A DNA stretch of 64,000 bases, taken from NCBI GenBank assembly GCA_000091205.1, contig AP006502.2. One strand, 5' to 3'. The notes below the pieces were generated by a model. The model was given only the letters and a program-made list of their open reading frames with translations. It was not told the origin of the DNA and did not search any database. Each line of letters starts with the position of its first letter. Position 1 is the stretch's first letter. This document shows positions 1 to 64,000 of this stretch, one piece after another. The DNA comes from Cyanidioschyzon merolae (taxonomy: Eukaryota). The position numbers and the translations under genes were made by a program.

Positions 1-69
1 AGGTGGTGTCCTCAGCGAGTGAACGAGGCCAACGCTTTTCAGGTATGGCAACTACGGATCTTTCGTGTT

Positions 70-215
70 GCATCTTTGCCATCGAGTCAGGCGCCGGTCT
101 CGAAAACGATGTAGCCGTCGTTTTTGCTTGGATACCAAGTGCTGGTACCGGGCCCTGTAGCTTTGCGATCGAGCGAGAAGCCAGTCTCGAACGCGTTGCT
201 GCCGTCGCGAAAACG
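70..215. repeat. imperfect ~45-bp direct repeat pair (gcCatcgagTcagg...gccgtcg / gcGatcgagCgaga...gccgtcg), ~75% identical, ~87 bp apart
   Basis: Read directly from sequence; also visible as internal repeat FAIESGAGLENDVAVV / FAIEREASLERVAAV in the frame-3 ORF 3..218. Confidence 0.35.
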
Positions 216-645
216 TGACTTGCTCGAAGGTTGTTCTCGGGCTGGCGTTTGCAAGGCCAGGTGCAAGCCGGCTTGTCTCCTTATGGCGGTTGAAAAGTCG
301 CTGCACTTGTAATCCCGAAGTTGCTGGCGCATCTGACAAAGAAACGAAGCGCCCGGCGCTACTGACTCGAACCTACACAAGGTCATGCTCTGTTGGCTTG
401 CCAGTTAGTGTCCGGAACAAGGACTCACAGCTCAGCTATCACGTGACGCTGTTGCCTAGCACCAGCTCCGATGCGATATTTCACTGCATACTCGAACGGA
501 AGGCTCCGGCTTTGCTCGACAAGACTTGAACAAGTGAGCTTCGGCACCAGTGCGTGTATCTTCGGATCAGACGCCCCGCACATAATGCTGGACAGGGATT
601 GCACACCTTCAGACGCCACTTCAGAGCGTGCACCTGCCGCCTGTT

Positions 646-849
646 ACGACGGATGCAGCGTGGACCCGAACACGCGTGCGCTCCGAACGTACACCTGATG
701 CAAGTTATAGCGTGCTTCCGCCTCGGCGGTCGGTGCATCGCGGAACTACGACGGATGCAGCGTGGACCCGAACACGCGTGCGCTCCGAACGTACACCTGA
801 TGCAAGTTATAGCGTGCTTCCGCCTCGGCGGTCGGTGCATCGCGGAACT
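646..849. repeat. exact tandem duplication, 2 x 102 bp
   Basis: Unit acgacggatgcagcgtggacccgaacacgcgtgcgctccgaacgtacacctgatgcaagttatagcgtgcttccgcctcggcggtcggtgcatcgcggaact occurs twice back to back; produces duplicated peptide blocks in ORFs 628..1008 and 481..1071. Confidence 0.85.
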
Positions 850-1486
850 CGGTGTAGTGCTCTGTGGCAGCGAGTCCATCGGCGGGGTGTCGTTCAGCAC
901 TGCAGCCGCATCAGTATAGGCCGCGGAGAACGGTTCGGGTGCGATGAGCCTCGCGGGAGTCAACCAGGGGCTCGCTTGATCCAGCGACCCAACGGTTGCC
1001 GCACGTAGAACAGACAACAACAGCATGGCGCTGCGGGCTTCTTTGGAGGTCGCCATGCGACATGTCGCCAAGGCACCTGGTCGCCCGCGGGAGCGAATGC
1101 TGTAGCGCTCGAGAAGAAGTGATCGAGCGAATCGATCCGACCGACGATCCGACGGATTTGACTCGTAGAGAAAGACTGCAAACGAGCTCGAGAACCTCGC
1201 TATTGACCTCAGGAAAGTTACAAGACCCGATGTGCATACACCCTAGCCTCACAGGGCTGTGAGCGGCGCCGCGGGTACACGCGGTGCGCTCAGAGAAGCG
1301 CTTCAACAAAACTGCATCAACCGAGCAGTGCTCGAGTGCTTTGTTTACGTATTCGAGCGCAAGCTTTGGATGCTGTCCGTGAGCTGTGCTCCTTCGATAC
1401 CAAACGTTCCAGATCCAGCAACTGTACCTGAATTTGTCCTCGAAAGGCGCATCTCGTCATCGTCAGGAAAATCGCATGCGTGAATC

Positions 1487-2662
1487 CTACACCCCCAGCG
1501 AAACATCGCGATAGCCACTGAGGTATACGTTGTTGATGTCGTCTTCCATGCTGTGATCCCAGCGTCCACTATCCTGTTTCGGATCGAATGCTGCAAGGTT
1601 TTCCCGTAACTGCTCCATACTGGTCGCCCCGATGATCGTGCTTGCAGTGAACCAACGCGATCGAACAAAAGAGAGCGCTAGCTGAGACGGAGTTTTCTTG
1701 TATTTGCGGGCGATCTCCGTGTAGCGTTCCACGGCAGCCATACAGGTCGGCGTCTGATACCGCTGCATATACCGTTTGAACAAGGTAAATCGCGCTCGTT
1801 CTCGCTGGCTCGGATCGCTGGACGGGAGATACTTTCCACTGAGTGCACCGCCCGCCAGAGGCGAGTACGCCAGCAACGGCACGTCGCAGTACGTACTTGC
1901 CTCGGCATGGGCGCCTTCAAATTGGCGATGAAGCAGCGAGTAGGAATTCTGAATGGAAACAACTCTTGGCAGGCCTAGAGTGGAAGCGATACGGGTGAAC
2001 TCCATGATACCCACAGGTGTCTCGTTGCTGAGCCCAACATACCGTACCTTGCCCTGGCGAATAAGGGCGTCCATGGCACGTAACTGTTCCTCCAGGGAAC
2101 GAGTGATGTTGTTACGGTCCGCTGCACTCAGCGGGCCTGGATATGCATGGCTCCCGAAAAGCGGCACCGGTCGAGCGGGCCAGTGAATTTGGTAAAGATC
2201 GATGTAGTCCGTTTGCAGCCGAGTGAGCGACCCGTTGCATGCCTCGATGATGGAGTCGTAGTCGAGTTTCGGTCCTCCGCGGATCCAGGAGATATCGCGC
2301 CCCGGGCCGCACACTTTCGTTGCCACGTAGATCCGCTCCCGCACGCCTGGATTCTTCTTAAACCAGTTCCCAATGTAGGTCTCGGTACGACCCTGCGTTT
2401 CGGGGTTCAACGGAACGGGATAGTTTTCAGCGCAATCGATGATGTTGATGCCTGCCTCGTGGATTGCGTAGTCGAGCTGCGCGTGTGCCTCTTCTTCGGT
2501 GTTCTGCTCTCCCCAGGTCATGGTGCCCAGCGTGCACGTTGTAACGATGAGATCGCTCTGGCCCAGGCGTCGGTATCCGCCGGGAAAGGGCGCCATACCA
2601 TGCGTTGGCTTCAGTTCGGTTGGCGCAGCGGCGCCTGCGCCTGACTTTGTCTGCGTGGACAT
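1487..2662 (-). CDS. aldo-keto reductase (AKR superfamily, Kv-beta/Tas-like NADPH oxidoreductase)
   Basis: ORF 1487..2809 carries AKR hallmarks (YRRLG..GL.VS, GTMTWGEQ, IDCAENYPVP, IDLYQIHWP, VRYVGLSNETP). First ATG at 2809 adds 49 non-AKR residues; internal ATG at 2662 (MSTQTKSG...) or 2596 (MAPFPGGYRRLG) is the more plausible start. Confidence 0.8.
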   Translation of the reverse strand: MSTQTKSGAGAAAPTELKPTHGMAPFPGGYRRLGQSDLIVTTCTLGTMTWGEQNTEEEAHAQLDYAIHEAGINIIDCAENYPVPLNPETQGRTETYIGNWFKKNPGVRERIYVATKVCGPGRDISWIRGGPKLDYDSIIEACNGSLTRLQTDYIDLYQIHWPARPVPLFGSHAYPGPLSAADRNNITRSLEEQLRAMDALIRQGKVRYVGLSNETPVGIMEFTRIASTLGLPRVVSIQNSYSLLHRQFEGAHAEASTYCDVPLLAYSPLAGGALSGKYLPSSDPSQRERARFTLFKRYMQRYQTPTCMAAVERYTEIARKYKKTPSQLALSFVRSRWFTASTIIGATSMEQLRENLAAFDPKQDSGRWDHSMEDDINNVYLSGYRDVSLGV

Positions 2663-3317
2663 GCAAAGCAGCCCGACTTTGGGTCGTTGGAGAAACAATC
2701 CGGCGCACTGCTTATGTCGGTTTGACTGCGTAGTATTCTTTTGGTACCACTGCGGCCGCTTCCAGGCGCCAAAAATGCGACAGTTGTGTTGCACCAGGAG
2801 CACAAACATGCGCTCAGTAACTACAACGAGTTGCGTGGTAGTGCGACCTTAAACTCGACTGGAGTGCGCTGGCACCACGTGCTCTAGAAATGCACGTTTC
2901 AGCCACAGAGACGCGTAGTGACGCCTCAGTAGCGCGTACTAAAACTCCGCGGCAGCTTGAGCCTATGCGTAGCCAAGAGAGTCGGCGTGAGCAGCTTTCT
3001 CGATGAAACCGCTCCTGCAAGATCGTGCTCGATTTTGATTGCAGTGCAAAGCAACCCTTTGAAAAGTTAGGGAATAAGTCGGAGTCTGTGGTGTTGCACT
3101 CCCCAGAACTAAGCGTTATCTCTTGGTGGTCCAGCGGGTAGGCAGCGTGATTAACGCATCGGCGCACGCCTCTGTAGGCTGGACCAAAGGCTCCGCGCCG
3201 CGGACGTCGCCGTGCTGCACAGATCCCGCTGATCGATCTGCTTGATGACGCTCGATCGCTACGAGGCCGTGCGTGATGCGGTTTTTTCGGATATTGCCTT
3301 GTAGGATCGATATTTCC

Positions 3318-3866
3318 GACCTGGAAGTATTACTGCTTGCATAAGTACAGCTTAAATATGATTTCTGTATAGATCCTATCATTGTAAAAGACGGATGCAT
3401 CTGACCTGAAAGCATGACTGCTTGCATAAATACAGCGTATACATGATTTCGTTATAAATCCTATCATTGTACAAGACAAATGCATCTGACCTGGAATCAT
3501 GACTGCTTGCATAAATACAGCGTATACATGATTTCGTTGTAAATCCTGTTATTGTACAAGACCAATGCATCTGACCTGGAATCATGACTGCTTGCATAAA
3601 TACAGCTTAAATATGATTTCTGTATAGATCCTATCATTGTAAAAGATTGATGCATCTGACCTGAAAGCATGACTGCTTGCATAAATACAGCGTATACATG
3701 ATTTCGTTGTAAATCCTGTTATTGTACAAGACCAATGCATCTGACCTGGAATCATGACTGCTTGCATAAATACAGCTCAAATATGATTTCTGTATAGATC
3801 CTATCATTGTAAAAGATTGATGCATCTGACCTGAAAGCATGACTGCTTGCATAAATACTGCTCATA
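3318..3866. repeat. 85-bp minisatellite, ~6.4 units, two unit subtypes arranged A-B-B (255-bp higher-order repeat)
   Basis: Units tgcatctgacctg(a/g)aa(g/t)catgactgcttgcataaatacagc... alternate between the ...ttaaatatgatttctgtatagatcctatcattgtaaaagattga and ...gtatacatgatttcgttgtaaatcctgttattgtacaagaccaa subtypes; ORF-track hits (MQAVM...) recur every 255 bp. Confidence 0.85.
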
Positions 3867-4119
3867 TTGCTGCAAATCCGTACAGGCCGGAAGCGTACTG
3901 CCGCCGTCGCCTCGACTGCGGCGGCGGCGGAACATCGCAGCCATCCGCTGCTGCTCGTCCACGAACGAACGTGCTGCATTGATCAGGCATCCGTTGACTA
4001 TCGGCGAGTCGAGCGTTGTATCGACGTCGTTGCATTGGGTCTCCTGAGAGGCAAGTCGGCGTGCCACAGCATCCTTGACGCTGTATTTCGAAAGGTTTGC
4101 GTATCGATTCTCAATCATC

Positions 4120-5418
4120 ATGTCGAAAGGGAAAGTAATTCTAGCTTACTCGGGGGGCTTGGACACCTCCGTGATCCTCAAGTACCTTCAGAACGAAGGC
4201 TACGAGGTGATCTGTTTTTGCGCCAACGTTGGCCAAGACGAAGACTTTGAAGCAGCGAAGCAGAAGGCGCTCGCGCTCGGGGCGTCCAAAGTCTATGTCG
4301 AAGATCTACGGGAAGACTTCCTCGTAAACTACATCTTCACGGCGGTGAAGGCGAACGCGATCTACGAGTCTCGGTACCTGCTGGGCACTTCGCTGGCGCG
4401 GCCCTGCATCGCCAAGAGGCAAATCGAAGTCGCCCACCTCGAACAGGCAGCGTATGTAGCTCACGGTGCAACAGCGAAAGGAAATGATCAAGTGAGGTTC
4501 GGACTCTGCTACTACGCGCTTGACCCGAACATCCAAGAGATTGCGCCGTGGCGAGACCCGGCCTTCCTGGCTCGCTTCAAGGGTCGCCAGGACCTCCTGA
4601 AGTACGCACGCGAAAACGGCATTCCAGTGCCGAGCGGCCCGAAGCCTCCCTATTCTATGGATGATAACATGATGCATATCTCTTACGAATCGGGTGAACT
4701 CGAGGATCCCTCGGTGCCCGCTGATGAGAGCATCTATACGAAAACCGGTCCAATGGATAAGTGGCCTGATCGCCCCCAGGTCGTGCGAATCCACTTCAAG
4801 GATGGTGTTCCGATCAAGGTTGAGGACGCTGCAACGGGATCTGTCTATGACAGCCCAATGGCTTTATTCGAGTTCCTTACACAGGTCGGAAGGAAGCACG
4901 GGATCGGTCGGATCGATATCGTCGAGGACCGCTTTATAGGCCTCAAATCTCGTGGCGTCTACGAGACACCGGCTGTTACGATTCTGCGCTGCGCCCACAT
5001 CGATATTGAGGGCATTGCCATGGACCGCGAGGTGATGCGGCTGCGGGATATGCTTTCGCCAGAATTTAGCAAACTCGCGTACAACGGGTTCTGGTTCTCC
5101 CCCGAGATGGATTTCCTCGTCTCTGCGATCAACAAGAGTCAGGAGCTCATCGACGGCTGGGTCGACGTACAATGCTTCAAAGGCTCCTGTTTGGCGATCG
5201 CCCGACAGTCGCCCACTAGCTTGTACGATGAACGGCTGGCATCGATGAACGAGGTGGATGCGTTCACCCCGTCAGATGCCGGTGGCTTTATTCGTATCAA
5301 CGCGATTCGACTCAAGGCACATCGCCGGATTCTCGAGAAGGTCGGAACAGATCGTCTCGCAGACCTGAAGCCGACACCGACACCAACATACGCAGCGCTT
5401 GGTACGACGGATCCCTGA
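4120..5418 (+). CDS. ASS1: argininosuccinate synthase
   Basis: MSKGKVILAYSGGLDTSVIL (PP-loop ATPase motif SGGLDTS) and full-length similarity to ArgG/ASS1; listed ORF start 4075 is a TTG, first ATG at 4120. Confidence 0.9.
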   Translation: MSKGKVILAYSGGLDTSVILKYLQNEGYEVICFCANVGQDEDFEAAKQKALALGASKVYVEDLREDFLVNYIFTAVKANAIYESRYLLGTSLARPCIAKRQIEVAHLEQAAYVAHGATAKGNDQVRFGLCYYALDPNIQEIAPWRDPAFLARFKGRQDLLKYARENGIPVPSGPKPPYSMDDNMMHISYESGELEDPSVPADESIYTKTGPMDKWPDRPQVVRIHFKDGVPIKVEDAATGSVYDSPMALFEFLTQVGRKHGIGRIDIVEDRFIGLKSRGVYETPAVTILRCAHIDIEGIAMDREVMRLRDMLSPEFSKLAYNGFWFSPEMDFLVSAINKSQELIDGWVDVQCFKGSCLAIARQSPTSLYDERLASMNEVDAFTPSDAGGFIRINAIRLKAHRRILEKVGTDRLADLKPTPTPTYAALGTTDP

Positions 5419-7480
5419 GCGCCAGCGAAAGAGACAAGGCACGAATTGCAGTAGAGACTGCTGCTAGCTCCATGGCGTGGCCTTGCTCGCGGAGTGAATT
5501 TAAAGTACCGTTTAAAATTGTTGAATTCTCAAACAGTTCTCGCTGTGTTGGCTGGGAAAGGACGCTGGTGACACCAGGGTGTCGCCCAGATGCTCATCCC
5601 CAAGAAAGCAACCTTTACAGTCGATGATCGTGTGCGAGCATCGCCTCGAATGCCGAGTTTTAACAGCGGGTCACGTCGAACGCTACCCGCAGCTGTGATG
5701 CGTATGACTTGCGCCCTCCTAGGCTGTGGTACTGCATTCTGTGAGGCCCGTTGTGGCGGTTAGAGTTAAGTCGTGTCCATGATTACCACCGGAAACATTG
5801 CTTCCGAGCAAACGCCAATTCGAGTCGATCAACCAGATGCAGGTCGGTCAGAGTGCTTCGAGTACCTGCTTTCGAGCGTCCTTCGAACAGGATTTGCATC
5901 AGCACCTGTGTTCCATATCAGAGGAAACGAATGGCCTTCCGAGGTCGTCACTCGTTGTTCTACCGTTGCTAGTCCGGCGGTAGGTAAACACGGGACCAGG
6001 AACTGCTCGCCCTGTTCCCGCTTTTCGATTTGCTTACGAACCTTTTTAAAATCGCAGTCTCAATATTCGAAGCACATCGGTAAGGGTTCTCGTGTTCGTA
6101 TGAAGGCTAAGAATTGTCGGTCGTTTTCTCATAGTGACTTTTTAGACGCTTTGTCGCTGGAACTCGCAAATTCACCGGAATCGAGATGCTTCGCGACGCA
6201 AACCGACACGTTTCCTAAACTAACCGATAACATGATCCGATTCATGAGTACAAGCCGCAAAGCTTCTCTGTTCCCGAAATTTAGCACCTTCGAATCACGT
6301 AAAGTTTTGGATCACCCTGTTTCAAGGTCAAAGGTGGCGCGCAGCAAAACGCGCTGCTCTCTCGACGAGGAGACAAGCTGAACGTCGTCTTTTGACGACT
6401 TTTTCGGAAGCCCGTGCTGAAAGTCCGATGAACTTTCACGTAAAAAAATCGATTGCTTTTGAAACGCAATTCTTCTGCTCTTTTTTGCGATCAATGGTAC
6501 AGTCTTCGACCACGGTACGATACCTCCGGCAGGGGGGGTACGCTCCCAGAGACTCGCGTCTCAACTGTTTGCGTGGAAAATGCTCCTGGATTCGGACTCT
6601 AGTCAATGCGACGACCGTGTCCAATGGAAATAGCGCCACTTGTTTGCATGAAGCGATCCTAGACAATTCGGAAACTCTCGGCTTCTTTTCCAGCGTGACT
6701 TTTCTTACCGATACTTGTAGCACCAGGGAAAACGACGGGTTCCACTGGTCCTTTTTCGAAAGGAGCGACGTTTGCGTACGTCCGCAGCGGACAGCGTACG
6801 CACAGAGGAAATCGCTTTGACCAAGCCCGTGATCGTTGGGTACTTCGCCGGCTACCGCAACCGGGTGAGGCATCCAAGGTAGCCTTGTGTGCCGGTCAAG
6901 GGCTTGTGCCAAACGATGAGGCACCATTCGCGCGTCACCGGTCGGTTTTCGGAGCAAGAGGCGTGCTGTACATGTGGAAGCACTCGACCACAGCCATATA
7001 TGTCAGCGCTGTGACGGGCGCACCAGGACTGTTTACAAAGAAGATTCGTAGATCGCAACATCCGTCTGTCCATGGGATGCGTAAATACCAGTGGGAAGCC
7101 GCAAAACGGGAATTGAACGCTTCCATGAACATCATCGGACTGCTGAACATGAAACTTGAGAAAGAGGAGAGATGGACGTATTGCAAGCCGGAGACGACAG
7201 AGAGGAGCAGAAAGCAGTCCCAGAAGAGCCCGCAAAGTCCAGTGCTGATAATAGCGGGAACAGGTCCGAGCTTCAGTGCGCACGCGAGTGATCGCGGACC
7301 TGTTCTATTCTATTCTGACATGGATTTCGTCGTGCTTTTCCACCCGTCCAGCGAGCCTTGATGCGTTTATGACGTCGTGTCTTGAGGCGCAGACAGGGCA
7401 TCTGACAGAGCGCGATCTACCACCAGGCATTCTAGACTCTTGACGCCCTATGCATCGCGTTGATCCCGAGGTCAATGCGC

Positions 7481-9481
7481 TCAAGCGAATGACATCGGCG
7501 GCTCCGCTGACTTGCTGTCCGGTGCCTCGCCGCGCTGTTCGCAGGACTGGAGCCAATTTACGAGAATTTCATTCACTTGCTCCGGGACTTCATCGTGTGG
7601 ACAATGGCCAGCACGGAGCTGCACAACCTGCACTTCCGGATGAATCGCCGCAATCTGCTCTGCCCGCTTACGGGCGTCATTCAGCGGATCCAGGATGCCC
7701 TGGATCAACAGCACCGGCACTGAATCAAGGGCACGCAGGAGCTCCGGTATCGGACGCGACGGGGGCAGGCGGAAGCCCGACGCGATCACACTGGAAGCAC
7801 CTGGATCCAGACTGTGGCGATATATGATCGACTCCATGTGCAGGGCAGCATCCGGTCGCACAGGGTACACTTTCAGCAGCGTGCTCCGGATACCAAACTG
7901 CAAGTATCGGAGTAGAACCTCACCAACAATGCGGGAGGCTAGTGGTTGGGCCAGCAACCGCCGTAACCTGGAATCGTTGGATGCACGGTCGGCGTTTTTA
8001 ACCGGCTCGAGTGGCCCCGCCGGGTTGATCAGGACGATGCCTTTGCAGAGCGTCGTTGGACGAGGCGAGGCCGAAGCCTGTACCAATTCCATCCGGTGAT
8101 CTGCGGCAAAACTGAGACTCACGTACGCTCCGATCGAGTTGCCGACAATGAACACAGGTCGACGCACAATCTGCAGCACAAAATCCCGGACCTGCCGCTC
8201 CCAGAGCTCCTGTGTGTAGCGCGTAATCGGTTTGGTGCTTCGTCCAAAACCAAGAAGGTCCAAACAGAACACCTGGTACCCTTGATCTGCGAGAAAAGAT
8301 ACATTTCGCTCCCAGTGCTCTATGGACGCTCCAAAACCATGAATAAACAGGACTGCGGGAGCATCCCGCGTGCTCGATCCGCTCTGTGAGAAACGCACCG
8401 GTAAGCCGTTCCATCGCCAATAGTGCCAGGGCCGCTGGCTCGCCTTGTCGTACTGCGACAGAAACAGGTGCCAGCTGAGACTACGGATAAGAGCGCGCGC
8501 CTCCCGGTGTCGCGGTGAGTCCGTCCAGAGCGCCAGCATCCGGCGCCGATACCGCCGCGCTGCATCAATTTCCGCCAGCACTTTTCGTGGAGAAACGCAG
8601 CCAAAATGCAGGGCATACGCAAAACTGCGAAGAAAATCGCTCTCCTGATGCGCGTCAGGGCCTCGTAGGTAACGCCGCAGGAAATCGATTGCAGCAGTTT
8701 CACCGCCAGCGTCCAGCGACGTCGCAACACACATTCGCTTATCCTCTTCGATGCGTTGCAGAAAAGGATAGTCAGCATATTCAAGCGGAAACCAGCTGGG
8801 ACTGGTTTCCCACAGGTGATCGCTCGGGGCATCGAGCTCGTAACTTGCGACGAATCTCGTCTCCGGTGCGTTCTCCCTCGCGCAGTCCCAAAGCGCTAAC
8901 AGATCATTTTCAGTGGGCCTGTGCATCATGGGGCGCCAATGCTCGCGCTGCAAAATGCTGAACGTATCTCGCCCGAGAAACGTAGATGTTGATGGCGATC
9001 GCGAGCCTCTTGTGTTTTCACGAGTGGTACGATGCGGGGCGCCTAGACTCCAGAAACGAAATCTAATACCCAAGCGTTCGCATTCTCGGAAGCATCGCTG
9101 ACTCGATATGCACCAGTCGTCTTCGACGAGTACTTGTGCATTCGCAAAGCGACCGCAGAGCACGGCGAGCTCCCGAGGCGCCGGACCGTTCAGGAGCAGC
9201 AGATCGGCCTGGCCTTGCGTCGCTGAGCGGATCGTCTCACGCAGCGCTGCAACGGATTCGCGGAGATATTTTTGCTCCTCTGGCGTGTACGTCTCGAGTT
9301 CGCGTTTGTCCATGATGTAAACGAACGCAATTCGCAACGAGTTTTCCATGCCATGTCTGTCGTCTGAGCGGCGTGCCGGTGCAGTTTTCTGGGAGGCGAT
9401 ATGCGTTCGCAGGTACTGCAACCCGGGGTGATCATGAACCCGAAGGTCTCTGCGAAACCATACAATCCAATTGACAGTCAT
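7481..9481 (-). CDS. DNA photolyase/cryptochrome N-terminal domain fused to C-terminal alpha/beta-hydrolase fold domain
   Basis: MTVNWIVWFRRDLRVHDHPGL is a photolyase N-terminal alpha/beta domain signature; C-terminal VLFIHGFGASIEHWERNVSFLADQGYQVFCLDLLGFGRS...VGNSIGAYVSL has the hydrolase nucleophile-elbow GNSIG. ATG at 9481; an upstream in-frame ATG at 9778 would add ~99 aa (possible targeting peptide). Confidence 0.7.
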   Translation of the reverse strand: MTVNWIVWFRRDLRVHDHPGLQYLRTHIASQKTAPARRSDDRHGMENSLRIAFVYIMDKRELETYTPEEQKYLRESVAALRETIRSATQGQADLLLLNGPAPRELAVLCGRFANAQVLVEDDWCISSQRCFRECERLGIRFRFWSLGAPHRTTRENTRGSRSPSTSTFLGRDTFSILQREHWRPMMHRPTENDLLALWDCARENAPETRFVASYELDAPSDHLWETSPSWFPLEYADYPFLQRIEEDKRMCVATSLDAGGETAAIDFLRRYLRGPDAHQESDFLRSFAYALHFGCVSPRKVLAEIDAARRYRRRMLALWTDSPRHREARALIRSLSWHLFLSQYDKASQRPWHYWRWNGLPVRFSQSGSSTRDAPAVLFIHGFGASIEHWERNVSFLADQGYQVFCLDLLGFGRSTKPITRYTQELWERQVRDFVLQIVRRPVFIVGNSIGAYVSLSFAADHRMELVQASASPRPTTLCKGIVLINPAGPLEPVKNADRASNDSRLRRLLAQPLASRIVGEVLLRYLQFGIRSTLLKVYPVRPDAALHMESIIYRHSLDPGASSVIASGFRLPPSRPIPELLRALDSVPVLLIQGILDPLNDARKRAEQIAAIHPEVQVVQLRAGHCPHDEVPEQVNEILVNWLQSCEQRGEAPDSKSAEPPMSFA

Positions 9482-10151
9482 TTCAGCAGCAATTGGACGC
9501 TTCTCGTCTTCGAGTGCATGGTCCGGAGCGAGTTGCTGGGGACGACTCCCGTGCCCGCGAGCTGGCGAATCTCCGAGCCCGTGCACGCACGACAACAAGT
9601 CAAGAAGTTTGGACTTTGGCCCGATAATGTTGCACGCTCGGGAGCAGTGCCAAGTCTTCCACGGTTTGTGAGCAAAGTGCGTTGGCGCAACCTGGCTACA
9701 ACGCTGTGTGCTCGCTGTGTGCGCTGGCGTCGCGTGCTGCCAAATTCTCGAACGCCCTAGGCTACAGCCTGCAAACATGCTTCCCGAAGCACACAGACCC
9801 AAGACTCGTACCCTCTTGTAAGCAAGCCGTTCTGTAAAGTTCCAGGTAGATGTTTCCTGGTTAGACCCTTCGAGTTACGTGGGCTTAAGCAGTAACATGC
9901 GCAACCCACAGGCTTGCGCTTCCGCAGAGGCGACAACGGATCACTCTGTGCCGTTCGGTGGCATTTCATCGCGAAAGGAAGCGCGAATGTACGGTGCCTG
10001 CCGGTGGCACTGCTGCGTCGCTCACGCTGCGATTGTATTTCGAAGAATGTTTTCGAATTTCGGGATCGTGGCGCAGATATATTCGATTTCGGCTTCTGTT
10101 GTAGGGTGCCAGCGTGGCTATCCCATAGAGTCCTTCAGGGTGCGACGAACG

Positions 10152-11546
10152 ATGACGGCTACTGGGGAGAGCCAGTTTGTCGCGGTATCTGAACTCGCTC
10201 AAGGCGATAATCCTGTTGTACACGTTGAATCACTTTGTTTGCGATGCGAGAAACAGGGCGAAACGCGGCTTCTCCTTGTGCGCATACCGCACTTTCGGGA
10301 AGTACTTGTGTCCTCTTTCAACTGTCCAAACTGTGGCTGGCGAGACAGCGGCGTTCAAGAAACTGCGGAAATAGGTGAAACTGGGGTTTGCTACGAACTG
10401 GCGGTACGGACGCCAGCTGATCTTCAACGAACAGTAGTGTTGTCGGCGTACGCTTCGGTGCGCGTGCCCGAACTGGAGCTCGAGGCACCAGCTAGCGGCC
10501 GTGGGCGTTTTACCACTGTCGAGGGCCTGGTTACCCAGATGGTAGACGATCTTAGAAGTTATGTGAACGAGTGTGACAAGTTAAGCGAGGACGAAGCAGG
10601 GAAACTCCGCGTCGTCGTTTCCAGACTTGAAGCGTTCGCCGTCGACGGCGAGGGTTTCCACATCATCGTCGACGACCCCGCAGGCAACTCGTTTTTGGAT
10701 ATTCTGGACGCAGATGGCAAACCCTGTAGCTCTGGGACTATGAGGCGGTACCCACGGACGCATGAAATGAATGTTCGTTTGGGTCTCAGTGTGGATGAGG
10801 ATGCTGAACTCAATGGACGGACCTCGCGCACCTTCGATCAAGCCAGCGCGGACGGCCAGCTCACGGCAGTGGACGATGCAGCAAGTACACGCGACGCCGC
10901 ACCTGATTTCTCTCGAAGAGAAGTGCTTCGAATCTCCACAGAATGTCCCGCTTGCGGAAAAATGGGAGAAAATCGCATTCACGAAACCAACATTCCACAT
11001 TTCCGCGATATTCTACTCATTGCATTTACCTGTGAGCACTGTGGGTTCAAATCTACAGAAGTGAAACCGAGCGGCCATTGTGCTGAAAAGGGTCAACGGA
11101 TCACGCTGCATGTGCAGAGTCGCGAGGACTTTTCGCGAGATCTCATCAAGTCAGACACGGCGCGACTGGTGATACCGCAAGTGCATCTCGAATTAGAGCC
11201 GGGCACACTGGGCTCCAAATTCACCACCGTAGAGGGCATTGTGCGAGACGCACGGGAGGCTCTCGGGGACTTGCGTCGATTTGTACAGAGCGAGGACTTC
11301 AAGCCCGACGAGGTTCGACAGCAGCAGGAGCGCTTCCAAGATTTTCTTCGTCAGCTTGATATGCTGCTCGACGCACCGAATCCTCAGTTCGATCTCATTT
11401 TAGACGATCCGCTCGGTAATAGTTACATTCAGAATCCTTGTGCTCCGAATGTTGATCCCCAGCTAGAAATCGAGGAGTATGAACGCACACCGGAGATGAA
11501 CGAGGCACTCGGGATTGTTGCTCCTGCCGAAGGAGCCGGCCGCTAA
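10152..11546 (+). CDS. ZPR1: ZPR1-type zinc-finger protein (two ZPR1 modules)
   Basis: Two C4 ZPR1 modules: CLRCEKQGETRLLLVRIPHFREVLVSSFNCPNCGW and CPACGKMGENRIHETNIPHFRDILLIAFTCEHCGF; ORF 9879 starts on GTG, first ATG 10152 (MTATGESQ). Confidence 0.85.
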   Translation: MTATGESQFVAVSELAQGDNPVVHVESLCLRCEKQGETRLLLVRIPHFREVLVSSFNCPNCGWRDSGVQETAEIGETGVCYELAVRTPADLQRTVVLSAYASVRVPELELEAPASGRGRFTTVEGLVTQMVDDLRSYVNECDKLSEDEAGKLRVVVSRLEAFAVDGEGFHIIVDDPAGNSFLDILDADGKPCSSGTMRRYPRTHEMNVRLGLSVDEDAELNGRTSRTFDQASADGQLTAVDDAASTRDAAPDFSRREVLRISTECPACGKMGENRIHETNIPHFRDILLIAFTCEHCGFKSTEVKPSGHCAEKGQRITLHVQSREDFSRDLIKSDTARLVIPQVHLELEPGTLGSKFTTVEGIVRDAREALGDLRRFVQSEDFKPDEVRQQQERFQDFLRQLDMLLDAPNPQFDLILDDPLGNSYIQNPCAPNVDPQLEIEEYERTPEMNEALGIVAPAEGAGR

Positions 11547-11929
11547 TGCACCCAGAGGTTTTGGTTTTCGATGGAGCATCGCAGGACATGGATGATCGTC
11601 TGAATCGAACAGTGCCTTTTGCGCCATCGAGAAGAATCATGGAACGCAGCCCACACGACCTTGATATCATAGAGTTCCCGCGCCCGATCAGTTCTCTGAA
11701 ATTGCCGCTGCCGCCGGGTTATGCGCGCGGCAGCAGTCAGCCGTTTTATTTGGTATACACGAAGGTGGGTCGATCCGGTGAGGCGCGAGCGCTTCCATCC
11801 AGCGTGTAGAGGCCTGGAGCTCGATACATGGATTGGATGTCATATATAGAACTGGGGCAAACCTAGCTGCACCGCTGTCGGAATGAAGCGGAAAAGGCCT
11901 GTACAACAAGTGCGCAAACTAGTGTTCTG

Positions 11930-12985
11930 CACTGTGTTCCAATTATCATTTAAACCAGTCTTTACGGTTTGTGTTCCTTGGCTGGTTCCTTTTACACGCT
12001 CTCATCTCGGGGTTTAAAAATGATGGCATGCCCTTTCACATCAGATTCGTTGTCAATATTCGGAGGATAATGAAGGCAGCACTCAAGTCCCGATTTCCCT
12101 GTTTCCGGCAATTGCAAACGCGTTTCGTGTAAAGGCAAATGTTGCGATCTACGACTCTTTCTCGTATACAGCCTTGGTGCATCCTTTACAGCAGCGACAC
12201 TATGGCATGGTCAGGTGTTCCCGTATGTCCTTCAAACCTATTCCTCCGATCGCCGCCCGGTGGCGCGACAAACGCTTAGTTCGTCGCCCGGTACATGCGC
12301 TTAATGGACACAGCGGCTACCAAGATGCTCTCCTCTGTTTAAGCGCCCAGTGCCGCAGCCCACGATCACGGGCTCTTTCGGGGCCACGCACTCGGCGCGT
12401 ACGCTGTCCGCTACACACGCAAGCACACGTTGCTCCATTCGATAGAGATTTTCTGGAACGCGCTGCTGTCCATCATAGAGCAATGCTCGGAAGCGGAAAT
12501 CCACGCTGCATATCAAGTCGAGAAACGTCGTTCTGTCCAGGCTTGGCTCTGACAGAGCTCTGACGCAGTTGCCACCGAGAGCGATCGCTGCGGTGACGCA
12601 AGCCCCAGTACGAGACACGTTTCCACGCAAACGGAAGAGATGGAAGCCTCTGGCTGCATGCCCGGCAGGATGCATCAAGCTGATGTGGAATGCGGTCTCA
12701 CCGTGGGCCACACTGAGAATAGGATTTGCGTTTCGAACGGCTCGAGTATTTGAAGCGACAGTCTCAGTGACCTTGGGGCATGAGCTTGTGAACCAGTGGT
12801 TCAGAGACGACGTCGGGTATTTCTCCTGCTCAATACGACGCTGGCGATTGCTGGGCGCTCGAGCTGCCTTGAAACCGGAGATCGAAACGTGAAAAAAGCG
12901 TGATTGTAGCATGCTACGCGGGAAGAGAGAAGAAAAGCAGCGGCTTGGACGTGCGCATTGGACAATGATGCCAGATGGCTTAAAA
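11930..12985 (-). repeat. R-unit copy R1 (~1.05-kb dispersed two-ORF unit), inverted relative to R2/R3
   Basis: Reverse complement is near-identical to 27762..28700 and 30467..31330, including the conserved upstream block ccaatgc(a/g)(t/c)acgt(a/c)caa...cgcgtagcatgctacaatcacgc. Confidence 0.8.
12301..12912 (-). CDS. R-unit ORF-A, 203 aa (premature TAA from a C>T change removes the last 21 aa of the 224-aa version)
   Basis: MLQSRFFHVSISGF...TFLDLICSVDFRFRALLYDGQQRVPE...VADSVRAECVAPKEPVIVGCGTGRLNRGEHLGSRCVH*; ATG confirmed at 12912-12910. Confidence 0.5.
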   Translation of the reverse strand: MLQSRFFHVSISGFKAARAPSNRQRRIEQEKYPTSSLNHWFTSSCPKVTETVASNTRAVRNANPILSVAHGETAFHISLMHPAGHAARGFHLFRLRGNVSRTGACVTAAIALGGNCVRALSEPSLDRTTFLDLICSVDFRFRALLYDGQQRVPENLYRMEQRVLACVADSVRAECVAPKEPVIVGCGTGRLNRGEHLGSRCVH

Positions 12986-13245
12986 ACGTTTATATGAACT
13001 CGCCGAGAATCGCCTTGATTCCAGTGACGGGACGCTTTCCAGCTGCAAAGAATCGAAACAGCGACTTTTAAAAGATAACCGATAATTAAAAAGTTCCAAA
13101 CGGATGTGTAAACCCCTCATGTTGGAATTCGAATATCGAAAGTGCATATCTGACATCTCGTTCAGAAAAGCATCGAGAGACACCACCGCCTCTCGAAAGT
13201 CGAACGACGTCGCCGGCAGTGTACAGTAGTGGCAAGTGACCCGCC

Positions 13246-14748
13246 CTAGACGAAACGTCTCCGACTGACGTGCAGACGCCTGCCCGTCTTTTTGGACCGG
13301 CCATCTACTACTGCTTCCATCTTCTTCTCATATAATTCAACTTTGAGAGGTTGTCCAATAAAGTTTTCTCTTGTCAGCTCTGGAGGTCTCTTCTCCAGCA
13401 CCGCACATCTCCTTATATTGATTGCGGCGATAAAATCTCGGTTCACAAACTCCATACGTTTCTTGCCATCATTCCTTGTACTCACCAGTGCAAGCAATCC
13501 TCGAACATTCTCCCTCCTTTCCATTTCCTCTTCCGTCAGCGGCCCGTACTTTTTTATGTTCCCAGGGCTCTATTGGCAATTTTCTATCTCCACTCTCTGA
13601 AGTACGCACCCCAGTTCATGGTGTGTATACGAGGTTCGAAACTCATCAACAGGTATCGTGGCGAAACGCCTTGCGCATTCCCTGTACGTTCTTGTCGTTG
13701 GAGTTGGCGTACAACCTTTTTTAGGCGCCAAGCACCCTGCCCCGTACGCTACTACGAGCCTTTGAGTCTTGTCCTCTTTGACGGCACTCAACTAATTGAA
13801 AAAGTTGGCAAACGCCCGCTGCCTCCCACCGTATAGATTCATTCGCAAACGAGCCCACCAGGGCTTGGTATACTCCTCCCACAGCGCATCCCAATGGGCA
13901 ACACGAACTTGCATGAATTTCAGAAAAGCTTCAAAGTCCGCTCCGCGGCTCGTCACCTCGCTCAAAGCTTCCAGGTGATCCTTCATTCCTGCATTCCGTA
14001 TCTCAATTTTCTTCCTCGCATTCGTTATACCCGATTCTCGATAATATATCGCTCTCGAGAGCCTCATCAGACGCATGTCTTTCTGACGTAAGTTGCCGTC
14101 AGCACCATCTTCCGCACGCTTCGGTGCTGCGATGGTTATGATATTCGTATTCCCGGGGCCCGCGCCAACGACAAGGTCGTTATCCTGCACTTTCTGTGTA
14201 TCAGGGCCCGCCTTCTTGTTTTCTTCATGCTTCGCCGCGCCAACCATAAAGGCGTTATCCTGCACCTCCTGCATCACAGGATCCGCTTCCTTCCCATCTT
14301 CATCCTTCGTCACGTCAACGACAAGGTCGTTATCCGGCATCATCTGCGTCGCATGATCCTCCTCTTTGTTTTCTTCATGCTTCGCCGCGTCAACGACAAG
14401 GTCGTCATCCTGCACTTCCAGTGTGGCAGGTTCGGCGTCCTTCTCATCTTCATGCTTCGCCGAGGGCGGGACCAAACGATCTGCCTTCAATCGCCGATTG
14501 TGTGCACACAAGTCTACTCCATCGGTTTCGATCATCCCAGTGAATACATTTTGTTTGCTCTTTTTGAGACGTTTGAAATCGAAGATATTCTTCCAGTGCG
14601 TCTCCCGGTTTTCGCCAGTGAAGTCCTCCCTGCGAACATTGAACTCCGGACAGATCTCCCTCATGATGCCATGAGGGACGCCAGAGTCGATAGTCACAAA
14701 ATGTGACTTGGTGTTGCATAATGGAACAACGTCGAAGCGCTTCCCCAT
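13246..14748 (-). pseudogene. TnpB/Fanzor-like RuvC-family nuclease ORF, single frame interrupted by two in-frame TAG stops (at 13792-13794 and 13570-13572)
   Basis: Three listed ORFs (13792..14748, 13570..13791, 13246..13524) are in one frame. C-terminus KKRMEFVNRDFIAAINIRRCAVL matches the RuvC-III motif (N-R/A-D-x-NAAxNI) of TnpB/Cas12/Fanzor; upstream IPVDEFRTSYTHHELGC resembles the pre-zinc-finger TS motif; FVTIDSG is a candidate RuvC-I. Confidence 0.6.
14160..14440. repeat. about 4.5 tandem copies of a ~63-bp (21-codon) acidic repeat inside the TnpB-like ORF
   Basis: Peptide repeats [83 protein letters not shown]. Confidence 0.6.
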
Positions 14749-14840
14749 TAGGAGAGCCTTCCGTCTCTCCCATTCTTCATTTTTTCCTCACTCAGCTTTA
14801 TTTCCGCCTTGCGTTCGAGCTCTCGGTCCAGAAACGCGAA

Positions 14841-15383
14841 CTAACATAGGATGAGGCGATAGTATCTTTCCTTACCTTTTTTCAACTTTGATATCTTGTC
14901 TGTTGGATTCACCAGCCCCATGACTGCACGGTCTTCTTGTATAAGCGCACGGATTACAGAAGCTTCATTCGTGCTCTCTTTTGACGCCTTCTTGTCGACA
15001 AATTCGACCTCATCTTCATGCTTGCGATCGTTCGTGATGCCATTGATAATCGCCCATTTTCCTTTGCAAGAGATGCCCGAGTAGAGTGCAAACACGGCGC
15101 GTATCATGAAACGTTCGAGGTTCATTGTCAAATAGTTCTTCAGATTCGTGAGGTACTTCATCGCCCCATAGTCGTAAATATCCCGGTCACACTTGTATCG
15201 AGTACCGTTGAAGCTGTAAAAGGGATGTTTTTCGTGCAAGGCATGCACTAGCACATTTTCCCCCTGCGCTTCCGCTGTACCAAGTATCAGGTGAGGAATA
15301 AAGGTCTTATCGAAAAACACGTCCGGAATCTCGACCGTTTCCATGTACGTCACGTCTTTGTAGATCTCCCTCGCCAAATGCAT
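14841..15383 (-). CDS. hypothetical 180-aa ORF directly upstream of the TnpB-like ORF; possibly its frameshifted N-terminal (WED/REC-like) region
   Basis: ATG at 15383; ends 93 nt before the ATG of the 13792..14748 ORF in a different frame; no recognisable motifs. Confidence 0.3.
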   Translation of the reverse strand: MHLAREIYKDVTYMETVEIPDVFFDKTFIPHLILGTAEAQGENVLVHALHEKHPFYSFNGTRYKCDRDIYDYGAMKYLTNLKNYLTMNLERFMIRAVFALYSGISCKGKWAIINGITNDRKHEDEVEFVDKKASKESTNEASVIRALIQEDRAVMGLVNPTDKISKLKKGKERYYRLILC

Positions 15384-17253
15384 CAGTCCCGACGACGCCT
15401 TGACGATACTCTTAGAGTACGAGTCGACACGTTATTTTTATAGCATCTCGCAACTTTTCCCTGTAGGGATCCTTGATATGTTCAAGAAAACAGGTCTTCA
15501 CCACCATCTCGTCGTAGAGTTGTCTTCCCCGCGCAGCCTTCGACTTAGGGCATCCCCCTTTCGGTTCTTCTCCTCTTCCATTTCTTCTGGACTCGGCACT
15601 GTTCTTTGTTTATTTTTATGGCAGCTGGAGACCCTGAGCCTCCAAGATCGTGGACTTGCTTTTTCATAACTTTCCTTTTTTTAGTTTTTTTTTGAAAAAG
15701 AACACTCTTTGAACGCTTCTGTTATATTCTGCGAATAAACACTCGAGTGTTTTTACTTGAGGTTTGAAACACGACTGAGATGAAACAATATATTTTGTTA
15801 CGATTCCAATGCAAATACAAGTCTTACGTTAGAACAAAACGCTACTGATTACGATCGCGTTTCCCTTCAACGGCGACATGCGCGTCGCGTCAGTTGACTG
15901 CCTGATCTCCTTGGTGCGCTCACCGAGCGGGATGCAAACTAGTCACAAACTTTTTATCAAAGATCAACTATCTTAAAAGCCCCACACACCACGCCCGCCT
16001 AAGTGGTCCAATTTTTCCGGAGAAGCTCTGAAAGTGGGTTAACACGAATGTTTGGGCGACGAGGAAGGAAGCCCACTCCAGGGACCTTGACCGCAACGAA
16101 CGGAGGGGCAGAGGCAGTAGCAGAGAATGATGACGAGAATTCGAAGTAGTTATCCGCTGCTCTCGAAACAAGGCTGCAGGTTCGGGCGCAAATCCTGGAT
16201 CCATCCTTGAATTCGGGCTCAGTTTTATGGTCTATCTTGGTTTCTACCTCAACTTTGGAAACAATCTCGGCGGATACTTTGGAAGACGGCTGACAGCATG
16301 TTCGCCGTCGAAGCTGACATAAGCGACTTGCCCGCCTATGTGTTTGGGGAGCGGATACGAAACCGCTGAAAGGGTGGTTTGTAGACTGTTCCCAATGGTT
16401 TAGGGTGGCTTCACGCGTCCGGCAAGATAAAGGTCGCATTTGAATCGACCTTGACTAATGTACTTTTGATTCTATGCTAGCGCTGCGGCAGATACGCAAT
16501 GAACGACTGGAATGCAGGAGGCAATGGTGGCTTGTGCGCTCACATACCCCGTGGAGGGTGCATCTAAATCGACCTTCTAGTCGGAAGGTCCAGCGAATCG
16601 GATACGCACACTGGCACATTGCGCTTTCTGCGCTTACCCACTGTGGTGGGTGTCAAGCACAAACCCGCATTGCCAACCGACAACAACGCATTCCATGCAT
16701 GATCACGAAGGAGAGAGGCGGCTCCCAGAATGTATCCTAACAGCCAAGTTTCTCCAGCGTGTCGTGCAGCGAAGGCAAGCTTGCATCCGCAGACTGTCCA
16801 AGCACAAACTGACGACGAGATCCGATTCTACGTCGGGTGAAGCACACCTCGAGCCGACGCCCTCTGTGGTATAGAAAAGCTGTTCCAGCTCCATGAACTA
16901 TCTGCTCCAGCATTTAAGGTGCAAAGGCGGACACGGAAAGGCAGGTAGTAGGCACACAAAATATGACGTGTGAAACGACCAGAATATCCGAGAATAAAGT
17001 CTGGGTAATGGAGCTTGGAGGCAGGGCGTTTGATGGATACTTTACAGTGCACTGAAAAAACACAAGAAAAGTAAGAAGAAAAATGTACATAATCGGAGAA
17101 CGCTGGCCTAAGTAAACGTTTTGTCGATGAAAAAAATACGATACAACGCCAACTGGGCATACGGTTGTATCTCGGGGACGGAGACTTTCGGCGCAGATTC
17201 CCTTGCGAAAAAGCACCGCTCTCCGTACTTTTCCGGAAACTCTGGTTGGACAG

Positions 17254-19428
17254 ATGATGAACGGGGCGTGGTGGCAAGAGGCTGTGCTGGACCATAACAG
17301 GGGAGCAGCCGCGCTTGAAGAGCTCTTCGATCGGGGCACCACAAGGACACCAGGGGTCGTGCTTGCGCATGAGCGTAGGCTTCGCGAGCTCAATAGCACC
17401 TTGCACACCTGTTTGCAAAAGTTGCACGCTTTTCGTAAGGCAGCAGAGCAGCTTCCCGCAGAAGAGAGGCGTCGCTTGCTGGTAACGCTTTGGCGACAAA
17501 CCTCAATCATCCACTTTAACCGAGCACTTTTAAGGCTGTTCAACGGGGACGTGTTCGAAAGTCGCCTCGAAGCGCAGACGTCCTTTCGTTGTGCGAGAAG
17601 CGCTGCAGAGCTCCGTCTGGTCGGAATGCTAGAACCGACACCGACCATCGAGATAGAGCAGCCGCATACTCGTTTTGGTGACGACGCCGACATGATGTTT
17701 TCAACAACTTTGCCGGCGGACCTTGGTTGGTCCACTGCAGATGCCGCCCTTGCCCTGGAGCCAGCACTTTTGTTGGTATCTTTATGGATGTGTTCTGGAA
17801 ACAGCGAGGATCTAGTATCTGCGGAGATGTACTGGGAATGCAATGTAGCGCCACTGGTGAGTCTGCTGCAGAAGGCAACACCCCTATCTGACGAGCAGCT
17901 CTCAGCCAAACTTGGGAAAGTCCAAATCCTCCAGACGTTGCTAGAGTGGCGCAGAGGTTGCCGCTCCGCAGAGCACTTCAAGAAACTCTCGGGATCTCCT
18001 CAGGCGGCATACTTGAAAATGATAGGCGCATTCTTGCTTGGTGATCGGCGTGTAGCCGCTTCCACAATTGAGACATACGGGTCTGGTTACCGCCACGAGG
18101 ACGCGCTGCGGCTCGCAGAACGTGTCGACACTCGATCGCACTGCGCGAGGACAGGGTACACACCCAGGAACGGTGCACCGCGAGGTGATGCCCACGTGCT
18201 CTACCAGTCAAAGGCATTGATGCAGCGAGGTGACTGGAATGCTGCCATTCGTCTACTGAGAGCCCTCAACGAGAAAATGCTGTCAACTGTGGGTCACGTG
18301 AACGCGTCACTGGCTAGCGATCGACATGCGAGGCGAGAAATATCAGTGACGTCTCCAGATGACCCCGAGGTGCGATCACGGGGTCTCGACGAGGTGCGCG
18401 CGTCGAGCAAACCCCTCGATGAGAGCGCGAACGAGAGGCTGCCCACTAATCGACATGAATTCGTCCAAACGACATGCACGGAAGCTCGAGCACCCTCGAG
18501 CTTGATAATGACAAAGCTGGGATTTACCCAAGGAGATCGTGGCGTGGTCTGGGCATGGAAAACAGCGCCCTCCGAGGCACGTGCTCTGCTCTGTGCATCT
18601 GCATTAGCGACTGCCCTAGCGTGTGTTCGTCGATGGGATGATTGTTGGTCGGTTTATCACGAATTTCGACGCCGCTGTGGATGGAATTTATGGGCCGACA
18701 CGAGTATCAGCTTCCTACGGGGACTGGTGGATGACTGGCGGCGTACACTGCAGACCGCTCACGCACAGATGCTGCTTAGCTACAGCGAAGCGCTGTTGCA
18801 TCTGGGATTTCGAGAGCAAGCTTTGAAAGTTCTTCGCAAGTTCTGGTCACAATACGGGGAAATCGATTGGGATCCAGCGGTGCACATGCACTTGCGAACA
18901 CGCCACGCCATTCTCCAGGCAGAGTGCGCTATTCACGGTGGTGAAGCGCCTGAGACGATACGCGCCTGCCTCACTGAAGCGCGAATGCATCTGGCTGCCG
19001 GTGCCGCATCGTTGCCAGCTGCGACGCAGGGTATGCATGAATACCTTGTAGGGATGATTACGAATGCGGAGGCCTTGATTGCACTCACCAGCGGCACCGC
19101 ATGCAGTCAGTCGATCCTGGGTCTGCTGGAGACGGCCGCCAAAAAGTCTCGTTATCATACTGCCGTGGTTTACAACTTGACGCTCTTTATTTGGGCAAGA
19201 ATGGGTCACATTACGCGAGCGCTACGCTTATGGCTCCATCACCGAGGTATCGATCCGGATCACCCCAATGCCGCAGACAACGACAAGCTCAGGGCGGACG
19301 CCGCTCCAGACGCGCAGCTGGAGCCCTTCGAAACACTGACACGAGCTTGCATCGCACTGCGACAGCAGCAAATCGCCGACGAGCAGGCGCTCCAGAATCT
19401 CGACTTCCTCGAACAGATCATCAACTGA
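17254..19428 (+). CDS. hypothetical protein, 724 aa, Ala/Leu/Arg-rich, probably all-helical
   Basis: Long uninterrupted ORF; listed start 17203 is TTG, first ATG 17254 (MMNGAWWQEAVL); no family recognised. Confidence 0.5.
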   Translation: MMNGAWWQEAVLDHNRGAAALEELFDRGTTRTPGVVLAHERRLRELNSTLHTCLQKLHAFRKAAEQLPAEERRRLLVTLWRQTSIIHFNRALLRLFNGDVFESRLEAQTSFRCARSAAELRLVGMLEPTPTIEIEQPHTRFGDDADMMFSTTLPADLGWSTADAALALEPALLLVSLWMCSGNSEDLVSAEMYWECNVAPLVSLLQKATPLSDEQLSAKLGKVQILQTLLEWRRGCRSAEHFKKLSGSPQAAYLKMIGAFLLGDRRVAASTIETYGSGYRHEDALRLAERVDTRSHCARTGYTPRNGAPRGDAHVLYQSKALMQRGDWNAAIRLLRALNEKMLSTVGHVNASLASDRHARREISVTSPDDPEVRSRGLDEVRASSKPLDESANERLPTNRHEFVQTTCTEARAPSSLIMTKLGFTQGDRGVVWAWKTAPSEARALLCASALATALACVRRWDDCWSVYHEFRRRCGWNLWADTSISFLRGLVDDWRRTLQTAHAQMLLSYSEALLHLGFREQALKVLRKFWSQYGEIDWDPAVHMHLRTRHAILQAECAIHGGEAPETIRACLTEARMHLAAGAASLPAATQGMHEYLVGMITNAEALIALTSGTACSQSILGLLETAAKKSRYHTAVVYNLTLFIWARMGHITRALRLWLHHRGIDPDHPNAADNDKLRADAAPDAQLEPFETLTRACIALRQQQIADEQALQNLDFLEQIIN

Positions 19429-19803
19429 TCGCAGCGAAATATCGACGTCGCCCTGCCCGGACAATGTGCTGTGTTTCCGAAAGGCATCCGAAACCGCGTC
19501 GTCGAAGTCGGCACAGCGTGTCGAGCCCGACGAGAGCATTCCCACGAGACAAGACCTGCGTGATATCTCCGCATCTAGACTAGGCAATACGGCAGACGTT
19601 GTTGAACGACAACTGCTGTGCTGAACGCGCGGCTCGATCGATCGGCGATTCGACTCGGGCACGCGTACGTCATGCCCCCCGCCGTGTTGACCCGCTCGCA
19701 TTTATATATGTACTTACATAGCGACAGCTCGCGGTTCGCTCGGCTCCTGGCGTCTGCCACGCAGACTTGTACACCGAGTCGTTCGGTGTGGCGGCAAAGG
19801 CAC

Positions 19804-21606
19804 TCAGAGCGCCGCGCGCAAATGCTCTTTGCGGGCCGCTCCCGCGGAAAGTTTCTCGGCAATATGGCTGAATTGTTTCGTGTTCTGCTCAATATACTTT
19901 CGGGTAACTTGTACGAGTTCCTCTAGCTTTTCTATCCGGGACTCGTCCATACTCAGCGGCGCTACATCGGGGTTCAGACGGAAATACATATCGCGTCCAT
20001 GCGTCAGATCCAGGATCGCGTGGTGCACAGCCTCGGTATCGGTCGCGCTGCTCAACAGGGTGCGCGCCAACTCAAAGATGCTATCACCACTGGAGCCGGC
20101 AGTGGCTACTCGCTGGTTTGGCTCGCTCACGAGACGCGGATCGCAACGCCCGGTTCCAACACTTACCAACACATCAATCGGTAGGTCTGGCCAGAGCAGC
20201 TTGGCCTCGTGGCACGCAATAGCCGTCGGGTTGTTCACCAGGATTGCTCCGTCACAGAACGTTTCGCTGCCGCAGCGGAAAGCGTCGAAGTAGGTCGGTG
20301 CTGCTGATGTCGCGCGCAAGGCCTCGTACACGCGATGGTGGGCTGCATATCGATACCTCGGCTTCGATTCGGGTGGCGGGGCGTAATTTGTATGAAGAAA
20401 CGGGGCCGCGGGATTCTCACTTACAATCGTCGAGACACAGAATACGCACGGCGGATCGTCAGCGATATGCGCTACTGCCCGCGAATCAATGAGGTTCATT
20501 TCACCGGCGAACGCTCGAAAGAAGCGCTCGAGCGCCGCGCTGTCGTAGTAGCCACGACTGAAAAGGAGGCGACCCATGCCCAACCAGCGAACAGCTCGAC
20601 TGGTGGGCGTGCTGAAAACCTTGCCACAAAACTCCCTGTAGAGAAGTTCGCACTCTGCGAGGGATTTGCGAGCGATGCAGAGGGCCACGGCCAAGATACC
20701 GCCGGCTGAGGTACCAGCAACGAGGTCGAATAGCTGGTGGATAGGTTGTCCGGTGCGTCGTTCCAGCTCTTTGAGGATTTCAATCGAGACAAGAGCTCGG
20801 GCGCCGCCGCCGTCCAGCGTGAGTATCCGGATACCGTGCGGGCGAGGTCGTCGGAACAAGTTCGGGAGCCTGCCGAAGATGCGCTCGCGCGCCGCTCGTC
20901 CATGATCACCGTAGCGACGCTCGAGGCCAAGTGCTGCTACCAGCCGTCGACAAGCAGCAGTTACACGATGTGCACCGAGCAACTTCAGTTTCGGTGTTGG
21001 CGCGTCCGTGCCCGATGCATTTCGATGCGCTGCCGTTGGCTTGACCAGGAACTCTTTTGACGGAGTTTCCTGAAGGATGCGATCCAAACGCTGAACAATA
21101 CCACTCGTTGCGACGATGAGCAACGCAAACTCTCGATCACATGCGGCAATCGTGCCGAGACAGAGGGCGCTGCTCTCGACGCAGTTTGCGTCAGCGGCAG
21201 CGGCGAATATCCTGCAGAACTGTTGGAGCAGGGCACTGCGACCCACCTGATGCAACGTATCCGATTGGCACCAGTTGAGAATCGTGTGCGCGTGGCTCAA
21301 AGCCGGCGCCAGGAGCCTTTCATGGATACGAGACTGGGTACCTCCAAGTGGTCGGCGTTCGTGGGTAAGGTTTGGAGGAATGCCGTCCCCCGCGTGTCCA
21401 ATAAGAGCAGAAAAGCAGCGATCAAGCAACGCGAAACCGCAAGAGCTGACGAAAGCAGCTAGTAAGCTCCTATCCCCGCCGACCACAAGCTGTGCCGTAT
21501 CCGAGAGCACTGTTAAAAACTGGCGAACTGTTTCTATATGCCACTCTGGTGTGTCGCGAAGTCGCGAGAGCTCCCGCCGCACACGCCTGCAATCGTTGCC
21601 CGGCAT
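19804..21606 (-). CDS. patatin-like phospholipase with ~300-aa N-terminal region
   Basis: ILTLDGGGARALVSIEILKELERRTGQPIHQLFDLVAGTSAGGILAVAL carries the patatin oxyanion hole DGGG and the GTSAG serine-lipase motif; listed start 21792 is TTG, first ATG 21606. Confidence 0.7.
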   Translation of the reverse strand: MPGNDCRRVRRELSRLRDTPEWHIETVRQFLTVLSDTAQLVVGGDRSLLAAFVSSCGFALLDRCFSALIGHAGDGIPPNLTHERRPLGGTQSRIHERLLAPALSHAHTILNWCQSDTLHQVGRSALLQQFCRIFAAAADANCVESSALCLGTIAACDREFALLIVATSGIVQRLDRILQETPSKEFLVKPTAAHRNASGTDAPTPKLKLLGAHRVTAACRRLVAALGLERRYGDHGRAARERIFGRLPNLFRRPRPHGIRILTLDGGGARALVSIEILKELERRTGQPIHQLFDLVAGTSAGGILAVALCIARKSLAECELLYREFCGKVFSTPTSRAVRWLGMGRLLFSRGYYDSAALERFFRAFAGEMNLIDSRAVAHIADDPPCVFCVSTIVSENPAAPFLHTNYAPPPESKPRYRYAAHHRVYEALRATSAAPTYFDAFRCGSETFCDGAILVNNPTAIACHEAKLLWPDLPIDVLVSVGTGRCDPRLVSEPNQRVATAGSSGDSIFELARTLLSSATDTEAVHHAILDLTHGRDMYFRLNPDVAPLSMDESRIEKLEELVQVTRKYIEQNTKQFSHIAEKLSAGAARKEHLRAAL

Positions 21607-21885
21607 TTTCTGCCCGCAGAACGAGGAACTCACACGGCCTACTACCAGCTGCCGTTTACATAGCGCAACTGGTAACCCAGCAAAGGCTCTTGAGTGCAGT
21701 GGTCGACCAAACTGCGCAGTGTGCAAAAGTCTCAACAACCCGTTCAGCCAGTAAAACGGGTATGCTAATGTGCCGAAGCCAAACTTTCCCAAGTGACGTT
21801 CGTGGATATATTCCCACTGGTAGCCGGTGGTCGACCACGCGCGCTAAACTTGGTACCCGAGGTCCTGTGGCGTTCCGAAGTACTC

Positions 21886-21992
21886 GCGTCGTCGTCGTCG
21901 TCAACGGAACCCAGTACACTTGTGCCTGCCTGCCTGCCTGCCTGCCTGCCTGCTTGCCTGCCTGCTTGCCTGCCTGCCTGCCTGCCTGCCTG
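21886..21992. repeat. (CGT)6 followed by (GCCT)n microsatellite (~17 units, two GCTT variants)
   Basis: cgtcgtcgtcgtcgtc ... gcctgcctgcctgcctgcctgcttgcctgcctgcttgcctgcc...; lies in the 5' flank of the patatin gene. Confidence 0.9.
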
Positions 21993-22199
21993 TCGCAGTG
22001 CTTTCGATAGGATATTGCTGGCCGAAAAAGCGCCTCCGTTGCAGAAAATGTGCCATCCCGCGCAATCTCGCACCGGATCGCGCTCGATCGTTGAAGCATG
22101 CTGGTGATTCACGTCAATGATGTGCCACATTCAGGTGCATCTCATTGTATGCTTTTTCGCAACTTTTAGCAGATACGGTCAAAGTGCGTCCACTTGAAG

Positions 22200-22650
22200 C
22201 AATAAAAAATCCAAGGGAAAGGTATGGACATGCAATTCGAGGATCCTGGAGGCTCGGTGTCGCCGAGTACCGGAGAAGAAACGGAAAAAACGTCTTCTCG
22301 CTGATCATCGAGCGAAGAAGAGCAAGCGAAGAAGAAACGGGAGATAGGCGAGAAAAAATGCGTTTGCCCGACTGAACGATAATGAGACGCTAGTGGCACT
22401 GGGGACATGAGTCCGAGCAATACTTGCAATGGTGCGTTCCACCAGAGGCAACAAACGCATGGAATTCGTGAACCGAGACTTGAATGCCGCCATCCATATC
22501 AGACGAGGAGTGGTGCTGAAGACGAGACTCGCACAGCTGATGTAATCCAGCTCTGGGGCGCAGCTTCTCAGGCTCGAAGTGTGCCCGGATCAATCGAATC
22601 CGATCGCAGGCGACCAGTCAGAAAAGGCTGGGAGTCGTTTGTAAGTGGAA
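22200..22650 (+). mobile_element. 5'-truncated TnpB/Fanzor-like copy (C-terminal RuvC-III region only), decayed
   Basis: Frame-2 translation ...AMVRSTRGNKRMEFVNRDLNAAIHIRRGVVLKTRLAQLM*; nucleotide homology to 46720..47185 begins at aaaatccaagggaa(a/g)ggtatgga. Confidence 0.55.
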
Positions 22651-23837
22651 AAGTGTTTACCCTCCGTGATCGTGGGACGTTTTCCGTTCTACTGGCGATA
22701 TGTGGCAGCTCTGACTGACATCTTCTTGACTCAAAAGGGTCTGTATGCGTTGATGGCGTTGGAGCAGGCGCGCTCGCCTGGTATTTGATATCCGGGGGAT
22801 CGAGTGACGAATATCTCTGGGGGGAAGCATGCCTGTTGGCTGGTGAGCCCCTTGAAGCGATGCTGCGGAACGACAGACGATCTCCCGGATGCCGATATCC
22901 AACGCGCAACTGGGCATCCCTTGTGGCTGTGAACGATTAAGCGCCCAAAAAATTTGAATGAATCCAGGATGCAATCTTTGATGCATGGGGTAGTGATATG
23001 GACGCTATGTACATCGGAGCTAGACCAAGGACTAGGGATTGTGCAGGTCGCGAAGATGCCTTGTAGAGCTGCTGAGTCGTTCCGGTGCTGGTGGTCTACA
23101 CAGAGATGCACGCCGTGCAGGACCTGAGCGCAAGCACCCGAAGCACATTTCTTCTACCTTATTAGTCGTATGGAACCTGCTTCCAATGGTGTTACGGAAT
23201 CCATGGACAGGACCTGTTCCCGGATGTGGCATTCGCCGGCTATTGGGAGAAGCGCTGCAGCGCTGCGCTTTGGGCGCGTTGCTGCGTTCTGCATCGTGCA
23301 GCGGCATTTGGGCGGGCTTCGAGCATGCTCCGACTTCCGCTGCACGAAACTCACTTGTCAAGGGTTGCCATAATTTTTTTAGTACTTCCTTGCATCTGTT
23401 ACGTCACGGTGAGTCTCGACGCAAACGTTGCCGGTGCGTCTTCCAGCCGTTGGAAGCGGCTTCGGGCTTGCCGATCGTCCGAAACGACTCCCGCCCGACA
23501 AGTCGTTTGAAGTTTTGCTCGCAAACCAATTCGCCAGAGCGATCCGTTGCTGGTTTCAGCTCGCAGAACGAGCCAGCGGATAGCGACTTGGTCGACAAGT
23601 GGCCTCGTTTTGAGCGTACCAGCGTTGGCTTTGACACACCCGTCCATGCACGTGCCATTCGCTTTCTCACGATGAAAATCTATGTACTCGTCGTTGACGC
23701 GGCCATAGACCATCATCTGGACTGCGCGTTGGTTCGGGCGTATCACTGTGGAGAAGCCTTCAAGATACACCCGATGGCGATTTTATTGCTTTTCCTACTT
23801 GGAAACTGCGAGACCAAGCGATACGACCTTTGTTCAT

Positions 23838-25007
23838 TTAGGTTTCAACCTCGACGGCCACCATGTTGTACGCCTCCTCACGTTGCTTGTCGAAGAGCGC
23901 CGAGGTCAAGTAGCGTTCACCGAACGATGGAATGATGACGACGATATTCTTGCCTTTCATCTCGGGTCGCCGACCAAGCTCGAGCGCCGCAACCACAGCA
24001 GCCCCACTGGAGATACCACACAGAAGACCTTCTTCAACTGCGAGACGTCGTGCCATTTCAATTGAATCCATGCTCGTAACCTGTTTCACCTCGTTGTATA
24101 TCTTGGTGTCCAAAATTCCTGGAACGAAACCAGCTCCAATGCCTTGTATTTTGTGCGGGCCCGGTCGGCCGCCACTGAGCACCGGTGACTCCGCCGGCTC
24201 TACCGCCATGATATAGACATGCGGGTTTTGCTCGCGCAGGTAACGGCCAGCACCAGTAACCGTGCCACCGGTCCCGACTCCAGCGACAAAAGCATCCACC
24301 TTGCCACCGGTTGCGGCCCATATCTCAGGCCCAGTTGTCTCGTAGTGCGCCTTCGGGTTATCCGGATTATTGAATTGTTGAAGCATGTACGCATTTGGAG
24401 TGGTGTGAAACAACTGCTCGGCTTTGGCAACAGCTCCTTTCATTCCTTTGGCGGCTGGCGTGAGTACCACTTCGGCGCCGAAAGCGCGCAGCACCATTCG
24501 CCGCTCTATGGACATAGAGTCTGGCATCGTCAGAATCAGACGGTAACCACGAGCTGCAGCGAGATATGCCAGGGCAATTCCCGTATTGCCTGATGTTGGT
24601 TCGATGAGCACCGTTTTTCCGGGCTGGATGTCGCCCCGCTTTTCAGCCTCGACGATCATGTACTTGCCGATCCGATCTTTTACGGACGAGCAGGGCTCCA
24701 TGGACTCCAGCTTACATAGTATATGCGCTTGGACCCCCTCCTCTTCCGGAATTTTCTTGAGCTCCACAATCGGTGTATTCCCGACTAGATCGGACACGTC
24801 GCGAGCCAACGCGACCGAGGGTGGCGCAGTCAAGGCCAGCTGCACGCGCTGGCGAGCACGCGGTGAACGACGAGCGTATCCGAGAATCCTGGTCTGCTCG
24901 GGCTTCGCCCGCACAAACGTACTATTCTTTTTTCGATTCCGGAGAGTAGCTTGCGCAGCTTTGAGTGAACACGGCACCAGAACGTACATTGCGTTAGACA
25001 CAAGCAT
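23838..25007 (-). CDS. cysteine synthase / O-acetylserine (thiol)-lyase (PLP-dependent, CysK family) with ~60-aa N-terminal extension
   Basis: [27 protein letters not shown]...[10 protein letters not shown]...GTGGT; the PLP lysine is in SVKDR; ATG at 25007 verified. Confidence 0.85.
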
Positions 25008-25699
25008 ATAACACCCGGAAATCCATGGACGATGCGCGAGCCGAGATTCTCAACGAGAGCGCAGCTCGAGGGGTCGCCGCCTGCGCTCGAGCGAAGCGCT
25101 CAAAAAGCTGTACGCAAATACGCAGTTCATGAGGCGTTCTTTAGTGGGCCTTGATGCGGACTGTCAAGGTATTCGGTTCCCTATTTGTTTCGTGTGCAGG
25201 GCCAATGTACATGATTTTTTCTAAAACGACTGTTGCTCGCTTTTCTGGTCAGAGCTTCCATATGCTGCTTACACTGGAGAAGCGAGCACTTTTGTAACCA
25301 GGTTCAACTGGAGCGACCCGCTCGCCGTGAACCTGGAAATATCTCCAGCTTTAGCCTAGTACTTTTCGGCGGTTGAATGGCATGGTTTCTGTATACTTTC
25401 GCTGAAGTTAAAGAGGCGGACTGCTTACCCATGCTTTGTCTGCAATAACAAGTTGGATCTTTTCAGGAGTTTCGCGCTGGAATCCATCTGCTTCTTTCCG
25501 TATTCGGCATGCCGCCACATAACCGGAGGCAACGTCATGTCGACCGTTTTAGAGTTTGTGTAAAAGAAGTCGCATGAGATCGCAACCATGGATGTGGTTC
25601 CATTGGAACCGGCAGAGAAGATACCGAGGTGTCTCAGCGACGCGCATACGATCCACACGTCGATATCGTCGGTGAAACAAACAATGCCCCACGACCATG

Positions 25700-26640
25700 G
25701 AGGGTCAATATATGAACATTCACAGGCGCTTCCCAGCCTTTTTCACGGTTGGCCTGCTATCGGTTTCAATTTCTCACTGCGCACTTGGAGCTTGTGAGGC
25801 TGTACCACGAAGTTAGATCGCGTCGACTCCTCGAGTCTCGTCTTCAGCACCCTACATCTCCTGATTTTGATGGAAATGTTGAAGTCTCGGTTTTCGAACT
25901 CCAAGCTTGTCTTGCCGCTGGTTCTACTTGCCAATGCATGGTGTCCTCGAATACGTGCCCTCGGTGCCATTTGCTGTTCTGTCAGCTCTCCGTGCTTTTC
26001 TATCGTCGAAGCGCTCCGCTGCCTTCTCTTCTATCCCAAACCTCTGAAGTGTAAACCACAGCTCATCCCGTATTTGTTTCTAAAATGAACCCACTTCCTA
26101 GTGCCCTTTGGTGTGGACCTTCCCTGAGGGGGACACGCTTGCGGCACAAAGGCGGAATAGACACCGTCCTGGTCGCGTGCCGAAAGCTTCTGTGAGTCGC
26201 CCAGTGGCGCGATCATTACGTTTCAGGATACAGAACGCTCCTTCGGTGACGTTGAACCACGGAGAGTATGGAGCAATGGAAAGCAACTCTACCTCCCAAT
26301 AGCATCGGCAAAAGCTTGCACGCAATAAAAATGGTGAAATGGCGCGTTGTCGTCTGGAAAGACGTCTCCAGACGTGGGGAGAAGGGTCTTCAATGATTCG
26401 GCAAAGTGGGTGTTGTTGTATGAGCCTTCCCTACGAGCGAAACTGAGGCCGTCAAATATATCCACTGCAGCTGGAGCCGATGATGATGCCTTAGCTCTTT
26501 TCGAGTTCGATCGTACATACAACGGACCCCCTGCTCCGCGAGTACCCATATACGCCCCGACCGTATCGCTCGGACGAAGTCTCACTGACTGGCAAAACAA
26601 ACTGACGTCACTTTGCTTCATATCGATCGTGACATTCCAG
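25700..26640 (-). mobile_element. 5'-truncated TnpB/Fanzor-like copy, decayed (frameshifts between three ORF pieces)
   Basis: ORFs 26289..26621 (..VGAYMGTRGAGGPLY..), 26098..26325 (..SPWFNVTEGAF..) and 25743..25970 (..SLEFENRDFNISIKIRRCRVLKTRLEESTRSNF..) are collinear with the 46240..47185 copy. Confidence 0.55.
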
Positions 26641-27827
26641 GAATTCTCCAGTCGTAATTTCGGTGGAAGATAGCCGTGATTGAACTAGGACGCTTTTGTG
26701 CCAGGCTCCTAGAGTTTACAGGTCCACACGGACAAGCGGTTGAATAACAGAGACGCCCATGATGGCTTCTATACTCGCTTCAGCTTTCCATAAGCTCATC
26801 AACGGTTCGTTTTCTATCATTGACCTCAATCGCGCTTTGAGAATATCGGTTTCTGGCGCGGAACGCATAGCCTTCTTCTTGTCGGTGTTCCTCGAGTATC
26901 TGATTACTATGGTATGACGGACCTGAAGCAGGAATGCAGTCCTCCTTCCATTGTCCAGTAAAGAGCAAATATCCAATAGGCAAGTGCTCTACGATCTATA
27001 CGATATACTGCTTTGTGATTTCGATCTCCTGCTGGAGACTGCGAAAAAGCATGTGATGCCATGCAGCGGGGCGACGGAACAGAGTTGAGTTGGAAGACTA
27101 TTCGATGGACGGGCGTTCAATCTCCAAAGGCTTTTTGCTGCATATCCCAGCAGCTAGCTCATAGACTTGGATCTGTATCGAAGTTTTGGAGGGTTTCACG
27201 GAGAACGCTTGAACGCTGCAGGCACAGAGCGGGCATAGAACTCCACGAGAGAGACTATCGAGACGAGGTGTGATAAATCGCGTAGCGCCGCTCTTCCACA
27301 ACATCGGCAATATCATTTTGCAACACAGCGAACGGCAATTGAGGCAGTTTTTTGTGTCAGTCGTGTATCTTCCATGTAAAGCCTTTGCAGGATATCGGTT
27401 TGCCATGAGTCGCTAGCACGGGGCGTTGTCCACGACGGCCGAGCTTGACTTGAGGCGCGCCGGCTCTCGTTTGCTGGCCCTTGATTAATACTGAAGCGCG
27501 GTCAACTCGCAATCATCGTGCAAGCATAAAATCCACCCGTGAATTGATAGCGCTGTTCCTGAATTGAGATATTTTCCGAACGTTTCATAAAATGGACAGC
27601 GACGAATTCATGTTGCATCAATATGGGCTTACGGGTGAAAAAGATTTTTTAGGATTCTTTCTCGTCTCTTTGAGATATGGCGCCTTCGACGCTTTGCGGC
27701 TGGAATTCGTTCGGTCGTCGGAATCTGGATGATTTGCGACCTCATTGAGAGGATTCGTTAAGGAACCAAAATCATCATCCAATGCATACGTACAATCCTC
27801 TACTCTTCCTCTTTCGTACCGCGTAGC

Positions 27828-28502
27828 ATGCTACAATCACGCTTTTTCCACGTTTCGATCTCCGGTTTCAAGGCAGCTCGAGCGCCCAGCAATCGCCAGC
27901 GTCGTATTGAGCAGGAGAAATACCCGACGTCGTCTCTGAACCACTGGTTCACAAGCTCATGCCCCAAGGTCACTGAGACTGTCGCTTCAAATACTCGAGC
28001 CGTTCGAAACGCAAATCCTATTCTCAGTGTGGCCCACGGTGAGACCGCATTCCACATCAGCTTGATGCATCCTGCCGGGCATGCAGCCAGAGGCTTCCAT
28101 CTCTTCCGTTTGCGTGGAAACGTGTCTCGTACTGGGGCTTGCGTCACCGCAGCGATCGCTCTCGGTGGCAACTGCGTCAGAGCTCTGCCAGAGCCAAGCC
28201 TGGACAGAACGACGTTTCTCGACTTGATATGCAGCGTGGATTTCCGCTTCCGAGCATTGCTCTATGATGGACAGCAGCGCGTTCCAGAAACTCTCTATCG
28301 AATGGAGCAACGTGTGCTTGCGTGTGTAGCGGACAGCGTACGCGCCGAGTGCGTGGCCCCGAAAGAGCCCGTGATCGTGGGCTGCGGCACTGGGCGCTTA
28401 AACAGAGGAGAGCATCATGGTAGCCGCTGTGTCCATCAAGCGCATGTACCGGGCGACGAACTAAGCGTTTGTCGCGCCACCGGGCGGCGATCGGAGGAAT
28501 AG
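27828..28502 (+). CDS. R-unit ORF-A, 224 aa, unknown family (conserved C-terminal motif V-I/C-V-G-x-G-T-G-R-x-N-R-G-x-H-x-G-S)
   Basis: ATG verified at 27828. Same frame gives similar proteins in diverged copies D1/D2 with Ser agc/tcg and Arg cga/aga codon-family switches. Confidence 0.6.
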   Translation: MLQSRFFHVSISGFKAARAPSNRQRRIEQEKYPTSSLNHWFTSSCPKVTETVASNTRAVRNANPILSVAHGETAFHISLMHPAGHAARGFHLFRLRGNVSRTGACVTAAIALGGNCVRALPEPSLDRTTFLDLICSVDFRFRALLYDGQQRVPETLYRMEQRVLACVADSVRAECVAPKEPVIVGCGTGRLNRGEHHGSRCVHQAHVPGDELSVCRATGRRSEE

Positions 28503-28565
28503 GTTTGAAGGACATACGGGAACACCTGACCATGCCATAGTGTCGCTGCTGTAAAGGATGCACCA

Positions 28566-28722
28566 AGGCTGTATACGAGAAAGAGTCGTAGATCGCAACT
28601 TTTGCCTTTACACGAAACGCATTTGCAACAGCCGGAAACAGGGAAATCGGGACTTGAGTGCTGCCTTCATCCTCCTCCGAATACTGACAACGGCATTGGA
28701 GGAACTGAGAAGAGTGGCGAAT
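28566..28722 (-). CDS. R-unit ORF-B conserved segment (antisense, in unit tail): ...QFLQCRCQYSEEDEGSTQVPISLFPAVANAFRVKAKVAIYDSFSYTA...; no in-frame ATG upstream (stop at 28723-28725), so start or exon structure unresolved
   Basis: Codon-wise comparison with the D1 segment shows at least 8 third-position synonymous differences (gtc/gta, tcc/tcg, ccg/cca, gca/gct, gcg/gca, gca/gct, atc/att, tct/tcc); homologous peptide also in D2 and R3. Confidence 0.4.
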
Positions 28723-29337
28723 TTACACCCGGAGATAAACGAGAGGAAAAGGAAGCAGCCGCAGAACAACCCGCAAAGTGTGATGTAATTGATAATGGGA
28801 AGAGGCCCAAACCTTAGATTGTGTATCAGTGTTTGTGGTCCGGTTACTTTTCTTTCTGACATGAGCGTACACGGCCGGTCCGATGCGAGTATTCGATGCC
28901 TTCCAACGATCGAGTACAGCGATGTTGCGTTTCGGGATTCCAGCTGGGTAGCGCCGACGGCATGGCACTTCCGCATCGATGCACCATCTCGTGAAGCATC
29001 AAAGAACAGATGCCTCCTTGTTCGGACAGATCTCATCACTTATTCGTTCGCTTTGACGAACACCCTCAAGGAATATGGCGGATGCCCGTCACATGCCAAC
29101 AGCTCTTGGCAGACAACAAGTCGTAGATCACGGCGGAAGTGCAGAGCATCGGAATACCACGAGCAACGCCAGTTGCTATGGTACATTGCGGACTCGCACC
29201 TCCGCTACGACGTTGCCCTATGTGCGCCAATGCCGCTGATTCGCCTCGAGCACTGCTGATATGGAAGCCTGCTACATTGCTCAGCGAGTTACGCGACAAA
29301 ATCATATCGAAACACAAAGCGGAGCCAGAGGCGACGA

Positions 29338-30123
29338 TCACGCAGCCAGCACCGCCGGATCCAACAGAGTCTCTATCTGCGGAAAGAGCTTCCGCAACAC
29401 TACGATGGTTTCCCCTGGATTCTGAACAGCGTACCCCTCAACTCTTGGATGCGAGAATATTTCCCAGTCGTTGCCCCCCTCAAAGCACTTGTCACCGATG
29501 AAAACAATCCGAGAATATTCCTTTTCAGGTAGGAACCGCAGCGCGTACTCTTTGGTCCATCCCTGTGGCATCACATCAAATGATATCTGGCCACCTATCG
29601 AGTATACGAAATTCAAGTGCTTGAAACGCTCCCGAAGATGCTCGATCATCTGCTCTCGTATGTGGTGTTCTTTGTCGTAGGCCTCGAACTCGTCTCGTTC
29701 CGCCTGAGAACAGTTCCGTCCAATCGGGCTTATATTAAGCATCCCGGTACGAAACTCGATAAACGTGCCTCTTTTCTGTGGAATCTTCAAGTCAGCTATA
29801 TAGTGCAGGCAAAAGTTGATAAACTCTTGCAGCTTCGCCTCGCCCACGGCCTCAAGCAGCGACGTCGACGCTAACAGCTCTCCGTGTTGGAACGTTTTCA
29901 GCCCGTTTTCTGCAAAAACATAGTCCACTTCTTTAAGAATTTCAGCGCCCAACTGCTCTTCGATCAGCCCTATTCGAGAGCCGCCAATGAAACCTACCGC
30001 AACCACCTGCAACAGCGCTCGGAGCACTGCGAGCACTTTCGTCGTTACTCGGTTCCGCGGTTTCGTGAGCGTTCCATCCACGTCAAAGAGTACTATCGTT
30101 CGAGAATCTTTGACTGTGGACAT
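29338..30123 (-). CDS. PMM: phosphomannomutase (eukaryotic PMM, HAD superfamily)
   Basis: MSTVKDSRTIVLFDVDGTLTKPRN (HAD motif I DVDGT) and full-length PMM similarity; ATG verified at 30123. Confidence 0.9.
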   Translation of the reverse strand: MSTVKDSRTIVLFDVDGTLTKPRNRVTTKVLAVLRALLQVVAVGFIGGSRIGLIEEQLGAEILKEVDYVFAENGLKTFQHGELLASTSLLEAVGEAKLQEFINFCLHYIADLKIPQKRGTFIEFRTGMLNISPIGRNCSQAERDEFEAYDKEHHIREQMIEHLRERFKHLNFVYSIGGQISFDVMPQGWTKEYALRFLPEKEYSRIVFIGDKCFEGGNDWEIFSHPRVEGYAVQNPGETIVVLRKLFPQIETLLDPAVLAA

Positions 30124-30466
30124 TGGACTCTGATGACCTCGCGGTGCAACGGAGTTGTGTATAATGGTTTAAACAACTTGGTGCTAAAGACCAAGGTGAA
30201 TGGCTGAGCGCAATAGCCGGTGTCCTTCTAGGACCGTGCCGGATGAAAATGGAATAGTGAACTGCTGGTTCTAATCATGCATTTCAATTTTTCCGAAATT
30301 TTTAGATGTACAGCCTGGGCATTCAAAGTTCAGCAATGAGTGCTTGAGGATTCATACGTCGATTTAGGTTTCTCGGTCGACTTCTTCAGGTGGCTGCTCT
30401 GATTCTTTGCCGCTGCGCTCTGTTGCGGCACTGCAGTCAAGATGATTCGATCCGCGCTTTAGAGGA

Positions 30467-31545
30467 AGGGTTCGTTAAATAACTGAAATCATCATCCAAT
30501 GCATACGTACAATCCTCTACTCTTCCTCTTTCGTACCGCGTAGCATGCTACAATCACGCTTTTTTCACGTTTCGATCTCCGGTTTCAAGGCAGCTCGAGC
30601 GCCCAGCAATCGCCAGCGTCGTATTGAGCAGGAGAAATACCCGACGTCGTCTCTGAACCACTGGTTCACAAGCTCATGCCCCAAGGTCACTGAGACTGTC
30701 GCTTCAAATACTCGAGCCGTTCGAAACGCAAATCCTATTCTCAGTGTGGCCCACGGTGAGACCGCATTCCACATCAGCTTGATGCATCCTGCCGGGCATG
30801 CAGCCAGAGGCTTCCATCTCTTCCGTTTGCGTGGAAACGTGTCTCGTACTGGGGCTTGCGTCACCGCAGCGATCGCTCTCGGTGGCAACTGCGTCAGAGC
30901 TCTGCCGGAGCCAAGCCTGGACAGAACGACGTTTCTCGACTTGATATGCAGCGTGGATTTCCGCTTCCGAGCATTGCTCCATGATCGACAGCAGCGCGTT
31001 CCAGAGAATCTCTATCGAATGGAGCAACGTGTGCTTGCGTGTGTAGCGGACAGCGTACGCGCCGAGTGCGTGGCCCCGAAAGAGCCCGTGATCGTGGGCT
31101 GCGGCACTGGGCGCTTAAACAGAGGAGAGCATCATGGTAGCCGCTGTGTCCATCAAGCGCATGTACCGGGCGACGAACTAAGCGTTTGTCGCGCCACCGG
31201 GCGGCGATCGGAGGAATAGGTTTGAAGGACATACGGGAACACCTGACCATGCCATAGTGTCGCTGCTGTAAAGGATGCACCAAGGCTGTATACGACACAG
31301 AGTCGTAGATGGCAACTTTTTCCTTTCGATCCTTAGCGTTGGCAAGAACCTGAAGTAGCTGAGTCTGCACTTGAACGCTGCCATCATTATCCTTCGACTG
31401 CTGCCTTCGGAAAATGAGGGAACAGAGAAACCAGCGGATTCAAACTCGGAGGTAAGAAAGAGGAATAGGAAGCAGACGCATAAAAATTCATCAATAGCCG
31501 GTATTTATGATAGTGGGAAGAGAGCCAAACTTTAGCATCTACCCG
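30467..31545 (+). repeat. R-unit copy R3
   Basis: Same orientation as R2, 2.7 kb downstream; the two copies bracket the PMM gene. Confidence 0.85.
30545..31219 (+). CDS. R-unit ORF-A, 224 aa (differs from the R2 copy by Y>H, G>R, T>N and two synonymous changes)
   Basis: ATG verified at 30545; MLQSRFFHV...EHHGSRCVHQAHVPGDELSVCRATGRRSEE*. Confidence 0.6.
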   Translation: MLQSRFFHVSISGFKAARAPSNRQRRIEQEKYPTSSLNHWFTSSCPKVTETVASNTRAVRNANPILSVAHGETAFHISLMHPAGHAARGFHLFRLRGNVSRTGACVTAAIALGGNCVRALPEPSLDRTTFLDLICSVDFRFRALLHDRQQRVPENLYRMEQRVLACVADSVRAECVAPKEPVIVGCGTGRLNRGEHHGSRCVHQAHVPGDELSVCRATGRRSEE

Positions 31546-31698
31546 GGAGTTAGGTAAGTCGATCCGTTCTATTCTATTCTGGCACGAGTGTCGATCTGGC
31601 TTAGCTGTGCGCAGAGCCGCTGGCAACGCCTGTGCGGACACGGCTGCTTTGCGCGACGGTCTACAGGGCAGGTGCTTGGCTTCGCGTTGCGTTCAACA

Positions 31699-32265
31699 AT
31701 GGCACTCGTTGATCCCATTGTTTGGATTGACTGCGAAATGACAGGGCTAGACCCTGAGAAGGACGCCTTGCTAGAAGTTGCCTGCATAGTCACGTCGGGC
31801 GACCTGAACACGACTGTGATAGAGGGTCCGAGCTTCATCCTGCAAGCACCGGCTGCCGCTCTCGCCGGCATGAGCGACAAAGTTCGAGCGATGCATTCGA
31901 ACTCAGGATTAATTGACGAAGTATATCAGGCGACACTGTCAGCAGAAAGCGCCGAGTTAAAGATTTTGGAGTTCTTAGAGGCAGTAGGTGTCGGACCGCA
32001 GGTCGCACCGCTCGCCGGAAACTCGGTTCACGTTGATCGCCGCTTCCTCGCACGCTACATGCCGAAACTGGACGCGTACCTCCACTATCGAATTATAGAT
32101 GTTTCAACGGTAAAAGAGCTCTGCAGAAGGTGGTACCCGAACGTTTTTTCTCGAGCCCCAGCAAAGCAAGGCGCTCACCGTGCTCTGGACGATATTCGAG
32201 AGAGTATATCTGAACTGGTGTTCTATCGTGAGAACGTCTTCCGGTTCCCGAATGACACCGCATAA
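31699..32265 (+). CDS. REXO2: oligoribonuclease (DEDDh 3'-5' exoribonuclease)
   Basis: MALVDPIVWIDCEMTGLDPEKDALLEVACIV...HYRIIDVSTVKELCRRWYP...HRALDDIRESI matches Orn/REXO2 Exo I-III motifs; listed start 31588 is GTG, first ATG 31699. Confidence 0.85.
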   Translation: MALVDPIVWIDCEMTGLDPEKDALLEVACIVTSGDLNTTVIEGPSFILQAPAAALAGMSDKVRAMHSNSGLIDEVYQATLSAESAELKILEFLEAVGVGPQVAPLAGNSVHVDRRFLARYMPKLDAYLHYRIIDVSTVKELCRRWYPNVFSRAPAKQGAHRALDDIRESISELVFYRENVFRFPNDTA

Positions 32266-33198
32266 CGAGCTTTGACTGAGCAGAGGCCATGTGCCTTGGT
32301 ATGGGTACAGCGCATGCTCTCGAGACATGCCGGAGAGGTACGACCGTCGACAGATCGGGAATTCGTCGGGTGCACCAAAGGCCGCAGCATGCCCTGTAAC
32401 GCTGCCTGTTTGGGTGCAATCCACTTCCTCAGCGTCCAGTGCTTTGAATGATGGACACGCTTCCTGGAATGTGCGAATAAGAGATTCCGGGACTGCAGGA
32501 TCCTGGGGTATCGTCATGCTCTCAGAATAGAGCACTCAATGTTCGATTTGCGTATGCACCGAAAAAGGACCTGGCTCAGTTTGTCTGCTTGGCGAGCTGT
32601 GATGCGGAATCATTGTGCTGATTCAATGTCGCTACTCTAACTGGAAGCGGCCACTAGTGTTAAATCTGAATGATAGTCTCGTCATCAAAGTAGTGTTTTC
32701 CTGCACGGAACGCGATCTGATACCACCTTGAACTCTGCGACGTAGTGACCTCGGACTTGTCGGCGTGAACATTCTAGCCTCATCATGCACGCGCCGAACC
32801 TCAAGATTTGCTTTCTACTCGGGCACGAAAGCTCATCTGGTAGCGAAATGAGCGATCATCGGCACACTGACGGGCATCTCCATTGCGTCACCAGCTGGGA
32901 CAGGCGGCGCCGCGCAATGAGCCAGTGCGATAGGGTTGCCGCACTTGGGCGACAATAGGCATCGTTGGACTGCATATGATGTTTATTTGGTGAATCTGGC
33001 GATACTATGGTGCACCATGATTTCGATGATCGCCAAATGGTGTCAGATGCTTTCGCTTGGTTCTCCCGCATATTCCCCGGGCGCTTTCACGGAATCTGGT
33101 CTTTATGATTCCGGAATATGCCATGTAACATTCCACTGAAGACTCTTATGGACCCCTAGCCTTCACATGCTTCTCGTTTTCCTCTTCCATGTGAATTT

Positions 33199-34503
33199 TC
33201 ACTCGGCCGAGAGCTCCTGATAACCCGTCCAGCTTTCATTTGGTTTCAACTCTACACCCTTGTCATGAAATACTGCTGGTTCGATGCAAATGAATTTTTG
33301 CCAGTCAGGGTCGGATCCTTGTTGCCCGTAAGGATTCCATAAAGTGCAGTCTGTGAATCCGCGCTTGTCTATTTTCATCACTGTCAACGCTACCATATCG
33401 AAGAGCGCCATCTCATCGGGAGCGTTCTTGTAGACTCTATCGACAGCGGCCTCCACTGGAAGACCACTCAAAAGCACGGATTCCTCACGTTTCATGGTAT
33501 TTGCATCCATCTTGTCCAAATATTCCAGATTGTCGTATCCGAAGACTCGAATTTTGGACACGTCCCGGACGCGCAGATAATTGTGCAGCGCCGCTGTAAA
33601 GGGCATCGGCCGATCGGTTTCCAAGTTCGTGATGCGCAGCTCACAGCGCAGGCCCCGCAAATTTAGCGTCACAGCATACTCGGCAGAGAACTTGAAAGGA
33701 AACAAGTCGCGGTAGTGCGAGGGCACCTCTTCCGAAGAGAGCATCAGAACACAACGCGATGCAGTACCATTTTCTACCATATCGATACTCCGCAGCTTCC
33801 AGTCAACATTCCGTGCAAATCCGTGATTCGGGAGCGCTCCATCACTACCAAACTGGGGGAAACAAATTGGAATCCCTCCGCGAATTGGTTTCGATCGATC
33901 AAAAACGGCCTCTTCTGAGAGAAAAAGCATCTCCTCAGTGCCTTGGCGCGCTTTCCACGACGTGACGCAGGCTCCGAACAGGTACACATCGGCCACTTGT
34001 TTTGTCTGCTCGTTCTTTAGACGAACACAGGGTAAACCGTTCCGCCCGTCAACTAGGCAACCGGCCTCATCGCTTGGAACGCCAGACTCGGAGAGGCCGC
34101 TGGCCTTGCCTCCTGTGAGCTCTGCCGCCAGTTTGGCTGCCAAATCAGTGAACCGAGTGCCTGATGCGTCTCCTTGGCCAGGATTATTTAACTTCGCGCG
34201 GAGGCCAAGAGACAGCGGCACATAAGCGCCCTTCTTACGGTCCCATAGCCCAGGCGTCCACTGAGACCCCGATCGACCTGTTGCTCTGGCTTGCCGGAGA
34301 GACCCGCAGCAGCGCTGTCTACTAGTGCGCACCCCAAGCGGACAGCTAGAACTTAAACCACAGACCACAAACATGCTATAGTGATTGGTTGCAGGTACAA
34401 AGAAAAGGAGCTCTTTGGCCTGACCGGTCCGCAAGACGAGCACGGCTGTCCTAGAACTGCTTTCACGAAGTGCACGCTCCCGCATGATGAATGTGTGACG
34501 CAT
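33199..34503 (-). CDS. glucose-6-phosphate 1-epimerase (aldose-1-epimerase-like, YMR099C family) with ~140-aa N-terminal extension
   Basis: YLFGACVTSWKARQGTEEMLFLSEEAVFDRSKPIRGGIPICFPQFG...HGFARN matches the family; ATG at 34503 verified, but the N-terminal 140 aa lie outside the conserved domain, so the true start or an intron is uncertain. Confidence 0.65.
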   Translation of the reverse strand: MRHTFIMRERALRESSSRTAVLVLRTGQAKELLFFVPATNHYSMFVVCGLSSSCPLGVRTSRQRCCGSLRQARATGRSGSQWTPGLWDRKKGAYVPLSLGLRAKLNNPGQGDASGTRFTDLAAKLAAELTGGKASGLSESGVPSDEAGCLVDGRNGLPCVRLKNEQTKQVADVYLFGACVTSWKARQGTEEMLFLSEEAVFDRSKPIRGGIPICFPQFGSDGALPNHGFARNVDWKLRSIDMVENGTASRCVLMLSSEEVPSHYRDLFPFKFSAEYAVTLNLRGLRCELRITNLETDRPMPFTAALHNYLRVRDVSKIRVFGYDNLEYLDKMDANTMKREESVLLSGLPVEAAVDRVYKNAPDEMALFDMVALTVMKIDKRGFTDCTLWNPYGQQGSDPDWQKFICIEPAVFHDKGVELKPNESWTGYQELSAE

Positions 34504-35312
34504 TGCGCCGCCAACAGTGATACGGACGCCTCAACCCGACGCCCTCAGTGGCATGGCAAAACCGTTCTGTCTCCGTGCAGTACCTGCTTCAGCGGGATAA
34601 GCGCTACGGCGAGAGCTCAAAACAGCTACTCGGCACACGATAGAACATACGAAACGACCAGTATACCCGAGAGGAAGTATGGGTTATAGAACTTGAAGGT
34701 AGGCGCTTCATCATTAACGCTTTCCCGAAATCCAGTATCCGTTCCGAATTCTGGAATCCAAGGTCAATCTAAACATTTTGTCATCTGAAAAACTTCAGTT
34801 ATGCGGAACGCTCCGCGTATTGGACGCCCTGCTCGCAAGCATCTCCAGTGGAGCTCTGGCCGCCTTGTCTGCCGCTAGCATCTTTTGTGCTACTGGGGGA
34901 TCACTGCTCCGACACAATGATAAGGTGGCATGGAAAATGGCCTAGTTCATTCAGTAACCCGCTTACGAGCGAGCAAGATTTGCGCTGATTGGCTAGTGCA
35001 CCCAGATGCACGCAACCGACGGCATGGAATTGGGTCAAGTCTGTTCAAGAATTCGTTCACGAACGAGTAACATTTTTGCTGTCGGGGTATCGTGCCTGAG
35101 TGCACGCATCCTGCACCATGAACGTGAGATCAGGTGAATGGAACAGCCCTGAACGTGTCGTATTCTTTAGTGTCATTTGCAGTGAAGGAAACGGCGCTGG
35201 AACAAAGCAAAAATGACGCCAAAGCGGGGCATCGCCGTCGGATCGGTTGCGCACACTAGACATCGCTGCGTCCGGGTTTGCTGGACTCGTAAGCGACCGA
35301 TTACTTCAGTTT

Positions 35313-36794
35313 ATGGCGAAGAATCAAGAGGCACCCGGGGTTGATATCGCTCCTAAAGATGAAGACCTGGAAATTCTGGAGATGCGTGCATGTCTTGAAC
35401 TTCTCGGAATACACAGGGAGTCCGAGGGGGATCGGTACCAGGTGCTTCTGGATCCCGAAGGTGTAGTTCTTCAGCCGCAGTCCCCGGCGGGAATCAAAGG
35501 AGCAGAGGTCCTCTATGAGGCTTTATTAGAACGCTTACGAGCGTATGAACGGGGTAATTTTTACGTGACGGACTTGCTTAGCGGCGTGCGCTACATCTTC
35601 GCGTTGCTTCGCCGCTCCGGTTTCCTGAGCAGCGATCCTGTTCGGGTGGAAGTTCTGCTGCAGAACGTTCAGGCCTTTGCGGCTAGCGGCGGTCCAGATC
35701 GTGAAGCGCGCCAGAAACATGCGAGCGTTGCGCTCTCAGCCGCTGTGCTTCTATTCAATGCAATTGGCAACGCACCAGCGGCGCCACGCTGGAACCTGCT
35801 CCGCATCGAGACGCTGGCGGAGATCCTGCGGTGCGCAACTGCAGCGGACAAGGCGGACCGAGTCATCGCTTTCATGTTAAATCACGGCACCGACATGATC
35901 GAACGCTACTATTCCTCGCGCAGTTCGGAGTATCGTGCCGTTCTGGAGAACAATGATGCTGAAAATGGGATCCGCGAGGATGGCGACTTTACAACCGCGC
36001 GTTGTGGATACTACCGTGCTCTCTTCTACGCTTTGAAAGCCGCGGAGGAACATGTTCGATTCCGGACGGACATCATTGTCGACACCGATTTCGAGACCCT
36101 TCTGATTCAGACAGGATGCAGAGCCTTGGAAGTGGCGGAGACGAGCAAACTGGTCCAAGATTCTGATCGTGAAGTTGCTGTAGAAATTGTTTGTCGTGCA
36201 CTGGCTGCGCCGAGTTTCACCAAGTTCGCTGAACTACTACGCCTGGAAACGATTCAGGCCGACACGCATATGCGGTATGCATGTGAGGCACTAACGCTTT
36301 TGGACGAATCCCTCTATGAGAGCCTCTTGGCTGGCCACGGAAACGAGTCCGAGGTCACGGAAGCCGTACACAAACACAGGCAAATGATCGAAACCAAGCT
36401 TCGGGTGCTGCGGGTATCGCGGGCTTGTGCCCGTGGTGAATACGCTGCGGAAAAGCCTGAGAGGTCCAGCGAAGAACCAGCATGCGATTCGAAGAGTCAT
36501 CGCGGCGCGCGTATTCTGCCGTATGCAGCCTTAGCGAAACATGTGGGTATGACGGAGAGCGATATGAATCTTGATGAGGAGGTAGAGAAATGGATCATAT
36601 TAGCAATACAATTTGGTGTTCTGAGAGCAAAGATTGATCAAGCGAAGAAAATGATTCGCATCGATTATGCCTTTGATCCAGATTCGAGCACGAGCCGAGA
36701 AAGTTGGCAACTTGTAGCTGGTCGCCTAGAGCGACTCCGCCTCCAGATAGCGCAAATCGCAGACACCACGGAGTCGATTTTGCTAGCACCGTAG
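35313..36794 (+). CDS. PCI-domain protein (eIF3m / CSN7-like)
   Basis: C-terminal ILPYAALAKHVGMTESDMNLDEEVEKWIILAIQFGVLRAKIDQAKKMIRI resembles a PCI winged-helix; listed start 35247 is TTG, first ATG 35313. Confidence 0.5.
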   Translation: MAKNQEAPGVDIAPKDEDLEILEMRACLELLGIHRESEGDRYQVLLDPEGVVLQPQSPAGIKGAEVLYEALLERLRAYERGNFYVTDLLSGVRYIFALLRRSGFLSSDPVRVEVLLQNVQAFAASGGPDREARQKHASVALSAAVLLFNAIGNAPAAPRWNLLRIETLAEILRCATAADKADRVIAFMLNHGTDMIERYYSSRSSEYRAVLENNDAENGIREDGDFTTARCGYYRALFYALKAAEEHVRFRTDIIVDTDFETLLIQTGCRALEVAETSKLVQDSDREVAVEIVCRALAAPSFTKFAELLRLETIQADTHMRYACEALTLLDESLYESLLAGHGNESEVTEAVHKHRQMIETKLRVLRVSRACARGEYAAEKPERSSEEPACDSKSHRGARILPYAALAKHVGMTESDMNLDEEVEKWIILAIQFGVLRAKIDQAKKMIRIDYAFDPDSSTSRESWQLVAGRLERLRLQIAQIADTTESILLAP

Positions 36795-38342
36795 ACGGGG
36801 ACTTTGTATGGCTGCGTCCTGGTGGGCATCGGTAGAAAGCTGACGAGAGTTACCTATGATTCTTAACGTAGAAGGCGAACATGGTGACGGAATCCGCTAT
36901 GAAGGTAGCGGGCGTCTTGACTTTTGCAGCCGCAGTTGCGTGCATTCATTATTAGCGAATGAGGTTGGCATCCTATCGAGCGTGCAATATCGCTCTCATG
37001 CAGCATATTTGGTGAAACATTTCCAAACAAATGTTTTAGTTTGTTCGACAGTTCAGCTACCTGCAGCATCTCCCGGTCACAGGTATCACTCTTCTTCAGA
37101 TGGACCTGCGGGTTCAAGCTCTGAAATAATTCCTATATGCATTGGATGGATGCGCGCTTTGGAAAAAAATGCAACAAGCGATTGCCTGTCCCATGACGAT
37201 GCAGGAAAGACCACTCGTGGCTAATAGGGCACCGGTTCCGTCTCATACCAGGAACGAGCGAAGGCATAACGCTTCGGGAGAGGTTTCTCTGCGCTCGAGC
37301 CGCTTTTCCAAAGCGCACGCCTAACCGACAAATGAGGAAAACGTGCTTTTTTAGATCATTACGGCTTGCGATTTTCAGACGGGATTCTGTCAGGTCTCAA
37401 GCATGCAGTCTCCGAGCGTGCCAGCGTCTGCTGTATACAAGTTGCCCGATGAGAAGCCTATGAACCGAGGAAGACGAATCTCCCCGCCCTGCATTTTTTG
37501 ACCATCACCATCTCTCGTGATTGATCGTAAAGTCCGTCGAAAAAGCTTGAAAGCATGATGTCGCAGTCGACCGAAGCGTGCTGTTCCGTCAGACGGTATG
37601 GTCCCTGTCACGCAAACTGCTTCTCCACGTGAGCTCTGTTGCACTTCGTTTACCGTTGAATGCTCCACGACCGTCAACATTCATATTCGGCAGTGCGCAA
37701 GCTAAACAGCTCGCCAAACAGAGGGGCTATGAGTCCGCCACTCTTTCCTCGCCATGTTCTATAAGTGGGGAACAGCGAGCGGACGTGTGCCAGCGTGCGT
37801 GATATCTCGAGGGGTTCAACACTTAGAAGTGTATGCAGCAATAAGATTCCACGCGTTCGAAGTACAGCTGTACCGGGCGCTGAGGAAAATGTGCCCAGAC
37901 CCTAGCGCCTTCGTAAACGACCATCGCCAGAACTTTTTCAAAACATCGGATATCGGAACAAGTGGTTCGAGGGAAAGAGGTCGACAATGAAGTTTGCTTC
38001 ATGTAGACCGGATCATGGCTCCACCATAGTTCCGTCAGATGAAACACGAACACGGATCCTTTCAATATGTTCCTGCTTTTCGACTGTGCCCCTGTTTTTT
38101 GGTAGATGAAAGGCCTCAACATTCGAAGTCCAATCATCGCGGCTCACGGATTCATTCGTTGTTTTAGGATTCTCGATCTTCTTCTCGAATAGCTTCCTCT
38201 GTCTCCATGTTGTTGGGTTTGTAAAGTTACGAGTAGCAATATGACTCGCACCGCCATCGACCAAAGGGTTCGTGAAGCTACTGACGTCATTATCCGATGT
38301 ATGCGTACAATACTTTGTTCTTCCCTGTTCCTTACGTGTGGC

Positions 38343-39057
38343 ATGCTCAAATCACGCATGCTTCAAGTTTTGGTCTTCCTGTTTCGAGGCAACTCGTGGG
38401 CGCAACAATTCGAGCAGAGAGATTGGTAATGAGCGAAATACGAAATCGGTTCTGAACGACTTGGTCACAATCCCACGCAAAAAGTTCACTGAACTCCCCA
38501 AGACAACCATTCGGTTCCATGCGAGAAGCAAACCCCCGGCTCTTTGCGGCAATAAACGGAACGGCATTGCGCAACACCATTGCCCATGCCCTGTGATAGA
38601 CTACCAGAAGCACCCGCCCATTCTGTTCAGACAAAAATGGGTTTCGTACTTGGAATGCAGTTATGGTTCACATGGCTTCCAGTGGAGCGTTTGTCAAAGA
38701 TTTCCACGACGGAAGTATAGGGCGCATCGCATTTCTCGACTTGATTTCCAGCCTTTCTTTTCCCCATGGTACTTGGATCATCATGGACGAGCTCGCTTCC
38801 CAGAAATCCTCCTTCGGGCCGCAAAGCTAACACTGGCGCGTCCAGCGGACAGCTTCCTCACCGAGAAGATCCCCCAGAGGAACACGGTGTGCGTAAGGCA
38901 TGGTACCGGGCGCGGAAACCGAGGAGGGCATGGCAACGTGCCTTCTGCACCCGATAGAAGCACGTACCGAGTTACGAAGCACGCGTTTGTCGTGAAACAG
39001 GACAGCTCTCGGAGAAGGGTGTGTGTTGGACATATAGGAACAAACGACTACAGCTAA
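38343..39057 (+). pseudogene. R-unit ORF-A homolog; conserved ATG (MLKSRML...) is followed by a stop after 28 codons and the remaining 261-codon frame (38272..39057) has no ATG
   Basis: N-terminus MLKSRMLQVLVFLFRGNSWAQQFEQRDW* aligns with R2 MLQSRFFHVSISGFKAARAPSNRQRRIEQEKY; downstream frame ...ARPADSFLTEKIPQRNTVCVRHGTGRGNRGGHGN aligns with R2 ...VADSVRAECVAPKEPVIVGCGTGRLNRGEHHGS. Confidence 0.5.
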
Positions 39058-39262
39058 ACTTCACTTGTAAAAACCTCGCACCTCGGCTGTACACAAACGA
39101 GACGATGAAAACGACAAGGGATGCATGAATCGCTTCTTTAGCCTGTGGATGCATTGCGCAAGCAATAGCTGGAAACAGCGAAATCAATACTTGAACGCTG
39201 CGATCAATATCCTCCGATGACCTACAAGAGAGCAGGACGAAAAGAGAGTCCAGCGTTTCCAA
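38972..39262 (-). CDS. R-unit ORF-B homolog segment (..LSCRSSEDIDRSVQVLISLFPAIACAMHPQAKEAIHAS..); listed start is TTG, no ATG
   Basis: Protein-level and synonymous-site conservation with the R2 and D2 ORF-B segments. Confidence 0.4.
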   Translation of the reverse strand: METLDSLFVLLSCRSSEDIDRSVQVLISLFPAIACAMHPQAKEAIHASLVVFIVSFVYSRGARFLQVKFSCSRLFLYVQHTPFSESCPVSRQTRAS

Positions 39263-39638
39263 AGCCAGCGTTTATCTACAGCAAGCGGAAAGCGTCGAAG
39301 AGAACTTCCGCACAGTCTGGTGTTGGTGCCACGATGAAGAGACCCAAAGTTGGTGAGTACGCCAATTTCCCTTTCTGGACACTTTCAATTTTCTTCTGAA
39401 ATGGGTGTATCAGCGTATTCTTAACTGCAATATCTAGTTTGATTCTAACGCACGATCGATGCATCCCATCAGAGAGACGCTCATGCAGCGAATCCAGGAA
39501 GCGGAGAAGACGCTCTACGAAGCGCGTCGTCGCCCAGAATACGTCGCTGCGGCGGCATCGACCGGGGCGAAGCGCGCCTCTACGCTCAAAAAGCGACGTT
39601 TGTCTCCTGGTACGAACTAGACCTTTTCATCAGGTGCA

Positions 39639-41363
39639 ATGTTGGGTTTCGCCCGCCCAGGTGCAAGTGGACTTTTAAAGGAAGGTGGTCAACATTTCTA
39701 CGGAATTCAGGAAGCTGTTCTCAAGAACATCGAGGCCTGTAAAGTCTTGGCGAGCATCGTCCGGACGAGTTACGGCCCAAACGGGAGAAACAAACTCATC
39801 AGCAACCGTTTGAATAAGATTTTCATCACATCAGATGCAGCTACAATTGTTCGGGAACTTGAGGTTGTCCATCCTGCCGCAAAAATGGTTGTGGCAGCGT
39901 CGCAGGCACAGGAGCGAGACGTCGGTGACGGCACCGGCCTTGTGCTCGTGCTTGCCGGTGAGTTGCTGAACCAGGCAGCCGATCTTCTGCACCAGGGTCT
40001 ACATCCAAGTGAAATTGTGAAAGGATACAAAAGATCATGCGAAGAGGCTTTGAAGATCATGGAAGAAGGGACTCTCCAAGTGAGACGGGTTGACGACTTG
40101 AGAGACGCCGCTGCTGTCGCTGAGGCGCTGGAGGCGTGTCTTGCGAGCAAGCACTGGGGCGCGGAAGCTTTCCTGGCACGACTGGTAGCCGAAGCCTGCA
40201 TCCAGGTCCTGCCTGGCTACTTCGATGGGAGCGCAGTCAACGATGTGCCTCTGGCGGAATTCGCCGATGATGAGGAAACTCGTGAGCGGCTTCGTCGATT
40301 CAATATCGATAACGTCCGTGTCGTGAAGGTACTCGGCGGCTCGCTCTCTGAATCAAGCCTCGTTCGCGGAACTGTGCTGGTGCGAGACACCGAGGGTACA
40401 GTGAAACACATCAAAGACGCCAAGGTTGCTCTGTTTACGAACGATGTCGATACGTTACAGATGGAAACAAAAGGCACCGTTGTCTTACACTCTGGAAAAG
40501 AGCTGGAGTCGTACACAAAGACGGAAGAGCAGATTCTGGGCGAACGCATCCGCAAACTCTCCGAGGCAGGGGTGAATGTAGTGGTTACCGGAGGCAAATT
40601 CGGCGAGATTGCCTTACACTATTTGGAAATGCACGGTATCATGGCGATTCGGTGCCCGTCGAAGTATGACCTGCGTCGGGTGGTCCGCGCTACCAATGCC
40701 GTGGCGGTTTTGTCGCTAGGAGATACGCCACCATCGCTGGAAGAAATCGGCTCCTGTGATGAGGTAAGCGTGGAAGAACGCGGCTCAACGAAGATGATCG
40801 TTTTCGGTCAGCGCAGTGATGCCACGAGAATCTCCACCATTGTTTTACGAGGCGCGACACAAAACCTATTGGATGATGTAGAGAGAGCCATCGACGATGC
40901 AGTGCACATGTTCAAGGTTCTGGCGTGCCGGGACCCGCGCCTCGTTGCGGGGGCGGGCGCCCTTGAGATGGAACTTGCGAGCCGCCTTCACGATTTTGCA
41001 GACCGCGCGAAAGGCCTCGACCAGTTACCCATGCAGCATTTCGCGGAAGCTCTCAAGATTATCCCGCGGACGCTCGCCGAGAACGCCGGGCAGAATACGA
41101 CGGAAGTCATGACGCGGCTCTATGCGGCACATCGCCAGGGTCATAGCCATGCTGGTGTGGATATCCGCCTCGAGTCTGGGACGATGTCCACGGGATCTGA
41201 AGCTCGAGGCATCATCAATGCCAACGAGTACAAGATATGGGATTCGCTTGCAGTAAAAAACGCAGCGATCCGGAAAGCAGTGGACGTGGCATGTACGATT
41301 CTGATGGTGGATGCCTTGATCATGGCGAAGCAGGTCAGTGGTGCCGGCTCCGGTCACGGCTAG
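39639..41363 (+). CDS. CCT8: T-complex protein 1 subunit theta (chaperonin CCT8)
   Basis: LLKEGGQHFYGIQEAVLKNIEACKVLASIVRTSYGPNGRNK...DAATIVRELEVVHPAAKMVVAASQAQERDVGDGTGLVLVLAGELL closely parallels CCT theta N-terminus; ATG verified. Confidence 0.9.
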   Translation: MLGFARPGASGLLKEGGQHFYGIQEAVLKNIEACKVLASIVRTSYGPNGRNKLISNRLNKIFITSDAATIVRELEVVHPAAKMVVAASQAQERDVGDGTGLVLVLAGELLNQAADLLHQGLHPSEIVKGYKRSCEEALKIMEEGTLQVRRVDDLRDAAAVAEALEACLASKHWGAEAFLARLVAEACIQVLPGYFDGSAVNDVPLAEFADDEETRERLRRFNIDNVRVVKVLGGSLSESSLVRGTVLVRDTEGTVKHIKDAKVALFTNDVDTLQMETKGTVVLHSGKELESYTKTEEQILGERIRKLSEAGVNVVVTGGKFGEIALHYLEMHGIMAIRCPSKYDLRRVVRATNAVAVLSLGDTPPSLEEIGSCDEVSVEERGSTKMIVFGQRSDATRISTIVLRGATQNLLDDVERAIDDAVHMFKVLACRDPRLVAGAGALEMELASRLHDFADRAKGLDQLPMQHFAEALKIIPRTLAENAGQNTTEVMTRLYAAHRQGHSHAGVDIRLESGTMSTGSEARGIINANEYKIWDSLAVKNAAIRKAVDVACTILMVDALIMAKQVSGAGSGHG

Positions 41364-43344
41364 AGCCCGTGCGGCCCCAGACCGAATGTTGTTTTTGTAC
41401 TGAGTTTTGAAATGCCACGGTAGCTTTTTCCGATCTCAGTGACGAACATAGAATGATCGTGTAAGCTACAGCGCGTGAAGGGAGCACCAGATTCTGAAAT
41501 GCACCGCATGAATGCCGCGTCGGACACTAAGTACTTGACCTCGACATCAGTTGTCGAAGCTGTCGCTTTTCCGACCAACCGTTCTTTCCCAGAGGAGCAT
41601 TTCTCGTAATATGATGCGAGCCAGGTAAGAGAAATATATATAGCATATATGCGTGTGATTTCGATTCGAAAAGCATGCCGTAAAAACCAACTCTCCTTTA
41701 TGGGCATGATCACTGCATCAATGCACGAATTCCAAATCCGGATATCCTGGTGCCGGAGACATCCGTACCATCCAAAGCATTGGGATCTGAGCGTCTTTTC
41801 ATTCGTGGTCACAAAGATGGGTCCTCACTCGACTAGGTATGCGCCCAGAGCGCTTTTGTTTATGCGCTTCCAACGATTCCGGTGGTTCCATTCATGTACG
41901 GCAAGCCGGACGTCTTGAACGACTAGCCTAGACGACGAAGAACCCCGTCTGTCAACGCCGATCCGGAGACTGCTGGGTAGCTCCGCAAGCTTTTGCAGAA
42001 TTAGAACGCCGGAAAGCGCTGTTCGGTTGTTTCGGTCACCGAACCTGGATTGGCGGCTATCCAACCTATCAACTACAAATCACGTCCGAAGCTTTCTCTC
42101 TGCGACCTCGTCCAAAAGGTCCGCTAGGCGGGCTGCGACGGAAACCGTGACGGCCAACGAGTTGTGTTTCATGTGAGACCCAGTTCGTTCGATGTAGCTG
42201 GGTACCGTCAGCGTGCAGTCCTGTGCTTCACTAGAGAGCCTCGGTAAAAGCCCCGGCATCGAGACAATCTTGTGTTCTCTTCCGTTGCCGTGGCGCCGAC
42301 GTTTCGTCGAGACGTGCCCCTCGCCTGAACTCCCGTCTGTGAGCAAGTTGTGTAGTGAAGATTGCTGGAGGGAGGACGCCTAAGCGCCGCTACCGGCAGC
42401 GACTGGTGACGTGTGACCCAAAAGACGCGCAAACAGACATTCTCCGTAAACCTGCGAGAAAGGTGTACCACACTTCTTACATTGCTGCTAGTAAGCATGT
42501 AGCTGCTTACATCGTAGGGGTGCTCGCGTCCCTGTCTGCCCGTTGCGAATCAACGACAACTGGACGATGCCGCTGGTATCGTACGTTGACTATGTTGCTG
42601 AACGAGCGTCGTTCGAATTTCAGATCAGAGGGAGCTGCAATGTCGTTATGAAGCGCATTCCCCAAATCCAGTGTCTTCATGGTACCGGTACGTCTGCCGA
42701 TAGAGAGTGCAGCAGTGCTGAAAGAGCCTGATTGTATGTGCGTCCTTTCGGCGCTACGCGTTTGTCAAGGCGGACTCTGGTTCATCAGCAGAGAAGACTT
42801 GAAGATCCGAAGAGCGTCATCGTGCCCAGCATGCATTGTCTGCTCGCATTCCACATGGTCGCTGCTGAATATGTCCACCATCCCGATGCCGCTGAACGCA
42901 CTGAGCAAATCTTTTGGGTCGAGCATCATTCCCGCAGACCAGTCTGGACTGTGGGTAATGGAGCATAGGGTCAGAAACAGACCAGCGGTTGCTTGCCTGG
43001 ATGCCGGTATCCATCGCGCAACCCGGAACCGTGTCCCATGAAAATGGACCAAATATCCTCTCGCTCTGTTCCTGCCTTTCGAGTTTTCTGCTGAACATCT
43101 CTTGAGAAAGACATCCACGATATTCAAAGTGCAGCAATCGCGGCTTACGAATTTATATGCACTTTAAATATTCTCCGACGCCTTTTCTAAGTAACTGCTT
43201 CGACTCGTTGCTGCTGGAGTTCGTAATCTCACCGGAATCGCCACGATTCACATCGCCATCGGCCGAACGTTTCGTTCCATAACCCTTCTCATCGAAGAGT
43301 TCGTACGCACAAGTCTCCAATCCTCTCCTTTCCTCGCACACGGC

Positions 43345-43998
43345 ATGCTTACGTTACACACTCTTCAGGTTTCCGATCAAGAATTTTCAAGGCAATTCAT
43401 GGGCAGAACAAATCGCGCTGCTGGGTTGGTGAATAAGGATACTCGATGTTGTAATTTGACGACTCGCTCACAAGCTCATGTCGAAAGCGCACAGAGCTTG
43501 TCGGGTCAAGTAATCTATTCCATTCGAAAAACGAATCTTCTCCTCTCCTTAAGCATCCATACAGCTGCATTCTACACCAGCGTGGTCTCCCGCACGAGAT
43601 ATGCTCCCTGAGGCTCTCGTTTCTTTGTGTTGGATGGAAAGCGGGGCCTTCAGCTCGGAATTGCGTCGTTGAACTTATCGCTTCCAGTAAGGTGTATAAC
43701 ACCTTTTCGCACGGAGGAACCGTAGACGAATCGACGTTTCTCGATCTGATCTGCAGCCTGGATTTTGCCTCCGGCACTCGTCTCATCATGGACAACACCG
43801 TGTCCCAGAAACCGTCTATCGAAAGGAAGACTGCTTGTCCGAGGGTGCAGCGGACAGCGCACTCGCCGAGCAAAACGCCCAGAACAATGCAGTGATCGTT
43901 GGGTACTTTATGGGCCGCGCGAACGGGGAAGGGCATTTAGGCTCGCCTTCCGTACTCCTTAGGCGCATGGAACGAGCGATGAGGCATGTGTTCACGTG
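43345..43998 (+). pseudogene. R-unit ORF-A homolog with at least two frameshifts (pieces 43345..43611, 43692..43895, and a +1 frame to 43998)
   Basis: MLTLHTLQVSDQEFSRQFMGRTNRAAG...NLLLSLSIHTAAF aligns with the R2 N-terminus; ESTFLDLICSLDF and (shifted) AADSALAEQNAQNNAVIVGYFMGRANGEGHLGS align with the R2 body. Confidence 0.5.
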
Positions 43999-44087
43999 AA
44001 ACAGGGCGGGCCTCGGAGCAGGTGGAGGTGTGGCGGACGCATGCGAATACCCGATGACAGCCAAATTCCACAGCTGCGATGTGCGCA

Positions 44088-44285
44088 TCACGGCTGCACA
44101 CAAACGAGTTCGTAGATCACAATTTCCGCCCTTGCACCAAAAGCATCGACTGTAACCGCAAGTAACGAAAAAGGGAGTTTATCGCTACCATCAAAATCCT
44201 TCGTCAGGTGAATAGGGAGCTGAAGCGAAAGGGGAGACAGACGTATTTGAAACCTTCCATAAAAGCTAGAAAATAGAGTAGTCAC
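44088..44285 (-). CDS. R-unit ORF-B homolog segment (..TKDFDGSDKLPFSLLAVTVDAFGARAEIVIYELVCVQP*); listed start is GTG, no ATG
   Basis: Aligns with R2 SEEDEGSTQVPISLFPAVANAFRVKAKVAIYDSFSYTA and D1 SSEDIDRSVQVLISLFPAIACA..AKEAIHAS. Confidence 0.4.
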   Translation of the reverse strand: MTTLFSSFYGRFQIRLSPLSLQLPIHLTKDFDGSDKLPFSLLAVTVDAFGARAEIVIYELVCVQP

Positions 44286-44942
44286 AGAAAAAGCCTGCAG
44301 ATGCTGACTTGTGCGGAATCACGGGAAGCGTTCCAAACGTTTCAGTGTGTATGCCCGAGTTAGCTTTGCGCAGTCGTTCCACTGAATACGAATATGGGTA
44401 CATGCGTTCCCAACTCAATGCAGCAATCCTGTACAAAGAAAAGATCCCATCGAGCCGATGCCCTCTGTGGAATGGCAAAGCTGTTCTGTTTTTGTGCTGC
44501 ACCCGCTCCAGCTGTTTAGGCGCTGTTGCGGATGCTCTCGGCAGGCGCTAGGCACACGATAGAACGAATGAAACGACCAGTATTTCCGAGAAGAAGTATG
44601 GGTCATGTAACTTGGAAGCAGCATATGGATCGATGGATGCCTCGCCGCGCACCGAAACAAAAAACCAAAAAAAAGAAAGGAAAAGAAGAGTCGCTCATTC
44701 GGAGAACGCTGGAATATGGAAACGCCGTGTCAATTAAAAAAATAGAACAAAATTACCACACCGTGTCCAGGATCGCGAAGCGCAGGCCGACGTCCGTCGA
44801 ACGCGGCGCCTACGTGCCACGCGTATTTCGCATGGAAACTGTTGTTGTAGCGTCGCACCCCGAAGCTCACGAGAGCGTGCTTTCTTAACTTGGCCCTAGC
44901 ACGTGAGCTGAAGCATACTCCCCCAACGGCCAGACAAGTTTT

Positions 44943-45284
44943 ATGAGCGACCTTTCTGACCTTGGAGTTACGAAACCATTTGACCCATTCGCTGATGCTG
45001 ACACTGACTCCGGCGTCGTGACGAAAAACCTCGTGCACATTCGTCTGCAGATGCGCAGTGGTCGGAAGAGCCTGACGACCATCCAAGGCCTTTCAGGAAA
45101 AATTGATTTACACAAGCTGACAAAGGCTTTCAAGAAGGAGTTTTGCTGCAACGGTTCTATTGTAGAGGATAAAGAGCTTGGACGCGTGATCCAGCTCCAA
45201 GGCGACCAACGAGAAAACGTGCGCCGCTTCCTCATCGAGGAAGAGCTCGTTGACAAGGATAACATTAAAGTGCATGGAATGTGA
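44943..45284 (+). CDS. SUI1: translation initiation factor eIF1 (SUI1 domain)
   Basis: 113-aa protein with VHIRLQMRSGRKSLTTIQGL...EFCCNGSIVED...VIQLQGDQRENVRRFLIEEELVDKDNIKVHG, the eIF1 signature; ATG verified. Confidence 0.9.
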   Translation: MSDLSDLGVTKPFDPFADADTDSGVVTKNLVHIRLQMRSGRKSLTTIQGLSGKIDLHKLTKAFKKEFCCNGSIVEDKELGRVIQLQGDQRENVRRFLIEEELVDKDNIKVHGM

Positions 45285-46239
45285 GGAAAATGTTTCACGA
45301 AGGTCTCCAAAACGACCATCAAGTGAAATACACGTGGCGGTGGGGTTACTCCACACAGCTTCCGTACCAGCGTGAGCAGCGGTGTCTGGGCTCTTGGCTG
45401 CTTGCATCAGTGCGCTCGCAGAATACTGATCTTCGGGGAGCGCGAAGCTCCAGGGCAGAACGCGACCTGTGCGCTTCACGGTGGAAGCGGTTTGCCTCTA
45501 TGGTTTGGAAGAAAATAGGTTCGATTGAACCCAATGGTCATGTCCTGCGGAGCGAGCAGGACCAATCGAGGACAGAGAATGTTGCGACGCAGGTAGTGCT
45601 GGATGCGTGGCAAAACATTCAGAGGCAACGGTGGCAATATACCGCCTGCGCTACTGATATGCGTGTAAAAGGTAAGATGAATGGACTGGACAAAAGAAAT
45701 CGCAGCCTCGCCCAGACCTTAGGATAATTGCCGTATTCAATGCTGTGACACCCCCGATGCGTGCCATCGAATGCTTTTTTGTCAGTGTAGAGCAGGAGAT
45801 GGAAATCAAGATGCAATACACCGTAGAGATCGTAGGCGATTTCCCTGCAGGATAGATATTCTTAACTGAACAGTGCAAGGAGGACTGCATTAATCCGTCA
45901 GGTCAGTCATACCGAAATACACAGATAATCGACGAACGCTGACAGAAACAAATATATGCGCTCCACGCTAATAACAGATATTCTCAAAGCGTGCTTGCGG
46001 TCCTTGGTAGTAAACGGACCATTGATCACCTCACGAAGAGCAATAGCGACGATAGCGGACACATCGGCGTCTCTGTTTCTCAGCAGTTGGATCGTCCGGT
46101 CCCGCAAACAATGGGGTACAGTCGCAAAATTCCTAGTTCAAGCACCGCTATCTTTCACTGAAATCGCAATGGCAGAATTCCTAGAAGCTTGCGATCGGTA
46201 TGAAGCACAGATAAGTCGGTTTGTTTTTTTTTCAGTCGA

Positions 46240-47185
46240 TGAGACTTCCCTCTGACAAAACGGTCTCAGCGCATATGGGTACTCGCGGAGCAGGAAGCCC
46301 CCTGTATGCACGATGGAAATCGAGAAGAACGAGGACATCTTCCTCTGTTCTAACTGCAGGGAATTCATCTGGCGGCCTCCGTTTCGCTCGTAGAGAGGGC
46401 TCATCCAACAGCATCGTTTTCGTAGCATCATTCAAGACTTTTCCCCTTACGTCTAATGACTTCCATCTATCGGACAACGGAAAATTTCACCGTTCTCTGT
46501 GCGTTGGAACTTTTGCCGACGCTAACGGGGTAGAGCTGCTTTTCATTCCTGTGTAGGCCCCGTGGTTCAACTCCATCGAAGGAGCGTTTTCTATCGTGAA
46601 ACTTAACGATCGCGTCGCTGGACAAGTCCCTACGGCTTCCAGCACACTGGGGCACTTATTGACTTTCTAGCTCTGCGAATTTCCATACCTAAAGGCATAA
46701 AGAGCAGCTTTCATGCGAAGAATTACAAAATCCAAGGGAAGGGTATGGAGATGGAAATCGAGGATCCTGGAGGCCCGCCATCCTCGGCTGCCGGAAAAGA
46801 ACGAATAGAATCCTCTTCTCGCGAAAAGCCGAACGAAGAAGAGCCAGTGACGAAGAAGAAGATGGGAAATGGGTAAGGACAGTGGTTCGCCCGATGGTAC
46901 GATGACGAGACTGTTGTGACACAGGGAGCACGAGTACTAGTAATCCTTGCAATAATGTGTTCAACCAGCGGCGGGAAACGCATGGAGTTCTTGAACCGAG
47001 ACTTCAACGCCGCCATTCATATCAGAAGATGTGCGGTGCTCAAGACAAGATCCGCGGAGCTGACACGACCCAACTTCCTGGGGCAGTCTCTCAGGCTCGA
47101 AGTGCACGGTGAAAAACTGCAACCGATAGCAGGGGAACGGTCAGAAACGGCTGGGAGGCGCCTGTGAGTTGGTATATATATGCAG
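46240..47185 (+). mobile_element. 5'-truncated TnpB/Fanzor-like copy, decayed
   Basis: ORF 46221..46556 (..VSAHMGTRGAGSPLY..), frame-shifted ..PWFNSIEGAFSIVKLNDR.., then ORF 46916..47167 ..CSTSGGKRMEFLNRDFNAAIHIRRCAVLKTRSAELTRPNFLGQSLRLEVHGEKLQPIAG. Confidence 0.55.
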
Positions 47186-47287
47186 CCTATGGCAGCGAAA
47201 CGTTCTCGCGCCATGAACCGCAGGCAGGATCTGGTGACTTGCATTTCGAGTTTCTTCTGCGCATGACTGGGACGTGCAAGGACCATT

Positions 47288-48901
47288 TTACATATGAGGG
47301 TGTGCAGGTTCCATTTTCCTAGGCGCTGATTTGATAACATCATCCACGCGGAGGATCATTTCAGCTGCTTCTGTTGCGGATGAAAGCACGTGTGCTTTCA
47401 GTCGGAAAGACTCCACGACACCTAAAGCTCGGGCATCGGCGATAGAACCCGAGAGGATATCCAAACCAGCCGAAGTGTTGCCCTGAGCGTGCGCAGCTCG
47501 AAGCTCCGCCACGAGACTCGTCGCATCGAGACCCGCGTTTTCCGCGATAAGGCCTGGAAGACTGCGGAGAGCGCGAGCAAATGCCTCCGCCGCCAGCGCG
47601 GCTTTGCCGCCCATACGTGCCGCACACGCATCCACTGCATTCGCCATGAGTGCCTCCGAGCAACCGGCTCCCAAAACTAGTCGGGAGTCTACGACGAGTT
47701 GGCTCAGTACACAGAGGGCATCGTGCAACGAACGCTCAGCTTCATCGAGAATCTGCTGGTTCGCACCCCGGATGACGATCGAGCAAGCTTCTGGCGCCCG
47801 ACATCCCTGAAAATGCAGTACAGCGTCGTCCCCGATCATGATCTCTTCGATAACGGCACATTCACCGAGCCGAATGGCCCCCGGACTATCGAAGGTACTG
47901 ACGATTTCACCGCCGGTCACAAGCGCTAGGCGCTCAATGCCATCGAAATCTGCGTGTTCAATACTGTTGATACCATTATCCGTGAAAAATTGCTCCGGAC
48001 GATTGTAAATGAGTTGACGATTGACAAAAACATTGCATCCGTAACCGAGAATACGACGACATTTCTCTATCATCTTTTCCTGCTCCGCTTGTTCTATTTC
48101 CGCAACACGTGCAATTGACTCTGTCCGAACACGAGCACCATAGATTTTGATCTTATCCGTATCCATCGGTGTGTTGGCAATCAAAATTTTTGCATTTTCG
48201 ACACGTTTCTTCTGGCCTACGCCGAAGCGCTTCTCCAGAATGAAGCCTTCCGCCAGGAATGACTCATGAAGGGCACCGCCGGGTTTTTTAATGATTTTAA
48301 TATGATCCAGGTTCGTGCTACCTTGCAAGCGGATCACAGCATCTACCGCGATCTTCGCAAAGAGCTCCCTGCACTGCGACAGAACTTTCGAGGACAGCGC
48401 CGTGCGCGCAACGTTCATAAGCGCCTCGTAGCCAGCCGGAGTGTCTTTCGCGGGTAGGGCCATGGCGGCTTCTTCGAGTGCTTTCAGCGCCTCTCGATGG
48501 GCAGCACGGTATCCGGCTATGATCAACTGAGGGTGCAAGCGCCTTTCGAGGAGCTGTTCCGCTTCACGCAACAGCTCACCCGCTAAACAGCAAACCGAGG
48601 TGGTGCCGTCCCCGATCTCATCGTCCTGCACCAGAGCAATATCAACGAGGATCTTCACCGCTGGGTTATCAACGTACACAGACTTTAGGATTGTTGCACC
48701 GTCATTCGTAACACTGACCTCCCCAGAAGGAGAGAGGAGAATCTTATCCATCCCACGGGGCCCTAGCGTCGTTTTCAGCAAGTCCGTAATAGCCAGAGCA
48801 CCAGTGAGCAACGATAGGCGCGCGTTCTCTCCCTTCTCTTCGGTAGAACTCGACTTGAGGACTTTCTGGAGTCCAGTCGGTGGTAGCCTCAACTGCGTCA
48901 T
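47288..48901 (-). CDS. CCT2: T-complex protein 1 subunit beta (chaperonin CCT2)
   Basis: [30 protein letters not shown]...[55 protein letters not shown] matches CCT beta; ATG verified. Confidence 0.9.
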
Positions 48902-51040
48902 ATGCGATAGTATGATGAAGCTGTTGCACGGTGCAAGTAAAAAAGCTTCTCTCCCAACTGCGTTTACCCAGGGACGTGGCGCGATCGAGCAGCGATGTCA
49001 CGAGCGTGCGAATGTGTCACGTCATGAAAGCGCGTGCCGCTTCCAGCTCGTTCCGCATCAAGTGGTGTTATCCAGATATGACCTGTTTTGGAACTCGTGC
49101 CCCTGTCGGACAATGGTCCAAATATGTGGTCCGCTCGTAAGAGGTTGTGTGGAAGAAATTCGACGCTTCCAGCGTTGCGTGCCCCATAACGCACGGGAGT
49201 TCAAAGCGAGTCGCGCGCAGACCAGCTAACTGATAAGAGTCTGTCCAAGTCGTCGTGAGCGCCACCGCAAGTACCTAGGTCACGCTTAACGGCCATGATT
49301 GTTCAACAGATCTAGTTGCTGTGCATTTGTCAGGCGCAAGCATGCTCATCGTTTCAGGCGTGGCGCACATGCGTATTGCGCAATGAACTACTGCGGGAAC
49401 GCTCATGGAGGCTCATGCGATAGCGCAGCAAACGACGGACTCTCAGGTTTACAATGAAGGCATCCTGTAAGGATTTACATTCGTGGTTTCGAAAACTGCT
49501 GCCACATCAGAGGCAGCTTAGCGGGCTTGTTCAGGGCACACACGATCAGTGCGCTCGCCATTCAGTTGCGCTTACAATGATCGTACAGCGCAGAACATTG
49601 GCCACGCTTTCCCGAGGTGCTGTATCCAGCTTGGAGAGCAGCGTCACCGAGCGGTGCTAGAAGCCGTCGGAGCCACCAGTCAACGAGCTGAAACTCGAAA
49701 GCCTTCCAGAATGAGACGAAACGCGTGCGTGTTCTCGAAGTCTGCGCTGCGTAAGCAGTTTCCTGAAAGAGCCATGGGCACGAACGCCACCCATGAAGCG
49801 CCCTACGCTCGACTGCAAGCCTTCCAGTATGAGACAAAAGTCGTGCCCCTTGCGAAGTTCGCATAGTGCGCACAGCCCGATGCGTGTCACACGGATCCCG
49901 AGGCTGCCTTCAGAGTGCCAGAGGCTCGATTTTCATCACCTGGCGCCGTGCGATGAGCGGGTACAGAGAACGCATCCAGAAACACGAGCAGAGGATGTAT
50001 CGGACGACAGAGTTTCGTTGATGCGCGACATGACGGTCAGGTCATATCTACCGAACTTTTCTCCGCGCATGGCAAGCTGGTCAGATCCTGCAAATGCATC
50101 GCCTTCGCAGAAGAATGGTACCACACACGATGCGCCGCATCCCGTGTGCTCTACTCCAGGTAAACAAGAGGCATCGCGATGACGTGTCCAGCGCCGGAGC
50201 GAGCGTCCGAGAAAAGCTCAGCAACCCAAAGATCTAATTTCCTGGATAGATAAAGCCTCAACTGCCGTCAGGGGTATTTGTCTGATGCCGTCTGAGCATG
50301 AAAATATACGAAAAAGGAACGGAGGTCTCCTGCGCTGTTGCGGAAAAAGCTCTTATGAGCTCCAATGTCCAATAACGAATTCTCAATCTTTATGGCAATC
50401 AACAGCACGTGTTCAGACCCGACAATTACATTAGTTTTTAAGATGTTGGTTCAGGGTATCTAACCAGGCATCCCCAGACGCACAGCGGGTATCGGCATGA
50501 ACAGAAGCAGCGATACCATGGGCGACGGCAACGAGGTGGACGCCCGCTGGCGGATCGACCGGCCGGCGATCCAGCACCGGTTTTTGAAACGCTGGACGGT
50601 GCAGCTGTTTGAGCAGGTGCACGTCGGTGCGTCGCCCGAAAGCCTCCTGTATCAGCAGCTTGAAAGAGAGGTTTTGGTTAAAGGATCTCGTCTCGAGTCC
50701 GGTAGACGATAGGTCCGACCCAGGAGACCGGCTCTACAAACCTGTGAACCGAAACGGACGTTCAAGTGCTGGGCAGCGGTTTGCAGGGCGTCGCGAGGGA
50801 AAGGTTTCCGTTTCGCTGCGCTCTTTGGAGAAAACACGACTGATTGAAGATCTAACTCTGGCATATTTGTACATCCAGCATAGTCGCAAACCACAGTGGG
50901 TAACGCGTAGACTCGAGACCACCCTTTTTTGGTTCTGGGTCAAGTTTCAGGTGCCCCGCCTTTAGACAGAGTTACGGGGATAGCGCCTTGAGCCCAGCAC
51001 GCTTACAGTATTCCTATACTTTGTTGATGCAATCTGGGCG

Positions 51041-52471
51041 ATGCCTCCAGTAATAGATGTTTGCGACTCGTTTGCCACAAGTGTACCATGGCTGAATATG
51101 CTGGACTCACTATCGCTTCCGCCGTTCCGCTCCCCGGAGGCGTGCACAGGTCTATTCCAGTATTCACTCGAATCGTTTTGCTGCGGCCAGTCTGCCTTTA
51201 GCGCGCAGAAGATAGGCGAAGTCGCTGTCATGATTGTGAGGATTGCTTGTGGCCCTGGTGTTCGAAAGACGCTGCATCAATCGCTGGCTTCTGCGAAGCA
51301 TGGCGTGCGATGTACGTCTCAACAGAAACGCGCAAACCCGGCAGATGCTGGGAGAGAGACATTTATAGAGAGCTCGTCAGCGACGCCTTCGGGGAAAGAC
51401 CTAAGACTTAGTCGATCGCGCAGCAAAGAGAACGCACCGGATCACGCATGGGCGCGAAGTGTTACGGGTGACGTACTGTTTACGGTAACAGATCCAACCG
51501 GTGTTCTGATGGATGGGACCATGCATGCCGGAGCGTACCATCGCATTCTCCAAGCGCGAGAACATCTCATCGGCAGTAGCATCGTGAATGAAAGCGGCAG
51601 CATCCAGACAACTGCTGCGTGCGCCTTGCTCGACGGCACCGAATGTGGAACCGTATTGTTGCTGCGGGACGCAACCTTGCTCCACTTTGCGAAGAGCGGA
51701 CCCCATCTGAGCGTCCATCCCGTTAATATCGCCGGAATATTCCTAGCTGGAGACCGTCCCTCGCTGCGCGTCCAACGATTCTTGGATGTCTCTCGAGCGC
51801 TAAGTCGTAGCCAGCTTTTCGACTCTTATGCCTTCGCTGGGCATTTCGCAGCGGGCGTCCTTCGAAAAGAGTCGGATGCTCTGGTACACGCCGCGGACAC
51901 CGACGAAGATCGCGAACTCTTGGACATCATCGAGCAAACGGCGGCCGCGGAAAGCCGCACACCGAGCGTCTCGAGAACGATCGCTGGTTCCAGTCATGAG
52001 GCAGAGAACAAACGCATAAGGGTTGATCTAATGTCCTCAGTGACGGGCGATTTCAGGCCGTGGGTGCTCGACGACGAATTCGGCTCCGTGGAGTCGTACG
52101 TTCCGGCATCGGCGCAACCCTTTCGTGAGATTACGAACATGCCGTGTAGTAGCGCTCCCTCTCTGACTCCATCGAAGAGGCCATCGGGCTATCTCTCGCT
52201 CTCAGGGAGCACAGCACCGAATGGTCTCGCGCCAGCCGAAACCCCCGTACATAGCTCCGAAGCTGATTCCTTTCTGCTAGAACTGGCTCGAGAAGCAGAA
52301 AAAAAGCCACTTGCGAGGAGCACGAACGCTGCGGATCCCGCACCTCAACCAAGTAACGTTTCTGGAGACACGGTGCTGGCCGCTCGGAAGTCTGTCCAAG
52401 AAACACCTAGTCCTGCTAGCAGTAAGGACGACCTCGACGTCGTTTTATGGCAACTGGTGCCGGAGACCTGA
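51041..52471 (+). CDS. hypothetical Ser/Ala/Pro-rich protein (476 aa), likely largely disordered
   Basis: Long ORF starting on a verified ATG; no recognisable domain. Confidence 0.4.
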   Translation: MPPVIDVCDSFATSVPWLNMLDSLSLPPFRSPEACTGLFQYSLESFCCGQSAFSAQKIGEVAVMIVRIACGPGVRKTLHQSLASAKHGVRCTSQQKRANPADAGRETFIESSSATPSGKDLRLSRSRSKENAPDHAWARSVTGDVLFTVTDPTGVLMDGTMHAGAYHRILQAREHLIGSSIVNESGSIQTTAACALLDGTECGTVLLLRDATLLHFAKSGPHLSVHPVNIAGIFLAGDRPSLRVQRFLDVSRALSRSQLFDSYAFAGHFAAGVLRKESDALVHAADTDEDRELLDIIEQTAAAESRTPSVSRTIAGSSHEAENKRIRVDLMSSVTGDFRPWVLDDEFGSVESYVPASAQPFREITNMPCSSAPSLTPSKRPSGYLSLSGSTAPNGLAPAETPVHSSEADSFLLELAREAEKKPLARSTNAADPAPQPSNVSGDTVLAARKSVQETPSPASSKDDLDVVLWQLVPET

Positions 52472-52511
52472 GTTTTCTGGCTTGTGGAATCCATTCAACA
52501 AAGACGTTTGG

Positions 52512-54025
52512 ACTCAGAAACGTCCAATGGTGGAACTCCGTTGTCATCTACCGATTGCCGACGAAAACCCTTCCCAGTGTATAAATACGGTGCTCCCTCG
52601 TTTCTGGATTGCTGAAACCGACCTCACCAATGACTTCATCCAGGAAATCATCCAATATCCTGGCTCATGGCCACAGATGTTTCTCGACGAACGTCGATAG
52701 CGTTGCAGCACAACGCCAGTACCGCGTACGAAACGATTTGCCTGAAAGTTCGGTCGGCAGAAAGTCGCAGGACGCTCCGCAAGCACCAGATATTACCGAA
52801 TGCCGATCGAGTCGCTCAAGTCCTAGTACACCGTGTGCTTGTGTACATTGCGGGGTGTGGCGTATCACAGCAAAGCAGGCGCTCAGCTTGGATTGCCTCG
52901 CCATCTGGTGTTCGGTCTGCTTGCCATACGCCATGCTGCGCATCCGGCACGGAGTTGCGCTGCTCTTGTTCTCTACCAGTTTCAGCAAGCACCCGTGCTC
53001 GTGATGTGTGGATGTCGTCCTGAGCGCATCGATGGGAGTGTTCCAGGGTCCATTCTCGCACACGTTGGACGCCCTCGTTGAAGGGGCAGGAATGCAGGTG
53101 CTGTTCGCTACCGGACGTGTATCGCGCTGGACTCGCGCCAAACGACCCGACTTGTCAGCCGTTTCCATTGCCGCCCTGTAAACGAGGAACCTCCGGTGAG
53201 ACGCGTAAATGCACTTCGTAAAGTCGCTCGAGTGCTTCGCGCTTGCTCACAAACACCAGCTGCAGCTCGCCAAGGAGCCCGCGCACCACACTACACATGT
53301 GTCTCCGTGCATCTCGTGGATCTACGTGTAACGTACGCGCACGATACCCAGTAGACGCGGGACGAGCAAGAACGGTCGGCTTCGGCGGCGGACGCTGCGT
53401 CGCTCTGGAGGGATCAGCTCAGGGTCGCTCTCGCAGGTGTCTTGCCTGCGAGCGGCGGAGTCCCTCTTTAGTGAGTACCCGTGTATCGGCGTATCAGTTC
53501 TCTCCCGAGTGAGGTCTTGTCGAGTGCGAGAAACATCCGTTCGTGGTGTAGCACAGGCTGGCCATTCCGGCACGGAATCCTCAGCATATGGATCAATGCG
53601 GGACGGTCTCGAGTAGAGGCATGCGTTTCTCGTTGTCCAACCGCGTCTCTTCATCAGCGTTTGCATCAGCCATGCGAAAGCTGTGCTTTCTTTGGTCTCT
53701 TCTATGGTATTTCTCGGAAACGTGTGTTATGAAATGAATCGACGAGGAGGTAGTCGTTCAGCTAGAAATTCAAAAATTCTGTTTTCGGTGCTCGACATTC
53801 AACATAAGGCGTAGGCGGTGTGATGCCCATGGACCGTCTGCGTGCAGGACACTTGACTTGCAGAGGTAAACCCATTTTCGGAAGCGAAAGCGGCAGAATC
53901 AAGTCTTTCCGCGAACATTCTCTAGTCGGCAGCACATATTTCTTTTATTGCATACTTGCGAGAAAAACTAGCGAATAGGCGGGTTGGTACAAGTGCTCCA
54001 GAATTCACTGCTCCATGTGTAACCA
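52512..54025 (+). repeat. 1.5-kb direct repeat, copy A (~99.6% identical to copy B)
   Basis: Identity begins at actcag(a/t)aacgtccaatggtggaactccg and ends at ...ccatgtgtaacca; only a handful of single-base differences seen by eye (cct/ctt, gta/ata, gac/ggc, gga/gaa). Confidence 0.9.
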
Positions 54026-55394
54026 ATTCTTTTCTGATGACAAAACGTTTACATCGACCATGGATCCGAGGATTCGGAAAGTATAATGGCTTTCGGGAAA
54101 GCGTCCATCATGAAGCATCTAGCTTCAAGTTCTATCACCCATACATGCTCTCTGATATACTGGTCGTTTCGTATGTTCTATAGTGCGCCGACTAGCTGTT
54201 TTGAGCACCCGCCGTAGCGCTTATATACCGCTGAAGCAGGTGCTGCACGGAGACAGAACGGCTTTGGCATACCGCTGAGGGCGTCGGCTCGAGGCGTGGT
54301 TCATCGGACACGGAGTCGGAGTACTTAATCATTCTAGGAGCCTGGAAGCTGCGCGGAGAGACGCACTGCCTGCGGCGGCACGGTGCGATATACTGGGCGT
54401 CCACTGCGACCAGGGCGACGCCCAGACGCAGCATACACGCTCCTAGTCCCAGATTGAATTGCATTGCGGACGAGTAGCTCAGGTTTCTTTAAAGAACCCG
54501 CCACTGAAGGAAGCATGAAGCACTAGCTAGCCCCGAAGACTCGTCCGGCTCGCGGGACCTTCCGCCTAGAAGGTAAACTTTCCAAGATACTGAAACTTTT
54601 CCCCATTTCAACGCTTACAATTAAGATCAAACGAAACTGTTATCGAGTTGCTAGTCAGTGCATAGTTTCTGTTTTTTTTTCGCATCGACGTCGATGCTCG
54701 GTGGATCAGGGCCTAGTTCCATTCAGCGGCAGCGACGGCGTGCCAGAATCCTGATGGAAGTGCTTTAAGAGGCTGCTTGTTTGAAGGTTAGCCTATTTGC
54801 GCTCGGGTCGCTGCTCTTTCTATATTGTCCGGGAAGAGTTCTTCGACAAGCATTGACCTTAGACGGCGAGAAGCAGCGCTTAGAGTCACAGCAAAGCTGC
54901 TTTCTGCGAAAACTGCGCGCAGGACAAGCGGTGACGCTTCCTTCGAGAGCGGCGCTCTTGGTTTTGGTGCGACAGGAACGGCTCGCAGTTCGGTAGACTT
55001 GGGTTTGGGTGGAGCTCGGAGATTTAAGGTGGTGCGCGAGATTGATAAGCGTAAACGAGTGGCGCGTTCCGCAACGTGCGATTCTTCGTGGCACCGAGGA
55101 GAACGCACGCATCCTCTAGCTTGAGCGTCACGCATTTTGTTTTGCTTACGTTGAGGCCTTCATAGATTGGTGGCGTCTTTGACAAGATCCGGGAATTTTT
55201 CGTTGCCCAGGGGCGAGATTTTTGAGACCAGGGGGTATCCCAGCCAAGTTACCGGAACTGCACCGCACTCGTGGCCGGTGTTCAACGAACGGCGATTTTG
55301 AGAGTCTTCTGAGCACGTATCCAGCGGATATAGTAGCGTTCACGAGACACGTACGTGCTTACCCGTGAACCCCTGTCGCCTCTCGAAGGGCATC

Positions 55395-57080
55395 ATGGAG
55401 CATTCCGGCAGCCGGGCCCCGTTGGATCCTGAAGGCGCGGGTGCTCGAACACAGGACTCTTTTCGCGTCTTCTACAGCCAAGATGATGTGAATGGAGGCA
55501 AGCTGTACATAGGCGAAAAGCTCAAGTCCAAAGTTGTGCGTAAGCTTCACTCCCTGTCCATTGAGGAAGGAAACGCGCGAATAGCGGAGTCTTCAGACAG
55601 TGCATTGGAGGAAGGCACGTCCGATGCCTCTCGCGAGGGCTCTTTTGCGCCCTCTCCACGTGCGTCTTCTGCAAGAGCAGCTGAGACTGTAGAGTGCCCT
55701 AAGGTACTATCAGGAGAGAGCGCTCGGGATGTCGCCGCCCACAAGGACGAGCCAATGGTGTCGATAGCGGGGCCTCGTGACCACGCCTCTGCGGAAGCGA
55801 AATCGATCGATAACAGGACTTGGGGCGCAGCGCGGAGCTCAAAAGATCTCTCGTTAGATGATCCGATCAGACCCGTTGTATCTGCACATCCAGTGGAAGC
55901 GCATTCGGATCGACATACGTTTGCGTTCGAGAACTTGAGCAGTCGCCCGCACATCAGAGAGTCTCGTCCAAAGTTCATCTCGAAGTACGTACTTGGGGCT
56001 CGCCTTGGCGAGGGCGCCTACGCCAAAGTCAAGGAGGCCATGGATACGACCACGCTTAGAATCGTTGCTTGCAAAATTGTTGACAAACGCTTCCTACGCA
56101 AAGTGCGCGGTGGCCTCGAAAACGTCCGACGTGAGATCGCCATTATGCGGTCGCTGGATCATCCAAACATTGTGCGCTTGCTAGATGTTATTGATGGTGA
56201 GGATTCGATGAAACTCTACATATTCATGGAGCTCAGCAACGGATGCACTGTTCAGGAGCTCATGGAGCGTGCACCTCAAAAGCGGCTACCACCTGGACAA
56301 GCCCAGTCTTTTTTCGCGCAACTGATCGAAGGACTTGCATATATTCATTCTCGGAATATCGTGCACCGAGACATCAAACCCTCGAATCTTATGCTTGCCA
56401 CGGATGGTGTTCTGAAAATCGCGGACTTTGGTGTAGCCGAATTTCTCGACAAATTCGATGCCGAGGGGCGTATCACGAGGACCGTTGGCTCGCCTGCATT
56501 CCAGGCACCAGAGATTGCGCGGGGTAATGGCATGTTTCTGGGGCGAAAAGTCGACGCCTGGGCTGCCGGCGTCACGCTCTACATGATGCTTACTGGCGAG
56601 GCGCCTTTCAAAGGATCCAATCAGTTTGAACTCTTCCGCAATATAGGCCGGGGCGAGTTTCATATGCCATCTGATTTGATCGACGAGGAATGTCAGGATC
56701 TCTTGCGGAGACTCATGGAAGTGAATCCCGAAGTCCGGAGCACCGTCGACGACCTTCGTGATCACAACTGGTTGCGAAAACGCTACGACGATGAGCATGC
56801 ATGGATTCCGATTCCGCGACGTCATCCCAAAATCCTCGACATGGTCTCTCGCCTGTACGAAGACGATCCCGAGATGTCGACTCAGAGCACGAGTCCCATC
56901 GAGTCAGACGCCGAGAAGAGCAGCGTGCAACGAGCGCAAAGACCCACATCCATCGTCACCACCCAACTTGGTGATCGTCGGAGCATTACGAATGAGGGAG
57001 CAGCAGAACCTACTCTGGAACAGGGCGAATCCGGATCTCCTGGAGAGAGCTCATGGCGCAAACGATGTACTTTAATGTAG
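55395..57080 (+). CDS. Ser/Thr protein kinase, LKB1/STK11-like catalytic domain with long low-complexity N-terminal region
   Basis: YVLGARLGEGAYAKVKE...HRDIKPSNLML...KIADFGVAEFL...GSPAFQAPEIARG...KVDAWAAGVTLYMMLTGEAPFKGSNQFELFRNIGRGEF...DLLRRLMEVNPEVRSTVDDLRDHNWLRK parallels LKB1 subdomains VI-XI; listed start 55365 is GTG, first ATG 55395. Confidence 0.8.
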   Translation: MEHSGSRAPLDPEGAGARTQDSFRVFYSQDDVNGGKLYIGEKLKSKVVRKLHSLSIEEGNARIAESSDSALEEGTSDASREGSFAPSPRASSARAAETVECPKVLSGESARDVAAHKDEPMVSIAGPRDHASAEAKSIDNRTWGAARSSKDLSLDDPIRPVVSAHPVEAHSDRHTFAFENLSSRPHIRESRPKFISKYVLGARLGEGAYAKVKEAMDTTTLRIVACKIVDKRFLRKVRGGLENVRREIAIMRSLDHPNIVRLLDVIDGEDSMKLYIFMELSNGCTVQELMERAPQKRLPPGQAQSFFAQLIEGLAYIHSRNIVHRDIKPSNLMLATDGVLKIADFGVAEFLDKFDAEGRITRTVGSPAFQAPEIARGNGMFLGRKVDAWAAGVTLYMMLTGEAPFKGSNQFELFRNIGRGEFHMPSDLIDEECQDLLRRLMEVNPEVRSTVDDLRDHNWLRKRYDDEHAWIPIPRRHPKILDMVSRLYEDDPEMSTQSTSPIESDAEKSSVQRAQRPTSIVTTQLGDRRSITNEGAAEPTLEQGESGSPGESSWRKRCTLM

Positions 57081-57157
57081 GATGGGCGCGGTGTTCAGGA
57101 CGGGAAACGAATACTGCGCCAAAAGCGCCATGCTGCAAACCGACGGGGGTCGGTGTA

Positions 57158-58670
57158 CTCAGTAACGTCCAATGGTGGAACTCCGTTGTCATCTACCGAT
57201 TGCCGACGAAAACCCTTCCCAGTGTATAAATACGGTGCTCCCTCGTTTCTGGATTGCTGAAACCGACCTCACCAATGACTTCATCCAGGAAATCATCCAA
57301 TATCCTGGCTCATGGCCACAGATGTTTCTCGACGAACGTCGATAGCGTTGCAGCACAACGCCAGTACCGCGTACGAAACGATTTGCCTGAAAGTTCGGTC
57401 GGCAGAAAGTCGCAGGACGCTCCGCAAGCACCAGATATTACCGAATGCCGATCGAGTCGCTCAAGTCTTAGTACACCGTGTGCTTGTGTACATTGCGGGG
57501 TGTGGCGTATCACAGCAAAGCAGGCGCTCAGCTTGGATTGCCTCGCCATCTGGTGTTCGGTCTGCTTGCCATACGCCATGCTGCGCATCCGGCACGGAGT
57601 TGCGCTGCTCTTGTTCTCTACCAGTTTCAGCAAGCACCCGTGCTCGTGATGTGTGGATGTCGTCCTGAGCGCATCGATGGGAGTGTTCCAGGGTCCATTC
57701 TCGCACACGTTGGACGCCCTCGTTGAAGGGGCAGGAATGCAGGTGCTGTTCGCTACCGGACGTGTATCGCGCTGGACTCGCGCCAAACGACCCGACTTGT
57801 CAGCCGTTTCCATTGCCGCCCTGTAAACGAGGAACCTCCGGTGAGACGCGTAAATGCACTTCGTAAAGTCGCTCGAGTGCTTCGCGCTTGCTCACAAACA
57901 CCAGCTGCAGCTCGCCAAGGAGCCCGCGCACCACACTACACATGTGTCTCCGTGCATCTCGTGGATCTACGTGTAACATACGCGCACGATACCCAGTAGA
58001 CGCGGGACGAGCAAGAACGGTCGGCTTCGGCGGCGGGCGCTGCGTCGCTCTGGAGGGATCAGCTCAGGGTCGCTCTCGCAGGTGTCTTGCCTGCGAGCGG
58101 CGGAGTCCCTCTTTAGTGAGTACCCGTGTATCGGCGTATCAGTTCTCTCCCGAGTGAGGTCTTGTCGAGTGCGAGAAACATCCGTTCGTGGTGTAGCACA
58201 GGCTGGCCATTCCGGCACGGAATCCTCAGCATATGGATCAATGCGGGACGGTCTCGAGTAGAGGCATGCGTTTCTCGTTGTCCAACCGCGTCTCTTCATC
58301 AGCGTTTGCATCAGCCATGCGAAAGCTGTGCTTTCTTTGGTCTCTTCTATGGTATTTCTCGGAAACGTGTGTTATGAAATGAATCGACGAGGAGGTAGTC
58401 GTTCAGCTAGAAATTCAAAAATTCTGTTTTCGGTGCTCGACATTCAACATAAGGCGTAGGCGGTGTGATGCCCATGGACCGTCTGCGTGCAGGACACTTG
58501 ACTTGCAGAGGTAAACCCATTTTCGAAAGCGAAAGCGGCAGAATCAAGTCTTTCCGCGAACATTCTCTAGTCGGCAGCACATATTTCTTTTATTGCATAC
58601 TTGCGAGAAAAACTAGCGAATAGGCGGGTTGGTACAAGTGCTCCAGAATTCACTGCTCCATGTGTAACCA
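57158..58670 (+). repeat. 1.5-kb direct repeat, copy B
   Basis: See copy A; starts 78 bp after the LKB1-like kinase stop. Confidence 0.9.
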
Positions 58671-59619
58671 TTGCACTCAGTGCACTAGCTCAGCGACGGT
58701 GCCAGTGCAGCGAGTCGGCTCGGGACGCGACGCTGAACGGTAGACACTTGAGCAGCAGCGGCTGGTGGTGGTAAGCGCCTGTTCAAACCTTTTACGTGGT
58801 CCCTGCTCAATGAGAAGTGCTAGGCAGGCTCAATTGTCATCTTGAAGGACGCAGCAGCGGTGAAAGACACCGCATTTGATTTTGAGGATTGATGCTTTGT
58901 CACGGCGGCACATGGAACGTGCCCACAATCCTGGTGCTTTCAACGACCGCTGACGTGTGATGCAGCGAAGTTGCAAGGTCTGTGGAAAGCAGCCAGGGCG
59001 ACGTGCCCAGCGCTGTAGCGTGTACCGGGCGTGATGACGGCTTCTGCTGGGTCATTGCTTCTAATAGACCTCCATTCCTCGGGTAAGCGCGACATCGTAA
59101 CCTCCAGCACCTGGAAACGTCCGCGGAATCTGTTTTACTCCATGGTGCAGCTTCAGGGAAACTACCCTGGAACTCCGACAAGTCGTTTGTTTTCGGCAAC
59201 TGGAAGAGTAGCCACTACTCCACTCTTAACCCGTGGCGTTGCCCGAACCTCGTGCCAGACTCGTCTCTGGGGTTCCCGGTTCGTTCCCACGAGCAGCCGC
59301 GTGCCGACTCCACTGAGGGCGCCAGCTAAGACACCTACAGGGCCACGACAGGTATCGTACGGAGACAGAACGACTCTACCGTCTACTTTTGGGCGTCTTC
59401 GCGGGGTGCGCAAGCGGAGGTACCCTTTGCAACGATGCAGCGGGCTGTATCCTTACACTCGCGAGAGTCCGAGTCACAGGCCCGCCGAACGTTCCCGGTG
59501 GCTTAAACTCGCTCTTCTGACTCGGCTGCGTTCAAGTGAGACAAATCCTATCAAGGCGCATACAGCAGGAATGCATGGCTTTAGGATGAAGCGCGTGGCT
59601 ACTTTTTGGAAATCGCTAG

Positions 59620-61050
59620 CTAAACTTCAGGCTCTGACTTGGTGCTCAGAACACGGGTCTCCTCATCCTGTGCAGCGGTTGCTGGTCGATCTGCGGTGGA
59701 AAGCGCCGCGGAGCTGCTGCCCCGCTCCAACTTTCTGGATGCAAAATTCTTGAAGGGGTTCGCTGGCGAGTTCTCATCAAATGGTTCCACGTCATCCTGG
59801 AGATCTTTGTCTTTCAGAGGCGGATATTGGGAAAAGTCAAGCGGGTCTCGCAGCTTCGGTATGATCGGTGGCGTCTCATTGCGAATAAGATTGAAATCGA
59901 TTTTCCGAAACCACGGATGGCGCTTAATGTCGCTGGCCCCGTTCTCATGTCCGAGTCTTTTGGATGCATCTCGCTTCAGCAGACGTTTGATGAGATTTTT
60001 GCACTCCGGTGAAAGGTGTAGAGATTCATCGAAGCGAATGTTTCCGTGTACAATATTATTGAAAGTTTCATCCTGGTAGGAGCCTTTGAATGGTGTCGTT
60101 CCCGTCAACATCTCGTAGAGAAGAATACCAAACGTCCACCAGTCGACATCGCTCGTATGCCCAACGCCCTGAATAACTTCCGGCGCAATGTACTCCTCGG
60201 TGCCCACGAAGGAATTTGTTGCGTACGGGAGGACAGGCTCAGAATCGACGATCTCAAGATCCTTGAGGTTGCTCCGAGACCCGCGGTTTCCCGAGATCGC
60301 GCCTTTCATGCGATCCAAGAACGAAATCTGATGTTTGATGACACGAGGTGAAACAGGATGCGCCTGCTTGCTCAGATCAAAGTCCGTGAGGGCGATATGT
60401 CCATCAGCGCGCATGAGGATGTTTTCCGGTTTCAGATCTCGGTATATGAAGCCCATGTGATGTAAGTATTCCAGCGCGAGCAGGACCTCAGCCGCGTAGA
60501 AGCGCACGGCATCCTCAGGCAAGCGTTTGTTCGGTTGTCGTTGTAGCACTCGAAAGAATTCTCCCCCTGCGCAGTATTCCATGATGAAATACAGTCGATC
60601 CTTTGTTTGGAAAGATGCATACATCGTAACGATGAATGGATGGTGGGCTGTCGCGAGAATCTCGCGTTCAGTCAAAACGCGCTTCACTTTGTTACGCGCG
60701 ATCATCTCCTCTTTCGTCAGAACCTTCATCGCGTAGAGCTTGGTGGTGCCTTTCAACAGGACAAGATATACTCGGCCAACATCACCCTTCCCAAGTAACT
60801 TCAATTTCTGAAACAAGTGCGGGCCTATCGGTCCGCTAACCGGAAATTCTGGGGTCGGCTGCGCCGCTGACGCAGCCAGCACGTTCTGGTTCTTCCCCGT
60901 TGAGACAACAGCCCCATTCTCTTCAACACTATGCGATGGAGGTGCAGCTGGTGACGGCGAACGTTTTGTTTGAGCGTCAACCTCGGTCAGCGACAAATTC
61001 CGCGCCTCAGTCGTCAAACTCGAAACGTTTTCACCTAGGCCCCCGGGCAT
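59620..61050 (-). CDS. AGC-family Ser/Thr kinase with DFD (not DFG) motif and a ~60-aa activation-segment insert (AGCVIII/NDR-like)
   Basis: FQKLKLLGKGDVGRVYLV...YRDLKPENILM...IALTDFDLSKQ...[insert]...SFVGTEEYIAPEVI...HPWFRKIDFNLIR; listed start 61128 is GTG, first ATG 61050 (MPGGLGENV). Confidence 0.8.
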   Translation of the reverse strand: MPGGLGENVSSLTTEARNLSLTEVDAQTKRSPSPAAPPSHSVEENGAVVSTGKNQNVLAASAAQPTPEFPVSGPIGPHLFQKLKLLGKGDVGRVYLVLLKGTTKLYAMKVLTKEEMIARNKVKRVLTEREILATAHHPFIVTMYASFQTKDRLYFIMEYCAGGEFFRVLQRQPNKRLPEDAVRFYAAEVLLALEYLHHMGFIYRDLKPENILMRADGHIALTDFDLSKQAHPVSPRVIKHQISFLDRMKGAISGNRGSRSNLKDLEIVDSEPVLPYATNSFVGTEEYIAPEVIQGVGHTSDVDWWTFGILLYEMLTGTTPFKGSYQDETFNNIVHGNIRFDESLHLSPECKNLIKRLLKRDASKRLGHENGASDIKRHPWFRKIDFNLIRNETPPIIPKLRDPLDFSQYPPLKDKDLQDDVEPFDENSPANPFKNFASRKLERGSSSAALSTADRPATAAQDEETRVLSTKSEPEV

Positions 61051-64000
61051 TTGTTCTGATAGCTTGAGTGTTCTCGAACGAACGCGTCGCACAACGACCA
61101 GAGCGTAGACTGGAACGGAGCTGCTCACGCAGACACACCCTTCTCCGGGTTTGCGCTGTGCGTAAGTCTCCTATCGACAAGGTAAGCGCGTTTGAAAAAC
61201 CCGCTGTACGCCCTTCTGAAGTCAACTTTTCGAATGAAGACCCAAGGGGCTTGTAAAAAAACTGGCAGTACGGCTCGTGGTGCGATTGCTGTGCTGCCCC
61301 AAAGCTCTGGCAAGCAGCTCTGCCGCGAGTGCTCGCTGCCTACAGTCTGCCTTTTAAGTGACACCACACTCGACGACTGCTGATGCCAGTCTGCTTCCTC
61401 TGAAGACCTTCAAAGGCTTACCACAAGTGTTATCGTCTAAACGCTCCCAGTGTGTGGACGCTGAGGTGCCTCAGAGTATGCGGCGAAAACTCGCCCACAA
61501 CACGTCAAACATTCGAAGCGCATACCGCGGGATACTCGATGGTGCGTTCATGAGGCCGATTCGCTGCGCAGCGCGCGGCTGCCGCGGGCCTCAGACGCCA
61601 ACGATCTCAAATTGCGACGGTGATGGCGTGCGCGTCTGCCCGAGGTGCGCGCAACAGTCGCTGGCAATGATGCGGAGTTCTTCGGGATTGGGCTGGTGCG
61701 GAGGCCGCAGCTGGAGGCGGCCAGCGTAAGGATCAGATCCTCTGCACAACGGACTATGAAACGTATTGGGGCCGCGCCCCAGGTCAGATACCTCTGTGAT
61801 AGACATCGAGGTAACGCGCTCCACTGCATGAGTATTGGAACAGAGATTCCACGCATGAACCAGGGTAGCATCTGTACGTAGGGGGCATAGCTGAATCGAA
61901 CAAGCTCATGATCTTCGATGGAGCACTACTCCAGAACGGATAGAGCCTGCAACAGCCAGCAGTGAAACAGAGACCTTCTACCTGGTTCCTGGAGGCTTCC
62001 GCTGCTCGAAACAATCCTGACTTGATATAGGGTCCTGGAATGTGAAAATTTCCTGCTTCAGCGATAGCAGGGATATGAGGCGGTTGCATGCGCCGCCCCT
62101 GACGTTGAGAATCTTGTAACACGGGGCGCGTCGCTTCCTGCGAATCATGGCAGTGGCTCCACGGATGAGGCTATCTCGGCCAGCTTGGCTGCGATCTCGT
62201 GCTGATTTCGCTGCAATTGTCTCGCGTTCCCGGCTCGAATGCTTCCTCAGGCAATGGCGGGGGTCTCTCACCGCCCCAAGGGCCGTCCATGGAATCCCAC
62301 TCGTGCGATCTGGTTGAAAACGTTCCATATATAAATACAATGGAGCTTTCGAATTTCTGGTACACACTGTTTGTCGGAAATAAGCTCGTGATGCGGGCTT
62401 CCTCTCGTTCGCATTGTCGTCCACGTGACCGAGTAAACATCTAAAGCGATCAACTCGAACTGAGTCTCATGGAGCGATCCACGGTGCGCTGCATTATGCG
62501 TCCTGCGACCAACGCAGACCGCAGTATCCGCGAGGCAGCAATTGCAGATCCTAGTGACCGTGGAGCGCCTCGGCCAGACGCAAACACTGCGTCTCTGACA
62601 TTAGCGTCGTGCCGGGTGTTCTGTCAAGCAAAATTGTCCAGTGAGTTTACTACCATAGCATTCGGGGTAACAGTCTAGACTTCGTGTTGAAGGACGTTCA
62701 ATTGCCACGGCCGACTGTGAGTACTCCAACGAACAGGCTATTCGTCGCGAGGATGAGGTGCCCAGCGATTGCTGTACGATCTGTTCGTTCTATTCGCTTG
62801 GCTCGAGCCAATAGACCTATTGCGGGCAAAAAGGGCTCAAACCCATCGAAGCCAGGATCCTTTATGGAAACTCTAAACGCTACCTATTAGAACGGTATCT
62901 CTGTATTCAGCAGGGAAGCTGAAAATGAACAGGCTCAAGCGGCTGCACGAGAGCTGCCGCTGATCAGCGCTCATACACCACCTGCTTGGCGACCGAGGCC
63001 ACTTGTTACAGCCTGTCCAGTATCCCTGTAAGGAACAGAGGCCCAGTCCGGTAGACCTGCGAATTCGTACGGATATCCGCCGGTTGCGACGCATCCCAAC
63101 GGACATCTGGTCGAAGATCCCACAGACAGGGATCCCCTGGCTCGTATAAACGATCCTAAACCCAAAACATTCATGTTCAAACCCGAATTCGATGCTTTCG
63201 CAAAAAAACGCTTTTCTCAGAAAAGAACATTATCGACAAGTACCTGCCAGATTGATTTGATGGACAGAGCAGTTGCACTCACCATAGACACCTGATTGCT
63301 TGATTGATATCGGCATCTTGGAGAGCGTTTATCATGTTTCATCCTACCTCCGGGTTTTACCAGCTACCACAGGTACCTCCCTTGCGAGACAGCGGCCATT
63401 TCGTACGATCCACTCAGCGCGAAGCCTGCTACGGGCGTCCACAGTGGCGCCCACAGCGCCGGCGCGGATGCAGGACGGAGTCAGAACGCCTTTACCACAC
63501 CACTGGAGAAATCAGCTCGAAATGTGATTCACTCGTCACAGGGTCGGGACGCGTGGATATTCTGGGATATAGTAGACCGCTCAGACAGACCTACTGCTGG
63601 CACTGGCGCGAAACGAATCTCCAGGAGACCGTATCGACCAGGGCGGGGCCGAGACGCAGGCCGCCCTCTCCGGCTACAGAAGAGACTCTATTGCGGAGAG
63701 GTTGCTCCGGATTTGCCACAGCTTTCGGTACTGGAGGCGCACGGTGCTCCATTCTGCATACTCCTCCAACTGGCAGGATCTTTGTCCTAGACAGTAACCC
63801 TCCGAATGTACATAAATCATTCCTCGGTTCATCTCTTGCCTGGGACGCGGGGAACATCGATGAACTACTTGCCAGCTAGCACACAGTTTCTTTTGCCATT
63901 TTCTTTCTAGCTGCTGTCCAGTGGTTAGGTTCTCTCCCTAAAACGAGCCCATAGCGGACGACGCGGCACCGAGTACAGCTGCATCGGACGCGTCTCGCTA

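Follow-up and report, generated by a model that had tools for sequence, protein, structure and literature searches.

A dead copy of a CMe-1-type Fanzor1 element in the genome of the red alga Cyanidioschyzon merolae

Three consecutive minus-strand open reading frames (ORFs), separated by single stop codons and ending together in a RuvC-III-like motif, raise the question whether the locus that holds them descends from an RNA-guided nuclease gene, to which element and organism it belongs, and whether any of its function survives. The locus lies in a contiguous stretch of 64,000 nucleotides, referred to here as the window. [quoted passage not shown] Homology, fold, motif conservation, lesions, multi-copy status, host and identity with CMe-1A are demonstrated below, the fold on the model of a relative. 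As the CMe-1A family has been known in the C. merolae genome since 2013, the locus is real but ordinary.

Extent of the pseudogene and of the repeat that carries it

Translation of window positions 13240-14850 placed the ORFs 13792-14748, 13570-13791 and 13246-13524 (minus strand) in one shared frame with only TAG codons between them (13792-13794 and 13570-13572), in agreement with the original prediction. The frame reads ...FANFFN*LSAVKED...IENCQ*SPGNIKK...FVNRDFIAAINIRRC...RRRFV*, and every motif quoted in that prediction (VDEFRTS, RLVVAYGAG, NRDFIAAINI and FVTIDSG) is present in it. A consensus of 44 full-length copies yielded a single intact 784-codon ORF; identity between this consensus and the window copy is 88.6%. 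Matched against the consensus ORF, the Fanzor1 pseudogene occupies 13246-15667 on the minus strand, from an ATG at 15665-15667 to a terminal TAG at 13246-13248. The extent first proposed, about 500 codons, was near full length, but the complete pseudogene is longer and covers about 784 consensus codons from 15667 to 13246. In tblastn searches both the relative P0003 and the published CMe-1 protein spanned the whole pseudogene in shifting frames; the first 630 residues of the latter matched with 64%, 77% and 81% identity across 15632-13564. The upstream 180-aa ORF (14841-15383) had been suspected to be a frameshifted N-terminal part, and tblastn and a frame walk along the consensus indeed join it to the downstream frame.

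The host had been described as oomycete-like. This assignment did not hold, as an ORF for CCT-beta at 47288-48901 of the window is 100% identical to a protein of C. merolae 10D. In that alga the CMe-1A family comprises about 150 copies with a 3169-bp consensus, lacks terminal inverted repeats and encodes a 734-aa protein, with some ORFs reported as intact; its copies are about 80% identical to their published consensus, the 5' 635 bp of which correspond to TE-N2_CMe (Bao and Jurka 2013, Mobile DNA 4:12, PMC3627910). The element in the window resembles CMe-1A in genome, protein family (64-81% identity), absence of terminal inverted repeats, the occurrence of many copies that are old and diverged, and a 5' part related to TE-N2_CMe. 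The size class is also the same, with a published consensus of 3169 bp compared to a 2755-bp core plus 5' modules in the window. Divergence is likewise comparable, although the 88.6% identity of the window copy refers to the consensus of 44 metagenome copies and the published value of about 80% to the paper's own consensus. Three differences were found: the window copy is decayed (four frameshifts, three stops and an Asp to Gly exchange), it contains four 25-aa acidic repeats compared to about one in the published 734-aa protein, and its TE-N2-like module is set off from the Fanzor unit by a 638-bp module (15936-16573) that is absent from the published description.

The boundaries of the repeat were determined by blastn against 83 related loci. 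Coverage rose from 1 to 77-83 loci at about 13181-13200 (right boundary) and dropped from about 55 to 8 loci at about 15935 (left boundary), the most frequent ends of matching segments being 13187, 13181 and 15935. The core unit (13181-15935, minus strand) consists of a 5' leader, the Fanzor1 ORF and a 3' tail, has a length of 2755 bp and is multi-copy; at least 491 related stretches were present in metagenomes. The leader (15668-15935, minus strand) covers about 270 nt before the ATG and is conserved with a per-column agreement of 0.76-0.87 in 44 copies. In some copies the Fanzor unit is preceded on its 5' side by segment A, the 638-bp module at 15936-16573 (minus strand), which was present in nine related loci and matched end to end (1-638) in five of them at 85-86% identity. 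Segment A sets the core apart from segment B (16574-17136, minus strand), a 563-bp module and diverged relative of TE-N2_CMe with matches over practically its whole length in L056, L002, L006 and L009; the 5' 630 nt of published CMe-1A align to 16832-17043 at 74% (212 nt). The window copy with its additional module may belong to another subfamily or be a composite. Locus L002 was rejected as a syntenic orthologue, given that the upstream piece they have in common (16572-17136) is a dispersed repeat in its own right. The search for terminal repeats that had been proposed as a check returned only short, chance-level matches and thus no terminal inverted repeats around the unit, and target-site duplications around it were not found. 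Elsewhere in the window, relics at 22405-22575, 25800-26100 and 46900-47100 have just the 3'-terminal part of the gene left. Scans of the window for tRNA genes and for Rfam families gave no match.

Expected mechanism and the 3' tail

An intact element would encode a single protein, about 734-784 aa long, that would act as a Fanzor1 RNA-guided DNA endonuclease and is predicted to consist of REC and WED parts, one split RuvC domain (with the Asp of GxDPG, the relocated Glu of VDEFRTS and the Asp of NRD) and a beta insert resembling TNB. Intact ORFs of relatives occur, for example, in L002, L006 and L018. Judged by the solved complexes of Fanzor1 and TnpB, the protein of an intact element would bind an omega-RNA transcribed across the 3' end of its gene and the right end of the element, and the guided protein would then cut guide-matching DNA beside a TAM. 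Such guided cutting is thought to aid the persistence or spread of the element. For RNA guidance, omega-RNA, TAM and a role in transposition, this outline follows established knowledge of Fanzor and TnpB systems.

The non-coding 3' tail or right end (13181-13245, minus strand) is conserved, contains two hairpin-capable segments and would be the 3' part of the omega-RNA scaffold. It is alignable in 38 copies, and its per-column agreement of 0.80-0.81 is about equal to that of the coding sequence (44 copies). TnpB and Fanzor elements carry the omega-RNA sequence at their right end (PMC10530073, PMC10711439). A locus with a dead protein gene could accordingly still be transcribed at its 3' end (about 13181-13400) and supply an omega-RNA used in trans by intact CMe-1 Fanzor1 proteins from other sites in the genome, which would make it a non-autonomous guide-RNA module and not inert debris. 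This is compatible with the locus being a dead copy and would be an addition to that explanation. Besides the location of omega-RNAs and the conservation of the tail, it is favoured by the three window relics reduced to the 3' terminus of the gene and by the folding of the 220-nt 3' region, which is somewhat better than that of shuffled sequences (z = -1.98; 2 of 200 shuffles). However, RNAalifold found no meaningful consensus structure for 38 aligned 3' ends (-4.1 kcal/mol), and covariation in two hairpins specified by hand was not significant (84.5% paired, equalled by 76 of 500 shuffles). Moreover, the tail is conserved to the same degree as the neighbouring coding sequence, and shared descent alone may account for this. 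We therefore consider use of the 3' end in trans unlikely.

Lesions and age of decay

Comparison of the window copy with the consensus ORF revealed indels and substitutions along the whole gene (all features on the minus strand). Three N-terminal frameshifts are located at 15425-15615 (+2 near 15610, +2 near 15530 and +1 near 15434), and a walk along the consensus protein passes through frames 2>1>0>1. A first premature stop, TAT (Tyr) to TAG at 14841-14843, terminates the 180-aa ORF; the translation around it reads ...RLILC*FAFLDRELERK. Next comes a poly-A run (14783-14792) with a -1 frameshift, where deletion of 1 nt, placed at about 14783 by comparison with the consensus, reduced A7 to A6; the run is readable in the sequence, and the frame changes at about 14787, which links the frame of ORF 14841-15383 to that of ORF 13792-14748. 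The second and third premature stops arose by CAG (Gln) to TAG at 13792-13794 and by two substitutions, CGG (Arg) to TAG, at 13570-13572. Finally, the codon of the RuvC-I Asp (14158-14160) is GGC in the window copy and GAC in the consensus. The two in-frame TAG stops noted originally are both there, but the complete list adds a third TAG, four frameshifts and the loss of the catalytic Asp. Given these lesions, the protein can no longer be encoded by the locus. An acidic tandem repeat (14160-14462; period 75 nt or 25 aa, 4.0 copies, 73% matches in TRF) directly precedes the RuvC-I strand. Here the window copy has one unit more than the consensus (a 75-nt insertion), and the number of units varies between homologues.

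The decay had been taken to record a recent inactivation. This is contradicted by an orthologous metagenome copy, 1.6% divergent, which has the same three stops and the same Asp to Gly exchange and in which gene calling produced the same ORF structure. In that contig the 318-aa ORF (13792-14748) is gene-called and kept at 97% identity, as might be expected if this ORF were a truncated, domesticated host protein that retains the WED/REC part and the RuvC-I strand. Such a protein would, however, lack two of the three RuvC segments as well as the RuvC-I Asp. Besides, a divergence of 1.6% is too low to reveal constraint, the pN/pS of the whole copy relative to the consensus (0.45) is like that of other decayed copies (0.34-0.57), and a frame of at least 700 codons with all three motifs is retained in only three of the 83 related loci. 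Domestication is therefore very improbable. The chance is smaller still that the gene is functional and that a full-length protein is made by readthrough or recoding of TAG. TAG is indeed the codon at all three premature stops, but the frame is also broken by four frameshifts, the invariant RuvC-I Asp is gone and the homologous codons in relatives specify three different residues (Tyr, Gln and Arg). The other genes of the window (CCT subunits, ZPR1 and kinases) are ordinary standard-code ORFs, one of them 100% identical to an annotated C. merolae protein. On the strength of the frameshifts, of ancestral codons for three different amino acids and of the normal ORFs that the window has elsewhere, a reassignment of TAG was rejected.

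Homology, catalytic motifs and the missing zinc ribbon

The 500-aa conceptual product had 131 homologues with E-values as low as 2.4e-249, so the shared frame and its motifs are not due to chance; among the homologues was P0120 (1.2e-51), a relative 38% identical to the window product. A family profile of 11 sequences matched the Parasitella Fanzor1 (E = 3.6e-9), and one of 123 sequences, compared with the PDB, matched the three solved Fanzor1 proteins PpFz1 (2.9e-19), SpuFz1 (1.3e-10) and GtFz1 (1.3e-3). As a single-sequence phmmer search of PDB sequences gave no relevant match (one irrelevant hit, 0.77), alignment profiles were necessary. An AlphaFold2 model of P0120 (pLDDT 93.2, pTM 0.89) was compared with known structures by Foldseek. 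The best seven matches were Fanzor1 structures (E 5e-20 to 6e-15, TM 0.6-0.7), followed by Cas12f at only 1e-5. The predicted full-length fold is closer to Fanzor1 than to Fanzor2, TnpB or Cas12, and the structure comparison suggested with the original prediction had the outcome expected there. Together with the profile matches, it supports the view that the locus is a near-full-length pseudogene of a TnpB/Fanzor-type RuvC nuclease.

The Pfam comparison that had been proposed (PF01385 and PF07282) failed for the conceptual product. With hmmscan no Pfam family, OrfB_IS605 (PF01385) included, matched the 500-aa product at E <= 10, and nothing matched the 180-aa upstream ORF. Intact relatives reached only sub-threshold scores against Cas12f1-like TNB (PF07282, formerly OrfB_Zn_ribbon; E = 0.024), namely 15.3 bits for P0120, compared to a gathering threshold of 26.3, and 12.1 for P0003. 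This failure does not refute homology, which is established by the profile and fold comparisons. The notion that NRDFxAAINI matches by coincidence and that an unrelated repeat protein is encoded by the ORFs, which could appeal to the negative Pfam and single-sequence searches, was ruled out by the matches to three Fanzor1 proteins (up to 2.9e-19) and the agreement of the full-length fold with Fanzor1 structures, and is further opposed by D, E and RD residues that are invariant where expected and by a family already in print as Fanzor1.

Mapping of the catalytic motifs led to a revised assignment (all on the minus strand). The RuvC-I strand is not FVTIDSG, as first proposed, but VVGA(D>G)PGNTN at 14143-14172, which reads GAGPG in the window copy. 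In the family the DPG motif has Asp in all 123 relatives, a near-invariant Pro and an invariant Gly; its destruction in the window copy is a lesion of a Fanzor1 member and no argument against descent. A RuvC-II Glu had been reported as not evident at RLVVAYGAG. It is indeed absent there but has been relocated: the canonical position in VVAYGAG (13735-13755) is occupied by Gly, as in all Fanzors, and the alternative Glu (codon 13642-13644) lies intact in VDEFRTS (13630-13650), where it aligns with DEY/FxTS of the solved SpuFz1 and PpFz1. Gly and Glu were each found in 123 of 123 relatives, which does not agree with a catalytically degenerate family. The "missing" Glu thus reflects a known Fanzor rearrangement, in which Gly or Pro takes the canonical site and the alternative Glu is located about 45 residues downstream of it (PMC10530073); in the founding paper the two residues are G500 and E536 (PMC3627910), and the present consensus spaces them by 35 residues. 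The RuvC-III motif FVNRDFIAAINI (13414-13449) retains its Asp (codon 13435-13437), followed two residues later by an Asn to Ile exchange. Conservation per residue was 123 of 123 relatives for Asp384, Gly511, Glu545 and Arg588 and 122 of 123 for Asp589, the latter two forming the (N)RD of RuvC-III.

DPG plus the alternative Glu constitute the Fanzor signature (PMC10711439, PMC10530073), whereas a canonical TnpB carries D-hydrophobic-G in RuvC-I and keeps its Glu at the usual RuvC-II site (PMC10711439). Of these two types, the former is that of the family described here; the locus has no TnpA partner. The family shares DPG in RuvC-I, Gly at the RuvC-II site, the alternative Glu in DE(F/Y)xTS and NRD in RuvC-III with the solved Fanzor1 proteins SpuFz1 (8gkh, 9ceu-9cez), PpFz1 (9cf0-9cf3) and GtFz1 (9cer-9cet), despite a sequence identity of just 12-17%. 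TnpB (ISDra2, 8h1j; ISFba1, 8iaz), Fanzor2 (9b0l) and Cas12f are far more distant from the locus than Fanzor1.

The CMe-1 family differs from SpuFz1 (CPRC ... CTNPNC) and PpFz1 in that their CxxC...CxxC zinc ribbon is replaced. That no canonical ribbon is evident had been noticed at the outset, and indeed CxxC between Glu and RD was absent from the window copy and from all 123 aligned relatives; a search pattern for alternative Glu, C4 and Asp, modelled on a published one with looser spacings, matched none of 124 further representatives. Where the C4 ribbon is expected, the window copy reads TSYTHHELGC...LLALVST. The four zinc-ligand positions are occupied in the family by H/Y/F, D/T, C (99 of 123) and N/Q/E, and the C. 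merolae subfamily has lost the third Cys as well (LLALVST). The C4 ribbon was called strictly conserved in Fanzor and TnpB in the founding paper (PMC3627910). As a later study ascribes a zinc finger to "many", not all, Fanzors (PMC10711439), its absence is a peculiarity of the clade and no exclusion from Fanzor1. The consistency of this absence across 123 aligned relatives is a mildly new point.

At E <= 1e-3 the CMe-1-like clade numbers 6451 cluster representatives, and at E <= 1e-30 it numbers 906; Pfam places part of the clade in DUF8286. We tentatively suggest, while regarding it as less than an even chance, that this clade is a large Fanzor1 lineage that has lost the C4 zinc ribbon but retains an invariant D-E-D triad and, by confident prediction, a TNB-like beta insert. 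If so, the surface loop before RuvC-I would tolerate variable 25-aa tandem insertions, and Fanzor surveys based on motifs or patterns that require CxxC...CxxC would miss the clade, as standard Pfam models do.

The locus itself is of little import: it is one decayed copy among about 150 in a transposon family that was catalogued in 2013. That the protein class is an RNA-guided nuclease was reportedly demonstrated in 2023. What the locus contributes is a corrected motif assignment, with RuvC-I as VVGA(D>G)PG and the RuvC-II Glu in its normal Fanzor position. The loss of the zinc ribbon throughout the clade points to a possibly zinc-independent variant of Fanzor1; should its intact members prove active, they would be RNA-guided nucleases that need no zinc, the window copy still being a dead relic. 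Together with the overlap with DUF8286, this loss could aid the annotation of thousands of "hypothetical" eukaryotic proteins.

An interrupted gene of a published Fanzor1 family

Translation of the minus strand confirmed that the ORFs at 13792-14748, 13570-13791 and 13246-13524 share one frame with only TAG codons between them, and all motifs quoted in the original prediction were found in it. A database search with the conceptual 500-aa product found 131 homologues (best E value 2.4e-249), so the interrupted gene is genuine and a chance match is excluded. In a tblastn search with P0003, the longest close relative (752 aa), residues 273-752 mapped to 14781-13354 and residues 1-271 to 15599-14784 in a separate frame, in line with the suggestion that an upstream 180-aa ORF (14841-15383) is the frameshifted N-terminal part. 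Eighty-three related loci were retrieved. The majority consensus of the 44 aligned full-length copies has 788 stop-free codons, with one intact ORF of 784 codons from the first Met. In the window copy, which is 88.6% identical to this consensus, the start ATG lies at 15665-15667 and the natural stop codon at 13246-13248 (both minus strand).

A Pfam search, proposed with the original prediction, recognised no family in the conceptual product, nor did searching PDB with the single sequence give a relevant match. A profile of 11 family members matched the Parasitella Fanzor1 (E = 3.6e-9), and one of 123 members matched all three solved Fanzor1 proteins (PpFz1, 2.9e-19; SpuFz1, 1.3e-10; GtFz1, 1.3e-3), which upholds the TnpB/Fanzor class assigned at the outset.

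Genes of the window are intronless and eukaryotic, and include two CCT subunits, ZPR1, kinases and a patatin-like gene. The ORF for CCT-beta matches the Cyanidioschyzon merolae 10D protein at 100% identity, so the host is a red alga and not, as had been supposed, oomycete-like. With only 85% identity, the second-best CCT-beta match, P0241 (NCBI, JGI, Logan), points to a related species.

Bao and Jurka (2013) described a single Fanzor1 family in C. merolae, CMe-1A, with about 150 copies that share about 80% identity each with the consensus, some of them remaining intact; the consensus of 3169 bp encodes a 734-aa protein, lacks TIRs and defined TSDs, and its 5' 635 bp constitute a separate repeat, TE-N2_CMe (PMC3627910). 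The published CMe-1 protein aligns to the locus at 64-81% identity; the locus is therefore a decayed member of this family, and the feature is real but already known. Homology, fold, catalytic signature, lesions, repetitiveness, host organism and family identity were all demonstrated directly. A handful of metagenomes contain at least 491 CMe-1-like stretches; the contigs, of up to 160 kb, carry eukaryotic genes and presumably derive from Cyanidioschyzon-like algae; related loci L004-L083 lie on JGI contigs of Ga0078972, Ga0080006, Ga0207433, JGI24721J44947 and others.

Lesions and age of inactivation

The original prediction counted two in-frame TAG stops. Comparison with the consensus revealed more damage (all minus strand): (i) frameshifts of +2 at ~15610, +2 at ~15530, +1 at ~15434 and -1 at ~14787 (A7>A6 run); (ii) premature stops at 14841-14843 (TAT>TAG), 13792-13794 (CAG>TAG) and 13570-13572 (CGG>TAG); (iii) one 75-nt repeat unit more than in the consensus, and loss of 12 nt; (iv) GAC>GGC at 14158-14160, which changes the RuvC-I motif from GADPG to GAGPG. 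The window copy is incapable of making a Fanzor1 protein. All three premature stops are TAG, probably the expected yield of fairly GC-rich coding sequence.

Recent inactivation, as initially proposed, is unsupported. L001, a 3016-bp metagenome contig, is 98.4% identical to window 12855-15873, and since the match extends 326 bp into the flank past the right end, it represents the orthologous locus. All three stops of the window copy, and its Asp>Gly exchange, recur in L001, whose gene calls give the same ORF structure; inactivation is thus older than their divergence. At 0.45, the pN/pS of the window copy against the consensus falls inside the span of the other 44 aligned copies (0.34-0.57), a value that fits past purifying selection in active lineages and subsequent decay. 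A frame of at least 700 codons with all three motifs is kept by only 3 of the 83 related loci, so broken copies are the norm.

Element anatomy, relics and putative RNA

By homology, the core unit spans 13181/13187-15935 (minus); the number of supporting loci is 77-83 close to the 3' end and about 55 close to the 5' end. Between this core and a 563-bp module (16574-17136, minus), itself a divergent relative of the TE-N2-like 5' end in the published consensus, sits a discrete repeat module of 638 bp (15936-16573, minus; nine related loci, five of them end to end at 85-86%). The account of CMe-1A by Bao and Jurka makes no mention of the 638-bp module. No TIRs were found around the window element.

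Conservation in the 5' leader and in the 65-nt 3' tail is about the same as in the coding sequence. Compared with shuffled sequences, the 3' region folds a little better (z = -1.98); RNAalifold on this region and pair counting for two candidate 3' hairpins gave no significant support, so an omega-RNA is still only inferred from knowledge of Fanzor and TnpB. The solved complexes of Fanzor1 and TnpB, together with the papers cited here, suggest that a CMe-1 protein, when intact, would associate with an omega-RNA derived from its own 3' end and the right end, and would cut guide-matched DNA adjoining a TAM with a single RuvC site. At most, the 3' end of the window copy might still supply RNA in trans, which appears improbable.

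In about 10 of 38 aligned copies, the sequence immediately past the right end opens with GGTGGTG(G/T); the sites include 13176-13195 (minus) of the window and the 3' flanks of L002, L003, L006, L008, L011, L056, L063 and L066. This is either a few-base extension in one subfamily or a preferred insertion or guide-adjacent sequence.

In short relics of CMe-1-like Fanzor genes at 22405-22575 (plus), 25800-26100 (minus) and 46900-47100 (plus), the C-terminal RuvC-III part alone survives (for example MEFLNRDFNAAIHIRRCAVLKTR), and 3'-end relics seem commoner than other fragments. Two copies of a 1517-bp segment, at 52509-54025 and 57154-58670, are 99.6% identical and lie 4645 bp apart. Both carry, on the minus strand, a relic of a Fanzor C-terminus (52700-53159 and 57345-57804). 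These relics are nearer P0098-type relatives (~44% aa identity) than CMe-1 (~39%), pointing to a second, older lineage of Fanzor1 within the C. merolae genome. Four further copies of the TE-N2_CMe/CMe-1A 5' module have no Fanzor gene attached: 54036-54671 (plus, 82% to the published 630 nt), 34529-34785 and 44450-44616 (minus, 83% each) and 63273-63823 (plus, 66%).

Catalytic signature, zinc ribbon and domain annotation

RLVVAYGAG at the canonical RuvC-II site had raised the possibility of a catalytically degenerate family. In the alignment of 123 relatives, the Asp of GxDPG, the Gly of (V)AYG at this site, the Glu of VDEFRT and the Arg of NRD are invariant, and the Asp of NRD is present in 122. 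These residues agree with the Fanzor signature, in which a 'DPG' RuvC-I is paired with an alternative Glu, essential in ApmFNuc, about 45 residues downstream of a canonical site occupied by Gly or Pro (PMC10530073, PMC10711439); conserved G500 and E536 were already remarked by Bao and Jurka (PMC3627910). RLVVAYGAG is therefore usual among Fanzors, and the family cannot be called catalytically degenerate. FVTIDSG had been mistaken for RuvC-I; the true motif, its Asp lost in the window copy, lies at 14143-14172 (minus).

Just ahead of the RuvC-I strand, a 75-nt tandem repeat (14160-14462, minus) encodes a 25-aa acidic unit, AKHEExKEADPxTQEVxDNDLVV, with four units in the window, three in the metagenome consensus, about one in the published CMe-1 protein, at least six in the database protein P0001 and none in distant relatives. 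In the AlphaFold2 model of the relative P0120 its site is the sole internal loop predicted with low confidence (residues 361-367), which points to what is probably a surface loop tolerating insertions.

The absence of CxxC...CxxC noticed earlier holds for the whole clade. CxxC between Glu and RD occurs in 0 of 123 aligned relatives, and none of 124 further representatives matches Ealt+C4+D (Ealt, the relocated RuvC-II Glu). Where SpuFz1 and PpFz1 carry Cys ligands, the family instead has H/Y/F, D/T, C (99/123) and N/Q/E, and the C. merolae subfamily has LLALVST in place of LLWC of other relatives. Even so, the P0120 model has a confidently predicted beta insert here (strands 560-587). The clade-wide lack of the zinc ribbon is the only point of novelty, and a mild one.

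The clade is large, with 6451 representatives at E <= 1e-3, and precomputed Pfam hits of its members are to DUF8286 (PF26935) only, some flagged weak; many relatives carry the label, among them P0001, P0003, P0015 and L001 (1123-2079), despite which our Pfam scan did not report it. As P0015 is only a 318-aa piece from the WED/REC part to RuvC-I, DUF8286 lies within the first two thirds of Fanzor1, counted from the N-terminus, and is a candidate for renaming. Motif searches demanding C4 would overlook the CMe-1-like clade.

Follow-up and report, generated by a model that had tools for sequence, protein, structure and literature searches.

The window, the stretch of 64,000 nucleotides that was analysed as a whole, is part of chromosome 20 of Cyanidioschyzon merolae 10D and carries 6 copies of a discrete element of ~1.37 kb, which we call the R family. 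The CCT-theta and CMT323C products match proteins of strain 10D exactly. The copies of the family and the features of R2, the copy named in the first-pass annotation, are as follows:

5982–7323, + strand: D0, old non-homogenised copy, the sixth in the window
11870–13176, − strand: R1, without the first ~48 nt including the left terminal inverted repeat (TIR)
27517–28869, + strand: R2, full-length, 76% identical to the family consensus over consensus positions 11–1362
30236–31591, + strand: R3, full-length copy
38034–39410, + strand: D1, old non-homogenised copy
43031–44409, + strand: D2, old non-homogenised copy
27517–27537, + strand: left TIR of R2, decayed (CGTGCAAGCATAAAATCCACC; family consensus CGTGTCAGATGAAAATGGAAC)
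27750–28692, + strand: homogenised segment of R2, shared with R3 over 27750–28578 and with R1 over 27819–28692
27828–28502, + strand: ORF-A (224 aa) of R2, a relic open by chance that spans both gene fragments
27903–28371, + strand: relic of an IS630/Tc1-type DDE_3 catalytic domain, with the first Asp region, a GYAPRGSR-type motif, and the second Asp ('MDN..H'), in two frames
28293–28790, + strand: relic of the C-terminal third of Fanzor1/TnpB, including the second ORF at 28558–28788
28844–28865, + strand: right TIR of R2 (GTTACTTTTCTTTCTGACATG; consensus GTTCCATTTTATTCTGACATG)

The first-pass annotation had counted five copies of a ~1.05-kb unit; D0 was missed, and all six copies match the ~1.37-kb consensus from end to end. 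The three near-identical copies that it reported were found again (R1 at 11937–13057, − strand; R2 at 27685/27750–28817, + strand; R3 at 30467–31535, + strand), with ORF-A products that are 98–100% identical, as were the diverged copies at ~38.2–39.3 kb and ~43.3–44.3 kb. The family consensus, taken as the DNA majority of 7 independent copies, is ~71–76% identical to the individual copies, which are ~60% identical to one another. The 6 copies of the window and 3 copies from elsewhere (L027, L028, and L030) have an identical aligned span. At R2, conservation within the family rises from ~0.4 to ~0.7 at 27517–27530 and drops after ~28866. No homology between copies was found past these ends in the inter-copy alignments, which speaks against an origin of the copies by segmental duplication.

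The element is bounded by TIRs of ~19–21 nt; in the consensus, they measure 19 nt and match at 17 of the 19 positions, as TGTCAGAWKAAAATGGAAC, a score that none of 5000 shuffles attained. According to the conservation profile, these TIRs sit where the copies cease to be alike. They are visible in the consensus alone, as a search of single copies gave no convincing TIRs. A consistent TA target-site duplication was not seen either, decay having blurred the position of the terminal base in the individual copies.

A word-indexed protein search with ORF-A returned its own cluster alone, and it took an exhaustive phmmer search to reveal the family: 31 further clusters (at 50% identity) of metagenome ORFs with 30–49% identity to it, one of which (P0042) is probably spurious. 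Judged by these matches, the R family appears to have dozens of further copies elsewhere in Cyanidioschyzon-type DNA. A location in a region full of housekeeping genes had been regarded as unusual for such a unit; the intergenic spaces of the window, however, also hold several copies and fragments of the Fanzor1 repeat CMe-1A and a second family of DDE_3 relics. The left side of R1 adjoins the 3′ end of a CMe-1A element. We considered whether the R unit is a part of CMe-1A or of the neighbouring S/T repeats and rejected this, as order and orientation vary by locus and there is no nucleotide similarity.

Fragments of a transposase and a nuclease gene

The 5′ part of the element is related to IS630 transposases. 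The translated consensus matched the DDE_3 domain (PF13358) with 46.8 bits, against a cut-off of 28.6, and the NCBIfam IS630 transposase model with an E-value of 2.5e-10, while a separate protein-level consensus scored 39.6 bits against DDE_3. This call and that for the nuclease part below both depend on consensus sequences constructed in this analysis: the Pfam threshold was reached by no single copy, ORF-A included, and Pfam gave no match for ORF-A and five other ORFs of the R unit. The earlier view that ORF-A bears no recognisable transposase motif is thus wrong at the level of the family. When the family consensus was aligned to R2 by tblastn, positions 27903–28244 were matched in frame 3 and 28246–28371 in frame 1. 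The DDE_3 homology ends past the second catalytic Asp (profile positions 3–117 of 146), so that the third DDE residue is absent, and the first catalytic Asp is mutated in the R copies (HGETAF versus IDETAF), in which the frames are broken. With an incomplete D-D-E/D triad, R is a non-autonomous relic at best.

The 3′ part resembles the end of a Fanzor1/TnpB nuclease. In R2, the second ORF encodes a decayed zinc ribbon and RuvC-III motif (FCLYTKRIC...NRDLSAAF), for which the consensus reads KCHRC..LCMKC..NRDLNAAINIL. The consensus of this fragment scored 27.4 bits against PF07282 (Cas12f1-like TNB), just over the cut-off of 26.3, and its top NCBIfam match was the extreme C-terminus of guided_TnpB (profile positions 340–388 of 389). 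As the family consensus matches both DDE_3/IS630 and the TnpB/Cas12f TNB zinc ribbon, the novelty that had been proposed for the unit does not stand. Fanzor1 and TnpB proteins are defined by the C-terminal motif [TS][TS]-x-x-C4-x(5,50)-RD (Bao & Jurka, PMC3627910), and the R consensus contains it as TTAKCHRC-x17-CMKC-x9-RDLNAAINI.

A Fanzor1 gene should in addition encode the RuvC-I Asp 125–275 residues ahead of the zinc finger. Upstream of the zinc finger of R, an IS630 fragment was found in place of this residue, from which it follows that R contains a truncated Fanzor1 and not a Fanzor1 gene. More intact relatives (P0155–P0161) share the blocks YRLGQRALARAAD, PVIIGYGTGRGNGGGHKGEPSVPVKAMYRAL, WEHLTTKKC, and RNRDFNAAINIL, to which GLDPGR, with the RuvC-I Asp, is added in P0161 only and not in R. 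When profiles of the family alignments were searched against solved structures, only chance hits resulted and neither Fanzor nor TnpB was recovered, and the AF2 model of P0155 (pLDDT 57.6) was too poor for use.

ORF-A crosses from one gene fragment into the other. Its residues ~26–139 follow the IS630/DDE_3 frame and its residues ~150–200 the Fanzor1 frame (YRMEQRVLACVADS...PVIVGCGTGRLNRGEHHGS), where BLASTP aligned ORF-A to P0161 with 46% identity across 28 aa. A reading of the second half as merely out of frame was revised accordingly. ORF-A and the second ORF are open remnants of two gene fragments, not functional genes.

The homogenised core and its open reading frame

Along the R copies, identity changes from 47–62% to 93%, 99.2%, 94/68%, and finally 55–62%. 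The near-identity reported for R1, R2, and R3 therefore holds for a core of 760–870 nt, to which it is confined; outside it, the three copies are 47–62% alike and no closer to one another than other members of the family are. The part of the core that R1, R2, and R3 have in common spans 27819–28578 in R2 numbering (99.2% identity), and is bordered by pair-specific edges of 93–94% identity whose limits differ between R pairs. In the other two copies, the identity pattern places the converted tracts as follows:

~12048–12921, − strand: converted tract of R1
30467–31295, + strand: converted tract of R3

Variants are distributed as a mosaic across R copies and strains. A 99%-identical core with pair-specific limits points to ectopic gene conversion with R2 as hub, and the pattern indicates that R1–R3 were homogenised in this way, in a direction that we infer. 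The central 760–870 nt of the three copies, which lie within 20 kb, would have been overwritten by one sequence in two conversion tracts with different end points, both involving R2; continued exchange would then maintain the ~99% core identity and shuffle variants among copies and strains.

Ectopic conversion of dispersed repeats is known from, for example, the palindrome arms of the human Y chromosome and CEACAM paralogues (PMC7042247). The R cores share with such paralogues a sharply bounded block of near-identity, tract ends that differ by pair, and mosaic variants, and in both cases inverted copies are able to invert the intervening DNA. Unlike the Y palindromes and CEACAM, the substrates here are dead transposon relics on which no selection is seen, and the flanks of the tracts are only ~60% identical, unusually low for conversion partners. 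At ~60% identity, conversion faces a mechanistic difficulty, and would have to be homeologous unless the cores have co-evolved ever since the copies were inserted.

Cores that are ~99% identical could also be expected if a subfamily that is still active had recently given rise to R1–R3 in a burst, with D0–D2 as older insertions, and such a mix of young and old copies is the usual age spectrum of transposable elements. We consider this improbable, since the R copies are only 47–62% alike outside the core, including the TIR regions that transposition needs, the limits of identity vary by pair, and the transposase is intact nowhere. In addition, only three flank types were found across all metagenome data.

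There is little to suggest that ORF-A is a gene. A live orphan or domesticated IS630–Fanzor gene, with selection and concerted evolution maintaining its three copies and with the D copies as pseudogenes, would account for a 224-codon frame that is open in two of the three R copies, for stop-free runs longer than those of dinucleotide shuffles (P 0.005 for R2, <0.001 for D1), for a homogenised core (27819–28578) that is nearly coextensive with ORF-A (27828–28502), and for a codon-usage profile with a faint preference for frame 0. However, the codon-usage score is 0.005 bits per codon, versus 0.04–0.23 for real genes, and among 19 copies of ORF-A the 20 variable sites are spread over codon positions as 9/5/6, with ~14 nonsynonymous and 6 synonymous changes as read by eye rather than computed. 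Natural alleles include a 1-nt indel that gives 237 aa instead of 224 aa and a nonsense mutation, and it is R1 that carries the premature stop, cutting its ORF-A to 203 aa. The protein would have neither a third DDE residue nor a RuvC-I Asp, so that neither nuclease could be active. Between strains, the cores diverge by 1.5–2.3% and the D copies by 0.65–1.2%, against 0.05–1.1% (mostly <0.5%) for neighbouring genes and spacers, so that core divergence lies above and not below that of the surrounding DNA, a result that also counts for gene conversion of the cores. ORF-A had no match among NCBI-annotated proteins and is not annotated in 10D, and its AlphaFold model (pLDDT 32) was too poor for a fold search. 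The neutral substitution pattern, which shows no bias over codon positions, and the frameshift and nonsense alleles together lead us to reject the coding call for ORF-A, and a functional gene seems very doubtful. The long stop-free runs are attributed to relic coding sequence, although they would also be expected if selection acted weakly to keep the frame open.

The D copies had been thought to keep the ORF-A frame through conservative replacements. The alignments do not support this: R and D differ to the same extent at each codon position, none of the six frames stands out in tblastx score, and indels are not multiples of three. The open frame of D1 (261 codons) is not collinear with ORF-A.

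That the core is conserved because the unit is a gene for a structured non-coding RNA, such as an omega-RNA of Fanzor or some other long RNA without coding function, is less likely still. Conservation does run beyond the stop codon of ORF-A, and in TnpB/Fanzor elements the scaffold of the guide RNA is normally encoded at the 3′ end. When the window was scanned for Rfam families and tRNAs, there was nevertheless no match, and the core folds as RNA with ordinary energies on both strands (z-scores −0.9 and −1.05). Moreover, the core varies more between strains than its surroundings, and any block pattern in the diverged copies is no more than a decayed coding relic would leave.

That the near-identical copies are an artefact of the reference assembly or assembly duplications has no specific support and can practically be dismissed, as in independent metagenome contigs each copy is found together with the flanking DNA specific to it (R1, L017–L023; R2, L010–L015; R3, L001 and L016).

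Other contigs join flanks of different copies. L007 combines the 5′ flank of R2 with the 3′ flank of R1, and L008 the 5′ flank of R1 with the 3′ flank of R2, so that these two contigs, both of one project, have reciprocal junctions; in L006, the 5′ flank of R3 is followed by the 3′ flank of R1. These swapped flanks suggest that R copies may also mediate inversions. Identical cores may serve as substrates for crossing-over, and with R1 inverted relative to R2 and R3, crossing-over would invert the intervening segments of 15–18 kb. The same contigs could be chimeras of short-read assembly over a repeat of ~0.8 kb. Contig L002 departs from the window order at 13236, inside the last 50 nt of the ~150-copy CMe-1A repeat, and is treated as uninformative. 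R1–R3 offer a clean, small case of ectopic conversion, and natural strains may in addition be polymorphic for inversions, in a species in which homologous recombination is employed for gene targeting.

Origin of the R family and related elements

Taken together, R is probably an old, dead, non-autonomous DNA transposon, a chimera of IS630 and Fanzor1 parts, of which the R1–R3 cores were later converted. A mobile cassette and concerted evolution had been offered as alternatives by the first-pass annotation; both apply, to a transposon relic with three converted copies. Most likely, R is an internally deleted derivative of a Mariner/IS630-plus-Fanzor1 transposon. A parent Mariner/IS630 element with a transposase gene followed by a Fanzor1 gene would have lost its middle, leaving a 5′ part from the IS630/Tc1-mariner-type DDE_3 transposase gene, through the second catalytic Asp, and a 3′ part from the last third of Fanzor1, with the 'GYGTG...PVK' block, the TT-x-x-C4 zinc ribbon, and RuvC-III ('RDLNAAINI'). 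This deletion derivative may then have been mobilised in trans to dozens of intergenic sites, all copies now being dead. No autonomous parent of the R family was found, so the deletion-derivative origin is one that we infer.

A known element of the presumed kind is PUl-1 of Pythium ultimum (3,620 bp), in which 24-nt TIRs enclose a DDE transposase gene and then Fanzor1 (PMC3627910). PUl-1 and R have the same gene order and strand, both between short TIRs, and motifs of both halves correspond in the same order: LLDNCATHHAS against IMDNIAFHKSS, and NRDVNAARNMLELLK against NRDLNAAINILRLLK. Unlike PUl-1, R is only 1.37 kb long, is missing the final part of the transposase as well as the initial two thirds of Fanzor1, and is dead in all copies seen; no nucleotide similarity between the two was detected.

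Within C. merolae, the known Fanzor1 repeats are CMe-1A and TE-N2_CMe, with ~150 and ~70 copies (PMC3627910), which we equate with an interspersed element described by Nozaki et al. 2007 (PMC1955436) as having 253 copies and a WSV486-like ORF. Like R, CMe-1A is an old, intergenic, Fanzor1-derived interspersed repeat of this genome. However, R has TIRs and a DDE_3 part, while CMe-1A reportedly lacks TIRs and is not assigned to a class. BLASTN of the published 3,169-bp CMe-1A consensus found nothing significant in the R consensus and 13 other places in the window, and by tblastx the 12-residue RuvC-III motif alone matched R. The R family is distinct from CMe-1A, and is best called a new family of a known kind of element; it represents no new kind of biology.

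In a more speculative version, the R family would be the footprint of the missing IS630/Tc1-type, TIR-bearing carrier of red-algal Fanzor1, and the homogenisation of R1–R3, instead of being passive, would have been triggered by nuclease breaks. C. merolae retains CMe-1A copies with long Fanzor1 frames, one of which directly adjoins R1. Fanzor1 with a guide RNA from an R-type right end would cut sister R copies, and homologous recombination with R2 as template would mend the breaks, accounting for conversion despite an identity of only ~60% between the partners. We give this version little credence.

The simpler reading of R as a dead deletion derivative already ties the Fanzor1 sequences of C. 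merolae to an IS630/Tc1-type carrier with TIRs. It also bears on the annotation of this genome, which is cited among the simplest of eukaryotes, with only eight class II elements counted (PMC1955436). In this window alone, an unlisted DDE_3/Fanzor1 relic occurs six times, next to another family of DDE_3 relics and several pieces of CMe-1A, so that debris of old DNA transposons takes up much of the 'intergenic' space and is under-annotated. In the second family, termed T, a similar layout was observed, with DDE_3 followed by the 3′ end of Fanzor; the architecture seen in R might thus be older or have another cause.

Copies and boundaries of the R element

The R unit is a relic: a chimeric IS630-Fanzor1 transposon, now dead, with three partly homogenised copies. 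BLASTN and a repeat finder recovered the three copies with near-identical centres (R1, R2, and R3) and the two diverged copies (D1 and D2) where the first-pass annotation had placed them. The repeat it described was real, but its size and copy number were wrong: the element measures ~1.35-1.37 kb and has six copies in the window, one of which, at ~6.0-7.3 kb, had been overlooked. A family consensus gave exactly six full-length matches in the window, each 71-76% identical.

Matches of the R-family consensus in the window
5982-7323, + strand: D0
13176-11870, - strand: R1
27528-28869, + strand: R2
30236-31591, + strand: R3
38034-39410, + strand: D1
43031-44409, + strand: D2

With sensitive scoring, all copy pairs aligned over one ~1.35-kb span, and never past its ends. 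Across seven independent copies, column-wise conservation rose from a background of ~0.4 to ~0.7 at R2 27517 and fell after ~28866. The consensus starts with CGTGTCAGATGAAAATGGAAC and ends with GTTCCATTTTATTCTGACATG, which form a terminal inverted repeat (TIR) matching at 17 of 19 positions, a value reached by none of 5000 shuffles. No TA duplications could be shown at the ends. Three further family loci that were fetched each lay between housekeeping genes, and their alignments to the window copies had the same extent. An assembly artefact as the source of the near-identical copies was ruled out, since independent metagenome contigs read through all three (R1, R2, and R3) into flanks unique to each copy.

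The window has a high gene density and is practically without introns. Its housekeeping genes encode argininosuccinate synthase, a photolyase/hydrolase fusion, ZPR1, phosphomannomutase (PMM), two CCT subunits, and kinases; the Cyanidioschyzon merolae 10D entries for CCT-theta (BAM83283.1) and CMT323C (BAM83287.1) match two window proteins exactly. All related environmental contigs were ~99% identical to the window, indicating that they derive from strains of the same species and are of no use for distant comparison.

ORF-A and the domains of the R element

Several independent tests say that ORF-A, the 224-aa open frame of R2, is not a gene. Its 675 nt contained 20 variable sites among 19 sequenced copies (three from the window and sixteen environmental), spread 9/5/6 over the codon positions, with about 14 nonsynonymous and 6 synonymous changes as judged by reading rather than computation. 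A 1-nt insertion allele encodes 237 aa with an altered C-terminus, and a nonsense change in R1 shortens the frame to 203 aa. Mismatches between R and the diverged copies were evenly spread over codon positions in every frame, and tblastx scores were similar in all six frames. Codon-usage log-odds, trained on 16 window genes, gave ORF-A 0.005 bits per codon, compared to 0.04-0.23 for real genes, and its AlphaFold pLDDT was 32. No called gene is on record for the exact product, and the sole protein cluster matching it came from metagenome gene callers. A single result pointed in the opposite direction: stop-free runs in several copies were longer than in dinucleotide shuffles. These runs and a faint codon periodicity are explained by relic coding sequence. 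A structured RNA found no support, with zero matches in Rfam and ordinary folding energy on both strands.

phmmer, run exhaustively against 1.84 billion representatives, returned 31 additional clusters of unnamed short ORFs (30-49% identity), all from hot-spring metagenomes. One of these, a 962-aa tandem-repeat protein (P0042, ENA metagenome), has fourteen matches to ORF-A residues 14-43 (E 1.6e-13), probably a low-complexity or repeat coincidence rather than membership of the R family. The cluster alignment showed the pattern 'IDETAF...GYAPRGSR...VIAAIAS.G...GSVDGSKFLDL', to which some members add '...IMDNIAFHKS...AYSPSLSP'.

Translation of the DNA-majority consensus gave an IS630/Tc1-type transposase fragment (Pfam DDE_3, 46.8 bits, cut-off 28.6; NCBIfam IS630, E 2.5e-10). 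Downstream, another frame reads '...WEHLTTAKCHRC-x17-LCMKC-x9-NRDLNAAINILR' and scores 27.4 bits against the Cas12f1-like TNB zinc-ribbon family (cut-off 26.3); in NCBIfam, it best matches the far C-terminus of the TnpB profile. This motif represents the C-terminal portion of the defining motif of TnpB and Fanzor proteins (PMC3627910). Searching with the Fanzor-frame consensus brought up less degraded relatives, which carry the RuvC-I motif GLDPGR and 'YRLGQRALARAAD...KKPVIIGYGTGRGNGGGHKGEPSVPVKAMYRAL...WEHLTTKKC...RNRDFNAAINIL', and to which 'YRMEQRVLACVADS...PVIVGCGTGRLNRGEHHGS' of ORF-A can be aligned. As the consensus yields both domains and part of ORF-A aligns to Fanzor relatives, ORF-A is a read-through of two gene fragments. 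Residues ~26-139 are transposase-derived, with the first catalytic Asp already gone, and residues ~150-200 Fanzor1-derived; the second ORF of R2 is the decayed zinc ribbon plus RuvC-III motif. The first-pass claim of a new gene that could not be placed is refuted on the very conditions it had set, both by the known domains and by the lack of codon-position bias.

Mariner-type elements have been described in which short TIRs enclose a transposase gene and, after it, a Fanzor1 gene, such as PUl-1 of Pythium ultimum (3,620 bp, 24-nt TIRs, TA duplication; Bao and Jurka, PMC3627910). R has motif-level matches to PUl-1 in both halves, in the same order. The simplest reading, and a likely one, is that R arose by internal deletion in a PUl-1-like transposase and Fanzor1 parent, after which the 1.37-kb derivative would have been amplified in trans. 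The parent element was not found. The relic is of modest interest for C. merolae genome annotation and for tracing which elements carried Fanzor in the past.

CMe-1A and other transposon debris

An interspersed element with a truncated WSV486-like ORF is present in 253 copies in C. merolae (Nozaki et al., PMC1955436). Also published are CMe-1A (~150 copies, 3,169 bp, encoding a 734-aa Fanzor1, without TIRs, class unknown) and TE-N2_CMe (635 bp, ~70 copies; Bao and Jurka, PMC3627910). The CMe-1A consensus, taken from the supplement of the latter paper, had 13 matches in the window, among them a large copy adjoining R1. It had zero nucleotide similarity to R, with which it has only a 12-residue RuvC-III motif in common; R is therefore a different family.

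Transposon debris in the window
13187-15929 plus 16572-17043, - strand: large CMe-1A copy, 83-87% identity, consensus positions 650-3169
54036-54681, 63263-63918, 34529-34785, 44450-44647: 'U' repeats, the 5' ~640 nt of CMe-1A, corresponding to the published TE-N2_CMe
25723-26066, 46933-47164, 22384-22646: 'S' repeats, CMe-1A 3' ends with the NRDFNAAI(N/H)IRR motif
26177-27115 (-), 45709-46645 (+): 'T', another family of DDE_3 transposase relics, more distant than R

The T copies are 72% alike, with weak DDE_3 matches (E 0.004 and 0.17). At both loci a CMe-1A 3' fragment adjoins T in an identical relative arrangement, a layout that parallels R in placing a transposase fragment before a Fanzor 3' end.

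The 3' end of the large CMe-1A copy adjoins the truncated 5' end of R1. Two ORFs in this copy (13792-14748, 318 aa; 14841-15383, 180 aa) resemble genes in codon usage (0.22-0.24 bits per codon), indicating that long Fanzor1 frames are still present there, and 75-nt tandem repeats (14160-14462) also lie inside it. One environmental contig (L002, 1-9677) tracks the window from ZPR1 through R1, departs at 13236, 50 nt into the CMe-1A 3' end, and beyond that point carries unrelated genes (eIF2A-like, DNA primase large subunit, Myb); this is either a strain rearrangement at a CMe-1A copy or an assembly chimera.

Homogenisation and possible rearrangement

Along the unit, R2 and R3 are 60%, 58%, 93%, 99.2%, 68%, 62%, and 57% identical, and R2 and R1 47%, 58%, 61%, 99.3%, 94%, 62%, and 55%. 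Outside the near-identical tracts, R1-R3 are no nearer to one another than to D0-D2 or to copies on other chromosomes; they are three old independent insertions, whose homology ends where the element does. The identical block spans 27750-28578 for R2/R3 and 27819-28692 for R2/R1, which requires at least two conversion events, with R2 party to both. Since then, the two edges shared by one pair each have come to differ by 6-7%; the three-way common core differs by <1%, with variants mixed between copies and strains, which fits continuing exchange. Between strains, R cores differ by 1.5-2.3%, the non-homogenised D copies by 0.65-1.2%, and neighbouring genes and spacers by 0.05-1.1% (<0.5% in most cases). 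Such an excess is expected if slightly different paralogues exchange sequence, but not under purifying selection. The mechanistic weak point is that conversion is inefficient between ~60%-identical partners; it may have been started by rare homeologous events, or the cores may have been co-evolving since insertion. C. merolae relies mainly on homologous recombination to repair and integrate DNA, and this would favour conversions of that kind. The earlier intuition of a mobile element or concerted evolution was right on both counts.

R1 lies in the opposite orientation to R2 and R3. Hybrid flanks occur in three environmental contigs: L007 joins R2 5' to R1 3', L008 (from the same project as L007) R1 5' to R2 3', and L006 R3 5' to R1 3', the last in the order PMM, R, ZPR1, photolyase gene. 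These junctions are those expected of inversions via crossing-over in the cores; chimeras are possible, the contigs being short-read assemblies across a ~0.8-kb repeat.

Other repeats were found in the window. A 1,517-nt direct duplication (52509-54025 and 57154-58670; 99.6% identity, 4.6 kb between copies) resembles none of R, T, and CMe-1A and contains no convincing ORF; a TE-N2-like piece directly follows its first copy. A tandem array of an 85-nt unit (3230-3909; about 8 copies, 69-92% alike) is not equally long in the window and in contig L013. A perfect 102/103-nt doublet lies at 645-849.

Follow-up and report, generated by a model that had tools for sequence, protein, structure and literature searches.

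How did several frameshifted pieces of a TnpB/Fanzor-like gene, all ending in the same segment, come to lie within one stretch of the Cyanidioschyzon merolae genome? The window analysed here (the whole stretch of DNA, 64,000 nt), which we take to be part of chromosome 20 of C. merolae 10D, is gene-dense with a GC content of about 53%, and its CCT-beta, CCT-theta and oxidoreductase genes are exact matches to the C. merolae 10D entries BAM83286, BAM83283 and BAM83272. Besides a long copy on the minus strand (copy A), it holds three frameshifted Fanzor-like repeats, namely copy B on the minus strand and copies C and D on the plus strand. Scanning the 64-kb window against Rfam and for tRNA genes returned no Rfam family and no tRNA, and a Pfam search of the raw open reading frames of copies A and C gave zero hits.

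Repeated copies and the motif common to B and C

A blastn search of positions 45700-47400 against the whole window aligned copy C to copy B with 73% identity over 876 nt (E~1e-137; B 27071-26201, plus 25923-25708) and to copy D with 74% identity over 458 nt (E=6e-74; D 22196-22646); the match to the long copy A was short (13462-13344). The repeats are genuine and well above chance expectation, and the initial annotation was right in recognizing frameshifted Fanzor-like copies with a common RuvC-III end, as B, C and D all terminate in the segment ..KRMEF(L/V)NRDFNAAI(H/N)IRRC... When searched by tblastn with the long copy, or with an HMM of full-length relatives with the filters off, their Fanzor homology was confined to the last ~65-100 codons. 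Copy C had been described as starting at position 46240; the homology between B and C begins instead at C 45752 and B 27071, about 490-500 bp upstream, and with more copies it shifts to C ~45726.

The supposed starting point of the copies was the motif V(S/G)A(H/Y)MGTRGAG, present as VSAHMGTRGAGSPLY in C (~46266-46310) and as VGAYMGTRGAGGPLY in B, which had been aligned to the RuvC-II segment VVAYGAG of the long copy. The motif-bearing frame of copy C reads ..FFSVDETSL..VSAHMGTRGAGSPLY..LSDNGKFH..PWFNSIEGAFSIVK.., and this stretch, joined across one frameshift, matched the Pfam family DDE_3 (PF13358) with E=2e-10 and 41.1 bits (gathering cut-off 28.6); copy B, homologous to C, reached 17.7 bits, under that cut-off. 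A metagenome contig encodes an intact DDE_3 transposase of 310 aa, to which the transposase stretch of C was 36% identical (BLASTP, E=3e-31). By tblastn, residues 21-267 of the intact transposase of the relative L007, which scores 89 bits on DDE_3 and also carries HTH_23, aligned to C 45857-46601, and intact transposases aligned to B 26976-26179. A homology search with the DDE_3 pseudogene itself gave only 3 matches; the relatives with a transposase were located via the Fanzor side. The D-D-E context of the transposase is VDETS / DN / NSIEG, and the motif is assigned, from its sequence, to the '..YG.S.KG..' segment found in Tc1/mariner/IS630-type transposases after their first catalytic D.

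Given these DDE_3 matches, the alignment of the motif to VVAYGAG is a false positive. The idea that B, C and D are 5'-truncated TnpB/Fanzor copies starting from the RuvC-II VVAYGAG, spread as an IS200/IS605-like non-autonomous derivative, does build on a motif common to B and C and on a genuine RuvC-III homology. It is nevertheless refuted by the position of that motif inside a DDE_3 pseudogene and by the silence of the Fanzor family HMM, which even with --max gave no match there; moreover, the motif lies ~700 nt from RuvC-III in C versus ~300 nt for VVAYGAG in the long copy, homology continues ~500 bp further upstream, the Fanzor junctions of B and C differ and no TnpA accompanies them. We give this idea practically no credence.

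Anatomy of a Fanzor1 subfamily

The Fanzor part of these copies has a published counterpart, CMe-1A of C. merolae, described as ~150 copies about 80% identical to a 3169-bp consensus encoding a 734-aa Fanzor1 protein (Bao & Jurka 2013, PMC3627910). In that report its 5' 635 bp correspond to TE-N2_CMe, no TIRs were seen, the TSD was left undetermined and the class was given as unknown. Mapping of the CMe-1A consensus, taken from the supplement of PMC3627910, onto copies A-D assigns all four to the lineage of this Fanzor1 family, judging by sequence; their earlier attribution to TnpB/Fanzor thus holds, with the copies being Fanzor1-derived. The likeness extends to the genome and the gene, the retained segments being 72-87% identical to the consensus, and the window contains a typical member in the long copy A as well as solo TE-N2_CMe copies. 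Unlike the CMe-1A of PMC3627910, B and C carry a DDE_3 transposase gene where the consensus has positions 1-~853, and B, C and D show subfamily indels and large internal deletions undescribed there.

The long copy used as a query retrieved 139 metagenome proteins, the intact ones being of 595-731 aa and having the motifs GxDPG, VDEFRT and NRDxNAAxNI (GADPG / VDEFRTS / NRDFNAA in the CMe-1 consensus); the RuvC residues D344, E508 and D556 (P0117 numbering) were invariant in 15 relatives. An AlphaFold model of the intact relative P0117 (pLDDT 79, pTM 0.74) matched the structures of PpFz, SpuFz and GtFz over the full length (E 1.6e-16 to 2e-13, TM 0.58-0.67), with far lower scores against Cas12f and other Cas12 proteins, and on this model the CMe-1 family is predicted to have the Fanzor1 fold (WED-REC-RuvC). 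It was the fold search alone that found these Fanzors, as the family sequence profile found none among PDB sequences; a search with the family profile collected 3219 cluster representatives at E<=1e-3. The retrieved relatives bear the precomputed Pfam label PF26935 (DUF8286), which shows that this Pfam entry marks Fanzor1 proteins, and one relative, P0308, gave a weak match to PF07282. One described Fanzor motif is a C4 zinc finger placed after the E of RuvC-II and before the RD of RuvC-III (Bao & Jurka 2013, PMC3627910); Cys and His residues in this interval were not conserved here, the CMe-1 consensus having HHELGC...EKC and P0117 a single Cys.

Copy C as a whole (~45726-47232, plus strand) is made up of the DDE_3 pseudogene, the N-terminal ~56 codons of Fanzor1, an internal deletion of ~588 codons and the last ~82 codons. 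A degenerate, non-coding 5' terminal region (45726..45810), starting where homology begins among 16 transposase-linked loci, precedes the DDE_3 (Tc1/mariner/IS630-type) transposase pseudogene with its frameshifts and stops (45811..46700; PF13358, tblastn and BLASTP). A remnant of the CMe-1 5'UTR follows (46701..46744, consensus ~853-905; aligned by MAFFT to D, L005 and the CMe-1A consensus) and carries, ahead of the ATG, a subfamily-specific 7-nt insertion, TCCAAGG. The N-terminal Fanzor1 piece (46745..46919, MEMEIEDPGGP...YDDETVV; blastn to consensus 895-966 and protein-start alignment) starts at the true start codon (consensus MEKEVEDPGGP) and has one internal stop.

At the deletion junction of copy C, between 46919 and 46920 on the plus strand, ..YDDETVV passes straight to ..GARVLVILAIMCSTSGGKRMEFLNRDF.. 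(consensus ..RAKVRGLLALVSTTSDGKKRMEFVNRDF..); consensus ~1074 to ~2838, or ~588 codons, is missing, and codon ~56 is joined to ~644. The C-terminal piece (46920..47167, consensus ~2838-3083; blastn to consensus 2849-3083) contains the RuvC-III sequence NRDFNAAIHI (HMM positions 548-611, E=6e-17) and a premature stop common to B, C and D. In the blastn map, 46734-46805 corresponds to consensus 895-966 (82%) and 46933-47164 to consensus 2849-3083 (72%). The 3' terminal region of the B/C/D subfamily (47168..47232; 3'-end alignment of 23 loci) has the family end ...CGTTCCACTG. Copy C ends ~55 bp away from the CCT-beta stop codon (47288).

Copy B (25665..27098, minus strand) is also a composite, with another internal deletion than C and a junction that is the same in at least seven loci. 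Its DDE_3 pseudogene (~26179-26976) is followed by a 5'UTR remnant as in C and then, at ~26068, by the Fanzor ATG fused to consensus 2737 (..GGG joined directly to ATGAGCTGTGG..); in the Fanzor 3' part (25708-26066), positions 26066-25792 match consensus 2737-3013 with 75% identity by blastn. The Fanzor breakpoint that B and C were said to have in common is therefore at consensus 2737 in B and at ~2838 in C and D. RuvC-II, at consensus nt ~2705, is upstream of both 3' breakpoints and so was lost in the B-type as well as the C-type deletion. As RuvC-I is deleted in all three copies and the RuvC-III RD motif is the sole RuvC remnant, B, C and D would encode no nuclease.

Copy D (22150..22700, plus strand; blastn to the consensus and alignments), previously thought to keep only the last ~150 codons, is a mini-Fanzor without a transposase, in which ~56 N-terminal codons are fused to C-terminal codons at the same junction as in C. 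Along with this junction, D and the contig L005 have the TCCAAGG insertion, a 3-nt deletion and the premature stop of C. On its 5' side D has a CMe-1A-type 5'UTR back to consensus 837, and by blastn 22150-22288 corresponds to consensus 837-969 and 22410-22528 to 2849-2970 (76-78%). This combination of a C-type deletion with a CMe-1A-type 5' region requires that subfamilies recombined or that an intermediate went unsampled.

The long copy A (13187..17043, minus strand) is a near full-length CMe-1A (consensus 64-3169, 83-87% by blastn) with a TE-N2_CMe-type 5' part and without a transposase; it has one frameshift, two in-frame stops, a D->G change in RuvC-I and a 75-bp unit present three times. 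Consensus mapping also placed solo TE-N2-like pieces at 54036-54681, 34529-34785, 44450-44616 and 63273-63823. Consensus 1-~853 gives way to the transposase pseudogene in B, C, L005 and L006, and neither B and C, with their DDE_3 gene, nor D, starting from consensus 837, has the 5' 635 bp of TE-N2_CMe, which indicates that B, C and D form a separate subfamily of the CMe-1 lineage.

The N- and C-terminal Fanzor parts of copy C are in one frame with one stop, and the junction is conserved over many loci, as might be expected of a selected or domesticated mini-protein of ~140 aa composed of the Fanzor N-terminus and the RuvC-III tail. Against such a product stand the internal stop in C, the early stops in D and other checked copies (D and L024 by eye), a pairwise identity among copies of only ~67-75%, and substitutions between B and C that are spread equally over the three codon positions, with no bias. 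We consider a mini-protein extremely improbable. The even spread over codon positions implies that B and C decay neutrally; all the copies in the window are dead sequence in neutral decay, and it is likely that the window contains no functional element today.

Shared deletion junctions and the layout of the parent element

Metagenome contigs were scanned with a RuvC-III pattern, yielding at least 120 stretches, mostly from hot-spring Cyanidioschyzon populations, and both the consensus and DDE_3 proteins served to map the loci, which were de-duplicated by their 3' flank. The resulting counts are lower bounds that depend on the pattern, and orthologous loci of diverged strains in these mixed populations may count twice. 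Full CMe-1A elements occupied at least 16 loci and CMe-1A copies starting from consensus ~640-740 at least 13. DDE_3 was linked to a full-length Fanzor in at least one locus (L105), to a B-type junction in at least seven (B included) and to a C-type junction in at least seven (C included), and a C-type junction without a transposase was present in at least seven (D included).

Among the matches listed, the B-type junction was identical in 7/7 B-type loci and the C-type junction in 11/11 alignable sequences. The C-type alignment comprised seven transposase-linked loci, with C, and three transposase-less loci, with D; a further transposase-linked locus did not enter the alignment, and for four transposase-less loci the C-type assignment comes from consensus coordinates alone. 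The transposase-less C-type loci started, among the matches listed, at consensus 1, 660, 786, 787, 826, 832 and 837. In the consensus, the two breakpoints of the C type each carry GAAAG, and those of the B type ATG. Taken together, these sequence comparisons support the descent of the copies from propagated internal-deletion derivatives, not from independent decay. To that extent the initial annotation survives, with junctions that are the same in at least 11 and at least seven loci; its breakpoints were misplaced. It had named heterogeneous 5' ends, with no shared breakpoint, as the sign of random fragments, and deletion junctions are indeed shared, though elsewhere than it had put them.

The layout of the parent can be read from intact relatives. 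A DDE_3 gene is found directly upstream, on the same strand, of a 595-731-aa Fanzor1 in L007, L008, L010-L013 and L015, the virus-like L014 being the only such contig without an upstream DDE_3 gene. L010-L013 have in common a 3.64-kb unit with 98-99.8% identity and differing flanks, bounded by imperfect TIRs of ~31 nt, TATACTCTGTATACTAAATAATGGAACACC ... GGTGTTCCACAATTCATTTTCATGAGTATA, ending in TA; these TIRs are located at the exact homology boundaries in L010-L013, L015 and L007, and in L010-L013 the TA at both ends is inseparable from the TIR. In L010-L013 the unit is a Fanzor1-bearing, mariner-like element that has recently been mobile. Within the Cyanidioschyzon lineage, L105 has DDE_3 followed by consensus 868-3169, with degenerate ORFs. 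Two independent deletions from one transposase-5'UTR-Fanzor junction also imply a parent with the transposase first and the full Fanzor1 second. As the Cyanidioschyzon contigs yielded no intact transposase or Fanzor of the B/C/D subfamily, mobilization by a DDE_3 transposase is a matter of inference.

Our preferred explanation, to which we assign a probability of about 0.8, is that B and C are relics of a composite cut-and-paste transposon with DDE_3 and Fanzor1 genes, the Fanzor core of which was deleted and the derivatives of which spread. The parent would have carried on one strand two genes, a DDE_3 transposase of the Tc1/mariner/IS630 superfamily and then the CMe-1 Fanzor1 nuclease. Two separate internal deletions took the Fanzor core, both removing RuvC-I and RuvC-II and leaving RuvC-III and the 3' end; to judge from GAAAG and ATG at the breakpoints, they may have arisen through microhomology-mediated or abortive gap repair. 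A DDE transposase, encoded by the deleted elements themselves or acting in trans, would then have spread them, and transposition would in that case not have needed the nuclease core. Since B and C kept the transposase gene, they would have been, at their formation, Fanzor-deleted yet potentially autonomous, and the term 'non-autonomous' applied to them earlier does not fit.

Another history can be imagined, in which an unrelated DDE_3 transposon was inserted once by, or into, a Fanzor fragment and the resulting block was copied by segmental duplication; B and C are on one chromosome, 20 kb apart, and neither TIR nor TSD was detected on the copies in the window. Duplication of a block is, however, difficult to reconcile with at least 14 transposase-linked loci with unrelated flanks, two of which (L005 and L006) are flanked by genes matching those of other C. 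merolae chromosomes with 90% identity or more. A chance neighbourhood of the two genes is likewise opposed by the distant relatives, where intact genes occur with equal order, orientation and spacing within one TIR pair, and by the two independent deletions from a single transposase-5'UTR-Fanzor junction. We regard this history as quite improbable and retain the composite transposon.

Element ends, the 3' region and what the copies mean

The 5' end of the transposase-linked family reads (C/T)A followed by GTCTTTCAACTCAATTTTGTTCCAC, a consensus that sets the 5' end of C near 45726 and that of B near 27098; the two bases before this end were TA or CA in 6/14 Cyanidioschyzon loci. On the other side, the B/C/D subfamily apparently stops at ..CGTTCCACTG, ~37 nt before the end of the CMe-1A consensus. 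Inverted-repeat scans of B and C gave no terminal repeats, comparison of the window copies with the TIR of the relatives gave no significant similarity (p~0.5-0.9, with p~0.9 for the 5' region of C), and no TSD, TA duplication or TAM was readable at the decayed ends of the window copies. Inspection by eye showed only a 4-nt CAGT/ACTG end and, further in, a TGTTCCAC box. An equation of the 3' ends of B and D with the 3' TIR of the relatives was rejected, as shuffling gave p=0.5-0.8 and the bases concerned are ordinary consensus ~3100-3150. Two TIR-like matches, one just beyond copy A (p=0.0045) and one in the CCT-beta C-terminus beside copy C (p=0.035), do not reliably hold up after correction for 8 tests.

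The 3' ~330 nt were always retained, possibly because they hold the cis-acting right end together with, by analogy with other Fanzors, a guide-RNA scaffold. In characterised Fanzors the source of the guide RNA is the 3' end, adjacent to the right end (PMC10530073). An addition to the composite-transposon explanation, compatible with it, is that the derivatives spread as guide-RNA satellites, their 3' ~330 nt encoding a scaffold used in trans by the full-length CMe-1 Fanzor. It would account for the last ~82-120 codons and the 3' end being kept in every derivative, and it has parallels in fRNA produced from the ORF 3' end or UTR and in solo guide-RNA copies of Chlamydomonas (PMC10530073); two hairpins can also be drawn in the consensus, paired in 70% of cells versus 38-52% in slid controls. 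On the other hand, for the 3' ends of 18 decayed copies RNAalifold predicted no consensus structure and covariation was 0.225 versus 0.220 expected from shuffling, so the two hairpins, spotted by eye, were set aside; besides, the right end is required in cis regardless, and 3' retention therefore calls for no RNA function. We judge the satellite addition unlikely. A broader proposition is that a mariner-like DDE_3 transposon founded CMe-1, that its coreless derivatives multiplied to at least a dozen loci, that the nuclease was dispensable and that the 3' end was a guide-RNA/right-end module serviceable in trans; this remains tentative, and we lean against it.

The composite transposon proposed here has known counterparts. 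Autonomous Mariner/Tc1 elements encoding a transposase and Fanzor1, PUl-1 and PGv-1, have been described (PMC3627910), as have associations of Fanzor1c with Mariner/Tc1 (Jiang et al. 2023, PMC10530073). Compared by layout, they are alike in that Fanzor1 follows the transposase gene on one strand, and the active relatives L010-L013 resemble them in their ~31-bp TIRs ending in TA; in contrast, the copies in the window are dead sequence stripped of the nuclease core, and neither a TIR nor a TSD can be recognised on them. With Ds derived from Ac, deleted P/mariner elements and MITE precursors they share a precise junction in multiple loci, microhomology at the consensus breakpoints and the keeping of the termini. 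Unlike Ds-type derivatives, however, B and C lost the passenger nuclease and kept the transposase gene, D and its kin being transposase-less. The IS200/IS605 elements, to whose class the copies had been likened, have in TnpB a homologue of the nuclease, and their derivatives also keep the 3' side with the guide RNA and right end. That class does not apply: the partner is a DDE transposase, the search for subterminal hairpins at the ends found none, and neither TnpA (Y1) nor an IS607 serine recombinase lies beside any copy in the window or in the scanned loci, at least 120 in number.

In summary, the CMe-1 family and the Mariner-Fanzor1 kind of element were already published, and what is new is small: the link to a transposase and the two deletion subfamilies. 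Our analysis also corrects a plausible domain misassignment, in which a transposase motif had been taken for RuvC-II. The physical linkage of the CMe-1 Fanzor lineage to a DDE_3 transposase offers a class for a family that had been left unclassified. Furthermore, the derivatives that lost the Fanzor core and kept the transposase lend a little natural evidence to the view that TnpB/Fanzor nucleases serve transposon retention rather than transposition itself; if the broader proposition given above is true, the coreless derivatives would represent a natural deletion experiment in which the RNA-guided nuclease was dispensable for transposition.

Fanzor1 elements in metagenomes and TIR-like stretches in the window

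A 3.64-kb element encoding an intact DDE_3 transposase (300-401 aa) and an intact 699-aa Fanzor1 was found in four metagenomes at 98-99.8% identity, with flanks that differ, on contig loci L010 (851-4496), L011 (734-4379), L012 (752-4340) and L013 (440-4055); comparable units lie at loci L007 (~1187-4628) and L015. Its ends are terminal inverted repeats (TIRs) of about 31 nt, terminating in TA. The element looks like a mariner-type Fanzor1 carrier, active now or until recently, in a eukaryote.

When the 3' TIR of these relatives was compared with the window, similar stretches were detected just 3' of the near full-length CMe-1A copy (long copy A) at 13162-13199 (p=0.0045) and within the C-terminal codons of the CCT-beta gene at 47288-47318, minus strand (p=0.035), both values being shuffle-test results uncorrected for the 8 comparisons made. 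Beside long copy A the similarity begins precisely where the CMe-1A consensus ends. This may be due to chance, or the published consensus may end before an old TIR.

Variation in long copy A and neighboring repeats

Long copy A contains three copies of a 75-bp unit (14235-14462), which corresponds to consensus 2117-2196 and codes for a segment immediately upstream of RuvC-I. As this unit is present one to five times in other CMe-1A copies (loci L032, L086, L087 and L121), it constitutes an in-frame variable-number tandem repeat within the Fanzor coding region. The RuvC-I aspartate of long copy A has been lost (~14110-14150; VGAGPGNT vs GADPGNT in the consensus), and the copy is further damaged by one frameshift and two in-frame stops.

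A 1.1-kb repeat family has its main copies at 11937-13057 (-), 27685-28801 (+) and 30467-31535 (+), with 91-92% identity, and weaker pieces at 6756-7238, 38723-39101 and 43732-43870. Inside these repeats lies a 224-aa ORF (27828-28502 and 30545-31219) without a Pfam match. One repeat copy sits just beyond the 3' end of long copy A, another ~600 bp 5' of copy B, which bears an internally deleted Fanzor1; the phosphomannomutase gene (29338-30123) sits between two of the copies. Self-blast of the window also revealed two tandem arrays, one at 3315-3867 with about 6 copies of a ~85-bp unit and one at 645-849 with 2 copies of a ~102-bp unit.

Fanzor fragments around the protein-kinase gene

The protein-kinase gene at 55365-57080 is bracketed by a pair of 1517-bp repeats (52509-54025 and 57154-58670; 99.6% identity), each carrying on the minus strand a 167-aa ORF (52665-53168 and 57310-57813). 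This ORF is a far more diverged Fanzor C-terminal fragment, matching positions 463-556 and 569-615 of the profile of full-length relatives. Its identity is 44% to the relative P0102 vs only ~31% to long copy A, which places it in a second Fanzor1 lineage. A full TE-N2_CMe (54036-54681) adjoins one of the 1517-bp repeats.

Annotation and virus-like context of the relatives

For P0102, P0001, P0304 and other relatives the sole precomputed label was Pfam PF26935 (DUF8286); since these proteins are Fanzor1 nucleases by fold, the label represents an annotation gap. P0308, a 591-aa relative on locus L014 (contig k141_476248, ERZ27263785), showed a weak match to PF07282 (Cas12f1-like_TNB). On L014 no DDE_3 gene was found upstream of P0308, and its neighbors are virus-like genes (P9_TM, RNA_pol_L). 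This context fits with Fanzor1 proteins of this clade being carried in large DNA viruses too.

Follow-up and report, generated by a model that had tools for sequence, protein, structure and literature searches.

Two near-identical direct repeats of about 1.5 kb bracket an LKB1-like protein kinase gene in the red alga Cyanidioschyzon merolae, and the question is how such a pair came to surround a host gene. An earlier note on this DNA, a stretch of 64,000 nucleotides referred to here as the window, had offered four options: a very recent segmental duplication, a solo-repeat pair from an unidentified element, a derivative of a long terminal repeat (LTR) element that captured a gene, or an artefact of assembly. 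The window belongs to chromosome 20 of strain 10D, and the order of features along it is CMT323C, the upstream repeat (R1), STK11 (BAM83288.1), the downstream repeat (R2) and KIN82.

Extent of the repeats and the surrounding genes

Self-comparison by BLASTN resolved the pair as a gapless direct repeat of 1517 bp, with R1 at 52509-54025 and R2 at 57154-58670, an offset of 4645 bp and 6 mismatches (99.6% identity) at repeat positions 3, 10, 315, 825, 884 and 1373. The description of near-identical 1.5-kb direct repeats with few single-base changes was thereby confirmed. The coordinates reported previously for the pair also held, with two corrections: the alignment begins 3 bp before the original start, at TG, and in register the second copy should have been placed at 57157 instead of 57158. 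The termini read TG(G/T)ACTCAG...GTGTAACCA, as the earlier note stated. The true shared unit starts at repeat position 11, the first 10 bp behaving as flank or target-site duplication (TSD), and the cores of R1 and R2 differ at 4 sites. The interior between the repeats occupies 54026-57153 (3128 bp). The features of the locus are as follows.

51041-52471, plus strand: CMT323C, hypothetical protein, upstream neighbour; exact match to BAM83287.1 / XP_005539323.1
52509-52518, plus strand: motif m1, TGGACTCAGA, left flank of the putative donor copy; 8 of 10 bases match the R2 TSD; proposed priming microhomology
52519-54025, plus strand: R1 core, 1507 bp, 54% GC; putative donor, non-coding, without a TSD of its own
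54030-54450, plus strand: DE fragment, member of a small dispersed repeat family, in the interior; starts 4 bp after the R1 end and is unrelated to R
55395-57080, plus strand: STK11/LKB1-like serine/threonine kinase, 561 aa, intact; Pkinase E=6e-63; exact match to BAM83288.1, 'serine/threonine kinase 11'
57154-57163, plus strand: left copy of the TSD (m2), TGTACTCAGT
57164-58671, plus strand: R2, probable inserted copy; 1507-bp core and one extra T at the right junction, flanked by the TSD
58672-58681, plus strand: right copy of the TSD, TGCACTCAGT in 10D and TGTACTCAGT in strain contig L017
59620-61128, minus strand: KIN82-like AGC kinase (CMT325C), downstream convergent neighbour; annotated as 476 aa, the open reading frame from the first start codon being 502 aa

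CMT323C has a weak HROB-like OB-fold match (PF15072); from its stop codon it is 37 bp to the repeat alignment and 47 bp to the repeat core. R2 starts 83 bp past the stop codon of STK11, between the convergent STK11 and KIN82 genes. By locus-tag order, STK11 is presumably CMT324C. That the interior holds a host-type LKB1-like kinase and not gag/pol proved correct, the intact 561-residue protein being identical to its database entry. Cyanidiococcus (L001) and a second relative (L002-L004) have kept the gene order TCP1 / HROB-like / STK11 / KIN82 / hydrolase / RPS2, the STK11 ortholog of Cyanidiococcus yangmingshanensis and that of another relative being flanked by the same genes. Because this order is shared with Cyanidiococcus and another relative, STK11 is considered an intact host gene in its ancestral position, which on the evidence of synteny never moved and was not captured.

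The DE fragment is 86% identical to 34526-34791 on the minus strand, with weaker matches at 44450-44619, 16743-17020 and 63452-63675. The possibility that this dispersed repeat continues into R1 was rejected, as the homology stops sharply at 54030.

The junctions in independent assemblies

Dozens of environmental assemblies, made independently, reproduce the four repeat junctions. The junction between the CMT323C flank and R1 was found in L009, L010 and L015, a single contig (L034) spans the R1 end, the whole interior and the R2 start, and a contiguous interior-R2-J-KIN82 path is present in L016/L042, L018, L022 and L032. Because every junction was reproduced in independent assemblies, the option of an assembly artefact is contradicted, and an error in the reference sequence has next to no chance of being the explanation. 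The observation in its favor is that some metagenome contigs skip STK11, joining CMT323C-R-KIN82 directly (L007, L008, L013 and L017). However, a check of two skip assemblies recovered the STK11 interior in each, on a contig of its own that breaks off within R2: L054 belongs to the sample that yielded L007, and L055 to the assembly that contains L008. Furthermore, Logan contigs end exactly 40 nt into R2, which is the point where words of k=31 become shared, and the 10D genome has been finished to 100% (PMC1955436). On the evidence of these junctions, the repeat pair is regarded as real in the genome, neither collapsed nor expanded by assembly.

The skip contigs were also considered as a natural deletion of STK11; this was rejected, since the same assemblies contain the STK11 interior in separate contigs. 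'Loop' contigs, which run from the interior end through R to the interior start, were found as well (L011, L012/L043 and L033). Unaligned heads upstream of STK11 occur in L019, L036 and L038. L019 was rejected as a structural variant: its head encodes a low-GC Ran GTPase of another organism and the contig is an assembly chimera.

Repeat content and the comparison with LTR elements

The possibility was considered that the locus is an LTR retrotransposon derivative of the LARD or TRIM kind, in which the internal region has been replaced by a captured kinase gene. The likeness lies in the paired long direct repeats, their 99.6% identity and the nominal TG...CA ends. What would further be expected of this class is a 4-6-bp TSD around the pair, a primer-binding site (PBS), a polypurine tract (PPT), gag/pol or at least non-host sequence inside, and other copies, and none of these was found for R1-STK11-R2. 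The composite 52509-58670 gave no TSD match at 4-10 bp, and its flanks, ACGTT and TTGCA, agree at 1 of 5 positions. R1 is followed by ATTCTTTTCTGATGACAAAACG, which is the start of the unrelated dispersed repeat and contains no PBS-like TGG, in keeping with the earlier statement that no tRNA-complementary site follows the upstream copy. The window offers no tRNA gene with which a PBS could be compared. R2 is preceded by ...AACCGACGGGGGTCGG and then the TSD; the purines are interrupted, the tract is not polypurine, and a hairpin, CCGAC-GGGG-GTCGG, forms. The G-run before the downstream copy is indeed weak, pyrimidines breaking up GACGGGGGTCGG. Junction hairpins were not significant relative to shuffles.

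Moreover, the leading TG belongs to the initial 10 bp, assigned above to flank or TSD. Unlike in LTR elements, the interior holds a host gene whose orthologs occupy the syntenic position, hence not captured, and a TSD of 10 bp instead of 4-6 surrounds one repeat only, R2. Neither other copies nor solo LTRs were found in the scanned JGI metagenome contigs, where a 21-mer from the 5' end of R occurred only at this locus; this collection is evidently without short contigs, as L054 carries the pattern and was not returned. Nozaki et al. 2007 described no LTR retrotransposons in the C. merolae genome (PMC1955436). The captured-gene LTR derivative fails on composite TSD, PBS, PPT, internal coding content, copy number and STK11 synteny, and is scarcely credible as the origin of the locus.

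There is no R paralog elsewhere in the window, and the longest open reading frame of R falls in one 97% cluster, confined to this locus and without distant homologs. A coding or RNA function was not supported, as no open reading frame of R has a Pfam match and no Rfam family, tRNA or homolog was detected. A viral origin was likewise not supported, R having no match in IMG/VR. Terminal inverted repeats were absent from R: when the terminal 100 nt were aligned with the opposite end in reverse complement, the score was 8, compared to a shuffle mean of 8.2, and a separate search detected no inverted repeats. No homologs of R were found in the outgroup loci by blastn, nhmmer or tblastx, and the intergenic DNA of the outgroups could not be aligned even between them. 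A literature search found no paper mentioning the R1-STK11-R2 locus.

R1 and R2 are at least 1 kb long, at least 90% identical and not a high-copy transposable element, which are the criteria of a segmental duplication. A solo-repeat pair from an unidentified element is weakly supported: R was found in no other context, and a TSD is present only at R2.

The target-site duplication and the origin of R2

The earlier note had seen no TSD and had called for a search once the boundaries were defined exactly. The negative statement held for the composite (4-6 bp) and for R1, which alone has no TSD at any length tested, but not for R2, the only copy around which a 10-bp TSD was found. The two copies read TGTACTCAGT and TG(C/T)ACTCAGT and match at 9 of 10 positions in the window and at all 10 in strain contig L017; a match of at least 9/10 at the same spacing is expected at ~5e-5 of window positions. 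The R2 junctions read ...GTGTAACCA-T-TSD and TSD-AACGTCC.... The probability of a match of at least 8/10 between m1 and the R2 target is 4e-4, and no m1-like motif is present in the interior. On the side of the CMT323C flank, position 3 is G and position 10 is A in every contig with the base called. On the side of the interior flank, T is invariant at position 3; at position 10, most contigs have T and four have A. By eye, the duplication seemed to extend beyond R; this was rejected, because the interior and the sequence to the right of R2 aligned locally no better than shuffles.

The recent segmental duplication thus survives from the original list, and more precisely the locus is likely to be a small non-tandem segmental duplication, a duplicative insertion in which R1 was copied once into a site downstream of STK11. 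The donor would be the 1.5-kb non-coding stretch just downstream of CMT323C and upstream of STK11, and R2 would be a copy of it pasted at a distance of 4.6 kb, 83 bp past the stop codon of STK11. The target would have been a staggered break, leaving TGTACTCAGT as a 10-bp TSD. The 3' end of this target resembles the left neighbor of the donor, TGGACTCAGA, at 8 of 10 bases, and the broken end may have paired with that sequence and served as the primer from which the donor was copied, through synthesis-dependent repair or template switching on DNA, the far end being joined with one filler T. Priming by microhomology at a staggered break is the mechanism proposed from these junction sequences, which by themselves do not establish how the copying took place. 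R1 is the putative ancestral copy, the intergenic DNA of the outgroups being too diverged to show it as such. No empty-site allele, for which GGGGGTCGGTGTACTCAGTGCACTAGC is the predicted sequence, was found. Break repair and template switching do not usually leave a 10-bp TSD; transposition or LINE-mediated insertion would account for it better, and this counts against the explanation.

Following the insertion, R1 and R2 would have been kept near-identical by gene conversion. Within 10D, R1 and R2 are distinguished by 4 core sites, whereas the R2 alleles of other strains differ from that of 10D at 8-15 sites, and the insertion site is common to all strains. Because the paralogs differ less than the strains at a shared insertion site, concerted evolution of R1 and R2 is suggested, and gene conversion probably kept both copies alike, on small counts taken from metagenome consensus contigs.

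The alternative that the TSD brings to mind is RNA-mediated duplication, in which an R1 transcript would have been converted to DNA at a staggered nick by the reverse transcriptase (RT) of one of the non-LTR retrotransposons of the genome (target-primed reverse transcription). Candidates for the transcript are CMT323C RNA, either read-through or 3'-UTR, and a non-coding antisense RNA. Such an event would account for the 10-bp TSD and for the two unlike junctions, one with microhomology and one with a filler base. As in LINE-mediated retrocopies and processed pseudogenes, there is a single derived copy with a TSD within the 7-20-bp range, R2, and the source copy, R1, has no TSD; the 8/10-base microhomology links the target to the donor edge. 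Additionally, the R core starts 47 nt past the CMT323C stop codon, like a 5'-truncated copy of a 3'-UTR. The class I elements reported in the C. merolae genome are without exception closest to non-LTR retrotransposons, the only kind described there, and an intact RT open reading frame is present in three of them (PMC1955436). However, R2 differs from LINE-mediated retrocopies in having no poly(A), poly(T) or simple-repeat tail at either end, no run of A or T being found at its junctions on either strand, and the copied segment is non-coding intergenic DNA with no known transcript. The window contains no RT gene and there is only one such copy. RNA-mediated duplication is accordingly rated as unlikely, if less so than the readings that follow.

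It was also considered that R is a low-copy, non-autonomous mobile element with 10-bp TSDs and TGNACTCAGW targets, which entered both flanks of STK11 in separate events, R1 later losing its right-hand TSD, e.g. when the adjacent dispersed element arrived. TGNACTCAGW motifs stand exactly at three of the four junctions and occur elsewhere in the window at background frequency, and the dispersed-repeat fragment does begin 4 bp after R1. R resembles Mutator-like elements and Pack-MULEs in its TSD, which is within their 9-11-bp range, and in being non-coding and non-autonomous. Unlike these elements, R has no terminal inverted repeats, no second TSD at R1, no coding capacity and no family of copies, and no other context of R was seen in the JGI metagenome contigs or in the open reading frame clusters. 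It would take a coincidence for two insertions, and no others, to land 3 kb from each other in the same orientation. A mobile element of this kind is very unlikely.

A two-step origin would begin with unequal exchange between short TGNACTCAG motifs, producing a tandem 4645-bp unit (R-I-R-I) from which the second interior was then deleted. Similar motifs are present at the start of both copies, a hybrid TGTACTCAGA is found at the R2 left junction in four contigs, and loop contigs exist. The deletion would have had to end exactly beside the motif and mimic a perfect TSD, and the expected interior-motif-J junction was absent from 57 of 57 loci. The loop contigs are the trivial path through a collapsed repeat. 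This origin is highly improbable.

The single insertion of an R1 copy downstream of STK11 may also be set beside the low-copy repeats of other genomes. CMT1A-REP repeats flank human PMP22; they are low-copy repeats and substrates for non-allelic homologous recombination. Both systems consist of two long direct repeats of >99% identity that are locus-specific, are not transposable elements and flank a conserved single-copy gene, and both have gene conversion (probable in R1/R2) and possible deletion or duplication of the enclosed gene. R1/R2 are unlike CMT1A-REP in being much smaller (1.5-kb repeats and a 3.1-kb interior), in lying in a very compact genome, and in the clean 10-bp TSD and microhomology footprint at the derived copy, with no rearranged allele demonstrated.

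C. merolae is valued as a model organism for its minimal, fully finished genome, which is nearly free of transposons, and for its highly efficient homologous recombination. As the 2007 genome paper reports no LTR retrotransposons, a genuine LTR pair in this alga would have deserved attention; the locus gives no reason to revise that absence. Instead, it offers a clean, datable case of a compact genome making a small dispersed duplication, with donor, target, 10-bp TSD and microhomology footprint. The locus is also of practical concern for targeting or assembly, as short-read assemblies repeatedly mis-thread R1-STK11-R2. It is quite unlikely, although conceivable, that R is a still-mobile copy-and-paste unit, RNA-mediated by the few non-LTR RTs, with R-STK11-R as a recombination cassette and the skip and loop contigs as real variants; if so, these hot-spring metagenome contigs would represent deletion, excision or tandem amplification of STK11 in wild populations. 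Direct repeats could in any event delete or amplify STK11 by homologous recombination, and in a recombination-proficient alga a 1.5-kb pair around the energy-sensing LKB1/STK11 should expose the gene to pop-out or amplification.

The repeat pair and its support in independent assemblies

Comparison of the window with itself gave one gapless direct repeat, designated R, in which 52509-54025 aligned with 57154-58670 over 1517 bp at an offset of 4645 bp, with six mismatches (99.6% identity; repeat positions 3, 10, 315, 825, 884 and 1373). The interior between the two copies (3128 bp) contains the open reading frame of a 561-residue protein kinase (Pkinase, E=6e-63). The earlier note's description of near-identical repeats bracketing a kinase gene is thus confirmed, with its register off by a few bases. 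Exact protein matches place the window on chromosome 20 of C. merolae 10D; outside the repeat region it is unremarkable host sequence, densely packed with genes.

Features at the repeat pair
51041-52471, CMT323C, exact match to BAM83287.1
52519-54025, core of R1, the copy between CMT323C and STK11
54026-57153, interior
55395-57080, STK11, exact protein match to BAM83288.1, 'serine/threonine kinase 11'
57164-58671, R2, the copy between STK11 and KIN82, including one extra T at the right junction
59620-61128 (-), CMT325C, KIN82-like kinase, convergent gene downstream of R2

The suspicion that the duplication is an assembly artefact was not borne out, since every R junction recurs in assemblies made independently (Logan, JGI, ENA) from strains that share 99.1-99.9% identity with the window. 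The junction from CMT323C into R was seen in contigs L009, L010 and L015, and the path from the interior through R2 and the right flank to KIN82 in L016/L042, L018, L022 and L032. A single contig, L034, runs from 127 nt before the end of R1, across the entire interior, to 130 nt into R2. Logan contigs end exactly 40 nt into R2 because 31-mers are no longer unique there, past the copy-specific base at position 10. Some contigs skip the interior (CMT323C-R-KIN82; L007, L008, L013, L017) and others loop through it (interior-R-interior; L011, L012/L043, L033). A natural deletion of STK11 in the skip contigs was considered and rejected, since in both skip assemblies checked the STK11 interior is present too, on a contig of its own that ends in R2 (L054 with L007, L055 with L008). 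Skip and loop contigs are the wrong threading of a collapsed repeat.

Four STK11-carrying metagenome contigs begin with sequence that fails to align to the window (L019, 1-859; L036, 1-121; L038, 1-115; L039, 1-35). L019 (Logan SRR29605863_520) is a chimera, as its head encodes a low-GC Ran GTPase of another organism. Many contigs break within 54440-54900, upstream of STK11.

STK11 synteny and the LTR question

The gene order TCP1(-), HROB-like(+), STK11(+), KIN82(-), hydrolase(+), RPS2(-) is identical in the window and in the relatives compared, Cyanidiococcus yangmingshanensis (L001) and a second relative from metagenomes (L002-L004). Between these and C. merolae coding DNA alone aligns, at 75-80% identity, and the STK11-to-KIN82 spacer is 2540 bp in the window versus 363 bp and ~720 bp in the relatives. 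With the order conserved and the relatives' spacers shorter, STK11 is ancestral at its present position, and the extra DNA is the thing to explain. Capture of the kinase was rejected because STK11 occupies the same gene order in both relatives. A 991-residue gene model from a related alga (P0005, EukProt ctg_672.g370) fuses the HROB-like protein to the STK11 kinase domain and is probably a mis-merged prediction of two adjacent genes. The window has genes for two different TCP-1/CCT chaperonin subunits less than 8 kb apart, at 39639-41363(+) and 47288-48901(-), and the relatives' loci have the same pair.

An LTR derivative with a captured gene, also raised in the earlier note, thus fails on synteny, and R1-STK11-R2 is not an LTR element, as the defining features fail. 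No 4-6-bp target-site duplication (TSD) was found at the boundaries of the R1-interior-R2 composite, and no gag/pol at R-STK11-R. There is no primer-binding site after R1, where a small, unrelated dispersed repeat begins (ATTCTTTTCTGATG...), and no polypurine tract before R2, where the tract is a GC hairpin. The finished C. merolae genome was reported to have no LTR retrotransposons, its 26 class I elements all being closest to non-LTR retrotransposons, together with 8 class II elements and a 253-copy interspersed element (Nozaki et al. 2007, PMC1955436), although fragments labelled LTR/Copia and LTR/Gypsy occur in the Ensembl RepeatMasker tracks.

Were R itself a mobile element, a target preference and the loss of R1's second TSD would be needed, and copy number gives this no support. 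No R paralog was found elsewhere within the window, and the six JGI metagenome contigs matched by a 21-mer from the R 5' end were all this locus. The longest R open reading frame gave a single 97% cluster, without a distant homolog, among 5.8 billion proteins; R had no match in IMG/VR and no terminal inverted repeats.

Origin and age of R2

In all strains repeat position 3 tracks the left flank (G next to CMT323C, T next to the interior). Position 10 mostly does so, being A beside CMT323C wherever called and T by the interior, but A at the interior side in four contigs. The remaining variable sites are polymorphic in both flank contexts. Since positions 3 and, mostly, 10 follow the left flank, the truly shared unit, as read from these alleles, starts at position 11 (AACGTCC...).

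The earlier report of no TSD holds for the composite and for R1, where none was found, but not for R2. To the left of R2 stands TGTACTCAGT and to its right T-TGCACTCAGT; strain contig L017 has TGTACTCAGT as the right copy as well, which makes its 10-bp duplication perfect. Matches of at least 9/10 at the R2 flank spacing occurred at 3 of 56,072 control positions. No motif matching the left flank of R1 was found anywhere in the interior; that flank, TGGACTCAGA, agrees with the target at 8 of 10 bases (P = 4e-4). One hairpin (GACGTTT-N8-AAACGTC, 52502-52524) spans the left edge of R1, 31 nt past the CMT323C stop, and another (CCGAC-GGGG-GTCGG, 57139-57152) lies just before the R2 TSD, ~60 nt past the STK11 stop. 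Neither was significant against shuffles; they could be 3'-end signals.

R1-STK11-R2 is a genuine small segmental duplication of an ordinary kind, whose insertion left traces that are unusually easy to read; it is neither gene capture nor artefact. The recent segmental duplication proposed earlier is upheld. R1 would be the donor and R2 the derived copy, inserted by duplication in one event at a staggered break of 10 bp, 83 bp 3' of the STK11 stop codon. Copying was probably primed by the 3' end of the target, annealed to the nearly matching sequence at the left edge of the donor. A DNA template, in synthesis-dependent repair or template switching, is favoured because inspection of both ends of R found no A or T tail. 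Alternatively, a non-LTR reverse transcriptase may have copied an R1 transcript; this route agrees better with the TSD but left no poly(A).

The R2 insertion site is common to every sampled strain, with no empty site among 57 loci. The 10D R1 and R2 cores differ at 4 of 1507 sites, whereas between 10D R2 and the R2 alleles of four other haplotypes there are 8-15 differing sites; nucleotide diversity in R2 (pi 0.0050) is similar to that in the DNA nearby. That paralogs are closer than alleles, and that four contigs carry the R1-type base at R2 position 10, suggests gene conversion between the copies, in a comparison of small counts and of metagenome consensus sequences that may mix R copies.

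Other repeats and possible consequences

A ~1-kb repeat is present at 27750-28817 and 30467-31535 (direct) and at 12048-12969 (inverted), each copy with a 203-224-residue open reading frame having no Pfam match. The two direct copies bracket a phosphomannomutase gene (29338-30123, -), echoing R-STK11-R. The near-identical ~750-bp core with progressively diverging flanks would fit gene conversion between dispersed repeats, and the repeat may belong to the 253-copy interspersed element (Nozaki et al. 2007, PMC1955436). A ~3.5-kb composite at 43700-47200 has several segments, variously oriented, at 73-77% identity to 22200-27100 and to the 224-residue-frame repeat; in size it agrees with the 3.2-kb interspersed repetitive element known in C. 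merolae (PMC1955436). A small dispersed intergenic family (70-86% identity) has a copy at 54030-54450, starting 4 bp past the R1 end; its copy at 34.5 kb lies in the divergent promoter region of an aldose epimerase gene and a PCI-domain gene.

Other dispersed-family copies and tandem arrays
16743-17020 (-), dispersed intergenic family
34526-34791 (-), dispersed intergenic family
44450-44619 (-), dispersed intergenic family
63452-63675 (+), dispersed intergenic family
645-849, tandem array, perfect 2 x 102-bp duplication
3318-3862, tandem array, 85-bp unit x 6.4, 170/255-bp higher order
14160-14462, tandem array, 75-bp unit x 4, within open reading frame 13792-14748(-)

The stop codons of CMT323C and STK11 are followed by the same 1.5 kb, from 47 nt and 83 nt respectively, and the two genes may share 3'-end signals. 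Homologous recombination is efficient in C. merolae. Since 1.5-kb direct repeats flank STK11 in such a host, pop-out or tandem amplification of the gene would be mechanistically easy.
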